In this document: positions 1-38,747 of the stretch, in pieces
Layout of the letters: every line of letters starts with the position of its first letter
Position numbering within the stretch: the stretch's first letter is position 1
NCBI GenBank assembly: GCA_004524445.1
Contig: SDNP01000029.1
Coordinates: 1 to 38,747 of the forward strand
DNA from: Candidatus Thorarchaeota archaeon
GTDB taxonomy: Archaea; Asgardarchaeota; Thorarchaeia; Thorarchaeales; Thorarchaeaceae
DNA length: 38,747 nt
Direction of reading: 5' to 3'
Notes under the pieces: model-generated
The model's database searches: none
What the model was told of the DNA's origin: nothing
What the model saw: only the letters and a program-made list of their open reading frames with translations
Made by a program: the position numbers and the translations under genes

Positions 1-2
1 AG

Positions 3-209
<207 letters not shown>

Positions 210-231
210 TTCCCATGCGATTTCGATAATA

Positions 232-273
232 GAGCCCGAATGTAATAGGGAACTCCCTGTTCTTTTAGGGCTC
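232..273 (+). terminator. Stem-loop after the OTCase stop codon, possible terminator or processing hairpin
   Basis: GAGCCC(232-237)/GGGCTC(268-273) outer stem and AATAGGG-AACT-CCCTGTT inner stem. Confidence 0.4.
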
Positions 274-963
274 ACCAGCTTTCATAAATGAAACAAATGC
301 CCGTACGAAGGTCGATTGGGTGCAGGCGCTCGATAATGTCAATCTTCTAGTAGAATATCTAGCTCACCAGCAATTCTACTCACGTGAAGATGACGTAATT
401 CTTAGTAGAGATACTAATGCACTGGTACGCATACCCGGTGCAAGGATGGCCTTTAACGCATTCATTGACTCACTAACTGCGCCAATCAAACATATCTATC
501 CGGCGAATATAATACCTATCTTAAGAAAATAGCCAGAAAGCTCCCCATAGAATCGAATGAGATTCTGGGAAATGTTGATCGGACAAAGGAAGTTCTTGAA
601 ACCGATGCAGTATCCGAGGAAATCGCCACAAATATCTTGGTGGGAGGGATTAGACATTCTCTTCATAAACAAGAGCTGCAGAAGTGTTTCAATCAAGTCC
701 AGGAGAAAGCTGAAAGCCTTGATGATATGCCAGCTCACAAATCGCAACTCATTGCTGAGCTGAACTCATTTTTTGAAAGGAGTGATCCCGACGTAGCACT
801 TTTGCGTAATCTTGTTTTACTGAAGTTATTGGCATCAGCTTATTCTCTAAGACGTCTTGAGAAGAGAGTAGATGACCTGATTGAGAAGAAAAAAGAATTA
901 TTGAGCAACAAGATGTTCTTGAATTACAACTCACCTTCTGTTGAGATATCAAAAGAAAAATGA
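269..963 (+). pseudogene. Frameshifted, probably 5'-truncated gene for a helical hypothetical protein
   Basis: Frame 2 is open 269-532 (...IKHIYPANIIP) and frame 1 is open 469-963 (YLKKIARKLPIESNEIL...EISKEK). One extra base near 518 would join them. No ATG opens the first frame. Confidence 0.55.
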
Positions 964-1035
964 GTGGCCGGCTGCAAGTTTAGAGTAGATTCGACACTGG
1001 ATTAATGATTTGAAGTTCAAAGAGGAGTAATACAA

Positions 1036-1341
1036 TTGTCAAAAGCAAGGATGATAATTAGCGGAAAGGTTCAGGGCGTTGGTTTTAGAGCAACTACAAG
1101 GAAGATTGCCACCGAGTTGGGGTTGAAGGGGTTGGTGAGAAATCTCAGGAATGGAAATGTTGAGGTATTTTGTGAGGGCAACAAAGAAAAAATCAACGAA
1201 TTAGCTACCAGATTGCGAAATCTTGAAAGAACATCATTGGGTGTTCGGCCTAGCGTTGATTCTATGAATGTTGCATATGAGGGTGAACCTGGCTACTCGG
1301 AAGCTTGGAAACCCTATTCAGGATTCAATATTGACTATTGA
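1036..1341 (+). CDS. acyP: Acylphosphatase
   Basis: ISGKVQGVGFR phosphate loop, GLVRNLRNGNVEV; GAGGAG upstream of TTG start. Confidence 0.93.
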   Translation: MSKARMIISGKVQGVGFRATTRKIATELGLKGLVRNLRNGNVEVFCEGNKEKINELATRLRNLERTSLGVRPSVDSMNVAYEGEPGYSEAWKPYSGFNIDY

Positions 1342-1472
1342 AATTGCTACAGTAACTTCAAGGCGGTTGTTTTGTCGAGATGCATAATCCATATCGACGT
1401 GTTGCAAAAAATAGCGCAATCTGATTGTGTTGGTAACGACGCTTAATATGCTCCCAACCACATACTAATCTG

Positions 1473-1721
1473 GTGAAAGGCAAATTGCAGCGTGTAACCT
1501 ACTGCCTGTCATGTGGAAAAGAAATGGTGAAGATATGGCATTACAGCGGTGGAAAAATGGACAATAGGTTTTGTGCCAATCGCATTGAAGAAGATGGGAA
1601 CCTGCTACTACGCAATCGCATACGAGATGATATCCGCAACTTCTGGAGTTCTACCAATGAACTCTATGGTCCCCCTCCAGAGTCCAACTCACGTCCACCA
1701 GTTCCTCCAGTTACACGTTAA
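1473..1721 (+). CDS. Small hypothetical protein with CxxC and Pro-rich tail
   Basis: 82-aa ORF with YCLSCGK; TTAATA ~30 nt upstream; no recognised family. Confidence 0.4.
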   Translation: MKGKLQRVTYCLSCGKEMVKIWHYSGGKMDNRFCANRIEEDGNLLLRNRIRDDIRNFWSSTNELYGPPPESNSRPPVPPVTR

Positions 1722-1741
1722 CACAACGAAGCTCACAACTG

Positions 1742-1754
1742 AAAGAGTTATAGA
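1742..1754 (+). promoter_or_regulatory. Archaeal BRE/TATA-like promoter, probably giving a leaderless transcript
   Basis: AAAGAG-TTATAG lies ~25 nt upstream of ATG 1777; no SD sequence. Confidence 0.5.
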
Positions 1755-1776
1755 GTAGCTTTTCTCTTTCTAGTGT

Positions 1777-2805
1777 ATGAATTTACATGGTCGCGACTTG
1801 CTAACTACGCAGGATTGGAGTGTTGAGGAGATTGAGAAAACACTCGATCTCTCCTTCGATTTCAAGAAGAATCGATACAATCATCCACTGAGAAACTGTT
1901 TGGATCGAAGGACTTTCATGATGTTCTTCTATAATCCTTCTGTTAGAACTAGACAATCGTTTGAAGCTGCCGCAACTGAACTCGGAGGCCATGCTCAGTT
2001 TCTTGAACCGAAGAGCATGAGATTAAAGACTTCAAAGAGTGCAGGTGAAACCGTTCAGGATGCAGCAGAAGTCATGAGCAGGTATTCATGTGGAATAGGT
2101 CTCAGAGTTTTGGAGACCGCCATTGAGGAATATGGACAAGGACATGAGCTGCTTGAGGAATATGCCGAGTATGCTTCAGTTCCTATTATATCAATGGCAC
2201 ATGATAAGTTTCATCCATGTCAGGGTTTTGCAGACGTTATGGGAATGCGGTTGCATGGTGGAAAGGACCTGAAAGGGAAGAAGCTCCTACAAGTATGGGG
2301 AAGGGGCGCACTTGTTCGATCTTGGTGTTCAATTCAGGAGAGTATTCTCGTAAATACCCGCCTTGGAATGGATGTGACATTGGCACACCCTGAAGGATAC
2401 GATTTGGATCCTGAAGTGATTAAGTGGTGTGAAGAAAATGCGGATGCTTCTGGAGGAGAATTTGAGATAGTTCATGACTTGGAGGAAGGATATGATGGTG
2501 CCGACTTTGTCTACTCTCGTAATTGGATGACAGCTGACTTCTATGATAATATGAACAAGCATGGTGTGGATGCCGCCAAAAAAATTGAGATTGAGCGGGC
2601 TATGAAATACGATGACTGGATATCCACTAAGGATTGGATGGCAAAGACAAACAATGCGTTCTTCACTCACTGCGGACCTGTTGACAGGAATTCGGAGGTC
2701 ACAGATGAGGTAGTAGACAGCGAAAAAAGCATTGTCTATGATGTTGCCGAAAACAGACTTCATGTACAGAAGGCAATAATGGCTCTAACAATGGGGATAA
2801 AGTAG
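1777..2805 (+). CDS. Carbamoyltransferase of the OTCase/N-acetylornithine carbamoyltransferase family, non-canonical
   Basis: FYNPSVRTRQSF, HPCQ, HCGP (canonical HCLP), AENRLHVQKA. Confidence 0.9.
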   Translation: MNLHGRDLLTTQDWSVEEIEKTLDLSFDFKKNRYNHPLRNCLDRRTFMMFFYNPSVRTRQSFEAAATELGGHAQFLEPKSMRLKTSKSAGETVQDAAEVMSRYSCGIGLRVLETAIEEYGQGHELLEEYAEYASVPIISMAHDKFHPCQGFADVMGMRLHGGKDLKGKKLLQVWGRGALVRSWCSIQESILVNTRLGMDVTLAHPEGYDLDPEVIKWCEENADASGGEFEIVHDLEEGYDGADFVYSRNWMTADFYDNMNKHGVDAAKKIEIERAMKYDDWISTKDWMAKTNNAFFTHCGPVDRNSEVTDEVVDSEKSIVYDVAENRLHVQKAIMALTMGIK

Positions 2806-2870
2806 AACCTCGTGTTTGCAAAATGATGACATTGCGTTCCATTCAACAAGCGGAATGTCACTGGTATTTC

Positions 2871-3740
2871 TTACCAGGCGCCTTCCGTGGTGTGGAACGC
2901 CTTCATAATGAAGTAGACCATAAGTCCAACCAAAAGGATAATTACGCCAAAGGCAATGACGAATGCCGTTCCAGATAGATTTGTCCAGAACACCCGAGAT
3001 CCATATTGATTTGACCAGTTGATAGCTCCGGTGGCAATACCAATTGCAGTGAGAATGTACGGTGCGCTTACTACCAACAGAATTGCCAGTGAAAGATACC
3101 CGGCTCGCTTTAGCCAAGTAGTCATCCTGTCCTTTGGTACAGTCTTCTTAGGTTCCGGAATCTGCTCTTGTTCTTCTTTCATCTTTATTTTGATTCCCCG
3201 GGTAAGCAATTTGTCGTGGAGTCTGTCATATTTCGCTCTCCAATACCTCTTGAATCCTTCGATTGATATGTCCCTCTCACGGGAAAGGAAACCTTTCACA
3301 ATCCAATATGTAATCAGTCCCAGGATGAAGCTCCAAAAAATTGGATAGACATCTCCGAGATATAATAGGACGTTGTATAGAGCGGCTCCAACTCGTAGTG
3401 CAATGAGTGCTGCGAACCAGTTGACATGATTTCCCAATATGCTTGACCTGGTGTGAAGGTAATATGATCCAGCTATCATTGCGAAGAGCGCAAAGGAGAG
3501 AATATCCACAACTATCCAGAGAAACCACCAATTGCTAGTCAGGGCAAACCGAACTATGGGGTTATACTCATACTCAGGCCCGTGAGTGACGAACAAGAGA
3601 TACGTAAAGAGCGCATCAATAAACCCGATTGGCGAGAGGGCTAATACTAAGCCCCGTACCCACTTCTCGCTCCACCATAGTGAGAACATATCCCCAGAGC
3701 TCATAGTTGAGAGGCTAGGTTTCTCCTGGGCTGTTGACAT
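2871..3740 (-). CDS. Multi-pass membrane protein, DUF5658-like N-terminus
   Basis: D-x3-T...E-x-NP pattern (IDALFTYLL...EYNPIVR); ~7 hydrophobic segments. Confidence 0.7.
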   Translation of the reverse strand: MSTAQEKPSLSTMSSGDMFSLWWSEKWVRGLVLALSPIGFIDALFTYLLFVTHGPEYEYNPIVRFALTSNWWFLWIVVDILSFALFAMIAGSYYLHTRSSILGNHVNWFAALIALRVGAALYNVLLYLGDVYPIFWSFILGLITYWIVKGFLSRERDISIEGFKRYWRAKYDRLHDKLLTRGIKIKMKEEQEQIPEPKKTVPKDRMTTWLKRAGYLSLAILLVVSAPYILTAIGIATGAINWSNQYGSRVFWTNLSGTAFVIAFGVIILLVGLMVYFIMKAFHTTEGAW

Positions 3741-3811
3741 TCTTTAACCCCTTGCGGGATTATTCCCACCATATTCTCTTTAAAGTATGCCATCAACGCT
3801 ATATTTCTGGC

Positions 3812-3853
3812 AATTTTAAAAAAAGGGAAAGGGCAGAGAGACAAACTCTCTGC
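3812..3853 (-). terminator. Terminator of oppA
   Basis: Perfect 8-bp stem GCAGAGAG/CTCTCTGC (3833-3853) followed on the minus strand by CCTTTCCCTTTTTTT. Confidence 0.7.
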
Positions 3854-3884
3854 ATTTCTTGTTCTGTTATGCGAATGCCTTCCA

Positions 3885-5795
3885 CTATGTCTTATACATA
3901 TGGAAGAAGTACGCACCGTGCATCGGATTGCAGGCGTATTGACCATCGTAGACATTGGCACCGGTGACAAACAGAGTTGTTCCCTGATAGACCCAGATGT
4001 AAGCTGCGTGTTCATACACAGCCTCTGTGATCTGTGCGTAGAGTGTTTCACGCTCATCCTCATCAAGGCTCTGTGCCGCGTCGTCAATCCAGCCATCAAC
4101 TTCCTCTGCGTCCCAACCTGGAGACTGTGCTAGTCGTGCCCAGTAGCCAAAAGTACCAGTGGACTTGGCATAGGGTGCGACGTAGTTGTCTGGGTCAGCA
4201 TAGTCTGGTGCCCATCCAATCATCCAGCAACCAACCTCGCCAGCGATAGCGGCATGGAGGTAGTTGGACCACTCAAGACCCTGAACTTGTATCTCGAGCT
4301 CCTCAGTGGGCTGTACTGCATCGTCATGCGCTAGAACTGCTCTGAGTCCGTCTGCTAGGAGTAGCTGAGCGTTCTCACGCACTGTGTTTCCAGAGTTGTA
4401 GTAGAAGACCAGTGTGTAGGAGTTGTTAGCCAGAATAGTGTCTAGATCGTTGTTGTTCATGGCGTCGTTCCAATAGCTGACGGCCTCTTCGATGTCATAT
4501 GAGTAGGTACTTGCATCCTCCGGGTATCCGAACATTCCTGTTGGAATCGGTCCGGCAAACTGATTGCCAAAGCCATTAGCGACCGTGTCAATCAAGGTCT
4601 CATAGTCAAAGGCATGGCTGAGACACTTCCGCAGGTTGATGACCTTGTATGGGTTCTCCACCACTTTTCCGAGAATAGTCTCGTTCATGGTCTCCGACAT
4701 CGTGAAGTGTATTGACGCGATGTTGAAGGTTGGATACTGAGCCCATACCTTCAGTGTATTGGGAGTCAAGCTCTGCTGTGTACCGTCATTAGCGCTGAAT
4801 GCTGGTGGAGATGCATTGTTGTAGACCTGAGTTGCATGAGTTGTCGGCCAATATACGACATCAGCCTCTTCAGCCTGGATATTCAAAATCCTGCTGTTTA
4901 CATCCTCATTGGTCTTGATGATAACTTCATCAATGGCTCCTGCGTTCGGGAAGTCTGTCCTAGCAGAAGCAGCTCTCCAGTAGTTTTCATTTCGCGCCAG
5001 TACGATATTGACATCCGGAGTCCATTCTGTGACCATATATGGTCCAGTTCCGCATGTGTTGTCGTCTAGGTAATCGTTGTGCGCTCCTATCTCGATACCA
5101 CCATGAGCCTCAACAAAGGTGGGGCTGATCATGGAACCAACTGCGTAGGTGATGGATGCCAAGAATGGCACGTATGGATAGGCCAGTCTGATTCTCACAG
5201 TATATGTGTCTAGAACCAGAACGGCACCAGTACCGTCTTCATTCGCATCTGCCCATTCTGTGAAGTTGCCAACATGATCATCGCTGCCTGGGCCTGAGCC
5301 GTAGACAGCATTCTCAATGGCGGCTCCACCAAGAATAGGTTCTGCAACCATCCAAACTGGGCCACTAGGATCGAATGTGGCTAACATTCTCTCGAAGTTG
5401 TATTGCACACAGGATGCGTTAAATGGCGTTCCATCGTGGAACGTGACGCCCTGACGGAGGGTGAAGGTATAGTTCAGCCCATCATCAGAAATCGTCAGAT
5501 CCTCTGCCAATAGAGGCACAGTGGGGTCTGTAGATAGCGAGTCGAATTCATACGTGTACAATGTTTCGTACACGTTGTAGTGAACCCATGAGCCAAATGA
5601 CTCATAGTTGTTGTGCGGATCCATGTAGTCAGGATTTCCAATCGTCTCCCAAACAAGGGTCTGACCAGTCGGCCTGGGTGGAGTCATCAAAAGGTAGGCT
5701 CCTGCCGCACCAACAATCACCACGATCACGACGACCGCTATGATTTGGTTTCTTTGAATTGTGTGTTCCTCCTTCTCTATATTTCCTTGAGTCAT
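3885..5795 (-). CDS. oppA: Oligopeptide/dipeptide ABC transporter substrate-binding protein (SBP family 5), N-terminal membrane anchor
   Basis: N-terminal TM helix; YTFTLRQGVTFHDGTPFNA signature; GTGPY; GWAPDYADPDN. Start chosen at MTQG. Confidence 0.93.
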   Translation of the reverse strand: MTQGNIEKEEHTIQRNQIIAVVVIVVIVGAAGAYLLMTPPRPTGQTLVWETIGNPDYMDPHNNYESFGSWVHYNVYETLYTYEFDSLSTDPTVPLLAEDLTISDDGLNYTFTLRQGVTFHDGTPFNASCVQYNFERMLATFDPSGPVWMVAEPILGGAAIENAVYGSGPGSDDHVGNFTEWADANEDGTGAVLVLDTYTVRIRLAYPYVPFLASITYAVGSMISPTFVEAHGGIEIGAHNDYLDDNTCGTGPYMVTEWTPDVNIVLARNENYWRAASARTDFPNAGAIDEVIIKTNEDVNSRILNIQAEEADVVYWPTTHATQVYNNASPPAFSANDGTQQSLTPNTLKVWAQYPTFNIASIHFTMSETMNETILGKVVENPYKVINLRKCLSHAFDYETLIDTVANGFGNQFAGPIPTGMFGYPEDASTYSYDIEEAVSYWNDAMNNNDLDTILANNSYTLVFYYNSGNTVRENAQLLLADGLRAVLAHDDAVQPTEELEIQVQGLEWSNYLHAAIAGEVGCWMIGWAPDYADPDNYVAPYAKSTGTFGYWARLAQSPGWDAEEVDGWIDDAAQSLDEDERETLYAQITEAVYEHAAYIWVYQGTTLFVTGANVYDGQYACNPMHGAYFFHMYKT

Positions 5796-6056
5796 TATGC
5801 ACAAATGGCATCACTACTCAAGAGTCGCTCTACGCGAACAAATACAAATAGAGCTAAGTCGCACTAATATAGATTGTGTATAACTTGGATTTAGCTCGGT
5901 TTGGGCTACTAACAAGGCGAATGAGCCCGGCGTGCCATAAACAGAATCTTCAAAGAGCATCCAAAGGCTTAAGTATTGTCCGAAAATCCGCTGATTGTAG
6001 GTTCAGAATTATGAACCTATCGCATGCAAAGTCCCCATCCTATGGAGAAAACAAAA

Positions 6057-7091
6057 ATGAAGCTCAGAGATTTTATTCTCAGGAGATTAGTCCTAGCCAT
6101 TCCTGTCATTATTGGCGTCCTGACTATCACATGGTTCCTTGCCTATATTGTCGGTGACCCTGTGACGCTCTATATTAATGAAAATACGCCTCAGGCTGCG
6201 ATACCCGCAATTCGGCAAGCTCATGGTCTAGATGAACCTCCTCACATTCAATTCTTCCTATACATTACGAATTTGATGCAAGGTGATTGGGGTGAGAGTG
6301 CATCGTCGAGCTTCCGACCAGTTCTTCAAGTGATTGCTGAGAAGTTTCCTGCAACTATTGAGCTGTCCATATTCGCAATGATATTTGCAGTGGTTCTGGG
6401 AATCCCCCTTGGCATCGTATCAGCCACTAGAAAGGACGAGATGGTTGATCATTTTACTCGCATCTTCTCCCTAGCAGGAGTATCCATGCCCATATTTTGG
6501 TTTGCTCTTATGCTGAAGTACATTCTCTTCTACCAGTTCAAAATCATGGGACTGCCCGCACTTCCTCCTGGCGAGAGATATTCTATCTCTACTTACCGAG
6601 ATTTCACGTCTGTTACAGGCTTCATGCTCATTGACTCGCTAGTATTTAATCTTGATATTCGTCTCTTCATAGACTCATTGCTCCATTTGGCGATGCCGGC
6701 ATTCTGTTTGGGATATCTGACGCTTGCAATCATCACTAGGATGATGAGGTCCAGCATGCTCGAAGTCTTGACTGAGGATTACATAACCCTCGCCAGGTCA
6801 AAGGGTCTGAAAGAACGAACCGTCATATACAAGCATGCCCTGCGAAATGCATTGATTCCTACGGTTACTGTGATCGGACTGGCATTTGGTGGCCTTATAA
6901 CGGGTGCCGTTCTGACTGAAACAATATTTCAGTGGCCCGGACTCGGCAGATGGGCTGTTCGTGCAATTTTGAATTCGGATTTGGCGGCAATCAATGGATT
7001 CACACTACTGGTTGCCTTCATATTTGTCACAGCCAACCTCTTGGTCGATTTAGTCTATGGCACACTTGACCCAAGGATTAGATTTGGATAG
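6057..7091 (+). CDS. oppB: Oligopeptide ABC permease OppB/DppB
   Basis: FILRRL, PATIEL, EAA loop EVLTEDYITLARSKGL, HALRNALIP, LDPRIR. Confidence 0.95.
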   Translation: MKLRDFILRRLVLAIPVIIGVLTITWFLAYIVGDPVTLYINENTPQAAIPAIRQAHGLDEPPHIQFFLYITNLMQGDWGESASSSFRPVLQVIAEKFPATIELSIFAMIFAVVLGIPLGIVSATRKDEMVDHFTRIFSLAGVSMPIFWFALMLKYILFYQFKIMGLPALPPGERYSISTYRDFTSVTGFMLIDSLVFNLDIRLFIDSLLHLAMPAFCLGYLTLAIITRMMRSSMLEVLTEDYITLARSKGLKERTVIYKHALRNALIPTVTVIGLAFGGLITGAVLTETIFQWPGLGRWAVRAILNSDLAAINGFTLLVAFIFVTANLLVDLVYGTLDPRIRFG

Positions 7092-7103
7092 GAGGCTCAT
7101 GAC

Positions 7104-8426
7104 TTGAACAGCACAGCTACACAAACCACGGAATACATAGAGAGCAGCAAAGGGATGCAATTTGGCATTTCTGCCGCCATCAACTACATTGTTGCTATTG
7201 GTGCATTCCTATTTGGAGGATTGATTTTAGCTGTAAATTTCGTTGGGGCAATAGCCTCAGTGATAGGTGCAAGCGTTGAACTGCCAATCTATTTCCAAGC
7301 TTGGCTAATTCAAGGACTTGCCGCAATAGTGATGGCGTACATAATACTGAGAGGTGGGCTTGCAATACACGACCAGTCCCTGTGGGCATTCACAACAGCA
7401 CTCTATTCAAACATCCTCTTAGCTGTTGTTTATTTTACCATAGGACTTACTGGCATTCCACTATCAGTTCTTTCTCTGGTTTCCATTCTATCTCTTTTCC
7501 AATCTGACGTACGGAAGTATTGGTATCCAAGCTTCAAAGAAGACATGTCTCCCCGTATCAAGGAGCTTCGATACAGCTTGTATTTAGTGAGAAAGAGTCC
7601 GCTTGTTGTTGCTGGTATTTTCATTCTTCTCACATTTCTTTCGTTGGCTTTTCTTGCTCCCTATATCGCTCCTTATGGACCTGAAGAGCGGGTTTGGCGG
7701 GACAACAATCTTCCACCGGGCTCCCCGAGCACAATAGAAGGAAATCCCATGCATTTTTGGGGTACAGACGATACAGGGGGCGATATATTCAGCAGGATTC
7801 TCTATGCAGCTCAAACTGATTTGTATGTTTCAATCACAGTTGTATTGGTCGCGGTTCTTATTGGCACATTCATCGGGGCAATTGCCGGATATTATGGCGG
7901 AAAGATTGATGAGGTAGTCATGCGAGTTACAGATGTGTTCTTTGCATTCCCTGGACTCGTTCTTGCAATGGCTATCGTCATGGCGCTCGGTGAGCGAAGT
8001 CTGCAGAGTATATCTTTGGCTCTGATGGTGACATGGTGGCCTAGCTATGCACGCTTGGTGAGAGGTCAGGTTCTGGGAGAGCGCGAAAAACTGTACGTCG
8101 AAGCTGCTAGATCCGTTGGAGCCAGCGATAGCCGTATCTTGGTCTATCATATTATTCCCAATACAATTCAACCCCTCATAGTTCAGGCAACTATGGATAC
8201 AGGCTCAGTGCTACTGGTTGCAGCAGGTCTTGCCTTCATTGGATTTGGGCCTCGTGCGGGAGTAGCTGAATGGGGTTTAATGATCTCAAAAGCCCAGAAC
8301 TTCTTCATGATTGCTCCCTGGGCAGTCTTCTTCCCTGGCTTCGCCATATTGTTCGTGGCTCTTGCTTTCAACCTAGTGGGAGATGGGATCCGAGATATTC
8401 TGGATCCTCGAATTCGGAGGCGATAG
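7104..8426 (+). CDS. oppC: Oligopeptide ABC permease OppC/DppC with an extra N-terminal membrane domain
   Basis: HFWGTDDTGGDIFSR, YVEAARSVGAS, GDGIRDILDPR; GGAGG SD before TTG. Confidence 0.93.
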   Translation: MNSTATQTTEYIESSKGMQFGISAAINYIVAIGAFLFGGLILAVNFVGAIASVIGASVELPIYFQAWLIQGLAAIVMAYIILRGGLAIHDQSLWAFTTALYSNILLAVVYFTIGLTGIPLSVLSLVSILSLFQSDVRKYWYPSFKEDMSPRIKELRYSLYLVRKSPLVVAGIFILLTFLSLAFLAPYIAPYGPEERVWRDNNLPPGSPSTIEGNPMHFWGTDDTGGDIFSRILYAAQTDLYVSITVVLVAVLIGTFIGAIAGYYGGKIDEVVMRVTDVFFAFPGLVLAMAIVMALGERSLQSISLALMVTWWPSYARLVRGQVLGEREKLYVEAARSVGASDSRILVYHIIPNTIQPLIVQATMDTGSVLLVAAGLAFIGFGPRAGVAEWGLMISKAQNFFMIAPWAVFFPGFAILFVALAFNLVGDGIRDILDPRIRRR

Positions 8427-8427
8427 C

Positions 8428-9585
8428 ATGGTAATCGAAGACTTGGATTTGGTCTTACATGTCAAGGACCTAGTAACAAACTTCTACACCTATGAAGGAG
8501 TGGTAAAGGCACTCGATGGAGTGGAGATGTTTCTGCGGCGTGGCGACACTATGGGTCTCGTGGGAGAAACAGGCTGCGGAAAATCCGTGACAGCAAGGTC
8601 AATCCTTCGAATTGTTGAGGCCCCCGGCAAGATTAATGGTGGGGAAGTTTGGTTCAATCCTAACTTGGATAATGGAGGAGAAGCAGAACCGGTGAATCTT
8701 TTGGAACTAAGTCCAGAGGAAATGCTTGATATCCGAGGTGAGAAGATTGCCATCGTCTTCCAAGACCCCGCGACATATCCAAATCCTGTGTTCAGGATTG
8801 GAGAACAAATTGCTGAAGTCATTCAGCTACATCAGGACCTGAGTCGTGATGTCGTAGAGATGAAGATTGAGAAGCTACAGAACTCGCTGAAAGAAGATAT
8901 GGACCGCGAGAGAGAATCCCAAATCAAAGAGAAGATCAAGTATTACGAGTCCATGCTAGATGATCCGCCTGAACCGGATGAGAAAGACGCCAAGATGGCT
9001 GCCAAGAAGCGAGCAGTCGAGATGCTTAAACTAGTCAAGATGCCTGCTCCAGAGCAAGTCGTAGACCAATATCCACATGAGTTGTCTGGCGGAATGCGAC
9101 AGAGAGCACTTATTGCTATGGCACTGGCTTGTAATCCCAGCGTCCTCATTGCTGATGAAGCGACCACGGCTCTTGACGTCACTGTTCAAGCACAAGTATT
9201 GCATCTGCTCAATGAGCTGAAGAAGGAAATTGGAACATCCATAATAATCATAACTCATGATATGGGTGTCGTTGCAGAAACCTGCAACTGGACCAACGTG
9301 ATGTATGCTGGAACCACTGTCGAAACATGTGCCACCAGGGAGTTGTTCAGTAATCCGCTGCATCCCTATACTGCTGGGTTATTGATAGCAGTTCCCAAAC
9401 TGCACGAAGAAAAAGAACGTCTTCCTCAGATTCTTGGAAGTGTTCCTAATCTCATCACGCCGCCTTCGGGTTGCCGTTTTCATCCAAGATGCGAATATGC
9501 CACTGAAGTATGTAGCAGGGAGAAGCCCCAGCTAAGAGAGCTGGAGCCCGAGCACTGGGTTGCATGCCATCATCCACTCAAATAA
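8428..9585 (+). CDS. oppD: Oligopeptide ABC ATPase OppD/DppD with a charged insertion
   Basis: Walker A GETGCGKS, LSGGMRQR, IADEATTALD, ITHD, C-terminal GCRFHPRC...C...CH. Confidence 0.95.
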   Translation: MVIEDLDLVLHVKDLVTNFYTYEGVVKALDGVEMFLRRGDTMGLVGETGCGKSVTARSILRIVEAPGKINGGEVWFNPNLDNGGEAEPVNLLELSPEEMLDIRGEKIAIVFQDPATYPNPVFRIGEQIAEVIQLHQDLSRDVVEMKIEKLQNSLKEDMDRERESQIKEKIKYYESMLDDPPEPDEKDAKMAAKKRAVEMLKLVKMPAPEQVVDQYPHELSGGMRQRALIAMALACNPSVLIADEATTALDVTVQAQVLHLLNELKKEIGTSIIIITHDMGVVAETCNWTNVMYAGTTVETCATRELFSNPLHPYTAGLLIAVPKLHEEKERLPQILGSVPNLITPPSGCRFHPRCEYATEVCSREKPQLRELEPEHWVACHHPLK

Positions 9586-9600
9586 CAGGAGAAATGAAAT

Positions 9601-10641
9601 ATGTCAGATAATGTATTGCTCAAAGTTCGAGGGCTCAAGAAGTATTTCCCGCTGACTGGTGGTGTCTTCAGGAAAGTTATTGGACAGGTTCACGCCGTCG
9701 ATGGTATCGACATGGATATCAGAAAAGGGGAGACAATGGGAATAGTTGGCGAGAGCGGCTGTGGCAAGACAACACTTGGCCGAACCGTCCTCCGCTTAAT
9801 TGAGCCTACAGAAGGGCAGATTGTTTTTGACGGAGAGGACATATCCGAGCTCAGTGGTCGAGATTTGAGAAAAATCCGAAGAGAGATGCAGATTGTCTTT
9901 CAGGATCCTATGGCGTCTCTAGACCCACGACTTACTATCAAGAATTCTGTCGGAGAGCCACTATTGGTTAATGGCATCGCTAAGGGTCCAGAAATGAGAC
10001 GAATGGTACTGGACTTGCTGCAGAAAGTCGGATTGACGGAAGACCACCTCAATCGTTTTCCACACGAATTCAGTGGTGGACAGCGGCAGAGAATCTGCAT
10101 TGCTCGTGCCCTCGCATTGAATCCTAAGTTTGTCGTGATGGATGAGCCCACCTCAAGTACGGATGTTTCTGTTCAGGCACAGACGCTGAATCTAATGAAG
10201 GACCTTCAGGAAGAATTGAACCTGACATACATGTTCATCTCACACGACTTGAGCGTTGTGAAGCACATGAGCGATAGGATAGCTGTCATGTACCTTGGCC
10301 AGATTGTAGAGCTTACCCCGCATGATATCTTCAGGGGTGCATTACACCCTTACACTTTTGCTCTCGTATCAGCCGTTCCTATTCCCAATCCCAAGTTTGC
10401 CGGCAAGGCACAAATTCTCAGTGGTGAAGTACCGAGCCCGATTAGCCCGCCCACCGGCTGTAGATTTCATCCAAGATGCATATTTGCTGAGGACATATGT
10501 GAAACCGAGCAACCCGAGCTTCGTGATATGGGTGACGGACACCTCGTTGCATGTCACTTTGCTGGAGAATTGGACTTTGGTTCAAGTGCTCAACAGACTT
10601 ATGCAGACGCCATGGGCGAAAGGGAAAAAGCGGAAGCATAG
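9601..10641 (+). CDS. oppF: Oligopeptide ABC ATPase OppF/DppF
   Basis: GESGCGKT, FSGGQRQR, MDEPTS, ISHDL, GCRFHPRC. Confidence 0.95.
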   Translation: MSDNVLLKVRGLKKYFPLTGGVFRKVIGQVHAVDGIDMDIRKGETMGIVGESGCGKTTLGRTVLRLIEPTEGQIVFDGEDISELSGRDLRKIRREMQIVFQDPMASLDPRLTIKNSVGEPLLVNGIAKGPEMRRMVLDLLQKVGLTEDHLNRFPHEFSGGQRQRICIARALALNPKFVVMDEPTSSTDVSVQAQTLNLMKDLQEELNLTYMFISHDLSVVKHMSDRIAVMYLGQIVELTPHDIFRGALHPYTFALVSAVPIPNPKFAGKAQILSGEVPSPISPPTGCRFHPRCIFAEDICETEQPELRDMGDGHLVACHFAGELDFGSSAQQTYADAMGEREKAEA

Positions 10642-10692
10642 ACGAACCGTGTGATTAAAATTCGCTCAAATGAATGATAGCTGGGACTTAAG

Positions 10693-10920
10693 ATGGCTAT
10701 TGACCCAGACACCGATAGGGCAACAGAGGACTCTGACAGAGAAATTGACTGGGCTGAATATGCCTATCAAGAAACTCAAAGGAAAAAACCCGCGATTCCC
10801 CTGGATGCAACAGATTATGTCGCTTTGCTTCTCGCATCCCTTCAGACCATCTTTCTCCCGATCGTTATTTTAGCGGTGCTATTGCTCATATTGGGCCTTT
10901 ACTTCGGGATATTGTTCTAG
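10693..10920 (+). CDS. Small membrane protein, hypothetical
   Basis: 75 aa, acidic N-terminus and hydrophobic C-terminal half. Confidence 0.7.
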   Translation: MAIDPDTDRATEDSDREIDWAEYAYQETQRKKPAIPLDATDYVALLLASLQTIFLPIVILAVLLLILGLYFGILF

Positions 10921-10938
10921 CTGGGATGTGGAATCCGC

Positions 10939-11280
10939 TTGGAATCCGGCAGGCTTTCAGAGATTCAATTCTCCTTGGCAATCGCCACAATCATTGTATC
11001 AGTCGACAGTGGCATTGCATTGGCTGTGCTTCTTGTTTATTCTGGTTATTCAGCATTCTATGTCATTAGCATCCTTTTGATTTTAGAATTCGGAATAATG
11101 CTGATTGTTGGTGCTCTGTTAATGTCAAGGCAGCCATTAGACGACACTAACCGCTATGATGATGAAGGGCATCCTGTTCAATCATGGAGAGCCGCATTGA
11201 TTGGGCGAACTGTCCTCATATCGTCACTCTTTGTTTTGGCATTTGCCGCTCTCTTTGGGTTCTTGGAGGGGGTCTTCTAG
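10939..11280 (+). CDS. Small 3-TM membrane protein, hypothetical
   Basis: Three hydrophobic segments; closely follows the previous gene. Confidence 0.7.
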   Translation: MESGRLSEIQFSLAIATIIVSVDSGIALAVLLVYSGYSAFYVISILLILEFGIMLIVGALLMSRQPLDDTNRYDDEGHPVQSWRAALIGRTVLISSLFVLAFAALFGFLEGVF

Positions 11281-12068
11281 GGATATTCCGTTGGTAGGCT
11301 GGACCTGCCCGACGAAAGCGAGAATACTAACCTTGTTAAGAGCAAAAGCACGTAGAAGAATAAAATAATGGCCAGTGCTAGATATCCCACTGAGAGTGCT
11401 GGAGAGACTGTGCTCAGAGCAAATGCGGGGGATAGAAACAAGCTCCAAGAAATGTATGAAAATGCTTGGGCAATGAGGGGTGGGATGCTACTGCCGAAGG
11501 GGGATATCACCAAGAATACAATGCCGAGAGCCGTTGAAATTCTCATCCAACTTTTTACAGAATTGAATGCAATCTTTGCATAAACGACATCTTGCCTATT
11601 TAGGTCGGACAAATCTTTCTCCATAAGAAACCCTAACAGCTCCTGAGACGTCTTTGCGTTCCCGGGACCCATTACAACTGCCAATCCGACAATGAAGACC
11701 ATAATCATCACGCCGGTTGCAACGATCGACCCGACTAGGAGCAGAACGACTACCATCGATGACGCACCAAGAATGAGCGCTAGGCAAATGAATCCACTCA
11801 AGGTGTTATCCTCAAGATAGTCATTAATCCTGTCTTGGAATGAATTATGGCTATTGTTTGACACGTTATCCATGACCCATTGATGTGATATACATCTACT
11901 CAGTTCCCCCTCAATCTTTTCGCCCTCTCTGGCTTTCCAGACATCATGATGAAGATTCTCTTGGAACTGCTTAAACGCACCATATTCGCGGAATCGCCAA
12001 ATGGCTGATAGGATGATGAGAATACCGGAAGCGAGAAAGGCAGTAGGCAATTCCATTTCATATGGCAA
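11277..12068 (-). CDS. Multi-pass membrane protein, hypothetical
   Basis: 263-aa ORF with several hydrophobic helices; start could be 12056. Confidence 0.75.
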   Translation of the reverse strand: MPYEMELPTAFLASGILIILSAIWRFREYGAFKQFQENLHHDVWKAREGEKIEGELSRCISHQWVMDNVSNNSHNSFQDRINDYLEDNTLSGFICLALILGASSMVVVLLLVGSIVATGVMIMVFIVGLAVVMGPGNAKTSQELLGFLMEKDLSDLNRQDVVYAKIAFNSVKSWMRISTALGIVFLVISPFGSSIPPLIAQAFSYISWSLFLSPAFALSTVSPALSVGYLALAIILFFYVLLLLTRLVFSLSSGRSSLPTEYP

Positions 12069-12097
12069 ATTTCATTTTCTCTTTAATATATGCTCAT

Positions 12098-12952
12098 TCA
12101 GACATCACGATAATGCATTATCAATTGTTCAATAGCAAACATCCATACATGATGGAATAGTTCTCTTGATTTGTTGCTATTTCCATAGTTTCTGGCAATG
12201 TAAATTGTTACGTTTCCACGAAGATTTACTGGTCTTGAGTTGTTTACAGAGAGCGCGACTCGCTCTCCCTTCGTTTTGAGTTCCATTCCACGCTGCCTTA
12301 ACACTTTGGGACTCTCAGAAAACGTATAATCCAGATTATTTTTCGGAATGGGATATATCTCACATTCTAAGCCATTAAAATCAACAAAGACTTCAATAGT
12401 TGCGAACTCGTATCGGGGTATCGGCTTAGTTGGCCGAGGAAATGACGGCGCAATAACGGGGCGCATTTTTGGTTTATTCATTGCAACGCCCCCTTCAACA
12501 ATCCCGCAGAAATCCCCACCAGCTCCCGAGAAATGTAATCGGTGGATAGAATCCACTTCTGTATCGAAAACGCCTGTTTCCTCTTTGACTACTCCGTACG
12601 GATTATCCTTTCCTTCAGCCGCTTTGCTCCAGTAGTAAAATGGGCATGTTACCATGGGAAGAATTCTTTCTGACCAAAGAATCTTCTTTTTCATAATCTT
12701 GATTATTTCCTCATTGACCACGAATAAAGAAAATTCTGCTGGTCCCAGCGTCTTCGCATATTCTGATAGAGCTACGGCTGAATTCTCTTGGTCTAAAATA
12801 ATCCGGGATGCCGCTTCTCTTAGGTCCTCAGGTTCTAGTTCTAGAGAGGTTTTGTCGCTGGTGCCTATGGGCTGCCGTATGTCAAATGAATACGCATATC
12901 TTTCCTGAAATTCTCGAATTGATGACATGGGAAATTGGATACTAGGCTTCAC
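12098..12952 (-). CDS. Soluble hypothetical protein
   Basis: 284-aa ORF with protein-like composition; no motif recognised; start could be ATG 12928. Confidence 0.75.
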   Translation of the reverse strand: MKPSIQFPMSSIREFQERYAYSFDIRQPIGTSDKTSLELEPEDLREAASRIILDQENSAVALSEYAKTLGPAEFSLFVVNEEIIKIMKKKILWSERILPMVTCPFYYWSKAAEGKDNPYGVVKEETGVFDTEVDSIHRLHFSGAGGDFCGIVEGGVAMNKPKMRPVIAPSFPRPTKPIPRYEFATIEVFVDFNGLECEIYPIPKNNLDYTFSESPKVLRQRGMELKTKGERVALSVNNSRPVNLRGNVTIYIARNYGNSNKSRELFHHVWMFAIEQLIMHYRDV

Positions 12953-13212
12953 AAATTGGGTATCTTCTTAACGTCCATATTCTTTTTGGTCATTACGCGC
13001 CAATTGGTCGCTAGCTCAAAACACGTATATATCCAGATTATACTTGAGCTATGTCGTCTATTAGCCGGGAGAACGGACGCGACCTCTCGAGCAACCCTGA
13101 ATCGGGTTCAGAAAAACGGTTGGATTGCTAGGATTGGTTTCCTCTGTTTGCCGTGTTCTCTATTGCTCTGATCGAGGTCTTCCTCTTGGTGGGTACACTT
13201 CGGTGCCCACCC

Positions 13213-14292
13213 CTATTCTTTTTGAATCTCCTCATAACGAATGCATCGTATCCAGTGTCCTGGCTCTACTTCTCTGTATTCAGGAACCTTTTCCTTGCAC
13301 CCATCTTTCGCAAAGTCACATCGCGGATGGAATGGACAGCCTTCTGGAATGTTGCGTGGGTCAGGTGGCTCGCCTCGGATGCCCCTAAGTTTCGGACGGG
13401 ATCCTCCCTCACGCATACGCATCATGGCAATGGTTGGAAATGATGCCATCAAGCCCATGGTGTACGGATGACCTGGACTATGGTATATTTGAACCGCATT
13501 GCCAAGCTCCATTATTTTGCCTGCATACATTATGGCAATTCTATCCGAAACCTCAGCAATCACACCTGCGTCATGGCTAATCATGATGGTCGAAACATCG
13601 AATTCGTCTTTGACCATTTGAAGCACATTCATTATCTGTCTTTGAATCGTCACGTCTAGTGCACTGGTTGGTTCATCGGCTATTACTAGATATGGTCCTG
13701 AGATTAACGACATGGCAATGAGTACCCTTTGAGCTTCTCCACCACTAAAACTGCCGGGGTCCAATACATAGCGAGTGTCCGCGTCGGCTAGGCTCACGAG
13801 ATTGAGAAAATCCAAGACTTTCTTCTTCATTTCTATGAGACGCACATCTTCATCATGAATCTCAATTGGCTCTCCTGTTTGCATGCCAATGGAATATTGT
13901 GGATTCAGTGCATGTGTGAGTCCTTGTGGAATCATTGCAATCTCTTTTCCTCTGAGTTTTGCAAGCTCTTCATATGGCGTGTTCAGCATGTCATGTCCTC
14001 TGAAGATTACTGTGCCAGTAGCGCCAGGCGTTTCTTCTCCGTTTTTCTCAAACTCCTTTAGGAGTCCTGGTACATTGGATGAACCTGCTCGAAACCGTGC
14101 CATCTTGTCGAAAAGCCCGATTATGGCAAGAGCAAGTGAGCTCTTGCCACAGCCACTCTCGCCCAAAATGCCTAATGACTCTCCCTTCTTCACGTCAAAT
14201 GAAACATCATCGACTGCTTTTATCAAACCGTCTTTTGACGGGTAGTATGCTCTTAGGTTTTCAACATGTAGTATGACTTCCTCGTCGGACAT
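13213..14292 (-). CDS. Orphan OppD-like ABC ATPase
   Basis: GESGCGKS, FSGGEAQR, IADEPTSALD, ISHD, GCPFHPRC...C...C; start at MSDEEV. Confidence 0.92.
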   Translation of the reverse strand: MSDEEVILHVENLRAYYPSKDGLIKAVDDVSFDVKKGESLGILGESGCGKSSLALAIIGLFDKMARFRAGSSNVPGLLKEFEKNGEETPGATGTVIFRGHDMLNTPYEELAKLRGKEIAMIPQGLTHALNPQYSIGMQTGEPIEIHDEDVRLIEMKKKVLDFLNLVSLADADTRYVLDPGSFSGGEAQRVLIAMSLISGPYLVIADEPTSALDVTIQRQIMNVLQMVKDEFDVSTIMISHDAGVIAEVSDRIAIMYAGKIMELGNAVQIYHSPGHPYTMGLMASFPTIAMMRMREGGSRPKLRGIRGEPPDPRNIPEGCPFHPRCDFAKDGCKEKVPEYREVEPGHWIRCIRYEEIQKE

Positions 14293-14375
14293 GATGCTCA
14301 CTTCTAGGTCCAGAAAGTTTTGTATTAAAACAATGTTGATGAAGCAGAACTTGATTTTCATTAAACCTACTTAGT

Positions 14376-14388
14376 AACCCTTTATACA
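14376..14388 (+). promoter_or_regulatory. TATA box upstream of the DUF362 gene
   Basis: AACCC-TTTATA (14381-14386), ~33 nt before ATG 14419. Confidence 0.5.
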
Positions 14389-14418
14389 TGGATTGTTCTT
14401 CGTTTGATAGGGTTAAGA

Positions 14419-15597
14419 ATGAGCAAGGTGTATTTCTCGGACAGAAAAGCAGAATCTCACTATAACATGCTTGACAAGCTGGAGCATGTCCTACAAGAGA
14501 TGGGATTTTTGGATGCAATTGAAGAAGGCGAAAAGGTTATGGTCAAGACCCATTTTGGGCAATGGGGAAATACTAACTATATTCGTCCTGCCTATGTTCG
14601 GAAGGCCGTTGAACTTATTCGTGAAGCGGGTGGTGTCCCATTCGTTTGTGAATCTTGCGGGCTTGGTTATGGTGAGGGTGGTGCATATGGCGGACGAACA
14701 ACGGCTCCTGAATATCTTGCCATGGCTGAACTGAACGGCTATACGCAGGCAACGGTTAATGCCCCGATACTCATGGCAGATGGTTATTGGGGGACTGATG
14801 TCTTTGATGTCGAGATTGACGGTGAGTACGTGAAAAAGGTAGATGTAGCAACCGCTGTCCTTGATTCTGATAAGATATTGATGCTCACACACGCAAAGGG
14901 TCATGGTCTCGGTGGGTTAGGTGGATCTGTCAAAAATCTTGGAATTGGACTAGTAGGCAAGAAAGGCAAAGCCGAGATGCATTGGATGGGCGATATCGAT
15001 TTGGATGAAGAGAAATGCCTGGGTCCTGAATGCTCTAAGTGCCTGAAGGTCTGCCCAGTAAGATGTATAACAATGGAAGAAAAGGCTAATATTGAAAAAG
15101 ATGAATGCATTGCATGTTATCACTGCATTCACGTATGCAATCGTGTTAAGGCAAAGGCTATCTCAATGACCTGGCGCCCAAATCATACGCAAGTCTATAG
15201 ATTTGTTGAGAACGCTCTTGGGGTCATTGATTCCATTGGCCGCGAGAAGTTCTGGTATGTCAATCTCGCAGTGGATATCTCCGACAAGTGTGATTGCTGG
15301 AATGTAGGTGCACCTCTACTAGTTCATGACATTGGCATCTTCGGCTCAAAAGACCCTTTGGCTATAGACCAAGCATCATTGGATGCAATAAATGAAGCTC
15401 CTGCCAATCCAGAGTCCGCAGTTGGTAAAGAAGTGTGTCAGGAGAAGTTCGCTACTGCTCATGCCTGCAAGGACCCCGATTCTGGCGAGATTGTGCCGCT
15501 TGCCGATATTCAGATGGCTCATGCTGACAAGATGAAGTTGGGTTCTCGCGAATATGAGCTTGTCCAGCTGACAAGAGAGAAGCCTGACAAGAGCTAG
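14419..15597 (+). CDS. DUF362-family Fe-S protein with an inserted 2x[4Fe-4S] ferredoxin domain
   Basis: VKTHFGQWGN, ADG, THAKGH, GGSVKNLGIG, CLGPECSKCLKVCP / CIACYHCIHVC, CDC, DIGIFGSKDPLAIDQA. Confidence 0.88.
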   Translation: MSKVYFSDRKAESHYNMLDKLEHVLQEMGFLDAIEEGEKVMVKTHFGQWGNTNYIRPAYVRKAVELIREAGGVPFVCESCGLGYGEGGAYGGRTTAPEYLAMAELNGYTQATVNAPILMADGYWGTDVFDVEIDGEYVKKVDVATAVLDSDKILMLTHAKGHGLGGLGGSVKNLGIGLVGKKGKAEMHWMGDIDLDEEKCLGPECSKCLKVCPVRCITMEEKANIEKDECIACYHCIHVCNRVKAKAISMTWRPNHTQVYRFVENALGVIDSIGREKFWYVNLAVDISDKCDCWNVGAPLLVHDIGIFGSKDPLAIDQASLDAINEAPANPESAVGKEVCQEKFATAHACKDPDSGEIVPLADIQMAHADKMKLGSREYELVQLTREKPDKS

Positions 15598-15604
15598 GAA
15601 GACT

Positions 15605-16144
15605 ATGGAGTTGTGGAAATACATGCAGGAAGAATGGTTCAGAACAATGCTTGCTGAAGCTCATCGAAATCAGAGAAATCATCTCGAAAGAATGATTGCC
15701 GGATTAACCGATGAGCACATTATGAAGAAAGTGATACCCAACGAGGAACAGTCTAGTATTTTCGTTCTTCTCGAACATATTGCATCATCCGAAACATACT
15801 GGTTCTACAGAAGCAAGCATGGAATTGGCTCTCGGCCTGAAACCAGCAAGCCAGCGGAGATTCTTGAGAAATTGAAGGAAAACTCGGAGAAGATTCTTGA
15901 TGTACTTCAAAGATGCAGCAAAGAACAACTCCGCATTATTCCTCCATCGCCAGCTGAAGGTCCATCCGTAGCTTGGGCTCTGCTTAGGACGTATATGCAT
16001 GGAATATACCATTCTGGACAAATTGCCAAGTTCAGATATTTAGCTGGGGCTCCGCCGCTTCCGGAGGAGGACATTGACAATTGGGCACGTGCCGTTGACT
16101 CGGTCGCGGCGATAGTAGACGGTTTCATAGACCAGATTGGTTAG
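15605..16144 (+). CDS. DinB/YfiT-family metalloprotein
   Basis: His triad in LEHIASSETYW and HGIYHSGQI; 7 nt after the DUF362 stop. Confidence 0.85.
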   Translation: MELWKYMQEEWFRTMLAEAHRNQRNHLERMIAGLTDEHIMKKVIPNEEQSSIFVLLEHIASSETYWFYRSKHGIGSRPETSKPAEILEKLKENSEKILDVLQRCSKEQLRIIPPSPAEGPSVAWALLRTYMHGIYHSGQIAKFRYLAGAPPLPEEDIDNWARAVDSVAAIVDGFIDQIG

Positions 16145-16229
16145 CGTCTTGTATTGCATTTCTAAAGGACAGAAAAACAGAATGGACTTATCTATATAGT
16201 TGCATCTGCCTTTTTGGAGATTTGTAGAA

Positions 16230-16367
16230 TTGCAGGGGTTCCCTAGAGAGGCAAAATTTCGATATTCTTGGCGAAATTATCAAGCCAGGACATTGAAGGA
16301 ATTGAGTGATTATCTCGAGGACGGAGTCAAACGAAATCCCATTGAGTCACGCTTATACTGCGCATAA
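16230..16367 (+). pseudogene. N-terminal fragment of a DEAD/DEAH-box (ResIII-like) helicase
   Basis: Manual translation (TTG)MQGFPREAKFRYSWRNYQARTLKELSDYLEDGVKRNPIESRLYCA*. WRxYQ resembles an SF2 Q-motif; the ORF ends before any Walker A; TATA-like TTATCTATATA at 16188-16198. Confidence 0.5.
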
Positions 16368-16511
16368 GTGGGGCCTCTCAAATTCCTGAATCTCTCAGGA
16401 CACCTCGTAAACTTCCTCCTGCTCCGATAGAAACCTCCAGCTCCTCCAGCAAATTCGAGGCCTTTGAGTCACAACAAACTCCAGTTGCCAAGTGTTATTG
16501 TCAGAGCATTG

Positions 16512-17837
16512 CTATGTATCTCGGATCTTTTGCTTTCCTCTCTGCAAATATGGAGTGAACCTGATACGTGATGGGCACACGTATGAACAGAGTCCGCAGT
16601 CAATGCATACCTCAACATGAAGCTTCTTCAATCGGTCTATATCTCCTGCTTTTTCAGCCTCCATTATCAGTTGAGGATAGATATCAACTGGACAGACAGT
16701 ATTGCAATAGCCACAGCGGATACATGGCAGGGGGTTCCGATACGGATCCGGTTCCTTTTGTGTGAAAGCGGTGATTCCCGAGGTCGCTTTCAAAACAGGA
16801 TATGATGAATTAGGTATGGAGGGGCCCATCATTGTTGAACCAATCACAATACGTTCGAATTCGCTTGGCGATACCCCGACTGATTCTAGCACATGCTCGA
16901 CCGGTGTACCCATTCGAACCCAGAGATTCTTTCCTCCCGTTTTTTTCGAATACATGGTTAGGCCCCTACTAACGAGCGGCTCTCCATCTATGACTGCCCG
17001 TTTGACAGCATGCGCAGTCGATACGTTGTGAACCACTGCCCCAATGTCTGGTGGATATTTCCCATATGGAATCTCTTTGTCAAGAATCTCCTTTATGAGC
17101 AATTTCTCGCTTCCGATCGAATAGCTAGGCCTTATTCTTATGATAGGGATGTCGTTTTCGCCCAGTAGTTTCTCGAACTCAGGAATCTCACCCTCTTTTG
17201 TTCTTGTGGCAAATATGACCTCATCTGCCTCAAGCATCTGGGTCATCAACTTGATTCCAGTTATTATTCCAGCGGGCTTTTCGACCATCAGTCGTGAATC
17301 GCATGCTATGTTTGGGTCACTTTCCTTTGCATTGATAAGAAGATGAGATATCGGTTTCTCTGGAGATAATTTGACATGAGTCGGAAATGAAGCTCCCCCC
17401 AGACCTACAACACCTGCTTCCCTTACCCTCTCCTGCAATTCCTCTGTTGTCGCATCATCCGGATCTAAAGGCTCGTAGTAGGGTTTTTGTTTATCATCAT
17501 GGGTTTCTATAATCAAAGCCATCTCTTTCTTGCCCGATTCGGGATGCTGCCTTTGGGTCAGGGCAACAACTCTTCCGTTTACTGGACTATGTATGGGAAC
17601 AACAAGCGGTCCGCCACTCAAATCATCACCAATCTTCTGTCCGTAGAATACCTTATCGCCTACTTGAACTGAGGGCTTCGTTTCAGGTCCGATATGCTGA
17701 CGCAGGAAAACAACCATCTCCTTAGCCGGCGGAATAAATATGAACGGGGAATCCACTGCATCTCTCTTCATGGACAGGTCCATTTTGAAGCCCCCCTTTT
17801 CTACAAACTCACTTACAGGTTTTTCGTTGGTCTTCAT
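16512..17837 (-). CDS. rnfC: RnfC/RsxC-like electron-transport subunit
   Basis: LRQHIG, PIHSPVNG, AGVVGLGGASFPTHVK, CIRCGYCNTVCP and CIDCGLCSYVCPS. Confidence 0.92.
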   Translation of the reverse strand: MKTNEKPVSEFVEKGGFKMDLSMKRDAVDSPFIFIPPAKEMVVFLRQHIGPETKPSVQVGDKVFYGQKIGDDLSGGPLVVPIHSPVNGRVVALTQRQHPESGKKEMALIIETHDDKQKPYYEPLDPDDATTEELQERVREAGVVGLGGASFPTHVKLSPEKPISHLLINAKESDPNIACDSRLMVEKPAGIITGIKLMTQMLEADEVIFATRTKEGEIPEFEKLLGENDIPIIRIRPSYSIGSEKLLIKEILDKEIPYGKYPPDIGAVVHNVSTAHAVKRAVIDGEPLVSRGLTMYSKKTGGKNLWVRMGTPVEHVLESVGVSPSEFERIVIGSTMMGPSIPNSSYPVLKATSGITAFTQKEPDPYRNPLPCIRCGYCNTVCPVDIYPQLIMEAEKAGDIDRLKKLHVEVCIDCGLCSYVCPSRIRFTPYLQRGKQKIRDT

Positions 17838-17839
17838 GA

Positions 17840-18886
17840 CTAGGTTCCTCCGTCGTCCTCCCTTAGTCCATAAGGTGTCCTGATTCCGATTTTGTCAAGA
17901 TATGGCGTTGCTAGGTTAAGAACTAATAGTGCGATAATCGATCCTCCAAGGACATTAAGAAGTTGTAGTGCAAATGTCAGTAGGGCAAGTGTAACGCCAA
18001 AGATAATCTGGGATATTTCCGGCATGGGTGTTGACTGCGGTTCAGTTGCCATAAAGAAGACCATGAAGATGACACTTCCTGTGAAGACATGGAACGCAAT
18101 CCGCAAAATGGGATCTCCTCCGACTGCCAGTCCAGTAATTACAGCAAGAGCCGTCATTGTCGTCAGAGTAGATATGATGATGCGCCACTTGAATTTGAGC
18201 CAGTATGCTGCTAGCGCACCTACAACGAGTACGACAATTCCAGATGCGCCGCCAATCCAGCCATGGGTTTGCCAGAGCACAAGGGCCTGCGCGGGTGAGA
18301 GCTCAATACCCAGAATTGGCAATATCTTTCCACTGAAAATCCACATCGAGTCCTGAAAGCCTTCAGCACTCAGAAGATCCAGGCTGAGATGATGTGGATG
18401 AAAGATCATCCCAACGTCCAGAGAGTCTTCCAAGAATATCATGAGAGAGAGCAGTACGAGCAGCACAGTCTTAGATGCTGCAGCAGGGTTGACGTATTTT
18501 CTGTCGAAATATGCCCCCTGTCCGTACTTGAACACTAGGATTGTAATCAAGGCCACGGTAACAGTAACTAGAAATGGACTGGCGATGGGCATAGCTAATC
18601 CCACTATCAAACCTGCAACCATGGGCGAGCTAGGTGATTCATATGTTGGTTTCATTCCTCGCCATTTCTGATAGTAGAATATCAGACCATGTACCAGAAT
18701 AACCGTGACAACAGCAATCATGATATGAAAGAAGGCATCGAGGCCCATCACAATGACAGAGGCAAGAGCGATGAATGACATCGACAGAAAGGTCTTGAAC
18801 ATCAACTCGTCCTTTGTGAAGCCCATGTACATGTGTGGTGGTTCAACCTTGACATATTCTACTGCGTTTTCCTCTTCATTGCTCAT
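17840..18886 (-). CDS. rnfD: RnfD/NqrB-family membrane subunit
   Basis: PPH, VNPAAA, GWIGGAS, VFFMATEPQSTP; ~10 TM helices; GGTGA SD. Confidence 0.88.
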   Translation of the reverse strand: MSNEEENAVEYVKVEPPHMYMGFTKDELMFKTFLSMSFIALASVIVMGLDAFFHIMIAVVTVILVHGLIFYYQKWRGMKPTYESPSSPMVAGLIVGLAMPIASPFLVTVTVALITILVFKYGQGAYFDRKYVNPAAASKTVLLVLLSLMIFLEDSLDVGMIFHPHHLSLDLLSAEGFQDSMWIFSGKILPILGIELSPAQALVLWQTHGWIGGASGIVVLVVGALAAYWLKFKWRIIISTLTTMTALAVITGLAVGGDPILRIAFHVFTGSVIFMVFFMATEPQSTPMPEISQIIFGVTLALLTFALQLLNVLGGSIIALLVLNLATPYLDKIGIRTPYGLREDDGGT

Positions 18887-19117
18887 CGGTGTTTCACCTA
18901 TATCCTATCCTCTAGAAAAAAGACAAGTCTTTAAGTTTCTCGTCTACAGTTTTTGAATAGAAAAAGAATCAGTCATCTAGGCCCTTAGTTAACCAGCACC
19001 GATTCTTCTTCCAATTAAGGCTACAAGTAGCCAATGTCTTGAATATCTTTTGGAATTACTGCTCAATTTGCCGGAGGTTGCACGTGTTAGTGGATAAGAA
19101 CAGATGATTAGATTTCA

Positions 19118-20242
19118 TTAGAATTCAGGAAGTTCTTCGTACCTGTGGCAGAAAATCCAATGATCATCTTCCACTTCACGATACTCAGGAACCTGTTCGA
19201 CACAGATGTTTCTCTTGTACTGGCATCTAGGATGAAAAGGACAGCCAGATGGTGGATTCGTCATATCGGGTGGACTTCCTGGAATCCCTCGAAGAATCAA
19301 ACCCTTCTCCCTGATTCTCCGTATCATTTCCATTGATGGGTTGCTCATGAGAAAGGCTCTTGTGAATGGGTGTCCAGGGTACATTAGAATGGTTTCCGCG
19401 TCTGCGAACTCCATTATGCGTCCTGCAGACATGACTGCTATTCTGTCTGCGGTTTCTGCCATGAGACCCTGGTCATTAGTGATAAGGAGCATAGTCAAGT
19501 CCAGCTTCTCACGTACCAAATTGATGGCATCCATAATTCGTCCTTGCACTCCAACATCGAGGGCTGTAGTTGGCTCATCAGCAATGAGGATTTCAGGTAC
19601 CATTATGAGCGCCATGGCAATCAACACCCGTTGGTCTTCTCCCATGCTGAATTCCTTGGGTTTCAAGGCCTTGCGGATGTCTATATCACCAATCTCTACC
19701 AGGTCCAAGACCTGGAGTACCCGCCTCAGGACCTCCCTCTCATATAGAACACTCTCATCATCGTGAGCCCATAGCGATTCAGCTGTCTGTAGTTGAATGT
19801 TAGTATATGGATTCAATGACTTCATTGTTCCTTGAGGGACATAGGTAATCTCATTTCCTCGAATTTTCCTGAACTCTTCTTCGTTGAGGGCGAGTAAGTC
19901 CTCTCCTTTATACCAGATGTGACCTTCAACTCCGGGCAGCTTCTCTCCAATGTCATCAGAAGTCTTGCCCTCTTTGCGAGCTTTCTCACGCAGTTCCCAA
20001 AGTCTCTTGTTTTCTTTGTCACCCGATGCTGAACCGAATTTTGCTGTCTTCTCAAATATCCCCAAAATCGCCAACGCTACAGAAGACTTGCCAGCGCCGG
20101 ATTCGCCGAAGAGACCTACTGATTCCCCTCTCCTGATGCCGAATGATACATCATTGACAGCGTGCACCAAACCACGTTTTGACGTATAGGCCGCCCTTAG
20201 GTTTTCTACCTTCAGAACGTATTCATCAGCATGTTCTGGCAT
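19118..20242 (-). CDS. Second orphan OppD-like ABC ATPase with degenerate signature and H-loop
   Basis: GESGAGKS, FSMGEDQR, IADEPTTALD, ITND (canonical ITHD), GCPFHPRC...C...CH. Confidence 0.92.
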   Translation of the reverse strand: MPEHADEYVLKVENLRAAYTSKRGLVHAVNDVSFGIRRGESVGLFGESGAGKSSVALAILGIFEKTAKFGSASGDKENKRLWELREKARKEGKTSDDIGEKLPGVEGHIWYKGEDLLALNEEEFRKIRGNEITYVPQGTMKSLNPYTNIQLQTAESLWAHDDESVLYEREVLRRVLQVLDLVEIGDIDIRKALKPKEFSMGEDQRVLIAMALIMVPEILIADEPTTALDVGVQGRIMDAINLVREKLDLTMLLITNDQGLMAETADRIAVMSAGRIMEFADAETILMYPGHPFTRAFLMSNPSMEMIRRIREKGLILRGIPGSPPDMTNPPSGCPFHPRCQYKRNICVEQVPEYREVEDDHWIFCHRYEELPEF

Positions 20243-20348
20243 AGAAAAGCCAATGTAGCGTTACCAAAAATACTCTCCGAAACAAGCAGTTTCAATGCAA
20301 ACATTATTGGAGAATAATATGCGCAAATTCGACATGAGATGGCTTCTA

Positions 20349-20690
20349 TTACTCGGCGTCAATCAATGCTTCACAATTGTGACATTTGCCAGACTTGCCC
20401 GTGACCCAGATGATCTTGGAGAAATCCAGTTGAATTTTGCAGTAGGGACAGGTTTTGGGGAAGCTTATGGTTCCATTATGAATATCGAATTCGTCAGGGA
20501 TAGACCGGTCTGCGGTGGCACTTGTCATGAAAGCCCTACGTGACCGCATATTCGATTTAGCATATGCATAGACAAGGTACCCTCCAATAGCTAGCAAAAT
20601 GGGAAGAATAATTCCAATCCAGATGAGAATAGAACCCAGCAAATCAAAGCTGAGCTGGAATAGATAAATGCTGAACAGAGGGAGAAACAA
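20349..20690 (-). CDS. Membrane-anchored zinc-ribbon protein
   Basis: N-terminal TM; CPYC...CHNC; GGAGGT SD before TTG. Confidence 0.75.
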   Translation of the reverse strand: MFLPLFSIYLFQLSFDLLGSILIWIGIILPILLAIGGYLVYAYAKSNMRSRRAFMTSATADRSIPDEFDIHNGTISFPKTCPYCKIQLDFSKIIWVTGKSGKCHNCEALIDAE

Positions 20691-20729
20691 GATTCTACCT
20701 CCCTCCGTTATTTTTGATGCTACTGATGC

Positions 20730-21923
20730 TCATTCCTCAATATCAATCTCTGTTCCATTAACAAAGACCCGTTCCACCCTACTATAGAACTCGAAGGGGT
20801 GCCCGGACCAAATTACTATGTCTGCGTCCTTGCCTTTCTCCAATGACCCAACTCGCTTATCCACACCCAAAATTTCAGCTGGATTGATTGTCACGCATTT
20901 CAACGCATCATCACGGCTCATACCTAGTTTGATTACGTTCATTGGAAGCAGCGGGAAGTAATTCATGGGTGTGAGTGAATCAGTTTGAAGGGCAACCTTT
21001 ACACCCGCTTTGTTCAAAATGACTGCAGTTTCAAAACCTCGTTCCCTTGTTTCGGGCTTTGAAACCCAGTACATGGTGGGGCCAATCACGGCAGGCACCT
21101 CTGACTTCGCAATGTGGTCTGCAATCTTATGACCCTCTGTGCAATGTATCAAAACTAATCTGAGATTGAATTCTTTGGCCAGTCGAATAACTGTAGCAAT
21201 ATCATCAGCACGATGGGCGTGAGCGTGTAGCGGTATTTCCCGTTTTACAACTTTGGCAATCATCTCAAGACCCAAATCTCGTTTAGGTGGTTTTGGTGGT
21301 GCCTTGCCCTCCCCCTTTGCTTCTCTTGCTTTTGAGCCGAACGCCTTCCACTCGTCCATATAGTTCTGAGCATCCGTTATTGTCTTTCGAAGCAAAGCGG
21401 CTATACCCATTCGAGTTGAGGGCATCCTGCTATTATCGCGACCATGAACGCGCTTTGGATTTTCTCCTAGTGCCACTTTCAGTCCTGATGGCGCTTGGAG
21501 AATCATGTCTTCAACGACCTTGCTGCCAACTGGCTTGATCACAAAAGCTTGCCCACCGATTACATTTCCTGAACCTGGACCTGTATTCAGTGAAGTGACT
21601 CCACCTAGTAATGCTTCACTGAGAGAGGGCTCATGAGGATTGAAACCATCAATGGCTCTCATATGAGGTGTAATTGGCTCGGTCATTTCGTTCCCGTCAC
21701 TTCCGGCCCAGCCGATTGAACCATCGAAGAGACCCTGATGTGTATGGGCATCAATGAAACCCGGAAGAATGAATTTTCCTTCCGCATCTATTATCTCAGC
21801 ATTCTTAGGGATTTTGATGTCTTTTCCGACAGATTTTATTTTTCTGTCATCAAAAACTACAGTACCACCATCGATTTGGCCATTGATAGGACACAGGATT
21901 GTGCCATTTATGATTGCCTTCAT
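20730..21923 (-). CDS. Metal-dependent amidohydrolase (imidazolonepropionase-like)
   Basis: PGFIDAHTH, KVALGENPK, HAHRADDI, IHCTEG, TINPAEILG, GSLEKGKDAD. Confidence 0.92.
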   Translation of the reverse strand: MKAIINGTILCPINGQIDGGTVVFDDRKIKSVGKDIKIPKNAEIIDAEGKFILPGFIDAHTHQGLFDGSIGWAGSDGNEMTEPITPHMRAIDGFNPHEPSLSEALLGGVTSLNTGPGSGNVIGGQAFVIKPVGSKVVEDMILQAPSGLKVALGENPKRVHGRDNSRMPSTRMGIAALLRKTITDAQNYMDEWKAFGSKAREAKGEGKAPPKPPKRDLGLEMIAKVVKREIPLHAHAHRADDIATVIRLAKEFNLRLVLIHCTEGHKIADHIAKSEVPAVIGPTMYWVSKPETRERGFETAVILNKAGVKVALQTDSLTPMNYFPLLPMNVIKLGMSRDDALKCVTINPAEILGVDKRVGSLEKGKDADIVIWSGHPFEFYSRVERVFVNGTEIDIEE

Positions 21924-22036
21924 TATCGCTCACACAAAGAGGTGATTATTCATCAGAGAAAAGTGTTCTTGTTAATCCGGCACTCTGAGTTCCGTTCAAC
22001 ACTGTATTGAAATACTTGAATATGCAAAACACACAC

Positions 22037-22873
22037 ATGCCAGACGGATGTACAATAGGCGCGCTTAACATGGATGAAAAGCGCTACCTCTTCAAGAATC
22101 GGGATTTAGTCTATCCGGACTTCAAAGACACAACCAAATTCGATGATGAAGCTTTTCTAGTGACAGGTGTGAATATTGCAGTTGGAAAGCCAACAGGTGC
22201 ATCGATTGGTATCAATAAACATGGCGTGATGATGGCTAGTTCTACAGTATTGATCTCACAGGACCCTCCTTACGATGACCTTCTCCAATTGCTCTTGAGA
22301 GAAGCAAAATCACTGAGTGAGGCAGTCAGTATCGTGAGAGATGATTTGGATAGCGGGTCCAAATACCAATGGTGCAACTTCGTGATTTCTGATTCTAAGA
22401 AAGTGGGTATTATTGAAATCGGAAATGGTGAGATGGTTACGGAGAGTGATGTTAGAATGGCTGTGAGAACCAACCATCATCTTAAGCTCCCTACCTCTAA
22501 GCTCCTAGAGTCTGCACCACCTGAAATGAGAGAAGCTGCTGGATCACTGACCACAAGTCGATACAGGCTACAAGTGGCGTTTGCAATGCTAGAGGATGCA
22601 AAAGTTCTAACGGATATCACTCAGATGCTAAGCTCACATTCTGAAGGAAGGGGCTTTGACTCAATATGCAGACATTATCATCCAAATGAAAACAGGTATC
22701 GAGGAATGACCTCGTACTCTTACATATTGGAATCTCTCGAGTCTGAGGATAGTCCAGAGTACAGAATCCACGTTGTCCGGGGAAATCCGTGCGAATCGGC
22801 ATACCAGACTCTAGAAATTGATTTTGCAGGCACGCCTGCTGAAAAGGATAGGCTTGTTTCTGGTTTCCCTTGA
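22037..22873 (+). CDS. Ntn-hydrolase (peptidase C45/C69-like)
   Basis: N-terminal GCT nucleophile, FKNRD, GINKHG, RTNH, SICRH, GNPC. Confidence 0.78.
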   Translation: MPDGCTIGALNMDEKRYLFKNRDLVYPDFKDTTKFDDEAFLVTGVNIAVGKPTGASIGINKHGVMMASSTVLISQDPPYDDLLQLLLREAKSLSEAVSIVRDDLDSGSKYQWCNFVISDSKKVGIIEIGNGEMVTESDVRMAVRTNHHLKLPTSKLLESAPPEMREAAGSLTTSRYRLQVAFAMLEDAKVLTDITQMLSSHSEGRGFDSICRHYHPNENRYRGMTSYSYILESLESEDSPEYRIHVVRGNPCESAYQTLEIDFAGTPAEKDRLVSGFP

Positions 22874-22955
22874 TCTGAAGAGCACAAAGGTATCTACAGT
22901 TGGATATATCAGATAGAAGCAATCTCCACTCTACTAGAAAAGCGGTCGATTCATT

Positions 22956-23867
22956 ATGACATCAGAAAAGCTCCGTAATGCCCTGAAAGGGGTTGCAATT
23001 ACAACAGCGACACCATTTACTAAAGACCTATCCAATATTGATTTGAATGGCTTGAAGGAGAACCTCCGATTTTTATCAAAACATGGTATCTCATTGTTTG
23101 TTCCGTGTGGAAACACAGGTGAGTACTATTCTCTGTCTGATGAAGAGTGGAAGTCCGTAGTGGAAACCACAATCGAATCCACCAACAATGATGCTTGCGT
23201 GTTGGCGGGCGCAGGAGGCTCAATCAAGACTGCTCTGAACCAGACAAAAATTGCCAGTGAGCTAGGTGCTGATGGCATTATGATTATGTATCCTCGGCAT
23301 GTATTTGCCTCCGCTGAGGGGTTACTCAATTATTGCCAGAGGATCATTGACGCTGCCAATGAAATTGGAGTTGTATTATACAAAAAAGGAAATCTCATGA
23401 CTGATGCTGTGCTGACATCTCTCACTAAGAATGAAAATCTTGTTGGAGTAAAATATGCACATGGCAGGATAGTGGACTTTGCAAAGACCGTCGAAGATCT
23501 TGGGAACAAAGTGGTGTGGTCTTGTGGCACAGCCGAGAGATTTGCACCGTTCTTTTGGCTTGCTGGGGCAGAAGGGTTCACATCCGGTCTTGGGAACTTC
23601 GCCCCCGAAATATCTCTCCAAATGTTCGAAGCACTGAAGAAGGGGGACTATTCTGGTGCAATGGAAATACAGCTAAAGATAACGCCCTTGGAATACCTCC
23701 GTGAAGGCAGAGAAAAGGCAAACAATGTTCCAGTTGTCAAGGCTGCATTAGATTATATTGGGCTTCATGGTGGTAAATGCCGCCCACCAATCCATCCGCT
23801 TAGAATCAAGGAAAAGACAGAGGTCTTGGATGTGGTTTCATCCTGGAATTTGTCAAGACTCCGGTAG
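22956..23867 (+). CDS. DapA/DHDPS-family class I aldolase/dehydratase, substrate unknown
   Basis: TPF, PCGNTGEY, VLY, Schiff-base Lys in GVKYA. Confidence 0.88.
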   Translation: MTSEKLRNALKGVAITTATPFTKDLSNIDLNGLKENLRFLSKHGISLFVPCGNTGEYYSLSDEEWKSVVETTIESTNNDACVLAGAGGSIKTALNQTKIASELGADGIMIMYPRHVFASAEGLLNYCQRIIDAANEIGVVLYKKGNLMTDAVLTSLTKNENLVGVKYAHGRIVDFAKTVEDLGNKVVWSCGTAERFAPFFWLAGAEGFTSGLGNFAPEISLQMFEALKKGDYSGAMEIQLKITPLEYLREGREKANNVPVVKAALDYIGLHGGKCRPPIHPLRIKEKTEVLDVVSSWNLSRLR

Positions 23868-24860
23868 AAGTTCATTCCTGTGCATTTCAATTAGATGAGC
23901 CGTCCAACCTGCTGATCTGGCAACCGCAAAAAGGTCCGTATTGAACCGGGGCGCAATCTCCATGGTTGCATATACTGCTGCGTTGTACAAGTCCACATTG
24001 GGATGAACTCGGATTCCCTTTTCTTCCCAAAGGAGCTCCGCTCCAACTTCAGCCACCTCTGTTATTAACTCTGGTAGCCAGTATTGATTTGTACCCTCTG
24101 TTCTCCTGTCTAGCATCTCCGCGAGAATTTTGGCACGTGGGTCAGTGGTTTGGTAAATCCTATGTCCTAGTCCATGTACTCTCTTGCCCGAGTCGATTCT
24201 CTTGCGAAGGGCCTCCTCAGTTGACTTCGATTTCTGAAGATGAAGGAGCATTTTGTATGCTTCATGACCCGCCCCATGATGGAGCGATCCGGTATGCTCT
24301 GCGAGGGCTTTGCTTAATGCTTGTACAATATTGCCATTCTCTCTAAAGCTTCTCATGAGTGCTGATAGGGACGGATTATCGGGATCATCCATATGTAGAA
24401 TTAGACAAGTCTCAAAATCCCTAAGATCACTCTCAGGAATGCCTCTGTCTGAATAGAGGGTGTACACCGACCTCGCATGAGTGTGATGCTCGTCATTTAG
24501 CAATTGATTCCCATCATTTCTATCAGCACTCGCTAGGCGGAGATAGTACGGAAGATTACTAACAAAACAATAGAGCTTTTCATCCTCTTGAAGACCCGTG
24601 AATACTCCTGTTCTGTCCATATATTTCGGAATCTGCTTTGGATGGCTTAGGGATGATTCTGTGTTGCGAATTGAAGTTCTAACTCTCAATCCTGAGAGAG
24701 ATGTCTTGAAGCTTTCGAGTTCTGATTCTTCTGGAAGAGATCCATTAACTAGTAGAAAAAAACAGCTTTCAAACGATTGCTCTTTCGCAAGACTATCTAT
24801 TCTTTTTTCCCTGTAGTACAGAAGGCCTTCGTCTTGGTCGATTCTACTTATGGGACCCAT
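23853..24860 (-). CDS. Citrate synthase-family protein, atypical
   Basis: ID...GLLYYR, GSLHHGAG, GLGHRIYQTTDPRA, PNVDLY, LFAVARSAGWTAH. Confidence 0.85.
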   Translation of the reverse strand: MGPISRIDQDEGLLYYREKRIDSLAKEQSFESCFFLLVNGSLPEESELESFKTSLSGLRVRTSIRNTESSLSHPKQIPKYMDRTGVFTGLQEDEKLYCFVSNLPYYLRLASADRNDGNQLLNDEHHTHARSVYTLYSDRGIPESDLRDFETCLILHMDDPDNPSLSALMRSFRENGNIVQALSKALAEHTGSLHHGAGHEAYKMLLHLQKSKSTEEALRKRIDSGKRVHGLGHRIYQTTDPRAKILAEMLDRRTEGTNQYWLPELITEVAEVGAELLWEEKGIRVHPNVDLYNAAVYATMEIAPRFNTDLFAVARSAGWTAHLIEMHRNELLPES

Positions 24861-24907
24861 GGAGGTATAAGCACTATTTCGCCATATCTCTTTTATTACT
24901 CGAGACG

Positions 24908-25594
24908 CTAATCTCTTTCTCCCAATCTAGGCCTTGCTTTCAAAAGAATGGCTATTCCGAGAATCGGGAATAGCAGCTCCAGATAGCCTCCTTGGTACAA
25001 CAAAAGCAAAAACATGCCAACAAGCAATAATAAAGCAGTCTTTGCTATAGTCTCACCCGCCCTCCACCCAGGCGGCTTTTTGTAGACCAGAAGCCACAAT
25101 AATGGGATGGCGAATATGAGTGAGGAAAACCCTGCAGCGTAGCTCAAATTTACCATCTTTGTTACCGAAATAGATACTATCGCCTCTGTTCTTGAATGAT
25201 ATTCTAATCGGACATCGAATTCACCAGTCGTATAAATGGCATTAATGTGGCCGTCTCGATAACCTATTTGGAAAGTTATGTCATTCTCTCCTTCGATTCT
25301 TACCACTTGACTGTAAATCCATTTTCTTAGAGAACGATAGTATATGCCTCCCGCCACCCGGCGATAGACCCAGTCCCCGCCCTCATGGAACTCAACCGAT
25401 ACAAAGGCAAATTCGCTGTGAAGCAGACTGAACTTGAAGATTCGGTACTCATCTTGATTACTCCCTGCAATATATGTTGTTTCATGAACCGATTCTGGTA
25501 TGCCAACTGGAATAGGATTGACTAGAAGCCCTCCCCCAACCAAAAACAATATGGCTAGAATCTTGGGGTAATAATTTGTTTTCATCCCTTTCAA
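24908..25594 (-). CDS. Membrane protein, hypothetical
   Basis: N-terminal TM, beta-rich middle region, C-terminal TMs. Confidence 0.7.
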   Translation of the reverse strand: MKGMKTNYYPKILAILFLVGGGLLVNPIPVGIPESVHETTYIAGSNQDEYRIFKFSLLHSEFAFVSVEFHEGGDWVYRRVAGGIYYRSLRKWIYSQVVRIEGENDITFQIGYRDGHINAIYTTGEFDVRLEYHSRTEAIVSISVTKMVNLSYAAGFSSLIFAIPLLWLLVYKKPPGWRAGETIAKTALLLLVGMFLLLLYQGGYLELLFPILGIAILLKARPRLGERD

Positions 25595-25771
25595 GCCCTC
25601 TCATCAATGTTGCTTAACAATGTGATAGTATTGATTTCAGTTTATGCATCTTTATTATGAATAACATTCTCCTTTTCCTGGATAGGGTAGTACATTTCTG
25701 TCATTTTTCACAAGACATATAGGGATGAGGTTTTTTCTTTCAAGTAACACGTAGAAGGGTGTTTCAGTCTA

Positions 25772-26773
25772 ATGACAATACGTTTGGCTATCAATGGCTT
25801 TGGACGGATAGGAAGAAGATTTGCAGCTTTTGCCCTAAAGTCAAAGCATTTTGAAATAGTGGCAATTAATGACTTGGCGGATGCAAAAACTCTCACGCAT
25901 CTGTTCAAGTATGATACAGTCTTTGGAAAGCATGATGGAACTGTCAAGTATGAGGATGGGCATATTTTTATTGATGGACATAAAATCAAGATGCTTTCAG
26001 AGCGAAATCCGGCAGAATTGCCGTGGAAGGAGATGAAGGTCGATATAGTAATCGAATCGACAGGTATATTCAGGAAGAAAGAGGATGCGGAGAAACACCT
26101 TGAGGCTGGAGCAAAGAAGGTGTTAATCAGTGCTCCCGGGAAGAGTCCAATGCGGACGATTGTTCTTGGAGTCAATGAAGATGAGTATGATCCAAAGAAT
26201 GACCATGTGCTATCCAACGCTTCATGCACAACCAATTGCCTTACACCTGTTGCTAAAGTTCTGCACGAGGAGTTCGGTATTAAGAAGGGACTAATGACGA
26301 CTACCCATGCTGTGACCACAAGTCAAAGTATTCTTGACCTCCCACACAAGGATCTTCGAAGAGCAAGAGCTGCAGGATGGAATATCATTCCGACAACAAC
26401 TGGTGCTGCCAAAGCAACAGCTTTGGTGTACCCAGAGATGGAGGGCAGGCTTGACGCTATGGCGATGAGAGTACCTGTGATGGATGGATCGGTGGTTGAC
26501 TTAACAGCGGTTCTTGAAAAGGAGGTCACGTTGGATGAGGTCAATGAGGCATTCATGAAGGCTGCCGAGGGAGAGCTAAAGGGCATACTTGAATATGCGG
26601 ACGAGCCCATTGTTTCATCTGATATTATTGGCAATACACATTCAAGCATCTACGATTCATTGGCGACAATTGTCATGGGTGATATGGTAAAGGTGCTTTC
26701 ATGGTATGACAATGAAGCTGGCTATGCGATGCGAATGGTTAATCTCGCAGAGTATGTAGCCAAGAAGCTTTGA
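25772..26773 (+). CDS. gap: Glyceraldehyde-3-phosphate dehydrogenase, bacterial type I
   Basis: INGFGRIGR, SNASCTTNCL, NIIPTTTGAAKA, SWYDNE. Confidence 0.97.
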   Translation: MTIRLAINGFGRIGRRFAAFALKSKHFEIVAINDLADAKTLTHLFKYDTVFGKHDGTVKYEDGHIFIDGHKIKMLSERNPAELPWKEMKVDIVIESTGIFRKKEDAEKHLEAGAKKVLISAPGKSPMRTIVLGVNEDEYDPKNDHVLSNASCTTNCLTPVAKVLHEEFGIKKGLMTTTHAVTTSQSILDLPHKDLRRARAAGWNIIPTTTGAAKATALVYPEMEGRLDAMAMRVPVMDGSVVDLTAVLEKEVTLDEVNEAFMKAAEGELKGILEYADEPIVSSDIIGNTHSSIYDSLATIVMGDMVKVLSWYDNEAGYAMRMVNLAEYVAKKL

Positions 26774-26801
26774 AACAGAACAGAATCTCGCATTTTGTGG
26801 C

Positions 26802-26840
26802 GAAGAGGGTACAAAATCTACCCTCTTCTATTCCCCTTTT
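26802..26840. terminator. Hairpin between the convergent gap and heliorhodopsin genes
   Basis: Perfect 10-bp stem GAAGAGGGTA-caaaatc-TACCCTCTTC followed by a pyrimidine run. Confidence 0.7.
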
Positions 26841-26910
26841 CATGTGATTACTTTTTTCATTCTTGCGGAATGCCATGACTGTTTCTTAAGTGAAGTAGGG
26901 TCATTGCTCG

Positions 26911-27735
26911 CTAAAAAGGTGCAAATATGCCCACAAACACAATCCATGCTAGCGCTGTCTTAGCAATGAAACTCAATACGATATACATTCGTTCTCCATA
27001 GAGATAATCACTCCACTTGCTTACACCTTTGTACTGAAGAAGCATATTGAGTGCGAAGATGTTAAACAAAATGAAATAGATGAATATGATCATATACACG
27101 AAAGTTGGAGGTTCCAAACCAGAAGTTTGGATTGCATTATAGAAGTACGAATATAACACAATCCAAGGAACGAAACCGGAAATACATCCAAAAAGAAAGG
27201 GAGTCCAATTTGTTTTCTCTGTGTGTTGATTCAGGACTTCCATGAGGTATCCGAACATTATCATTGTTGCGTTCAGAACTGTGATCATAACCAGTGACCA
27301 AAAGTCCACTATTCCCGTCAGGAATGTGATGAGGAATATCATTACTGAGCTGGATACAGAATATTCGTACCACCTGTACGGGTTCATTCCCTTCTGAAGA
27401 TTGGTGATGTACCTGCTATTCAAAGGGAATGCAATCAGAAAGTGTGCCAATGAAGACATCAGAGGAAATGATGCAAGAATGACCCCAATATTTGTTACAG
27501 TGTACAATACGGTAGGCGCCGGACCAACCTCAATTATGAAGGGCTCTGTGCTTATCACATTGAAATCGATATAGAATGTATAAAGGTCAGCCTCCCATTC
27601 CAAGGTTAGACCTAGAATTAGCATCAGGACACCCATTATTAGATGTAGTGCTCCAGCAGCTATGTTGAACTTTTTCAAGTATGACGCAGTGATATTTGAT
27701 TTTGAGAAGACATCTCCTTCGGTACTCTCAGTCAT
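26911..27735 (-). CDS. Heliorhodopsin
   Basis: FNIAAGALHL (TM1 His), SSLAHF (TM2 His), NPYRWYEYSVSSSVM (counterion Glu), YGERMYIVLSFIAKTALAW (retinal Lys in SxxxK); 7 TM. Confidence 0.95.
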   Translation of the reverse strand: MTESTEGDVFSKSNITASYLKKFNIAAGALHLIMGVLMLILGLTLEWEADLYTFYIDFNVISTEPFIIEVGPAPTVLYTVTNIGVILASFPLMSSLAHFLIAFPLNSRYITNLQKGMNPYRWYEYSVSSSVMIFLITFLTGIVDFWSLVMITVLNATMIMFGYLMEVLNQHTEKTNWTPFLFGCISGFVPWIVLYSYFYNAIQTSGLEPPTFVYMIIFIYFILFNIFALNMLLQYKGVSKWSDYLYGERMYIVLSFIAKTALAWIVFVGIFAPF

Positions 27736-27879
27736 AGTAACCGTAAAACATAGCTTATGCATGATATTAAAGGCTTCGAATCACATTTTTTCTGTAATAA
27801 GCTTCTTCCTCATGAACGTGGCTGGAGCAAAAGAGTTTCAAGTCACGGACTGGCGATTGCACTAGGTGAGAAGCTAGCT

Positions 27880-28032
27880 ATGAGCAATCATTCCCAGCAT
27901 CTATGTGAGTATTCACGCCATCATGGTGTGGAAGAAATGCGAGAGCGCGTTAAGAATCCAAAGTGGATTTGTGAGGTCTGCGGCAGAGCAGCTAACAAGG
28001 AAGAATTCCTTTGCCGTCCTGTAAAGATGTAA
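27880..28032 (+). CDS. 50-aa Cys/His-rich putative metal-binding protein
   Basis: MSNHSQHLC...PKWICEVCGRAANKEEFLCRP; GGTGA SD upstream. Confidence 0.8.
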   Translation: MSNHSQHLCEYSRHHGVEEMRERVKNPKWICEVCGRAANKEEFLCRPVKM

Positions 28033-28130
28033 GCAAAAGCATTCCTAAAAGAATTCGAAGTCAATCCTTCCGTCCGTCATCTGATAGGAGCATTTTTCAT
28101 CTGCTCTACGCTTCCTTATGACTGATTCAT

Positions 28131-29480
28131 ATGTCTGAGAAGGTTTTTTCGCATATTGATGATCACATTGACGATGCCATAGATGATTTGGCTGAGTTCT
28201 GTTCAATTCCTTCTGTTGCTACAAAGGGAGAGAATATGCTAGACGCTGCCAATTTGGTGAAATCATGGCTTGAGTCCCTCGGACTTGAAACAGCTCTCCA
28301 CGAAACCTCAGGTTGGCCAGTTGTGACAGGCGAAATGGATGTGGGTGCAAAGCGCACACTTCTCTTCTACAATCATTATGACGTTCAGCCCGCTGAACCC
28401 TTTGACCTCTGGAAATCTCCTCCATTTGAACTCAGTCGCAGAAATGGGCGGCTCTATGCTAGAGGTGTAGCTGACAATAAGGGCGATATTGTTACACGCA
28501 TTTGGGCTTTGAAGGCATTGATCGAATCCGATGTTGAGATACCTGTTAATATTAAATTCGTCATTGAGGGGGAGGAGGAGATTGGAAGTCCGCACCTTCA
28601 TGAGTTTGTTAGAAAGAATGAAGATTTCATCAAGGCTGATGGTGGCATATGGGAGTTTGGCGGTTCTGGAATCGATGATAGACAAGAAGCATGGCTTGGC
28701 TTGAAGGGTCTCCTCTATGTTCAGCTCGAAGTAAAGAAGCTGAAAATGGATTCACATTCTGCAAATGCATGCGTTTTGCCGTCTGCTCCTTACAGACTAG
28801 TTTGGGCTCTGAATTCGTTGAAGAATGAAGACGGAAAGATACTGATAAAGGGCTTCTATGATGATGTAAACACACTTTCCAACGCTGAATTGGAGATAAT
28901 CAGAAACATAGAACTGTATGAGGATGATGTAAAGGAGTACTATGAAATTGACCAGTTCGTTAACGGTTTGGAAGGTCACGAACTTCAGATCGAATTTTAT
29001 AATGGGCCAACCTGCAACATATGTGGTATAGGAAGCGGTTGGCAAGGCGAAGGATCAAAGACGGTCTTGCCCGCGGAAGCTATGGTGAAGGTTGATTTTC
29101 GATTGGTGGAATCCATGGATCCCAACGACATCCTTTCTAAGCTTCAGAACCACTTCGATTCGGAAGGATTCTCAGACATCGAAATTGCCTGGCACGATGG
29201 ATATCCTGCGGCAAAGACGCCTGTAGACCATCCATTTGTGGAGGTCGTTAATACTGCAAATAAGAGAGTATTCGGTCATGACATCACGATACACCCCACT
29301 AACCCTGGTTCAGGCCCCCTCTACTTATTCAAAGACCACGTTCCTATGGTTTCTATTGGCTGTTCAGATTTCTATTCAAGGGCACACTCACCTAATGAAA
29401 CAATCAAAATAGAGAACTTTAGCAAGAGCATCAAACGAATCATTGTTTTGATTGAAGAGATGACCGCTTCTTTTGATTGA
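28131..29480 (+). CDS. M20 family metallopeptidase (dipeptidase/ArgE-DapE-like)
   Basis: YNHYDVQP, ARGVADNKG, EGEEEIGS, HSPNE. Confidence 0.94.
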   Translation: MSEKVFSHIDDHIDDAIDDLAEFCSIPSVATKGENMLDAANLVKSWLESLGLETALHETSGWPVVTGEMDVGAKRTLLFYNHYDVQPAEPFDLWKSPPFELSRRNGRLYARGVADNKGDIVTRIWALKALIESDVEIPVNIKFVIEGEEEIGSPHLHEFVRKNEDFIKADGGIWEFGGSGIDDRQEAWLGLKGLLYVQLEVKKLKMDSHSANACVLPSAPYRLVWALNSLKNEDGKILIKGFYDDVNTLSNAELEIIRNIELYEDDVKEYYEIDQFVNGLEGHELQIEFYNGPTCNICGIGSGWQGEGSKTVLPAEAMVKVDFRLVESMDPNDILSKLQNHFDSEGFSDIEIAWHDGYPAAKTPVDHPFVEVVNTANKRVFGHDITIHPTNPGSGPLYLFKDHVPMVSIGCSDFYSRAHSPNETIKIENFSKSIKRIIVLIEEMTASFD

Positions 29481-29539
29481 TGGACCGCAAGTTTTCTGTT
29501 TGAACTATAGTAATAGGCGAGTCAAGTTAGTATGATACT

Positions 29540-29586
29540 CACCCCGTCATGAAAACCCATCCCGTAAGGATGGTGGATAAACTCAC
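29540..29586 (+). mobile_element. Probable IS200/IS605-family right-end relic, no transposase
   Basis: GAAAACCCATCCCGTAAGGATGGTGGATAAACTCAC: subterminal hairpin CCATCC/GGATGG followed ~10 nt later by TCAC. Confidence 0.5.
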
Positions 29587-29750
29587 AAAAAAAAGGTATG
29601 TATCAACCAATACAACATTGGCATGCGCTTATTGCTTCATGGGGGTAAAAGAATGTGTTTTATCTATCCATACCTTCACTCTCGGATTTGCTTGCATGAA
29701 CGCGTTATGGAATTTTTCGGAATAAGCATAATACATTTACTCGACAACAA

Positions 29751-31307
29751 TTATGGCAGAGGCGGCCTCAATTTCAATCCTTTCTCCCATTCCACTTCAA
29801 AACTGTACGATAGAATAGTTTCCTCATTTGGATGGGCTTCCAAATTCCATTCCAAAACCCCCATTTCTTGCTTTTCAGGATGGGGTTCAGCCTGTTTAAG
29901 TTCCACATTAACCTTCTCTGATGAGCTATGGGGAATTCTATCGACTACTCTAATCGGTACATCCTTCTTCGCATACGACTGAATCTTTAGTTCATATTTG
30001 TATTCACGACGGGTCTTTCCTCTCGTTAGACCTGCCTTCTCGGTTTCCTTTGTCTTGAGTAGTTTTTCGCACTTAACGTCATACGAAACTCTGGTTCCAA
30101 TCCCAATCTTTTCATCTGGTGCAACAATATCCATTGCGGTTTCCCCAATGAAATCGCCATCTGCGTAAATCCTTGCCTTACCAGGCAAAAGCATTGAATC
30201 GCCAATTGTGACTTCATTTTGAGCTACTGGTTCTGCCATGGCATATGCATTCCAGAAATACATGAGGCGAGATGAAAGGTCTTCTCTCGTCAGCGTTACG
30301 GGGCTTGGATCTGCATCCGAGAGCACAGTCACCCTTCCAGGAATATCATACTGGACAATACCTCCTAGCGTCTGAGAGGCTTCTGCATATGCTGGCTTCA
30401 ATCTATCAGTACTAACTGATACCTCCATGGGCGAGATTTCTCTTGCTATGCCAAATCCTGCCTTATCTGCTCTGGATGGTCTAGGTTCATATGCCCTCGA
30501 AGCAGCATCGACGTAGTACGGTTGAGGTCGAATAGCCTCTACAGGCCGCATTGATGCTGTTGAAACGGTTAGATCGACATCAATCCAGTCTTCTAGACTG
30601 TGATTGACAACATTGGCAATTCTTTTGACTGCAGCCCTTTCATCAGTGAGGTCGATATCATATGCGGGCTCCCACCTGGCAAATTTATGCAGATAGGAAA
30701 TCTCCAAGTCTACAGTAGTTTCTTTGATGGCCTCAAGTGCAATTCGGACTATCGTTTTTGTTTCAGTTTTTCTTGCTGCTCCTACCCTATTGATATTAGC
30801 ATTTACCGTCCTGATTTTAGCTTCAACATCTTCCAACTCGTAGCCGAGGTCTCGTATCTTCTTTTTAGCTTCGCCAAGTGCTTCTGTGATAAAGATGTGG
30901 CTTTTGTCCAATATCTCAAGAGGTGTATCTTTAAGCGGATACCATTTGCCAAATTCACTAGAGAAGTGCTCCAGGATGGATGTAAGATACTTTACCCTCT
31001 CTTGTTGAGTCGATATCCTATCCACAATGCCCTTCTTTCCTTCTTCAAGTATATCCAACTCATTCCTCAGGTTTCCTATTTCATTTTCAGGCCCGAATGT
31101 CTTGGTCACTCGCTTAGTATCGACGTTTTTCAATTTGGCATGTCCCTTCCCCTTGGCGCGGAAACTATCTGTTTCTGCATACCTGGAGATATCCCCCATC
31201 CTAACGATATGCTGTCCAGGTTTCACATCAATCTTGCCAACGCGCGTGACCTTGGCTCCATCTCGGAATACAACCACTCTGTCGATTTTGGTATCACATT
31301 CAATCAT
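29751..31307 (-). CDS. DUF4140/DUF4139 (MuiA-like) protein, copy 2
   Basis: IDRVVVFRDGAKVTR, coiled coil, WEPAYD, EDWIDVDLTVSTA, DRIPHS. Confidence 0.9.
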   Translation of the reverse strand: MIECDTKIDRVVVFRDGAKVTRVGKIDVKPGQHIVRMGDISRYAETDSFRAKGKGHAKLKNVDTKRVTKTFGPENEIGNLRNELDILEEGKKGIVDRISTQQERVKYLTSILEHFSSEFGKWYPLKDTPLEILDKSHIFITEALGEAKKKIRDLGYELEDVEAKIRTVNANINRVGAARKTETKTIVRIALEAIKETTVDLEISYLHKFARWEPAYDIDLTDERAAVKRIANVVNHSLEDWIDVDLTVSTASMRPVEAIRPQPYYVDAASRAYEPRPSRADKAGFGIAREISPMEVSVSTDRLKPAYAEASQTLGGIVQYDIPGRVTVLSDADPSPVTLTREDLSSRLMYFWNAYAMAEPVAQNEVTIGDSMLLPGKARIYADGDFIGETAMDIVAPDEKIGIGTRVSYDVKCEKLLKTKETEKAGLTRGKTRREYKYELKIQSYAKKDVPIRVVDRIPHSSSEKVNVELKQAEPHPEKQEMGVLEWNLEAHPNEETILSYSFEVEWEKGLKLRPPLP

Positions 31308-31319
31308 TCCAATCCACTC

Positions 31320-32903
31320 CTAGGGTAGCGGCGGGACAATGACCGTTTCCTTGTCCCAAGTCACTTTGTATGCGTATTCGATTGATTTCGAGGTTCCCTC
31401 TTTTATTTTTAATTCCCATTCAAGAATGCCAAGCTGTGACTTCTTTGGTTGGGGCACTGTTTCCAGAACTTCAATTTCTATCGATGGGTTGAGACTATGA
31501 GGAACTCTATCCTTTACAGCAACCTCGATTCTCTTCTTTTCAAAATTCTCAAGGATCAAAGTATATCCGTAATTCTGTTGGATCTTTCCTCTGGTTAATC
31601 CTGATTTTTGAATATCCCTCTTTACCAGTTTCTTTTCACCCTTGACTTTGTTTGCGATTCTCGTGCCAATCTTAAACGATTCATGTGGAGCAATTTGTGG
31701 GATTGATGTTTCGCCTACCAGATCATTCCCTTCATAGACTTTCACTTCGCCTGGTAGAATTAACTGGGATCCGTTTGTTACTTCATTCTGCGCGACAACA
31801 TATACCATCTCATCAGCGTACCAGTAGTATATTGTTGAGGAATCTAGCTCCTCCTCTGATAAAGCAATAGGATGTTCCTCGTCATCAGGTGGAATTGAAG
31901 TAGTATCTGGCACGTCATAAACTGAGATTCCCGATACTGTTTCAGATGATTCGGCAAATGTTTCCTCTAATTCTGGTGGCGGACTTGGAGGTGGAGCTGT
32001 ACCTGATTTCTCCAAGGCTTCTGGTTCAGCAGCGGCAGCTGGCGCCATTTTCATACTTCTTTTTGCCCTCTCCTTTCTAGCCCTAGCATCTTCAGGGTCA
32101 TATGCTGTTATGTACAGAGGGGTACCCTCTATGGCATGTGCTGGAGTAGCTGTCGCTGTGGAAACTCTTAGGCGTACATCCTTCCAATCCTCCCCAGTAC
32201 AATTGCGTATGAGCGCCATTCTTCTTATCCTGCATGAGTTTCGACCAACTTTGACATCGTAACTTGGACTCCAGCTTGCGCCATCCGTCTGGTAAGTGAG
32301 TTCCAGCTGAATGGTTCCTTTTTCTTCAGCCTCCAAGTCTATATCCACATCATAGAACACTTCTGTTTTTCTTTTGCTGTCGAGCTTCCCAATTTCTGAT
32401 TCTAGTATCTCAATTTCCGTTTGAATCTCCTGTCGCTTTTTTCTCAGCTCCCTCAGCTTCTTTCGAGTCTTATTCTTCACCTCTGAGCTCTTAGAGTCGA
32501 TATTTTTCAGCTGCGATATGTCCGTTTCATTCGCAGCCAAAATGGTACCGTAGTTTTCTGAAAAATCGTCCAATAACTGTTGCATGCTGGAAATTCTCAG
32601 ATTTTCAATTTCTATCTCGTCATCCAATGCCAGCAGCCTTCGCCGTAATTCCTTCAGCTTTGAATAAATGTGATCAATATCCTCCTTAGGTTCAAAGAGC
32701 CGTTCCTTTCTTTGTACGTCAAGGGAGGCAATGTGTGCCTTTCCGTGTCCATCAACACGGAAACTATCCTCAATTGCTGAGGAAGAGATTCCTCCTAATC
32801 TAACTTTCAGATCTCCAGGTTCTACTTCCACTGAACCTATTCTAGTCACTCTGGCTCCATTTCTGAATACTGCAACTCTGGATATTGACGCCTCTATTTC
32901 CAT
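31320..32903 (-). CDS. DUF4140/DUF4139 (MuiA-like) protein, copy 1
   Basis: ISRVAVFRNGARVTR, coiled coil, WSPSYD, TGEDWKDVRLRVSTA, DRVPHS. Confidence 0.9.
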   Translation of the reverse strand: MEIEASISRVAVFRNGARVTRIGSVEVEPGDLKVRLGGISSSAIEDSFRVDGHGKAHIASLDVQRKERLFEPKEDIDHIYSKLKELRRRLLALDDEIEIENLRISSMQQLLDDFSENYGTILAANETDISQLKNIDSKSSEVKNKTRKKLRELRKKRQEIQTEIEILESEIGKLDSKRKTEVFYDVDIDLEAEEKGTIQLELTYQTDGASWSPSYDVKVGRNSCRIRRMALIRNCTGEDWKDVRLRVSTATATPAHAIEGTPLYITAYDPEDARARKERAKRSMKMAPAAAAEPEALEKSGTAPPPSPPPELEETFAESSETVSGISVYDVPDTTSIPPDDEEHPIALSEEELDSSTIYYWYADEMVYVVAQNEVTNGSQLILPGEVKVYEGNDLVGETSIPQIAPHESFKIGTRIANKVKGEKKLVKRDIQKSGLTRGKIQQNYGYTLILENFEKKRIEVAVKDRVPHSLNPSIEIEVLETVPQPKKSQLGILEWELKIKEGTSKSIEYAYKVTWDKETVIVPPLP

Positions 32904-33112
32904 TATGACAAATCTCCAATCTGGAGTGGACAATACCATCATTTATTCTTTGAGTAGAATCATTGAATTTGCCAAATCGATTCAAAATGACATTCTTCCG
33001 TGTGTGACCTTGTGACAACTAAACTTTTCAGCATGCGAAACCTTTGAATTGATATATCTTCAACCAAAATTCACAGCAAAATGCACGCATCTTAAGGCAG
33101 TGACACCCAAAA

Positions 33113-33499
33113 ATGACCACCCGCATCTTCATTGTTGATGACGAACCAAGAGTAGCAGAAATTCTGGAAACCTATCTCCAAAAAGAAATGCCGGATATTG
33201 AAGTCATCTGTGCTTCAGATGGAAAGGATGCTGTGGAGAAAATGGCCATGATGCTGGCAGATGATGTAACTCCTGACATGACTCTGATGGATCTCAGAAT
33301 GCCTATCATGGACGGTATTGAATCAAGCAAGCAGTTATCTGAAATGGGTGTTGAAAATATCCATATTCTCACCGCATATGTAGACCCAGAGCTTAAGGAG
33401 ATAGCTATCACGGTGGGGGCTGAGGGAGTAATCGATAAATCCGAGGGTTATGCCAAGATTGCCGAGCGTCTTGCTGCAATGGTGAATGAAAAGAAATAA
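33113..33499 (+). CDS. Stand-alone receiver-domain response regulator
   Basis: IVDDE, LMDLRMPIMDG (phospho-Asp), ILTA, IDKS. Confidence 0.93.
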   Translation: MTTRIFIVDDEPRVAEILETYLQKEMPDIEVICASDGKDAVEKMAMMLADDVTPDMTLMDLRMPIMDGIESSKQLSEMGVENIHILTAYVDPELKEIAITVGAEGVIDKSEGYAKIAERLAAMVNEKK

Positions 33500-33605
33500 T
33501 CAAGTGCCATTCTGCACTGTTCCTTTGATTGATCATTTCTGTGATGTACAGCTGTCTTAATCACTTGGAAAATGATTGTGAATCCGTCTAATCTACTATA
33601 TTCAC

Positions 33606-33651
33606 TGAAAAAGGAAAATATGAAATGCGAAACCCGGGACGGTGCCCGGGT
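33606..33651 (-). terminator. Terminator downstream of rubredoxin
   Basis: ACCCGGG-N6-CCCGGGT hairpin (33632-33651) followed by a T-rich tract on the minus strand. Confidence 0.65.
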
Positions 33652-33677
33652 AAGTATTGCGAATTAGCAGGATTCTA

Positions 33678-33842
33678 CTAATCAGAGATTTTCTCAAAGT
33701 CGTCCTTGCTTGCTCCACACATTGGACAAACCCAATCATCGGGTATATCTTCGAACTTGGTTCCTGGTTCCACTCCGCTGTCTGGATCTCCCTTCTCTTC
33801 GTCGTAAATCCATCCACAGACCAAACATTCCCATTTTGCCAT
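33678..33842 (-). CDS. Rubredoxin (54 aa; below the ORF-track size cutoff)
   Basis: Manual translation [54 protein letters not shown]. Confidence 0.97.
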
Positions 33843-33974
33843 TTGTTGATTCACCGTTTTCTTTGCTAATGCTTTTTTCTAATACAATAGTCATTCCATC
33901 CGAATACACATGGCGGATAAAAGCCTTCGGATGGGCCGAAAGTCAAGTCAATCCAGTCTGACCTGTTTGCATCT

Positions 33975-35285
33975 TCACTCACTGTCAGCTTCGTTTTCGA
34001 GCTCCGAGGTTTCTCCACTTTCTGATTCTGAAACTGATTCTTCTTCCTCCAGTAGCGGTGGCTCCTCTCCATCAGCCTCATCCATGTCGGGGAATTCTTC
34101 AGACATATCTTCCTCACTTGGCGGCGGTTCTTCAGGAGGGAATTCTTCCTCGGTTGACACTGCTTCTTCGGGCTTGATTTCTTCTACCTGTTCCTCCTCA
34201 CCAACAACCTCCAGCTCCTCGGGAGTTTCTGGTACTTTCTGAGCCTTTCTAACTCTGTATATGAACCGAATCTCCATCAGAAGTGCGATCAAGGGGAATA
34301 TGAGAAGCTTCACACCGTCTCCAAGACCTCCCTGTGACGCTCCCGCAAGGATACTGAATGTCACATCAACGAACATAAACCCAGAGGCTAGGAAGAATGT
34401 TAGCGTCGCAGCAGCTTCTTTTGATATCTTCAATCGCGTTTCCATATCTGCCCTGCTAGCCAGGGTCTGTCCTACGGAGCTCATAGTGTACAAAATGAAA
34501 AAGATGGTGACTCCTAGGCTGACAAGGTCAATACCTGGCTGAAATCCCTTTAGTACATTATAGGTGAAATATGCGGAATATAAGGAGATGAATATGCTCA
34601 GCAGAACAATGTTCGCAGCATGCGGCTTATTCCGCTCCCACGCTACAATTACTCCATTCAGAAAATTGAAACCCAGTGCAAGGAGCATTCCAAGTATACC
34701 GAAAAACAATGCTGATGTATATGGGGGCAGGAGTATGGGTGGGTTTACAAATAGAACAGTATAGACAAAGGCACCAATGATGACAATGTAGTTGAAAATA
34801 TTGGCAACCCCAAATAGAAATGATGTCAATTTAGATGATTCATCTACTTGAACCCCGCTAGCATAAGTCAATGATGTCCGAGCTGAGAAATAGGATTGAA
34901 AGCCAATCCATCCAACAAAAGCGATGCCTATGTATATGACACTGAATACAGGAAATGCGAACACTATGAGCACAAATAGTAGGATTCCACTGGTAATAAT
35001 CCATGGAATGAACCGAATGAGTGATTTCTTGTATGATTCTTCACTCGCCACGAATCTTTGAAACCCAGCCAATGAAACAAAGAATGTGAGCATGAAAAAT
35101 GTTGGGAAAATGCCCCAGATGAGTGATACAAGCAAGCCGAATCCCCCGAAAATTGTTCCTATTTGCTCCCATAATGTAATCAAAACGGCTCCGACGAAAA
35201 AGACAATAGTTAACCATCTTAGCCGGTTAGACTCAAAAAACATCTTCAGTCCATTTATGAACTTGGTAATCATTGGAATCTCCAT
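33975..35285 (-). CDS. Polytopic membrane protein with a long acidic, disordered C-terminal tail
   Basis: ~10 TM helices followed by ~85 aa rich in Glu/Pro/Ser; GGAGG SD. Confidence 0.85.
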   Translation of the reverse strand: MEIPMITKFINGLKMFFESNRLRWLTIVFFVGAVLITLWEQIGTIFGGFGLLVSLIWGIFPTFFMLTFFVSLAGFQRFVASEESYKKSLIRFIPWIITSGILLFVLIVFAFPVFSVIYIGIAFVGWIGFQSYFSARTSLTYASGVQVDESSKLTSFLFGVANIFNYIVIIGAFVYTVLFVNPPILLPPYTSALFFGILGMLLALGFNFLNGVIVAWERNKPHAANIVLLSIFISLYSAYFTYNVLKGFQPGIDLVSLGVTIFFILYTMSSVGQTLASRADMETRLKISKEAAATLTFFLASGFMFVDVTFSILAGASQGGLGDGVKLLIFPLIALLMEIRFIYRVRKAQKVPETPEELEVVGEEEQVEEIKPEEAVSTEEEFPPEEPPPSEEDMSEEFPDMDEADGEEPPLLEEEESVSESESGETSELENEADSE

Positions 35286-35327
35286 TAGTTTTTCCTCCTG
35301 ATAGGTGCATTTAGAATAACAGAAGTT

Positions 35328-35795
35328 CTATTTATTCTTGAGCACGTATAACATTTCTGCTTCTAAGGTATCTTTAATCTTCGGTTTTTCAATAAGTTGC
35401 GCAATACGGTTGCCAGCGTCATCGACAAACTCGAACCAAGGTATTGCCGTCACATTCCACTCTTCAATCTCGGGAGGTGAAGGCGGAATCTTCCATTGGT
35501 GATCCGGGTCAAGTGGTGCAGTCTTGATTTTGTCGAATACCCTTACCTCCATGCCAATCTGCTCTACGAGAAGCTTGATGACTGGCATTGCATTCTTACA
35601 ATCTCCACACCAAGCAGCACTGAACACAATAGTTGTGATGTTATTCATCTGGTCGCGAAGCTCTTCCACCACATTGCTGTCTAAGTCGTACTGCTCATAC
35701 ATTTCCATTACAATATCTCGATTCTTATCATCCAGTGACTCGATATAGTCATCCACAGAAATCGTTCTCTTTCTAATATCCTTCAGGTCTACCAT
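35328..35795 (-). CDS. Thioredoxin-family protein
   Basis: WCGDC active site and AIP cis-Pro loop. Confidence 0.88.
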   Translation of the reverse strand: MVDLKDIRKRTISVDDYIESLDDKNRDIVMEMYEQYDLDSNVVEELRDQMNNITTIVFSAAWCGDCKNAMPVIKLLVEQIGMEVRVFDKIKTAPLDPDHQWKIPPSPPEIEEWNVTAIPWFEFVDDAGNRIAQLIEKPKIKDTLEAEMLYVLKNK

Positions 35796-35958
35796 AATTA
35801 TATTTTGAATCGAAGGTTGCTCTAAAGCATTTTCATACGCAAAAAGAACCAATCAAAGATGCACTTCGAATTTTCAGAGATTGACTATGTATGAGTTATA
35901 AGGTACCGTCACCGTGAAGGAGAATACGTATCGGATGGACCTCTGGGACTTGAAAACA

Positions 35959-36504
35959 ATGACTGCACAAGTCTACAAAACACTGGTCATGGGCCCGCGA
36001 AATGTGGGCAAGACCTCGCTTATTCAGCGATATCTGAAGGATGACTTCAAAGAATCCTATACCGCAACGATTGGTGTTGGGATGAATGTGGCCAGTTTCG
36101 AATTTCCCGAAGGTAAGGTTGTATTGAGTGTCGTTGACCTGGGAGGACAGCATTCCTTTACCGCTCTCCGCAATAGATTTTATGCGGGATCTCAACATGT
36201 AATTCTGGTTTTTGATGTCACCGAGCGAGCAACGTTCGACGAGATTCCAAAATGGTTTGACAATCTGGTTGAGAGCGTCTGTATCTCAGGAGCTATGACA
36301 ATACCTGGGTCTCTTGTTGGTAACAAGATTGACTTGGAGCAACAGAGAGTTGTTTCCAATGAGGAAGCAGAAAACCTCGCAAGAATCCTTTCACTAAAAT
36401 ATTTCGAAACTAGCGCGAAGGATGGTAGCCATGTCAGTGAGCTGTTCTTTCATGCTGCAGCGTCCTGTCATGAGCTCTCGACTCGGGTTCATGACTCTCC
36501 TTAG
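35959..36504 (+). CDS. Rab/Ras-like small GTPase (eukaryotic signature protein)
   Basis: G1 GPRNVGKT, G2 YTATIG, G3 DLGGQ, G4 NKID, G5 ETSAK; start could be as far upstream as 35914. Confidence 0.93.
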   Translation: MTAQVYKTLVMGPRNVGKTSLIQRYLKDDFKESYTATIGVGMNVASFEFPEGKVVLSVVDLGGQHSFTALRNRFYAGSQHVILVFDVTERATFDEIPKWFDNLVESVCISGAMTIPGSLVGNKIDLEQQRVVSNEEAENLARILSLKYFETSAKDGSHVSELFFHAAASCHELSTRVHDSP

Positions 36505-36570
36505 GTTTCTGTCGTAGAGAGGCTTATCCGTGCTGAACCGCCTAGCCACTTGGTGTTCCTTGCTCTATTT

Positions 36571-37950
36571 CTATTGTGTTGCCGCTGACATTCTGCAATT
36601 CTCTACTTTCACCGTTGGAATAAATGTAGGAATTCCCACTTCCCACCAATAGACCTGCTTTCGGTCCTTTCCCATGGCAATGATGTTTGAAAACATTCGT
36701 AGTGTGTTGTCACTGATTCGCAGATTCTTGATAGGTTTCATTTCCCCGTCTTCAATTAGAAACATAGCGTCTCTCGGAATTGTGGAGAACTCGCCTGTCT
36801 GATAATTCTGGAATCGTGTGTACCAATTACAGGTCACATATATCGTGGATTTGTTGGTTTCAGTCATCTCATCAAATGAATGCTCACCTTCATTGAAGAC
36901 GATATTTGTGTAAGTGGGTAAAAGCATCTTCAACCCTGACCCCCAGGATATTATCCCAGAATTTCCCGTCGTTTGTGTTTCATACATCTTTGCTGTGCTT
37001 GTGTTATGAACTAGGTTCTTCAGTACACCCGATTCAATGATTGCAGTCCTCTCTGTGGGGGTGCCTTCGAAATCAAACGCACTGCTGCCAAGACCCTGTG
37101 GAATCCTAGGATCGTCAATTGCGTTGACATATTCTGGTGCTAGCTGCTCTCCCATCTTATCACCTAGTGGCGACATCCCTATCATAATCATGAATGGATT
37201 GGCTGAGGTTGGTATTATACCGATGATATCAGCCGCCACAGTAGGACTCAAAATCAAATCATAGGTGCCTGGCTCTCCCTGCTCTGCACCATCTGCTTTT
37301 TTGGATAGACTTCCGGCTTCCTTTCCAGCTGCTATCATCTCTGATTCGGATTCTGACGGAATTGTTCCACAGAACAGCCCTTGACCCGAATAGTCCAGCT
37401 CATCCTGAAAGGCTCGCACATTGAGATCAAATTGAGTACTCTGTGATGCGCCTTCAGGACCATAACTAGAACGGAAGAAAGCATGCTCTTTGGAGAATTT
37501 CAAGGCTCCCGCCACTCGCTTTGCGCCCTCTTCTAGCGCGCTATCGATTGTTGAATTGACCAGATGAGGAGCTTTCTCTACAAAGGCATCGTACTTCTCA
37601 TCATAGTTCTTTTCAATAACATCATACTCGTGAACCTTATCCTCAACACCCGCAAATACCATTGATTCAGGCAGCATCTTGGTGAATTTCACCATGTCAT
37701 CAATCAGAGGATGGACCTCTTCTTTTTTCGAGATTGACCGTTCGGTGAAGCCAGTCTTGTTTCCTTCAAGAATGAGAAATGCCTTGAGAGTCAAAGTCTC
37801 CCATTGCTTTCCAATATCGATAGCATTTCTAGAGAATCTGATTTGCGAACCAGACTTGATTTCACCTCTGACAATCACGCCTTCCGTTTTCTTCTCAGCA
37901 TAGCTAATTGCTTCATCAACAAATTCCTTCATTTTTTCTACTGCAACCAT
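36571..37950 (-). CDS. pmbA: TldE/PmbA-family protein
   Basis: IRFSRN, FDFEGTPT, GEFST; lacks HExxxH; TGATG overlap with tldD. Confidence 0.88.
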   Translation of the reverse strand: MVAVEKMKEFVDEAISYAEKKTEGVIVRGEIKSGSQIRFSRNAIDIGKQWETLTLKAFLILEGNKTGFTERSISKKEEVHPLIDDMVKFTKMLPESMVFAGVEDKVHEYDVIEKNYDEKYDAFVEKAPHLVNSTIDSALEEGAKRVAGALKFSKEHAFFRSSYGPEGASQSTQFDLNVRAFQDELDYSGQGLFCGTIPSESESEMIAAGKEAGSLSKKADGAEQGEPGTYDLILSPTVAADIIGIIPTSANPFMIMIGMSPLGDKMGEQLAPEYVNAIDDPRIPQGLGSSAFDFEGTPTERTAIIESGVLKNLVHNTSTAKMYETQTTGNSGIISWGSGLKMLLPTYTNIVFNEGEHSFDEMTETNKSTIYVTCNWYTRFQNYQTGEFSTIPRDAMFLIEDGEMKPIKNLRISDNTLRMFSNIIAMGKDRKQVYWWEVGIPTFIPTVKVENCRMSAATQ

Positions 37951-38747
37951 CAACCGACACCTCCTAGTCGAATATTGCGGAATCGGATTTCTCCGCCGCC
38001 TGCATAGACAGGGATTCCCTGCATGGGATCACTTTTTCCGCATGTTCCTGGAAACTCAAATTTCAGATTCTTCGAAATGGCATCAACCGAGCTGAGTAGT
38101 CCAACACTAGTTGTTTCTAGGACAGGTCTCCTAACCATTGTATCCGTTAATTCTCCATCCCTAATCAGGTACGCCTCTGAACCAGAATATTTCGATTGAT
38201 AACGTCTGTCGTCTATATTCCATTCCTGAAAACTCCTCATGTACACTCCAAGCTCCACATCTTCAATTAACTCCTCAAATGAGTGGTCTCCAGGTTCAAA
38301 GTATGTATTTGCCATTCGTATTATTGGCTCTCTGTCAAACCCAGTTGATCGAGCAGCTCCATTGCTCCCCAGACCGAACTTCTGACCAAACTCTCGATTG
38401 AGAAGTGGTTCGTTAATGATTCCATCTTTGATGAGTTCTCGCTTTCTTGCCTTGACACACTCATCATCAAAAAGATAGAATCCACTTGTGTTTGGGATTG
38501 TTGGGTCCTCAGAAACACTCACAACATCGGACCCTACTCGAGATTCACCAATCTTCAGGTCCCTCCAGAAACTCTCGCCCGCTTGGGCACCTTCTCGGCC
38601 CATGATACGATCTCCCTCTGAGGGGTGACCTACATTCTCGTGAGCTATTATCCCTGCAACTTCATGTCCCACAATCATGTCAATGGGTTGATCCATCAAT
38701 TCACTGACTTTTTCCGCCTTATCCGTCGTCTCCTTTAGTCGAGCTAC
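37950..38747 (-). CDS. tldD: TldD metalloprotease (5'-truncated by window edge)
   Basis: HENVGHPSEGD zinc motif, SNGAAR, PIIRMANT, CGK; frame is open to the window end. Confidence 0.92.
   Translation of the reverse strand, partial: VARLKETTDKAEKVSELMDQPIDMIVGHEVAGIIAHENVGHPSEGDRIMGREGAQAGESFWRDLKIGESRVGSDVVSVSEDPTIPNTSGFYLFDDECVKARKRELIKDGIINEPLLNREFGQKFGLGSNGAARSTGFDREPIIRMANTYFEPGDHSFEELIEDVELGVYMRSFQEWNIDDRRYQSKYSGSEAYLIRDGELTDTMVRRPVLETTSVGLLSSVDAISKNLKFEFPGTCGKSDPMQGIPVYAGGGEIRFRNIRLGGVG

Follow-up and report, generated by a model that had tools for sequence, protein, structure and literature searches.

Orphan ATPase genes A and B and their neighbors

Two genes for ABC ATPases, here called A and B, bracket four genes of other kinds in the window, which is the whole 38,747-nt stretch of Candidatus Thorarchaeota DNA that was analyzed. 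The features considered are as follows.

3885..10641, SBP5 on the reverse strand and OppB, OppC, OppD and OppF on the forward strand: complete type-1 oppABCDF operon with its own D-type and F-type ATPases
10939..12952: w10939 (113 aa, membrane), mem263 (membrane) and hyp284 (soluble), conserved and family-less
13213..14292, reverse strand: gene A, an orphan D-type (OppD-like) ABC ATPase of 359 aa with PF00005 and PF08352 domains
14404..15597, forward strand: DUF362 protein with an inserted 4Fe-4S dicluster domain, frequent but dispensable in the A-B interval
15605..16144, forward strand: DinB/MST-superfamily protein, which usually accompanies DUF362
16512..17837, reverse strand: RnfC (TIGR01945, 396.7 bits; cut-off 245.95)
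17840..18886, reverse strand: RnfD-family (rnfD-like) gene (TIGR01946, 64.7 bits, below the 207.05 cut-off; above the Pfam cut-off)
19118..20242, reverse strand: gene B, a degenerate paralogue of A, 374 aa, with PF00005 and PF08352 domains

ORF and domain calls bear out the description of the intervening genes in the initial annotation, namely a ferredoxin-containing DUF362 protein, DinB and rnfD-rnfC. The longest ORF of gene A spans 13213-14361; its start codon is very probably the ATG at 14292, because homologues are 359-362 aa long and alignments begin there.

Both proteins contain a GESGxGKS Walker A motif, the Q-loop Gln, DEPT with the Walker B Asp-Glu, and an ALD D-loop. The catalytic motifs of A are canonical, with a PQG Q-loop, an FSGGEAQR signature and an SHD H-loop, whereas B deviates from the consensus at two of these elements, reading FSMGEDQR in the signature and ITND in the H-loop. 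The Asn that replaces the H-loop His is at least 90% conserved across the B clade; this loss had been overlooked in the initial annotation. Each protein also has an insertion after the Walker A helix, of about 22 aa in A and, in B, a charged helical insertion of about 35 aa that was modeled by AF2 as helices 63-71 and 76-91. Both end in an oligo_HPY domain (PF08352, 62 bits for A and 53 bits for B) in which four Cys align to DppD C284, C290, C297 and C315, the ligands of a [4Fe-4S] cluster. As the initial annotation had recognized, the C-terminal domain is of the [4Fe-4S] type, and a cluster is predicted in both proteins. All the other motifs it quoted are likewise found in the alignment (GLFDKMARF/GIFEKTAKF, PQG, SGGEAQR/SMGEDQR, LRGIxGxPPD, GCPFHPRC, VPEYREVE and HWI.C.RYEE). 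Some of them are not particular to A and B: the four Cys are common to all four ATPases in the window, and the signature Glu also occurs in M. tuberculosis OppD, which reads SGGE. The RYEE(LPEF) tail is specific to the A/B clade.

A and B are 48-51% identical to each other (344 bits), compared with 31-34% identity to OppD1/OppF1 and 37-41% to OppD2, in agreement with the earlier view that they are closer to each other than to the operonic proteins. OppD is the top NCBIfam match of both (275.7 bits for A and 256.3 for B), in each case below the cut-off of 575 (PRK09473); the operonic OppD1, at 339 bits, is likewise below it.

Conservation and origin of the pair

A was found in 32 of 33 genomes of the same Thorarchaeota family and B in 30 of the 33. 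The two genes share a contig in 23 genomes, lie less than 6 kb apart in 21 and are direct neighbors, less than 250 bp apart, in six; in one genome (G002) they were lost jointly. A and B are a real two-gene unit conserved across the family, with a variable insertion site between them.

No permease or binding-protein gene belonging to the pair was found in any genome inspected. The earlier statement that neither ATPase has an adjacent permease is correct for the immediate neighbors but does not extend to the wider locus, where the type-1 oppABCDF operon ends 2.6 kb from A in the window and adjoins A in most relatives, a conserved synteny. The initial annotation had held that orthologues lying within complete opp operons would speak against it. 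Such an arrangement was not seen: A and B never lie within an opp operon, adjoin one in most genomes, and are present without the type-1 operon in genus g9.

We considered several neighbors as partners of the pair. The three genes w10939, mem263 and hyp284 track the type-1 opp operon rather than A and B; mem263 and hyp284 were rejected as a hidden membrane partner on this ground and because they were not found in G009 and G023, which keep both ATPases. An MFS transporter gene that is divergent from B, and that also adjoins the singleton ATPase gene of G025, was rejected as an obligate partner for lack of an orthologue in G000. The same genome lacks a detectable orthologue of a family-less ORF of about 285 aa divergent from A, and of a 7-TM protein of about 350 aa convergent with B, the latter being present in G002, which has neither A nor B. 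Among rnfD, DUF362, mem263, hyp284 and the MFS, ~285-aa and ~350-aa 7-TM genes, none is kept in every A/B genome checked.

The family genomes have two or three Opp systems, with an F-type subunit in each. No Opp-type permease set without ATPases was found in the inspected loci (G000, G004, G009, G011, G012 and G019), where each set is accompanied by D-type and F-type ATPase genes of its own, and therefore no permease visibly needs A or B. Type-2 opp loci hold two OppC-like genes.

A tree of the ATPases sets A and B apart from the operonic OppD and OppF as sister paralogues, as had been proposed: the A+B clade has an SH-aLRT support of 100, A and B each form a monophyletic group, and the G025 singleton branches at the base. 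When the tree is rooted on the F-type subunits, the D-type branch (support 100) comprises E. coli DppD, OppD1-3 and an orphan clade (support 99) that also includes solitary genes from two further Asgard families. This phylogeny places the orphan clade as a monophyletic group within the D-type branch. In other Asgard families the clade is present as one gene, and the solitary paralogues occur in unrelated settings, adjoining hydrogenase-like genes, a NosD-like gene or an HTH regulator. As reconstructed from the tree, a gene that is single in a sister family was duplicated to A and B in the Thorarchaeota family studied, after which B lost the H-loop His and gained the SMGE signature, while A remained canonical. 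The top matches in a library-wide HMMER search with A were mostly fused two-domain ATPases, and only three near single-domain cluster representatives were recovered, indicating that the clade is narrow. A and B form a well-defined subfamily of OppD-derived ATPases that has no name and in which one member is systematically degenerate.

Possible roles of A and B

The best explanation overall, which we put forward tentatively, is that A and B form an asymmetric dimer that acts in trans on permeases of the Opp type. That A and B dimerize is probable, and the initial proposal of a heterodimeric ATPase is plausible. Catalysis would fall to A, and B would be slow or regulatory; because both odd motifs are on B, any dimer containing B would have one non-consensus element per ATP site. 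A complex prediction of A and B with 2 ATP and 2 [4Fe-4S] scored 0.01 against a mark of 0.32, which speaks neither for nor against binding. Action on Opp-type permeases can be suggested with less assurance than dimerization. The dimer would dock on permeases encoded elsewhere and, once docked, may serve as an alternative or modulating motor for peptide import; the earlier idea of swap-in ATPases is thereby kept as one of the readings.

Docking is predicted because the Q-loop Gln, the Asn and Glu of the helical subdomain and the Fe-S ligands are all kept, the Fe-S ligands of these ATPases being needed for translocator assembly. The residues of DppD and DppF that touch the coupling helices of the permease in E. 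coli DppBCDF were taken from published work (PMC12136057), and those aligning to DppD E114 and DppF N113/E124 are identical in A and B. The Q-loop and the start of the helical subdomain are more conserved than the whole-protein mean (0.85 vs. 0.79 in A; 0.80 vs. 0.76 in B), a pattern also seen in OppD1 and OppF1. The AF2 models of A and B (mean pLDDT 77.5 and 81.7, respectively) were built from 21-row alignments, and the Q-loop and helical subdomain, with pLDDT of 33-56, were left uninterpreted. The best fold matches of the B model are E. coli OppD, DppD and M. tuberculosis OppD, with E. coli OppD (8z21_C) the closest (TM-score 0.75 model-normalized, 0.85 target-normalized).

Several observations argue against this explanation. 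The Opp permease sets in the inspected loci already have ATPases, and a dimer with B would be non-consensus at one element of every ATP site. Canonical translocators have one D-type and one F-type subunit, while A and B are both D-type. Genus g9 has the pair without type-1 opp, and the solitary paralogues occur in unrelated contexts. The change of Q-loop context from FQDP to PQG could reflect a different docking partner. Alternatively, then, the orphan clade may have left transport altogether and act as a soluble, ATP-driven and possibly redox-sensitive clamp on an enzyme or regulator encoded elsewhere; in Thorarchaeota, the catalytic A and degenerate B would form an ATP-gated, possibly redox-gated switch. 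Such permease-independent action is familiar from PhnK/PhnL on C-P lyase and from component A2 in the activation of methyl-coenzyme M reductase. PhnK of the C-P lyase complex (7z15_I) is also among the fold matches of the B model and TIGR03269 (component A2) among the sequence matches of the ATPases, so there is precedent in the same NBD lineage. This alternative is further consistent with the lack of a permease or binding-protein gene accompanying the pair in the inspected genomes, with the full supply of ATPases to Opp permeases in the inspected loci, and with the pair being D-type only; the altered Q-loop context, the conserved clade-specific insertions and the RYEE tail suggest a new interface. 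We nevertheless regard it as unlikely, given that no conserved candidate partner lies near A and B, that the coupling-helix contacts and helical subdomain are conserved as in true transporter subunits, and that the locus adjoins an opp operon in most genomes.

It could also be that A and B are not paired at all, and that each is an alternative OppD that joins the OppF of an Opp translocator, their adjacency reflecting tandem duplication only. The D-type character of both proteins, the ancestral state of a single orphan D-type gene, the presence of an F-type subunit in each of the two or three Opp systems per genome, and the conserved permease-contact residues would all fit. However, A and B co-occur and vanish together in nearly all genomes, a degenerate B beside a canonical A is the divergence pattern expected of obligate heterodimers, and the extra solitary paralogues do not follow opp operon number; we find independent replacement of OppD rather improbable.

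Of 25 family genomes, 14 have an orthologue of the DUF362 gene, in every case at the A/B locus and usually both with DinB and divergent from A. The arrangement is possibly ancestral, as the DUF362-bearing genera are spread over the A tree. One could imagine from this that the DUF362-Fer4 and DinB proteins are optional functional partners of A and B, for example in Fe-S or cofactor handling. We doubt this strongly: no DUF362 orthologue was found in the other 11 of the 25 genomes, all of which have A and 10 of which also have B; G002 retains DUF362-DinB after deletion of A and B; G025 has its DUF362 orthologue and its singleton ATPase gene on separate contigs; and G035 has a DUF362 orthologue without an orphan ATPase. 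Inherited gene order alone can explain a shared position within one family.

The rnfD-like gene and rnfC form a two-gene module (16512..18886, reverse strand) with a 4-base start/stop overlap. The rnfD-like gene was found in just 4 of the 25 family genomes, in two of which (G012 and G006) it does not share a contig with A and B, and the module is cargo that was inserted at the A/B locus only in the source genus. A search of the 90%-complete source genome recovered no RnfA/E family gene, and the six-subunit complex RnfABCDGE appears to be incomplete there. The stretch from the B stop to the rnfD start contains T-rich, terminator-like tracts, and A, DUF362-DinB and rnfDC-B are on differing strands and in separate transcription units. 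A promoter and terminator scan used bacterial models, which are not meaningful for an archaeon, and the only feature noted was a hairpin after the A stop. DUF362, DinB and rnfD-rnfC are, in the source genus, cargo rather than partners, and a dedicated system that joins A and B to Rnf, DUF362 and DinB very probably does not exist. The initial annotation had joined all six genes in one machine for ATP-coupled electron transfer or cofactor maturation, for which one may cite their adjacency in the window and in one other genome of the same genus, and Fe-S binding, certain or probable, in all six products but DinB and RnfD; this is very improbable in view of the scarcity of rnfD, the absence of DUF362 from 11 genomes, the terminator-like tracts, the separate transcription units and the direct adjacency of A and B in six genomes. 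The result it had named as refuting, no linkage of A and B to rnfCD/DUF362, was obtained across the family, and comparative support for electron transfer via Rnf is absent. As the redox genes between A and B are changeable, the comparison yields no evidence of a new redox system of six genes. What remains after comparison with related genomes is a permease-less, OppD-derived subfamily in nearly every genome of the family.

Peptide uptake is regarded as central to the metabolism of Thorarchaeota. In recent structures, translocator assembly is seen to be controlled by the Fe-S domain of OppD/DppD-type ATPases (PMC12136057). For these two reasons, the asymmetric A-B dimer, as a spare motor pair, could add a layer of regulation to peptide import. 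If instead A and B prove to be permease-free, peptide-importer motors would have given rise to a new functional class of ABC protein. A literature search on Thorarchaeota peptide transporters and orphan OppD returned nothing relevant. The findings are of interest mainly to specialists in ABC transporters and in Asgard archaea.

Comparison with known systems

A and B most resemble OppD and DppD (E. coli OppBCDF 8z21 and DppBCDF 8z1v, M. tuberculosis OppD Rv1281c 8j5q and T. tengcongensis DppD 4fwi), with which they share the ABC_tran and oligo_HPY domains, the fold and the D-type branch, as well as Walker A, the Q-loop Gln, Walker B, the D-loop, the four Cys and the coupling-helix Glu and Asn. 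They differ in having no co-encoded permease or binding protein, in both being D-type, in falling below the NCBIfam OppD cut-off, in the replacement of FQDP by PQG, in the insertion of 22-35 aa and the RYEE(LPEF) tail, and, for B, in the SMGE signature and H-loop Asn.

The mode of action that we think likeliest for A and B would be analogous to that of MsmX and MsiK, multitask ATPases of type I ABC importers that are encoded by stand-alone genes and act in trans on permeases encoded elsewhere (PMC7658222). However, MsmX and MsiK are MalK-type homodimers serving sugar permeases that have no ATPase genes of their own, whereas A and B are a diverged D-type duplicate in genomes whose Opp permease sets already have ATPases. 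The PhnK/PhnL dual ABC dimer on C-P lyase (PDB 7z15) is comparable in that two different ATPases of the peptide/nickel-transporter lineage work permease-free, but PhnK and PhnL are encoded in the phn operon with their enzyme partner, while A and B have no conserved partner gene, and the likeness of A and B to OppD/DppD in sequence and fold far exceeds that to PhnK.

TAP1/2, TM287/288 and CFTR are heterodimeric ABC proteins with one degenerate ATP site. A and B are like them in that, after duplication, one subunit kept the consensus and the other lacks the H-loop His and has an altered signature. In these classic heterodimers, however, the odd Walker B/H-loop and the odd signature are on different subunits and meet in one site, whereas here both odd motifs are on B, so that the two ATP sites in an A-B dimer would have one odd element each.

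Two OppD-like ATPases without a permease of their own

ORF listing and family scans gave the following layout of the window.

3885-5804, minus strand: SBP5 binding protein
6024-10641, plus strand: OppB, OppC, OppD and OppF (type-1 opp operon)
10939-12952: w10939 (113 aa, membrane), mem263 (multi-TM membrane) and hyp284 (soluble), all three without a family
13213-14361 as longest ORF, minus strand: gene A, ABC_tran and oligo_HPY
14404-15597, plus strand: DUF362 protein with a 4Fe-4S insert
15605-16144, plus strand: DinB/MST-like protein
16512-17837, minus strand: RnfC
17840-18886, minus strand: RnfD-family gene
19118-20242, minus strand: gene B, ABC_tran and oligo_HPY
After gene B: a small membrane ORF, then an amidohydrolase

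The best NCBIfam match of both A and B was OppD, with a score under the cut-off in each case. The ATG at 14292 is the most likely start of A, giving 359 aa, because its relatives are 359-362 aa long and can be aligned from there. A and B are 48% identical to each other, 37-41% identical to OppD2 of the second (type-2) opp operon and 31-34% identical to OppD1 and OppF1, the ATPases of the type-1 operon. Domains, motifs and identities confirmed the observation of two OppD-like ATPases made in the initial annotation, and each motif quoted there was found in the sequences. The four Cys of A and B, which align to the [4Fe-4S] ligands of E. coli DppD (PMC12136057), were present in all four ATPases of the window, and the signature Glu was also found in M. 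tuberculosis OppD; both features are ordinary for the OppD-type family and not special to A and B. Clade-wide motif logos had PQG in place of FQDP in both proteins. A retains FSGGEAQR and SHD, while B has FSMGEDQR and an Asn replacing the H-loop His; this Asn, overlooked initially, is at least 90% conserved. OppD1 (8383-9585) has a Walker B of DEAT, a charged-residue-rich insertion of ~47 aa in the helical subdomain and a second, short insertion past the Walker A region. A 9-bp GC-rich hairpin (13188-13211) lies directly past the stop codon of A; on the plus strand, T-rich sequence comes after it.

Neighbors of A and B across the family

Close homologues carry Thorarchaeota names in the databases. 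Of 33 genomes of the same family, 32 have A and 30 have B. The two share a contig in 23 genomes, at a distance of no more than 6 kb in 21; in six they are less than 250 bp apart, as five B-then-A tandems and one convergent pair, and the same tandem occurs on a metagenome contig. Gene maps of ~30 loci revealed a conserved frame consisting of the opp operon, w10939, mem263, hyp284, a ~285-aa ORF, A, a variable interval, B, an MFS transporter and an amidohydrolase. The interval was either empty or held varied mixes of DUF362, DinB, a ~350-aa 7-TM protein and a methyltransferase, and contained rnfD-rnfC only in the window genome and the other genome of its genus.

A, B, DUF362, DinB and RnfDC had been proposed to form a single six-gene redox system. 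The orphan sister ATPases of the Fe-S type do exist, but the system is unsupported. Linkage to rnfD did not hold, as an rnfD-like gene was detected in 4 of 25 family genomes and, in G012 and G006, lay on a contig other than that of A and B. The DUF362 orthologue was always at the A/B locus where detected (14/25), which may suggest a facultative link of A and B to DUF362-DinB; however, it was not found in 11 of the 25 genomes, all with A and ten also with B, and G002 kept the opp operon, DUF362 and DinB and lost both ATPases. We consider such a link very doubtful. A and B persisted in genus g9, where neither the type-1 opp operon nor mem263 nor hyp284 was found; in G000, the MFS transporter, ~285-aa ORF and 7-TM protein were not found. 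Given these gaps, no tested neighbor is obligatory, and the six-gene arrangement is thus specific to the genus of the window. Within the window, A, DUF362-DinB and rnfDC differ in strand or transcription unit, and T-rich tracts lie between B and rnfD. In the window's own genome (2.79 Mb, 90% complete) we found a single RnfD-family gene but none for RnfA/E, indicating that it has no Rnf complex. The six-gene system is now scarcely credible.

The rnfD-like and rnfC genes (16512-18886) have a 4-base start/stop overlap. G012 (L057) and G006 (L058) carry the same two-gene module elsewhere, at unrelated loci; the module thus behaves as a mobile or patchily kept unit. The gene for the ~350-aa protein, which has ~7 predicted TM helices, a soluble C-terminal part and no Pfam or NCBIfam match, recurs convergent with B in many relatives (L032:10986-12053, L030:9777-10826, L056:2625-3674 and others). 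In almost every relative, w10939, mem263 and hyp284 come after the type-1 opp operon, and mem263 and hyp284 were not found in G009 and G023, both of which lack this operon; the group may thus represent uncharacterized accessory parts of the type-1 Opp system.

Origin of the pair

A tree of 88 ATPases set the A+B clade apart at 100% SH-aLRT support and recovered both A and B as monophyletic groups; the lone orphan gene of a sister family (G025), which still has the H-loop His, branched below the A/B split. With the tree rooted on F-type subunits, the D-type branch comprised E. coli DppD, OppD1-3 and the orphan clade (support 99), which also takes in solitary genes of two further Asgard families. 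The singleton and the solitary genes indicate that an older orphan D-type ATPase was duplicated at the family level to give A and B. Their divergence after duplication, co-occurrence and joint loss are what an obligate asymmetric heterodimer would be expected to show.

In some genomes, further A-type or B-type copies stand alone in unrelated contexts. One B-type paralogue adjoins four group-3 [NiFe] hydrogenase-like genes (G015, L046:6881-12232), and another overlaps a NosD-like beta-helix protein gene by 4 nt (G022, L045:7512-9676). Two A-type paralogues (L041:6439-8015; L042:7138-8703) have a two-HTH regulator nearby and are preceded by a conserved ~160-aa ORF without a family, with a 4-nt overlap in one locus and a 6-nt gap in the other.

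Peptide permeases and possible partners

The window's own genome encodes two Opp-type permease sets, each with a D-type and an F-type ATPase. The remaining BPD_transp_1 permeases all have an ATPase match no more than ~1.5 kb away. Since the permeases are already supplied, A and B are supernumerary. Type-2 opp loci (L071:7878-16000 and L074:5683-13200 of G009 and G011; own contig C26) contain two OppC-like permeases of ~520-540 aa but encode OppB, OppD and OppF just once each; G019 and G004 have this locus in two separate halves, OppC-OppD-OppF and OppB...OppC. More than 10 SBP_bac_5 genes of the own genome, far outnumbering its Opp permease sets, match the halves of the Pfam model in swapped order (e.g., C50:19923-25539, C62, C7, C2), some within giant ORFs of 1260 and 2597 aa.

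In E. coli DppBCDF, DppD E114, DppF N113 and DppF E124 touch the permease coupling helices, and the Cys ligands are required for translocator assembly (PMC12136057). These contact residues and ligands were identical in A, B and their paralogues in our alignment. In A and B, and likewise in OppD1 and OppF1, conservation of the Q-loop and of the first part of the helical subdomain exceeded the average for the protein concerned. The best match for the AF2 model of B was E. coli OppD (8z21_C; TM-score 0.75 model-normalized, 0.85 target-normalized), and in this model the insertion past the Walker A helix forms two helices with fair confidence. Together, these observations favor continued docking of A and B on Opp-type permeases in trans. 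However, each permease set at the loci inspected already has its own ATPases, A and B are both D-type, their Q-loop context is altered, and the orphan clade has conserved insertions and a tail of its own; each of these points would also fit a new partner. The best explanation, which we advance tentatively, is that A and B form an asymmetric dimer of OppD origin; acting in trans, the dimer would give peptide permeases an alternative motor or a modulating one. That A and B each replace OppD separately seems improbable. A permease-independent ABC pair is a stronger alternative than separate replacement, if still unlikely, and has precedents within this ATPase lineage: PhnK/PhnL, among the fold matches of the B model, and component A2, among the sequence matches, both work without a permease.

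Follow-up and report, generated by a model that had tools for sequence, protein, structure and literature searches.

A two-gene RnfD-RnfC module in a Thorarchaeota archaeon, probably a non-pumping, NAD(P)H-fed half of the Rnf complex

The window analyzed here, a stretch of 38,747 nucleotides (contig SDNP01000029.1, assembly GCA_004524445.1) from Candidatus Thorarchaeota archaeon, holds on its minus strand two open reading frames in D-then-C order, with rnfC-like downstream of rnfD-like and a spacer of 2 nt between them:

17840..18886, minus strand: rnfD-like gene, encoding a 348-aa RnfD-like polytopic membrane protein (P0001; assigned by PF03116 and fold)
16512..17837, minus strand: rnfC-like gene, encoding a 441-aa RnfC-like putative NAD(P)H/FMN/2x[4Fe-4S] subunit (P0002; assigned by TIGR01945 and Pfam domains)

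Both reading frames lie exactly where an earlier note, made from the DNA letters alone, had placed them, in the same order and on the minus strand, and the strings it quoted (GMIFHPHHLSLD, GWIGGAS, NAKESDP and both CxxCxxCxxxCP motifs) were all found in the translations. Its statement that rnfG, rnfE, rnfA and rnfB are missing from the window was likewise correct, D and C being the sole rnf genes there. The genome as a whole, a metagenome-assembled genome (MAG) of 2.79 Mb in 64 contigs that is 90% complete, matched PF03116 once and RnfC_N once in a genome-wide profile search. Genes for OppD-like ATPases, DinB and a DUF362-Fer4 protein flank the pair, a synteny confined to the closest Thorarchaeota-like relatives.

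The RnfD-like protein matches PF03116 with 111 bits (cut-off, 27.7) and the NCBIfam model for RnfD, TIGR01946, with 64.7 bits against a cut-off of 207. Its AF2 model (pLDDT 86.7) has the RnfD/NqrB fold, the top Foldseek matches being the RnfD chains 9eri_D, 8ahx_D and 7zc6_D with TM scores of about 0.7. The features discussed below are as follows:

18803..18865, minus strand: N-terminal cytoplasmic arm (PPHxxxGFxKxELM, aa 8-28), which supplies interface residues in the model and is predicted to reach into RnfC
18482..18490, minus strand: NPA with invariant N133, corresponding by alignment to 7zc6_D to riboflavin ligand N123/N124 of RnfD (10.1101/2024.06.21.599731, PMC9588780)
18470..18472, minus strand: invariant K139, in the alignment opposite R130, which in canonical RnfD lies next to the isoalloxazine of FMN (PMC9588780)
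18389..18400, minus strand: HPHH (aa 163-166), in the linker joining the two five-helix halves, around where the flavinylation site was lost
18248..18265, minus strand: HGWIGG (aa 208-213), family signature in place of GxIGE[T/V]S of canonical RnfD, with E185 replaced by G213
18035..18049, minus strand: ATEPQ (aa 280-284), in which E282 corresponds to riboflavin ligand D248/D249; residues 283-289 contact the RnfC ferredoxin domain in the model
17861..17896, minus strand: C-terminal cytoplasmic arm (aa 331-342), with predicted interface residues 331 and 335-342

All cofactor assignments made here rest on sequence homology. Canonical RnfDs carry a D-x-x-[S/T]-x-A-T-P(L) flavinylation motif; the Dxx[S/T]xATPL motif is absent from every member of the RnfD-like family, and Ser or Thr is conserved at no position between residues 145 and 206, so that its loss, first noticed in the Thorarchaeota protein, extends to the whole family. 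What places HPHH at the position of the flavinylated Thr is the spacing of the helices together with a single weak HMMER alignment to NqrB, while MAFFT and an alignment to Azotobacter vinelandii RnfD set HPHH 9 to 30 columns off that Thr; its suggested equivalence to Thr153 is approximate and uncertain. In the clade partnered with RnfC, H166 is invariant and H163 and H165 are at least 90% conserved, and the counterpart reads YPEH in the Fdh-fused clade and DH in the Bathyarchaeia clade. The HPHH motif to which the earlier note had drawn attention is thus complete (HxHH) in the RnfC-partnered clade only, whereas H166 and H208/W210 are found family-wide, and a His-ligated metal in the RnfD-like protein is a possible candidate. 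The riboflavin ligands N123 and D249 of Acetobacterium woodii RnfD would correspond to N133 and E282, both invariant, with D changed to E in the RnfC-partnered clade and kept in the Bathyarchaeia clade. The outer FMN pocket appears remodelled: T153 is lost, E185 is replaced by G, N90 by A and R130 by the invariant K139, and H166, H208 and W210 are new. Conservation of the linker and of the residues on the outer face is strong.

The RnfC-like protein exceeds the cut-off of TIGR01945 (396.7 versus 246 bits), contains the Pfam domains Complex1_51K, RnfC_N and Fer4, and its family profile aligns end to end with 7zc6_C (330 bits, E value of 1.9e-97). Its main features are these:

17367..17405, minus strand: GLGGASFPTHVKL, glycine-rich FMN/NADH loop of the RnfC-like protein (G145, G147, G148, P152, K156 and L157 invariant)
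17313..17333, minus strand: NAKESDP, a variant of canonical NAAECEP/NGAECEP (>95% conserved in the family)
16689..16724, minus strand: first CxxCxxCxxxCP [4Fe-4S] motif (C372-P383, invariant Cys); the cluster adjacent to the RnfD-like protein in the model, with interface residues 370-390
16572..16607, minus strand: second CxxCxxCxxxCP [4Fe-4S] motif (C411-P422, invariant Cys)

The glycine loop (GLGGAxFPTHVKL) is identical in Clostridium tetanomorphum RnfC and Escherichia coli RsxC, and all eight cluster cysteines are invariant. NAKESDP aligns to INAAECEPY of RsxC and to NAAECEP of 7zc6_C. This substitution, like the two 4Fe-4S motifs, is real, but it fails as evidence of a changed cofactor, which the earlier note had taken it to be, because it preserves N, A, E and P and affects none of the cluster ligands; judged by its sequence, the RnfC-like protein is near-canonical and NAKESDP a conservative variant. 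Given that the loop is kept and that the alignment to solved RnfC runs end to end, the protein should still bind noncovalent FMN and NAD(P)H. With this loop kept, and with N133, E282 and K139 retained in the RnfD-like protein, describing the pair as FMN-free was too strong, and the term is valid solely for covalent FMN on the RnfD-like subunit.

The predicted complex of the two proteins reached an ipSAE of 0.83, compared with 0.30 for the best control; of 80 solved complexes, 58 attain the docking mark applied here, as do 2 of 110 mismatched pairs. The runs share at least 94% of their contacts, and the partner pLDDT is 88, although the pass may stem from likeness to the solved Rnf complexes. 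In the model, both arms of the RnfD-like protein (aa 8-28 and 331-342) and the EPQ loop pack against the ferredoxin domain of RnfC. Positions P17, G22 and K25 of the N-terminal arm are at least 90% conserved, and in solved Rnf the equivalent RnfD arms are buried in RnfC (N-terminal) or lie on its surface (C-terminal) (PMC9588780).

A genome-wide hunt for rnfABEG and apbE, the check that the earlier note had proposed, found none of them in the archaeon's own genome. PF02508 (RnfA/E) gave zero matches in this 90% complete genome and in 16 other carrier genomes (0 of 17 in all), which span seven phyla (Asgard, Thermoplasmata, Bathyarchaeia and four bacterial phyla), while positive controls for the same search gave matches. 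PF04205 (RnfG FMN_bind) is missing from the own genome and occurs in 1 of 10 carriers examined, on a different contig from the pair; PF02424 (ApbE) is missing as well, and ApbE was found in 1 of the 17 carriers. A bona fide RnfB (TIGR01944) was not found in the own genome, where the best match, at 47.7 bits, fell short of the 68.7-bit cut-off, and such sub-cut-off matches span only the generic 2x[4Fe-4S]/ferredoxin part of the model. As all carrier genomes are MAGs, these absences are provisional.

For the RnfD-like protein, about 100 homologue clusters were found, at 41 to 86% identity. Among 1.8 billion representatives, the RnfD-like clade amounts to about 20 clusters, with 19 representatives at an E value of 1e-30 or below, as opposed to 1174 RnfD/NqrB-type matches at 1e-10. 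Signature motifs (HGWxGG and FFMAT[E/D]P) split it cleanly from RnfD/NqrB-type proteins, and in the phylogeny a long, fully supported branch divides it from canonical RnfD. The rnfD-like gene is directly followed by rnfC-like in about 45 of 54 related loci, and the pair evolves with a dN/dS of 0.10-0.16; such recurrence under purifying selection speaks against unconserved decay and, together with the absence of RnfABEG and ApbE, supports the minimal two-subunit module postulated from the window. When all ORFs of the 54 loci were clustered, no third conserved neighbour emerged beyond close relatives. Candidate partners were accordingly set aside: a Ferric_reduct-like membrane gene after RnfC is a singleton (locus L012 only), and Usp, Alba, an M29 peptidase and an FAD oxidoreductase are neighbours in single lineages only. 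The pair is a rare family and an accessory trait of this archaeon, probably acquired horizontally, and its carriers are mainly anaerobes of saline and soda-lake sediments. Elsewhere, the RnfD-like domain is fused to a 2x[4Fe-4S] domain plus either a molybdopterin oxidoreductase (formate-dehydrogenase-like) or FrhB.

We consider it likely that the pair is a self-sufficient "half-Rnf," i.e., the RnfC-RnfD arm without RnfA/E/G/B, which serves as a non-pumping electron conduit fed by NAD(P)H. The RnfC-like protein would sit on the cytoplasmic face, gripped by the N- and C-terminal arms of the RnfD-like protein; by homology, it would exchange hydride with NAD(P)H at the noncovalent FMN and relay single electrons through its two [4Fe-4S] clusters, from which they would enter the RnfD-like protein at the retained riboflavin site (N133 and E282). 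In A. woodii, Na+ translocation has been assigned to RnfA/E, and RnfD is reported to act as an electron wire rather than a Na+ path (10.1101/2024.06.21.599731). Because the Na+-translocating RnfA/E are missing, the pair cannot run the U-shaped ion-pumping electron path of Rnf, and no Na+ or H+ pumping of the Rnf kind is expected, in agreement with the proposal that it differs from ion-pumping Rnf. In other respects, it resembles the RnfABCDGE complex (7ZC6, 8AHX and 9ERI) in its near-canonical RnfC with the FMN/NADH loop and two predicted [4Fe-4S] clusters, in the RnfD fold, in the arms that clamp RnfC and in the riboflavin ligands N133/E282, and departs from it in lacking ApbE and the flavinylated Thr motif, in carrying HGWIGG instead of GxIGE[T/V]S, and in its D-then-C gene order. 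In this reading, the RnfD-like domain is a reusable membrane redox socket, to which the same 2x[4Fe-4S] domain links, in other lineages, a formate-dehydrogenase-like or an F420-type (FrhB) module.

From the riboflavin site, two routes are conceivable. In the one we rank first, electrons would traverse the membrane and reach the outer, remodelled pocket (H166, H208, W210 and K139), where covalent FMN has been lost and a noncovalent flavin or another cofactor may sit, and from there pass to an acceptor outside the cell; in the second, they would go straight from the RnfD-like protein to a lipophilic acceptor in the membrane. The strong conservation of the linker and outer-face residues speaks for the first route, as does the outcome in four bacterial carriers, which gave no match to MenA or MqnA. 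Outward electron transfer also has a published precedent in the NQR/RNF-like systems of Meheust et al. (2021), partial Rnf/Nqr assemblies for which one-way transmembrane electron transfer was proposed (PMC8238504). In those systems, as in the RnfD-RnfC pair, a cytosolic NAD(P)H module feeds a membrane domain of the NqrB/RnfD type. However, the published ones carry an NqrF-type NAD-binding domain (PF00175) as a fusion with the membrane domain, whereas P0001 is PF03116 alone with RnfC as a separate protein; they are also defined by ApbE/FMN_bind gene clusters, mostly from Actinobacteria and CPR (PMC8238504), while here neither ApbE nor FMN_bind is found in the genome and the carriers belong to archaea and fermentative anaerobes. 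In two Halanaerobiaceae/Clostridia operons, multi-FMN_bind extracytosolic proteins follow the pair, but about 5 bacterial loci were informative and no more than these 2 show such neighbours, in a genome that also holds five canonical RnfDs. Since most carriers are without ApbE and FMN_bind (present, as noted, in 1 of 17 and 1 of 10), a flavinylated outer partner was rejected as a general rule.

It is tempting to speculate, although we hold this broader reading only tentatively, that RnfD-like proteins form a previously unrecognized class of flavinylation-independent transmembrane electron conduits, with an inner riboflavin and a new His/Trp-lined outer cofactor site, by which electrons from cytoplasmic NAD(P)H, formate or F420H2 would leave the cell.

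Alternatively, the pair might be a non-pumping NAD(P)H:lipophilic-carrier reductase, in which electrons halt at the cytoplasmic-side riboflavin and reduce a quinone-like membrane compound, the outer pocket being structural only. We regard this as rather unlikely. The riboflavin ligands are kept, as this scheme needs, and Na+-NQR offers a parallel, since the riboflavin of NqrB is the final cofactor ahead of quinone. NqrA and NqrB are, like the present proteins, a homologous pair of a cytoplasmic and a membrane subunit with riboflavin in the latter; in contrast, NqrA lacks FMN and Fe-S clusters, NqrB keeps covalent FMN (T236), and NQR needs NqrC-F as well and reduces quinone. The archaeon's own genome further encodes a MenA-like prenyltransferase adjoining a polyprenyl synthase and a geranylgeranyl reductase, which makes a membrane carrier conceivable in this archaeon. 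Yet the MenA-like gene occurs throughout the lineage (in 32 of the archaeal family's 41 genomes), with a distribution that does not follow that of the patchy RnfDC pair; no such gene turned up in the four bacterial carriers or in 2 of 6 Asgard carriers, and MqnA/D were found in 0 of 10 carriers. Menaquinone as an obligate acceptor is not supported for the carriers as a set. Moreover, H166, H208 and W210 are invariant across very deep clades and are hard to see as mere filler.

It is more improbable still that the RnfD-like protein has no redox role, being an anchor or a channel like urea and ammonium transporters, to which the RnfD fold is akin (Foldseek; PMC9588780), while the RnfC-like protein hands its electrons to a soluble protein of the cytoplasm, for example a ferredoxin or a reductase. 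Soluble RnfC homologues do exist, namely PrdC and PduS, which share the Complex1_51K FMN/NADH domain and Fe-S clusters and have no RnfD partner, and the search for an electron acceptor of the pair named none. Against this, the partial match to the PrdC model (TIGR04481) is 159 bits, far under the cut-off of 490, and there is no variation in the riboflavin-binding residues or in the EPQ loop that faces the cluster. In addition, three different dehydrogenase modules reach the RnfD-like domain via the same 2x[4Fe-4S] domain, an arrangement that would be pointless unless the membrane subunit received electrons. Finally, that the pair is what decay has left of a complete Rnf operon, or that the remaining subunits lie on unassembled parts of this 64-contig, 90% complete MAG, is very hard to credit, even though databases name both proteins as ordinary Rnf subunits, given the low dN/dS (0.10-0.16), the absence of RnfA/E from all 17 carriers from seven phyla, the invariant motifs of a distinct clade, and the kept gene order and tight coupling.

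Returning to the half-Rnf reading, a full-text literature search found no description of the RnfD-like/RnfC-like family; for Hermodarchaeota, "B and C subunits of Rnf" are merely listed in one Asgard paper (PMC8163825). The closest published concept is that of the NQR/RNF-like single-path systems, among which the RnfD-RnfC pair is new. If RnfD works as a wire without RnfA/E, this would lend independent support to RnfD/NqrB not pumping Na+ and would imply that Rnf was assembled from separable modules. A membrane NAD(P)H oxidoreductase in presumed strict fermenters or syntrophs (Thor/Lokiarchaeia-type Asgard archaea, Atribacterota, Acetothermia and halophilic Thermoplasmata) would alter models of their redox balance and of possible extracellular electron transfer. 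Were the outward conduit true, it would offer certain Asgard archaea, along with other fermenters living in saline sediments, a sink for electrons outside the cell or a means of connecting electrically with syntrophic partners. On the practical side, the present Rnf-subunit labels can make metabolic reconstructions infer an Rnf ion pump that is absent.

The RnfD-like membrane protein P0001 and the RnfC-like subunit P0002 are encoded back to back, with a junction consisting of a TAG stop, two bases and an ATG, and all strings quoted from them in the earlier note were found at the locus:

17840-18886, (-) strand: P0001, RnfD-like, 348 aa
16512-17837, (-) strand: P0002, RnfC-like, 441 aa

P0001 scored 111 bits with the Pfam model NQR2_RnfD_RnfE and 64.7 bits with the NCBI RnfD model TIGR01946, far under its 207-bit cut-off; P0002 reached 396.7 bits with the RnfC model TIGR01945, over the cut-off of 246 bits. 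The genome (2.79 Mb, 64 contigs, 90% complete; the window is contig C14) was searched as a whole in six frames, with named control genomes positive in each search. PF03116 and RnfC_N each matched once, RnfA/E (PF02508), FMN_bind (PF04205) and ApbE (PF02424) were absent, and for RnfB only sub-cut-off, generic ferredoxin-domain matches appeared.

The recurring unit is the pair. Among 54 RnfD-like loci retrieved from one-genome-per-species contigs, an RnfC-like gene directly follows the RnfD-like gene in approximately 45, with an overlap or a gap of a few bases, and when all ORFs of the loci were clustered against one another, no third conserved neighbor emerged beyond close relatives. RnfA/E was missing from all 17 carrier genomes, which span seven phyla, and ApbE was found in one of them, an Atribacterota MAG that also holds an FMN_bind gene, on a contig other than that of the pair. 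Of five bacterial carriers searched for PF03116, four have the RnfD-like copy only; one Halanaerobiaceae carrier has five canonical RnfDs beside the RnfD-like protein. Decay, which the earlier note had named as a possible refutation, or an assembly gap is a very unlikely explanation, because both genes are under purifying selection (dN/dS of 0.10-0.16 against their nearest relatives) and the pair recurs without RnfA/E.

An AlphaFold2 model of P0001 (87 sequences, pLDDT 86.7) gave confident fold matches solely to RnfD and NqrB chains (TM of ~0.7). Residues were mapped by HMMER alignment to Clostridium tetanomorphum RnfD, combined with family conservation and two published accounts (PMC9588780; 10.1101/2024.06.21.599731). 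In this alignment the riboflavin ligands N123/N124 and D248/D249 correspond to N133 and E282, both invariant, with Asp still at the E282 position in the Bathyarchaeia clade, and R130, the basic residue beside the FMN ring, corresponds to the invariant K139. The outer covalent-FMN site is lost: the flavinylated Thr and its motif are missing, E185 is replaced by G213, and N90 by A98. The RnfD-like group as a whole lacks a flavinylation motif, and its signature (HGWxGG and FFMAT[E/D]P[Q/A]) splits cleanly from the canonical one (Dxx[S/T]xATPL, GxIGE[T/V]S, and FFMATD[Y/M/W]VT). H166, H208, and W210 are new conserved outer-site residues in all clades, including the Fdh-fused (YPEH) and Bathyarchaeia (DH) clades. 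Of the HPHH string whose conservation had been proposed as a check, H166 is thus general, but the full HxHH, together with H54, is limited to the RnfC-partnered clade. Helix spacing and the NqrB alignment place HPHH at the Thr153 position, whereas MAFFT and the Azotobacter vinelandii alignment disagree.

The RnfC-like family profile aligned end to end with the solved RnfC 7zc6_C (330 bits), and its glycine-rich loop, GLGGAxFPTHVKL, is that of canonical RnfC. All eight cluster cysteines are invariant, in agreement with the retention of both 4Fe-4S motifs noted before. NAKESDP does stand in place of the canonical motif, but it is >95% conserved and aligns with NAAECEP, sharing N, A, E, and P, and NuoF has a similar motif, NADESEPG; for this reason we regard it as a variant typical of the family and see no evidence for an altered cofactor. 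The predicted P0001-P0002 complex scored 0.83 (best control, 0.30). Of 80 solved complexes, 58 attain this mark, against 2 of 110 mismatched pairs; three runs shared ≥94% of contacts, with a partner pLDDT of 88. Residues 8-28, 283-289, and 331-342 of the RnfD-like protein would face the RnfC ferredoxin domain. This prediction supports binding, with the caveat that it may echo the solved Rnf complexes, which the interface mirrors.

Across the family, the constant part is the RnfD-like membrane domain plus an RnfC-type di-cluster domain facing it, while the cytoplasmic dehydrogenase varies. Halanaerobiaceae/Clostridia have a formate-dehydrogenase-like fusion of ~1125 aa (RnfD-like, 2x[4Fe-4S], and molybdopterin oxidoreductase), followed by NuoE-, NuoF-, and NuoG-N-like genes. 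In two such operons, which may encode a membrane-anchored formate/NADH dehydrogenase connected to multi-flavin proteins outside the cytosol, a following protein carries FMN_bind domains; in Bathyarchaeia, RnfD-like is fused to 2x[4Fe-4S]:

L042:10001-18525: Halanaerobiaceae/Clostridia operon, six FMN_bind domains
L047:4428-11822: Halanaerobiaceae/Clostridia operon, two FMN_bind domains
L055:9977-12133: Bathyarchaeia fusion, additionally with FrhB/FdhB (F420-reactive subunit)
L052:1643-3001: Bathyarchaeia fusion, B12-binding radical SAM genes nearby
L054:10010-11437: Bathyarchaeia fusion, B12-binding radical SAM genes nearby

The three Bathyarchaeia loci have in common a conserved protein of 225-233 aa without a Pfam match.

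The best-supported reading is that the pair is the RnfC-RnfD arm of Rnf working alone. By homology, electrons would pass from NAD(P)H through FMN and two [4Fe-4S] clusters to riboflavin in the RnfD-like protein; the inferred path beyond riboflavin would lead either outward or to a membrane carrier. We rank first the outward route, in which the remodelled pocket would lead to an external acceptor: the outer-face residues stay invariant even between very deep clades, the two bacterial operons have extracytosolic multi-flavin neighbors, and the four bacterial carriers searched gave no match to the two menaquinone-pathway markers used (MenA and MqnA/D). One-way transmembrane transfer has been proposed for partial NQR/RNF-like systems (PMC8238504). 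Transfer to a lipophilic acceptor in the membrane ranks second; it is possible for this archaeon because its genome has a MenA-like prenyltransferase cluster. The MenA-like gene occurs throughout the lineage (32 of 41 genomes of the archaeal family) and does not track the pair. An Rnf-type ion pump is not expected, since work on Acetobacterium woodii assigns Na+ translocation to RnfA/E and leaves RnfD as an electron wire only (10.1101/2024.06.21.599731), in line with the separation from ion-pumping Rnf drawn earlier.

The likeness to the Rnf complex is structural, but tests for the four other subunits, for ApbE, and for the covalent FMN site were all negative, which places the pair outside that complex as defined. 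To the NQR/RNF-like systems of PMC8238504 the likeness is one of concept, whereas the PF00175 fusion and flavinylation gene cluster required there are missing. No description was found in the searchable literature of this RnfD-like/RnfC-like family, whose proteins are named Rnf subunits or hypothetical proteins in databases.

Homologues of P0001 form ~100 clusters (41-86% identity) labeled Thorarchaeota, Promethearchaeia or Lokiarchaeota, and Thermoplasmata. The 54 loci comprise Asgard archaea, halo(alkali)philic Thermoplasmata ("Candidatus Natronoplasma," Saliniplasma, and Haladaptatiplasma), Bathyarchaeia, Atribacterota, Acetothermia/Bipolaricaulota, Thermotogota, and Halanaerobiaceae/Clostridia, and many of the MAGs concerned derive from sediments of soda lakes or saline lakes. 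In the host phylum the gene has a patchy distribution, with 7 carriers among 151 sampled genomes and 3 among 26 of the same archaeal family. The RnfD-like family is also rare: when 1.84 billion cluster representatives were searched with its profile, 19 matches had an E value of ≤1e-30, followed by a continuum of 1,174 ordinary RnfD/NqrB matches at ≤1e-10. In a tree rooted with canonical RnfDs, the RnfD-like proteins form a single clade with full support, set apart by a long branch, within which Bathyarchaeia diverge first, the bacterial groups next, and a Thermoplasmata-rich archaeal clade last. The Asgard sequences nest within this last clade (moderate support, SH-aLRT of 80). Such a pattern fits horizontal spread better than vertical descent in Asgard archaea.

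In the window, a block of RnfDC, DinB, and DUF362-Fer4 is flanked by two orphan ABC ATPases, whose ABC domain is split by an insertion and which have no adjacent permease:

19118-20242, (-) strand: OppD/DppD-like ABC ATPase (ABC_tran and oligo_HPY)
13213-14361, (-) strand: OppD/DppD-like ABC ATPase (ABC_tran and oligo_HPY)
14404-15597, (+) strand: DUF362 protein with inserted 4Fe-4S di-cluster domain, convergent to the RnfDC operon

Conservation of the DUF362-4Fe-4S gene beside the pair is confined to the nearest relatives (four loci). The gene immediately after RnfC-like in a "Ca. Natronoplasma" MAG (L012:12418-12999) encodes a membrane protein of 193 aa that matches Ferric_reduct (PF01794) weakly, at 26.6 bits, just below the cut-off, and is missing in the sister locus L013. 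Three Thermoplasmata MAGs (L026:1639-4387, L029:11069-13762, and L032:11080-13806) have one RnfD-like gene followed by two tandem RnfC-like paralogues. Elsewhere in the Thorarchaeota genome, the cluster at C64:5881-12377 (L071) encodes a geranylgeranyl-reductase-family protein, a polyprenyl diphosphate synthase, a MenA-like DHNA prenyltransferase (TIGR00751, 107 bits, just above the cut-off), an HdrD/GlpC-like CCG iron-sulfur protein, and a GlcD-like FAD oxidase. MqnA/D was not found in the 10 carriers searched, despite the spread of MenA-like genes in the family; this combination may be a sign of a prenylated quinone-like lipid, although the lineage is generally considered quinone-free.

Follow-up and report, generated by a model that had tools for sequence, protein, structure and literature searches.

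The function of heliorhodopsins (HeRs) is still largely open, and the strict anaerobes that are unable to make retinal are the hardest cases. The window analyzed here, meaning the whole stretch of 38,747 nucleotides, raises this question for an archaeon: what does a seven-helix retinal protein do in such a cell, and from where would it take its chromophore? The window corresponds to contig C14 in a MAG of 2.79 Mb and 64 contigs (90% complete, 5.4% contamination). The nearest HeR proteins, judged by protein matches, are those of Thorarchaeota, and the host itself is a member of the Thorarchaeota, an archaeon without an outer membrane. The initial annotation had described a heliorhodopsin in an anaerobe-like archaeal context, and this context is borne out by a Thorarchaeota genome with Rnf-like, DUF362/ferredoxin, rubredoxin, and aldehyde:ferredoxin oxidoreductase genes; the three context genes that it had named (rubredoxin, RnfC, and DUF362) are all encoded in the window. 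The window also encodes Opp/Dpp-type ABC parts, RnfC-like and RnfD-like proteins, DUF362 with 4Fe-4S domains, a DinB/MST-like gene, an amidohydrolase, a DHDPS-family gene, a citrate synthase, two DUF4139/DUF4140 proteins, a receiver domain, a thioredoxin-fold gene, and PmbA/TldD. Archaea of this type live for the most part in dark sediment without oxygen, where the supply of light and of exogenous retinal is uncertain.

The HeR open reading frame is intact and, taken as the longest frame, runs from 26911 to 27762 on the minus strand with 283 aa. We recovered 1,255 homologues, mostly of 274 aa, which together with the spacing of a TATA-like box put the true start at the Met at 27735. In addition, four further HeR loci of Thorarchaeota have an AT-rich octamer at equal distance, and after it a conserved CGATTAYT directly before the ATG. 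Because homologue starts, TATA-like box, and CGATTAYT all agree, the interval of 26911-27735 chosen in the initial annotation is the correct gene model, and the nine additional codons of the 283-aa frame would fall before the site where transcription is expected to begin. Judged from the position of the TATA-like box, the HeR transcript is predicted to be leaderless or nearly so. A sigma-70 promoter scan, which is irrelevant for an archaeon, gave only background level. The search against heliorhodopsin family models that had been called for gave a PF18761 (Pfam Heliorhodopsin) match with an E value of 3.2e-88 and 295.6 bits over profile positions 1-241 of 242 (cut-off, 26.7 bits), and the NCBIfam equivalog NF038020 "heliorhodopsin HeR" matched with 331.7 bits (cut-off, 100 bits). 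Since both matches are far above the curated cut-offs, and the fold is nearest to the solved HeRs, it is virtually certain that we are dealing with a genuine heliorhodopsin gene, intact and belonging to a known family. A JGI contig of 550 kb encodes a 97%-identical protein (P0001).

The window gene is an ordinary additional member of this family, in which HeRs from Thorarchaeota, Bathyarchaeia, and other Asgard archaea were known before. Bathyarchaeota and Asgard HeRs have been published, including that of the cultured MK-D1 (PMC7110647, PMC7997004), and several of the Thorarchaeota and related proteins already bear the NCBI name "heliorhodopsin HeR." The annotated HeRs of Thorarchaeota, Bathyarchaeia, Methanobacterium, and other Asgard archaea are 61 to 79% identical to the window protein and likewise have 274 aa, while the genomic site of the window gene differs from the sites of all these annotated relatives. 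What the locus adds is modest: a cassette or indel structure, a patchy distribution, a negative neighborhood result, and a carotenoid cluster from which the final two steps to retinal are missing. The features of the locus are collected in Table 1.

Table 1. Positions of the HeR gene, its key codons, and surrounding features in the window
Feature	Position	Strand	Remarks
HeR CDS	26911..27735	-	274 codons plus stop; PF18761, NF038020, and TaHeR match; 1,255 homologues
TATA-like box TTTAATAT	27764..27771	-	36 to 29 nt upstream of the start codon (27735)
Segment of ~970 bp (HeR, promoter, and 3' end)	26854..27825	.	Absent from the collinear G001 site
Lys259 codon (AAG)	26959..26961	-	Retinal Schiff-base lysine, helix G; K241 of 48C12
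Glu124 codon	27364..27366	-	Counterion, RWYEYS, helix C; E107 of 48C12
His98 codon	27442..27444	-	Helix B; H80 of 48C12
His31 codon	27643..27645	-	Helix A; H23 of 48C12
Type I GAPDH	25772..26773	+	Convergent neighbor; Pfam Gp_dh_N/C, TIGR01534 434 bits; in 0 of 80 related HeR loci
Perfect 10-bp hairpin	26802..26828	.	Between convergent GAPDH and HeR; outside the inserted segment; conserved in G001
Small Cys/His-rich gene, 49 aa	27883..28032	+	Divergent neighbor; conserved, independent of HeR
M20 family dipeptidase-like gene	28131..29480	+	Upstream neighbor; Pfam Peptidase_M20, M20_dimer; not near related HeRs
Rubredoxin	33678-33842	-	Context gene

All residues diagnostic of the family are in place. 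The histidines of TM1 and TM2, the RWYEYS motif, and the SFIAK motif pointed out in the initial annotation correspond to H31, H98, R121-W-Y-E124-Y-S, and S255-F-I-A-K259. Within the clade, H31, S94, H98, R121, E124, S255, and K259 do not vary among the 24 aligned homologues, and their counterparts in 48C12, in which Glu107 has been named the counterion (PMC10434121), are H23, S76, H80, R104, E107, S237, and K241. Chazan et al. require two positions, the Schiff-base lysine of helix G and a conserved arginine of helix C, and both are filled here, by K259 and R121, which are invariant in the clade. A Kornilov preprint (bioRxiv 10.1101/2025.11.27.691015) describes a lateral fenestration and putative carotenoid site in 48C12 and TaHeR, composed of opposed aromatics, small residues, and a glycine (162, 166, 169, 206, and 210 of 48C12) plus Asn207. 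The corresponding residues of the window protein are F180, C184, G187, F224, N225, and A228 (positions 162, 166, 169, 206, 207, and 210 of 48C12), and by alignment all six positions of this site are kept.

An AlphaFold2 model built with the 24 homologues is of moderate confidence (mean pLDDT, 71.8). It contains seven long helices (residues 17-44, 81-102, 122-140, 145-172, 178-205, 211-236, and 244-271), in agreement with the seven-TM architecture proposed earlier, and also a short BC-loop helix. The AB loop of 36 residues forms a beta-hairpin in the model (residues 50-79; strands 50-63 and 66-79) and is about 9 residues longer than that of 48C12, so that the long TM1-TM2 loop noted in the initial annotation is real, and this lengthening is a trait of the clade, not a peculiarity of the window gene. 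The 10 best Foldseek matches are exclusively heliorhodopsin structures (E values of 4e-12 to 8e-9; TM scores of about 0.65-0.73), and type-1 rhodopsins appear in the list only at E values of >0.01. Counting of Lys and Arg gives 6 on the side of the N terminus and the BC, DE, and FG loops versus 0 on the side of the AB, CD, and EF loops and the C terminus, which, according to the positive-inside rule, is consistent with a predicted cytoplasmic N terminus, that is, inverted topology.

By comparing the window protein with solved structures, we found that TaHeR of the Thermoplasmatales archaeon SG8-52-1 (PDB 6IS6, 7CLJ, and 7U55) is the best match; for 6IS6, phmmer gave an E value of 4e-54 and Foldseek gave an E value of 4e-12 with TM scores of 0.68/0.73, at about 42% identity. 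The two proteins have in common the Lys, Glu, Arg, and His residues, the "FA(L/I)NM" motif of helix F, and the fenestration residues. Both are archaeal, although the phyla differ (Thermoplasmatota versus Asgard). Unlike TaHeR, the window protein is extended by about 10 residues at its N terminus and by 5 residues in the helix E/F loop, and gaps are needed to align helix A and the AB loop. The founding bacterial heliorhodopsin, 48C12 (PDB 6SU3 and 6UH3), follows with an E value of 7e-49 and about 40% identity; its Q213 is replaced by Met231 in the window protein, as in the archaeal type. These likenesses bear on whether the protein could carry out light-driven or light-gated ion transport, as do some viral heliorhodopsins (V2HeR3). 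According to the literature the family does have proton-transporting members, but the window protein groups by sequence and fold with TaHeR and 48C12, which are reported to be nontransporting; moreover, the Kornilov preprint finds that the transport-active subfamily is without the fenestration motif, which the window protein keeps. Ion transport is thus highly unlikely as the function of this HeR.

A quick maximum-likelihood tree, which is unrooted and in which row L087 was disregarded (branch of 4.09, probably a wrong frame), joins seven Thorarchaeota-type HeRs in one clade with an SH-aLRT value of 99, and the window protein is the first branch of this clade. The Thorarchaeota clade is nested in a group dominated by Bathyarchaeia and is set apart from the other Asgard HeRs (Promethearchaeota and Hodarchaeota) by a branch with a support of 99. 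Read from this unrooted tree, the nesting suggests that a HeR gene may have been transferred between Bathyarchaeia and Thorarchaeota.

The site of the gene points to a recent insertion. Over window positions 18537-36044, the same-genus genome G001 aligns collinearly at about 81 to 85% identity, and in it blastn and pairwise alignment show about 200 unrelated bases in place of the ~970-bp HeR segment. The blastn collinearity breaks at window positions 26841 and 27826, and the borders of the cassette are approximate, to about 15 bp. No HeR was found in G001, which is 94% complete, and among the 40 relatives examined only 2 of the 24 same-family genomes have one. GAPDH directly adjoins the small Cys/His-rich gene, with no HeR between them, in G001 and likewise in G014 and G013, which represent two other genera. 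This small gene occurs in 8 of the 24 same-family genomes, is 94% identical in the HeR-less G001, and has no Pfam or NCBIfam match. Our search of the cassette borders for repeats of the transposon kind, whether direct or inverted, gave only short matches at chance level. Insertion in the lineage of the window is preferred because the alternative demands three separate losses, in G001, G014, and G013. Therefore, it is more parsimonious that the HeR is a single-gene cassette that carries its own promoter and was inserted recently, after the split from the sequenced congener.

A gene of this kind might be a passenger, recently transferred, functionless or with a dark function, and not used as a photoreceptor. 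The recent single-gene insertion with no partner gene, the patchy distribution (2 of 24 family genomes), and a retinal pathway that was not found in the 90%-complete genome would all fit such a state. However, the frame is intact, the promoter-like element is kept, the GC3 value of 0.458 is similar to those of the neighboring genes, and the retinal-pocket residues are all invariant over a clade that reaches down to 61% identity. This clade includes many strict anaerobes as well as a cultured Methanobacterium, and HeR transcripts have been reported for Bathyarchaeota from mangrove sediment. We consider an unused passenger improbable, since the constancy of the pocket in a clade with so many strict anaerobes speaks against it.

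The recent arrival of a single gene also means that its neighbors are uninformative on its function, and comparison across related loci leads to the same view. None of the 24 window proteins, searched by tblastn, recurs near HeR within 8 kb in 80 related loci; matches to ABC and PmbA proteins there were rejected as trivial paralogues rather than HeR-linked neighbors. We found no neighbor common to the Thorarchaeota HeR loci, and in the window no operon partner runs in the same direction as HeR, its GAPDH flank being convergent and its small-gene flank divergent. In the wider clade, some neighbors do recur: SOUL haem-binding genes lie beside HeR in 27 of the 80 related loci (Bathyarchaeia, Methanobacteriaceae, and Asgard), Pyridox_ox_2 genes in 16 of the 80, and DUF1722/2-thiouracil desulfurase genes in 7 of the 80, with alpha/beta hydrolase and MFS genes as further recurrent neighbors. 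The SOUL and pyridoxamine-phosphate-oxidase families near HeR had been reported earlier by Chazan et al., and the MFS transporters and alpha/beta hydrolase are already in the literature as well; the SOUL/PNPOx association was therefore rejected as a new finding. The window HeR itself has neither SOUL nor PNPOx neighbors, which are common in Bathyarchaeia and Methanobacteriaceae.

Another reading, the hypothesis of Chazan et al., is that HeR is a light-dependent enzyme or membrane-repair factor linked to photo-oxidative damage or lipid remodeling, a notion close to the "oxidative-stress sensor" of the initial annotation. The SOUL, Pyridox_ox_2, and DUF1722 genes beside related HeRs, and the rubredoxin, thioredoxin-fold, and DinB/MST-like genes in the window, could be taken to favor it. 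However, the three recurrent families are absent beside the Thorarchaeota HeRs, the organism's own genome has no SOUL match over cut-off, Chazan et al. saw the same families beside proton pumps too, and no HeR is known to have catalytic activity. The redox genes of the window lie 6 to 12 kb away and are older than the insertion, being collinear in the HeR-less G001. A repair role is accordingly quite unlikely for this protein. For the sensor of oxidative stress, too, the neighbors invoked are these distant genes, of which 0 recur near HeR in the 80 loci, and the proposal is left unsupported because the window neighbors do not recur beside HeR. For the Thorarchaeota HeR clade as a whole, functional guesses based on neighborhood are uninformative.

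As to the chromophore, the initial annotation had seen no retinal-synthesis genes in the window, and none is present among the window genes. The genome-wide search for crt and blh genes that it had proposed gave a divided answer: a CrtB/CrtI cluster was found, but no Blh over the cut-off. This genome encodes a single HeR. In the 90%-complete genome, no match over the cut-off was obtained for type-1 rhodopsin (Bac_rhodopsin), Brp/Blh (PF15461 and TIGR03753, models that had no positive control among 14 control genomes), heterodimeric-type lycopene cyclase (PF18916 and TIGR03462), RPE65-type oxygenase (PF03055), or photolyase. Two weaker candidates were rejected. A BCD/Blh match of 19 bits on contig C30 belongs to a phytol/dolichol-kinase-like membrane protein, whose gene adjoins an isopentenyl phosphate kinase-like gene, and Lycopene_cycl (PF05834) matches of about 30 bits are generic FAD-dependent reductases of 400 to 440 aa, rejected because the model also responds in the methanogen and E. 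coli controls.

The carotenoid cluster lies on contig C5 and comprises a CrtI-family desaturase (crtI_fam, 579 bits), a phytoene/squalene synthase (CrtB; SQS_PSY, 245.5 bits), a second desaturase that matches the CrtID equivalog "bifunctional phytoene desaturase/3,4-desaturase" (670 bits), and a LyeJ-like, PRK12875-type UbiA prenyltransferase (279 bits); a CruF-like protein is encoded 3 kb away (PF04240, 155 bits; TIGR03460, 126 bits, the latter below its cut-off). We take this gene set to be the haloarchaeal one for bacterioruberin-type C50 carotenoids from lycopene (the Haloarcula/Halobacterium pathway). The cluster is native to the genome, because the GC content and tetranucleotide profile of C5 are typical of it and CruF-like genes occur in 15 of the 24 family genomes, the congener included. 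From these matches, the organism probably makes lycopene and derivatives. The last two steps to retinal, by lycopene beta-cyclase and beta-carotene 15,15'-dioxygenase, were not found in this genome, which is 90% complete. Such missing steps are the usual picture for HeR-only genomes; according to Chazan et al., genomes with HeR seldom have blh as well, except where they encode a second rhodopsin.

The presence of carotenoid genes gives room to a two-chromophore scheme of light harvesting, in which a carotenoid at the fenestration would serve as a second antenna with an energy-related role (Kornilov et al.). All six of the carotenoid-site positions proposed in that work are kept, and the cluster with CrtB, the CrtI family, CrtID, and LyeJ-like and CruF-like proteins resides in the same genome. 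However, HeR and the carotenoid cluster do not covary among the relatives: G001 has the cluster and no HeR, G022 has a HeR but gave no match above the cut-off for CruF-like or CrtI-family proteins, and the CrtI-like matches of G015 are all weak. The predicted products are, moreover, acyclic C50-type carotenoids without an ionone ring, from which the known antenna xanthophylls differ. It also counts against the scheme that the characterized close relatives do not pump and that the preprint is built on structural comparison and docking, not on measured energy transfer. We regard light harvesting by two chromophores as unlikely here. Going further, one might imagine that retinal is made from the organism's own CrtB/CrtI lycopene through undetected cyclase and cleavage enzymes, or that a C50-type carotenoid docks at the fenestration, and that light sensing then passes between strict anaerobes among the sediment archaea by way of promoter-plus-gene HeR cassettes; Chazan et al. 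cite a proposal of an alternative retinal route in an actinobacterium, but we hold this whole scenario to be very unlikely. Exogenous retinal is the most likely source, because the genome shows neither a lycopene cyclase nor a beta-carotene cleavage enzyme.

According to the above analysis, a canonical HeR cassette whose product uses exogenous retinal and acts as a slow, nonpumping photoreceptor that modulates a partner is the whole explanation that we consider reasonably probable. The mechanism at its core, namely, a slow, nonpumping photoreceptor with exogenous retinal that modulates a partner, we would hold by analogy to be somewhat more probable than its opposite. The seven-helix membrane protein would have its N terminus in the cytoplasm and would bind all-trans-retinal at Lys259; Glu124 would be the only counterion, and His31 and His98 would line the Schiff-base cavity. 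Retinal would most likely be taken up from the surroundings through the lateral fenestration of F180, C184, G187, F224, N225, and A228; in the work on the TaHeR structure, the fenestration is said to have a role in retinal capture. By analogy with TaHeR and 48C12, a slow photocycle with no pumping would follow, and the light-activated state would modulate a partner protein encoded elsewhere. This regulator mode is known in the family, since glutamine synthetase, photolyase, and the multidrug ABC exporter OmrDE are published HeR partners, with light-dependent binding and modulation, and partner modulation is the only experimentally supported mode for prokaryotic HeRs. For the Thorarchaeota protein it is an analogy only, because the clade has no conserved neighbor. 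The partner-linked regulatory HeRs share an operon with the partner, whereas the window HeR is monocistronic with no such neighbor, and the Opp/Dpp-type ABC genes of the window, at least 6 kb off, are unrelated to multidrug exporters. Our best guess agrees with the default of the field, a light sensor whose output is left open.

The locus leaves the question of HeR function unsolved; what it offers is a clean natural presence/absence pair, that is, two congeneric Thorarchaeota genomes that are collinear apart from the ~970-bp HeR cassette. For tests of function in a strict anaerobe, the cultured Methanobacterium ferruginis NBRC 105197, whose HeR is 57% identical, is a tractable organism.

The Thorarchaeote's own genome carries a carotenoid gene set on another contig, C5 (see table). 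The genes run in the order CrtI family, CrtB-like, CrtID equivalog and LyeJ-like UbiA prenyltransferase, after which come genes for aldehyde:ferredoxin oxidoreductase and a CruF-like protein, and CrtID is matched at equivalog level (670 bits). We take this cluster to be a bacterioruberin-type carotenoid gene set, which is surprising in a Thorarchaeote, given its presumed anaerobic life in dark sediment. CruF-like genes are present in 15 of the 24 genomes of the same family.

Methanobacterium ferruginis NBRC 105197, a cultured methanogen with a heliorhodopsin, offers a workable experimental system. This methanogen is a strict anaerobe. An Abhydrolase_5 gene lies 128 bp downstream of its heliorhodopsin gene. 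Sixteen heliorhodopsins from Methanobacteriaceae form a single clade, and most of them have a divergent SOUL gene upstream. Elsewhere, genes encoding DUF1722 fused to 2-thiouracil desulfurase recurrently adjoin heliorhodopsin (L016, L018, L021, L022, L024 and L029, loci from Bathyarchaeia and one Asgard). Because the DUF1722 gene of E. coli, ybgA, belongs to a photolyase operon, this fusion may be a further light-linked neighbor of heliorhodopsin.

Some records appear to be mislabeled. Contig DATLAV010000141.1, labeled "Patescibacteria group bacterium," encodes a heliorhodopsin 66% identical to that of the window and sister to the Thorarchaeota clade; it is probably a misbinned archaeal contig. 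The heliorhodopsins P0001, P0051 and P0102 carry the JGI name "sulfite exporter TauE/SafE," apparently an automatic misannotation.

Features in the window and in related loci
Feature	Location	Strand	Remarks
RnfC-like and RnfD-like genes	window 16512-18886	-	
228-aa signal-peptide-like protein	window 24908-25594	-	within second indel
GAPDH, bacterial/eukaryotic type I	window 25772-26773	+	TIGR01534, 434 bits
49-aa Cys/His-rich protein	window 27883-28032	+	HLCEY...HH...CEVCG...C
Two tandem DUF4140 + DUF4139 paralogues	window 29751-32942	-	518 and 540 aa
Single-domain response regulator	window 33113-33499		divergent; next after DUF4140/DUF4139 pair
Rubredoxin	window 33678-33842	-	after response regulator
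Carotenoid gene set	source genome contig C5, L086:6318-15462		
M. ferruginis NBRC 105197 heliorhodopsin	NZ_AP027738.1 (L057), 8001-8819		57% identical

Beside the window's heliorhodopsin gene, the 49-aa product matched no Pfam or NCBIfam family, and its Cys/His pattern is probably that of a small zinc-binding protein. Homologues with 60 to 94% identity occur in 8 of the 24 same-family genomes, where M20 peptidase and GAPDH usually flank the gene. On the GAPDH product, the archaeal type II model scores just 31.6 bits against 434 for type I, and the position of the type I gene is kept across several genera of the family.

A second indel separates the window (24419-25706) from the same-genus genome lacking heliorhodopsin (L102:9574-10155), with about 1.3 kb replaced by about 0.6 kb in the latter; the 228-aa protein encoded within it had no family match. 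The RnfC-like and RnfD-like genes form an isolated pair, with the remaining Rnf subunits absent nearby, and are surrounded by genes for Opp/Dpp-type ATPases and one for a DUF362/ferredoxin protein.
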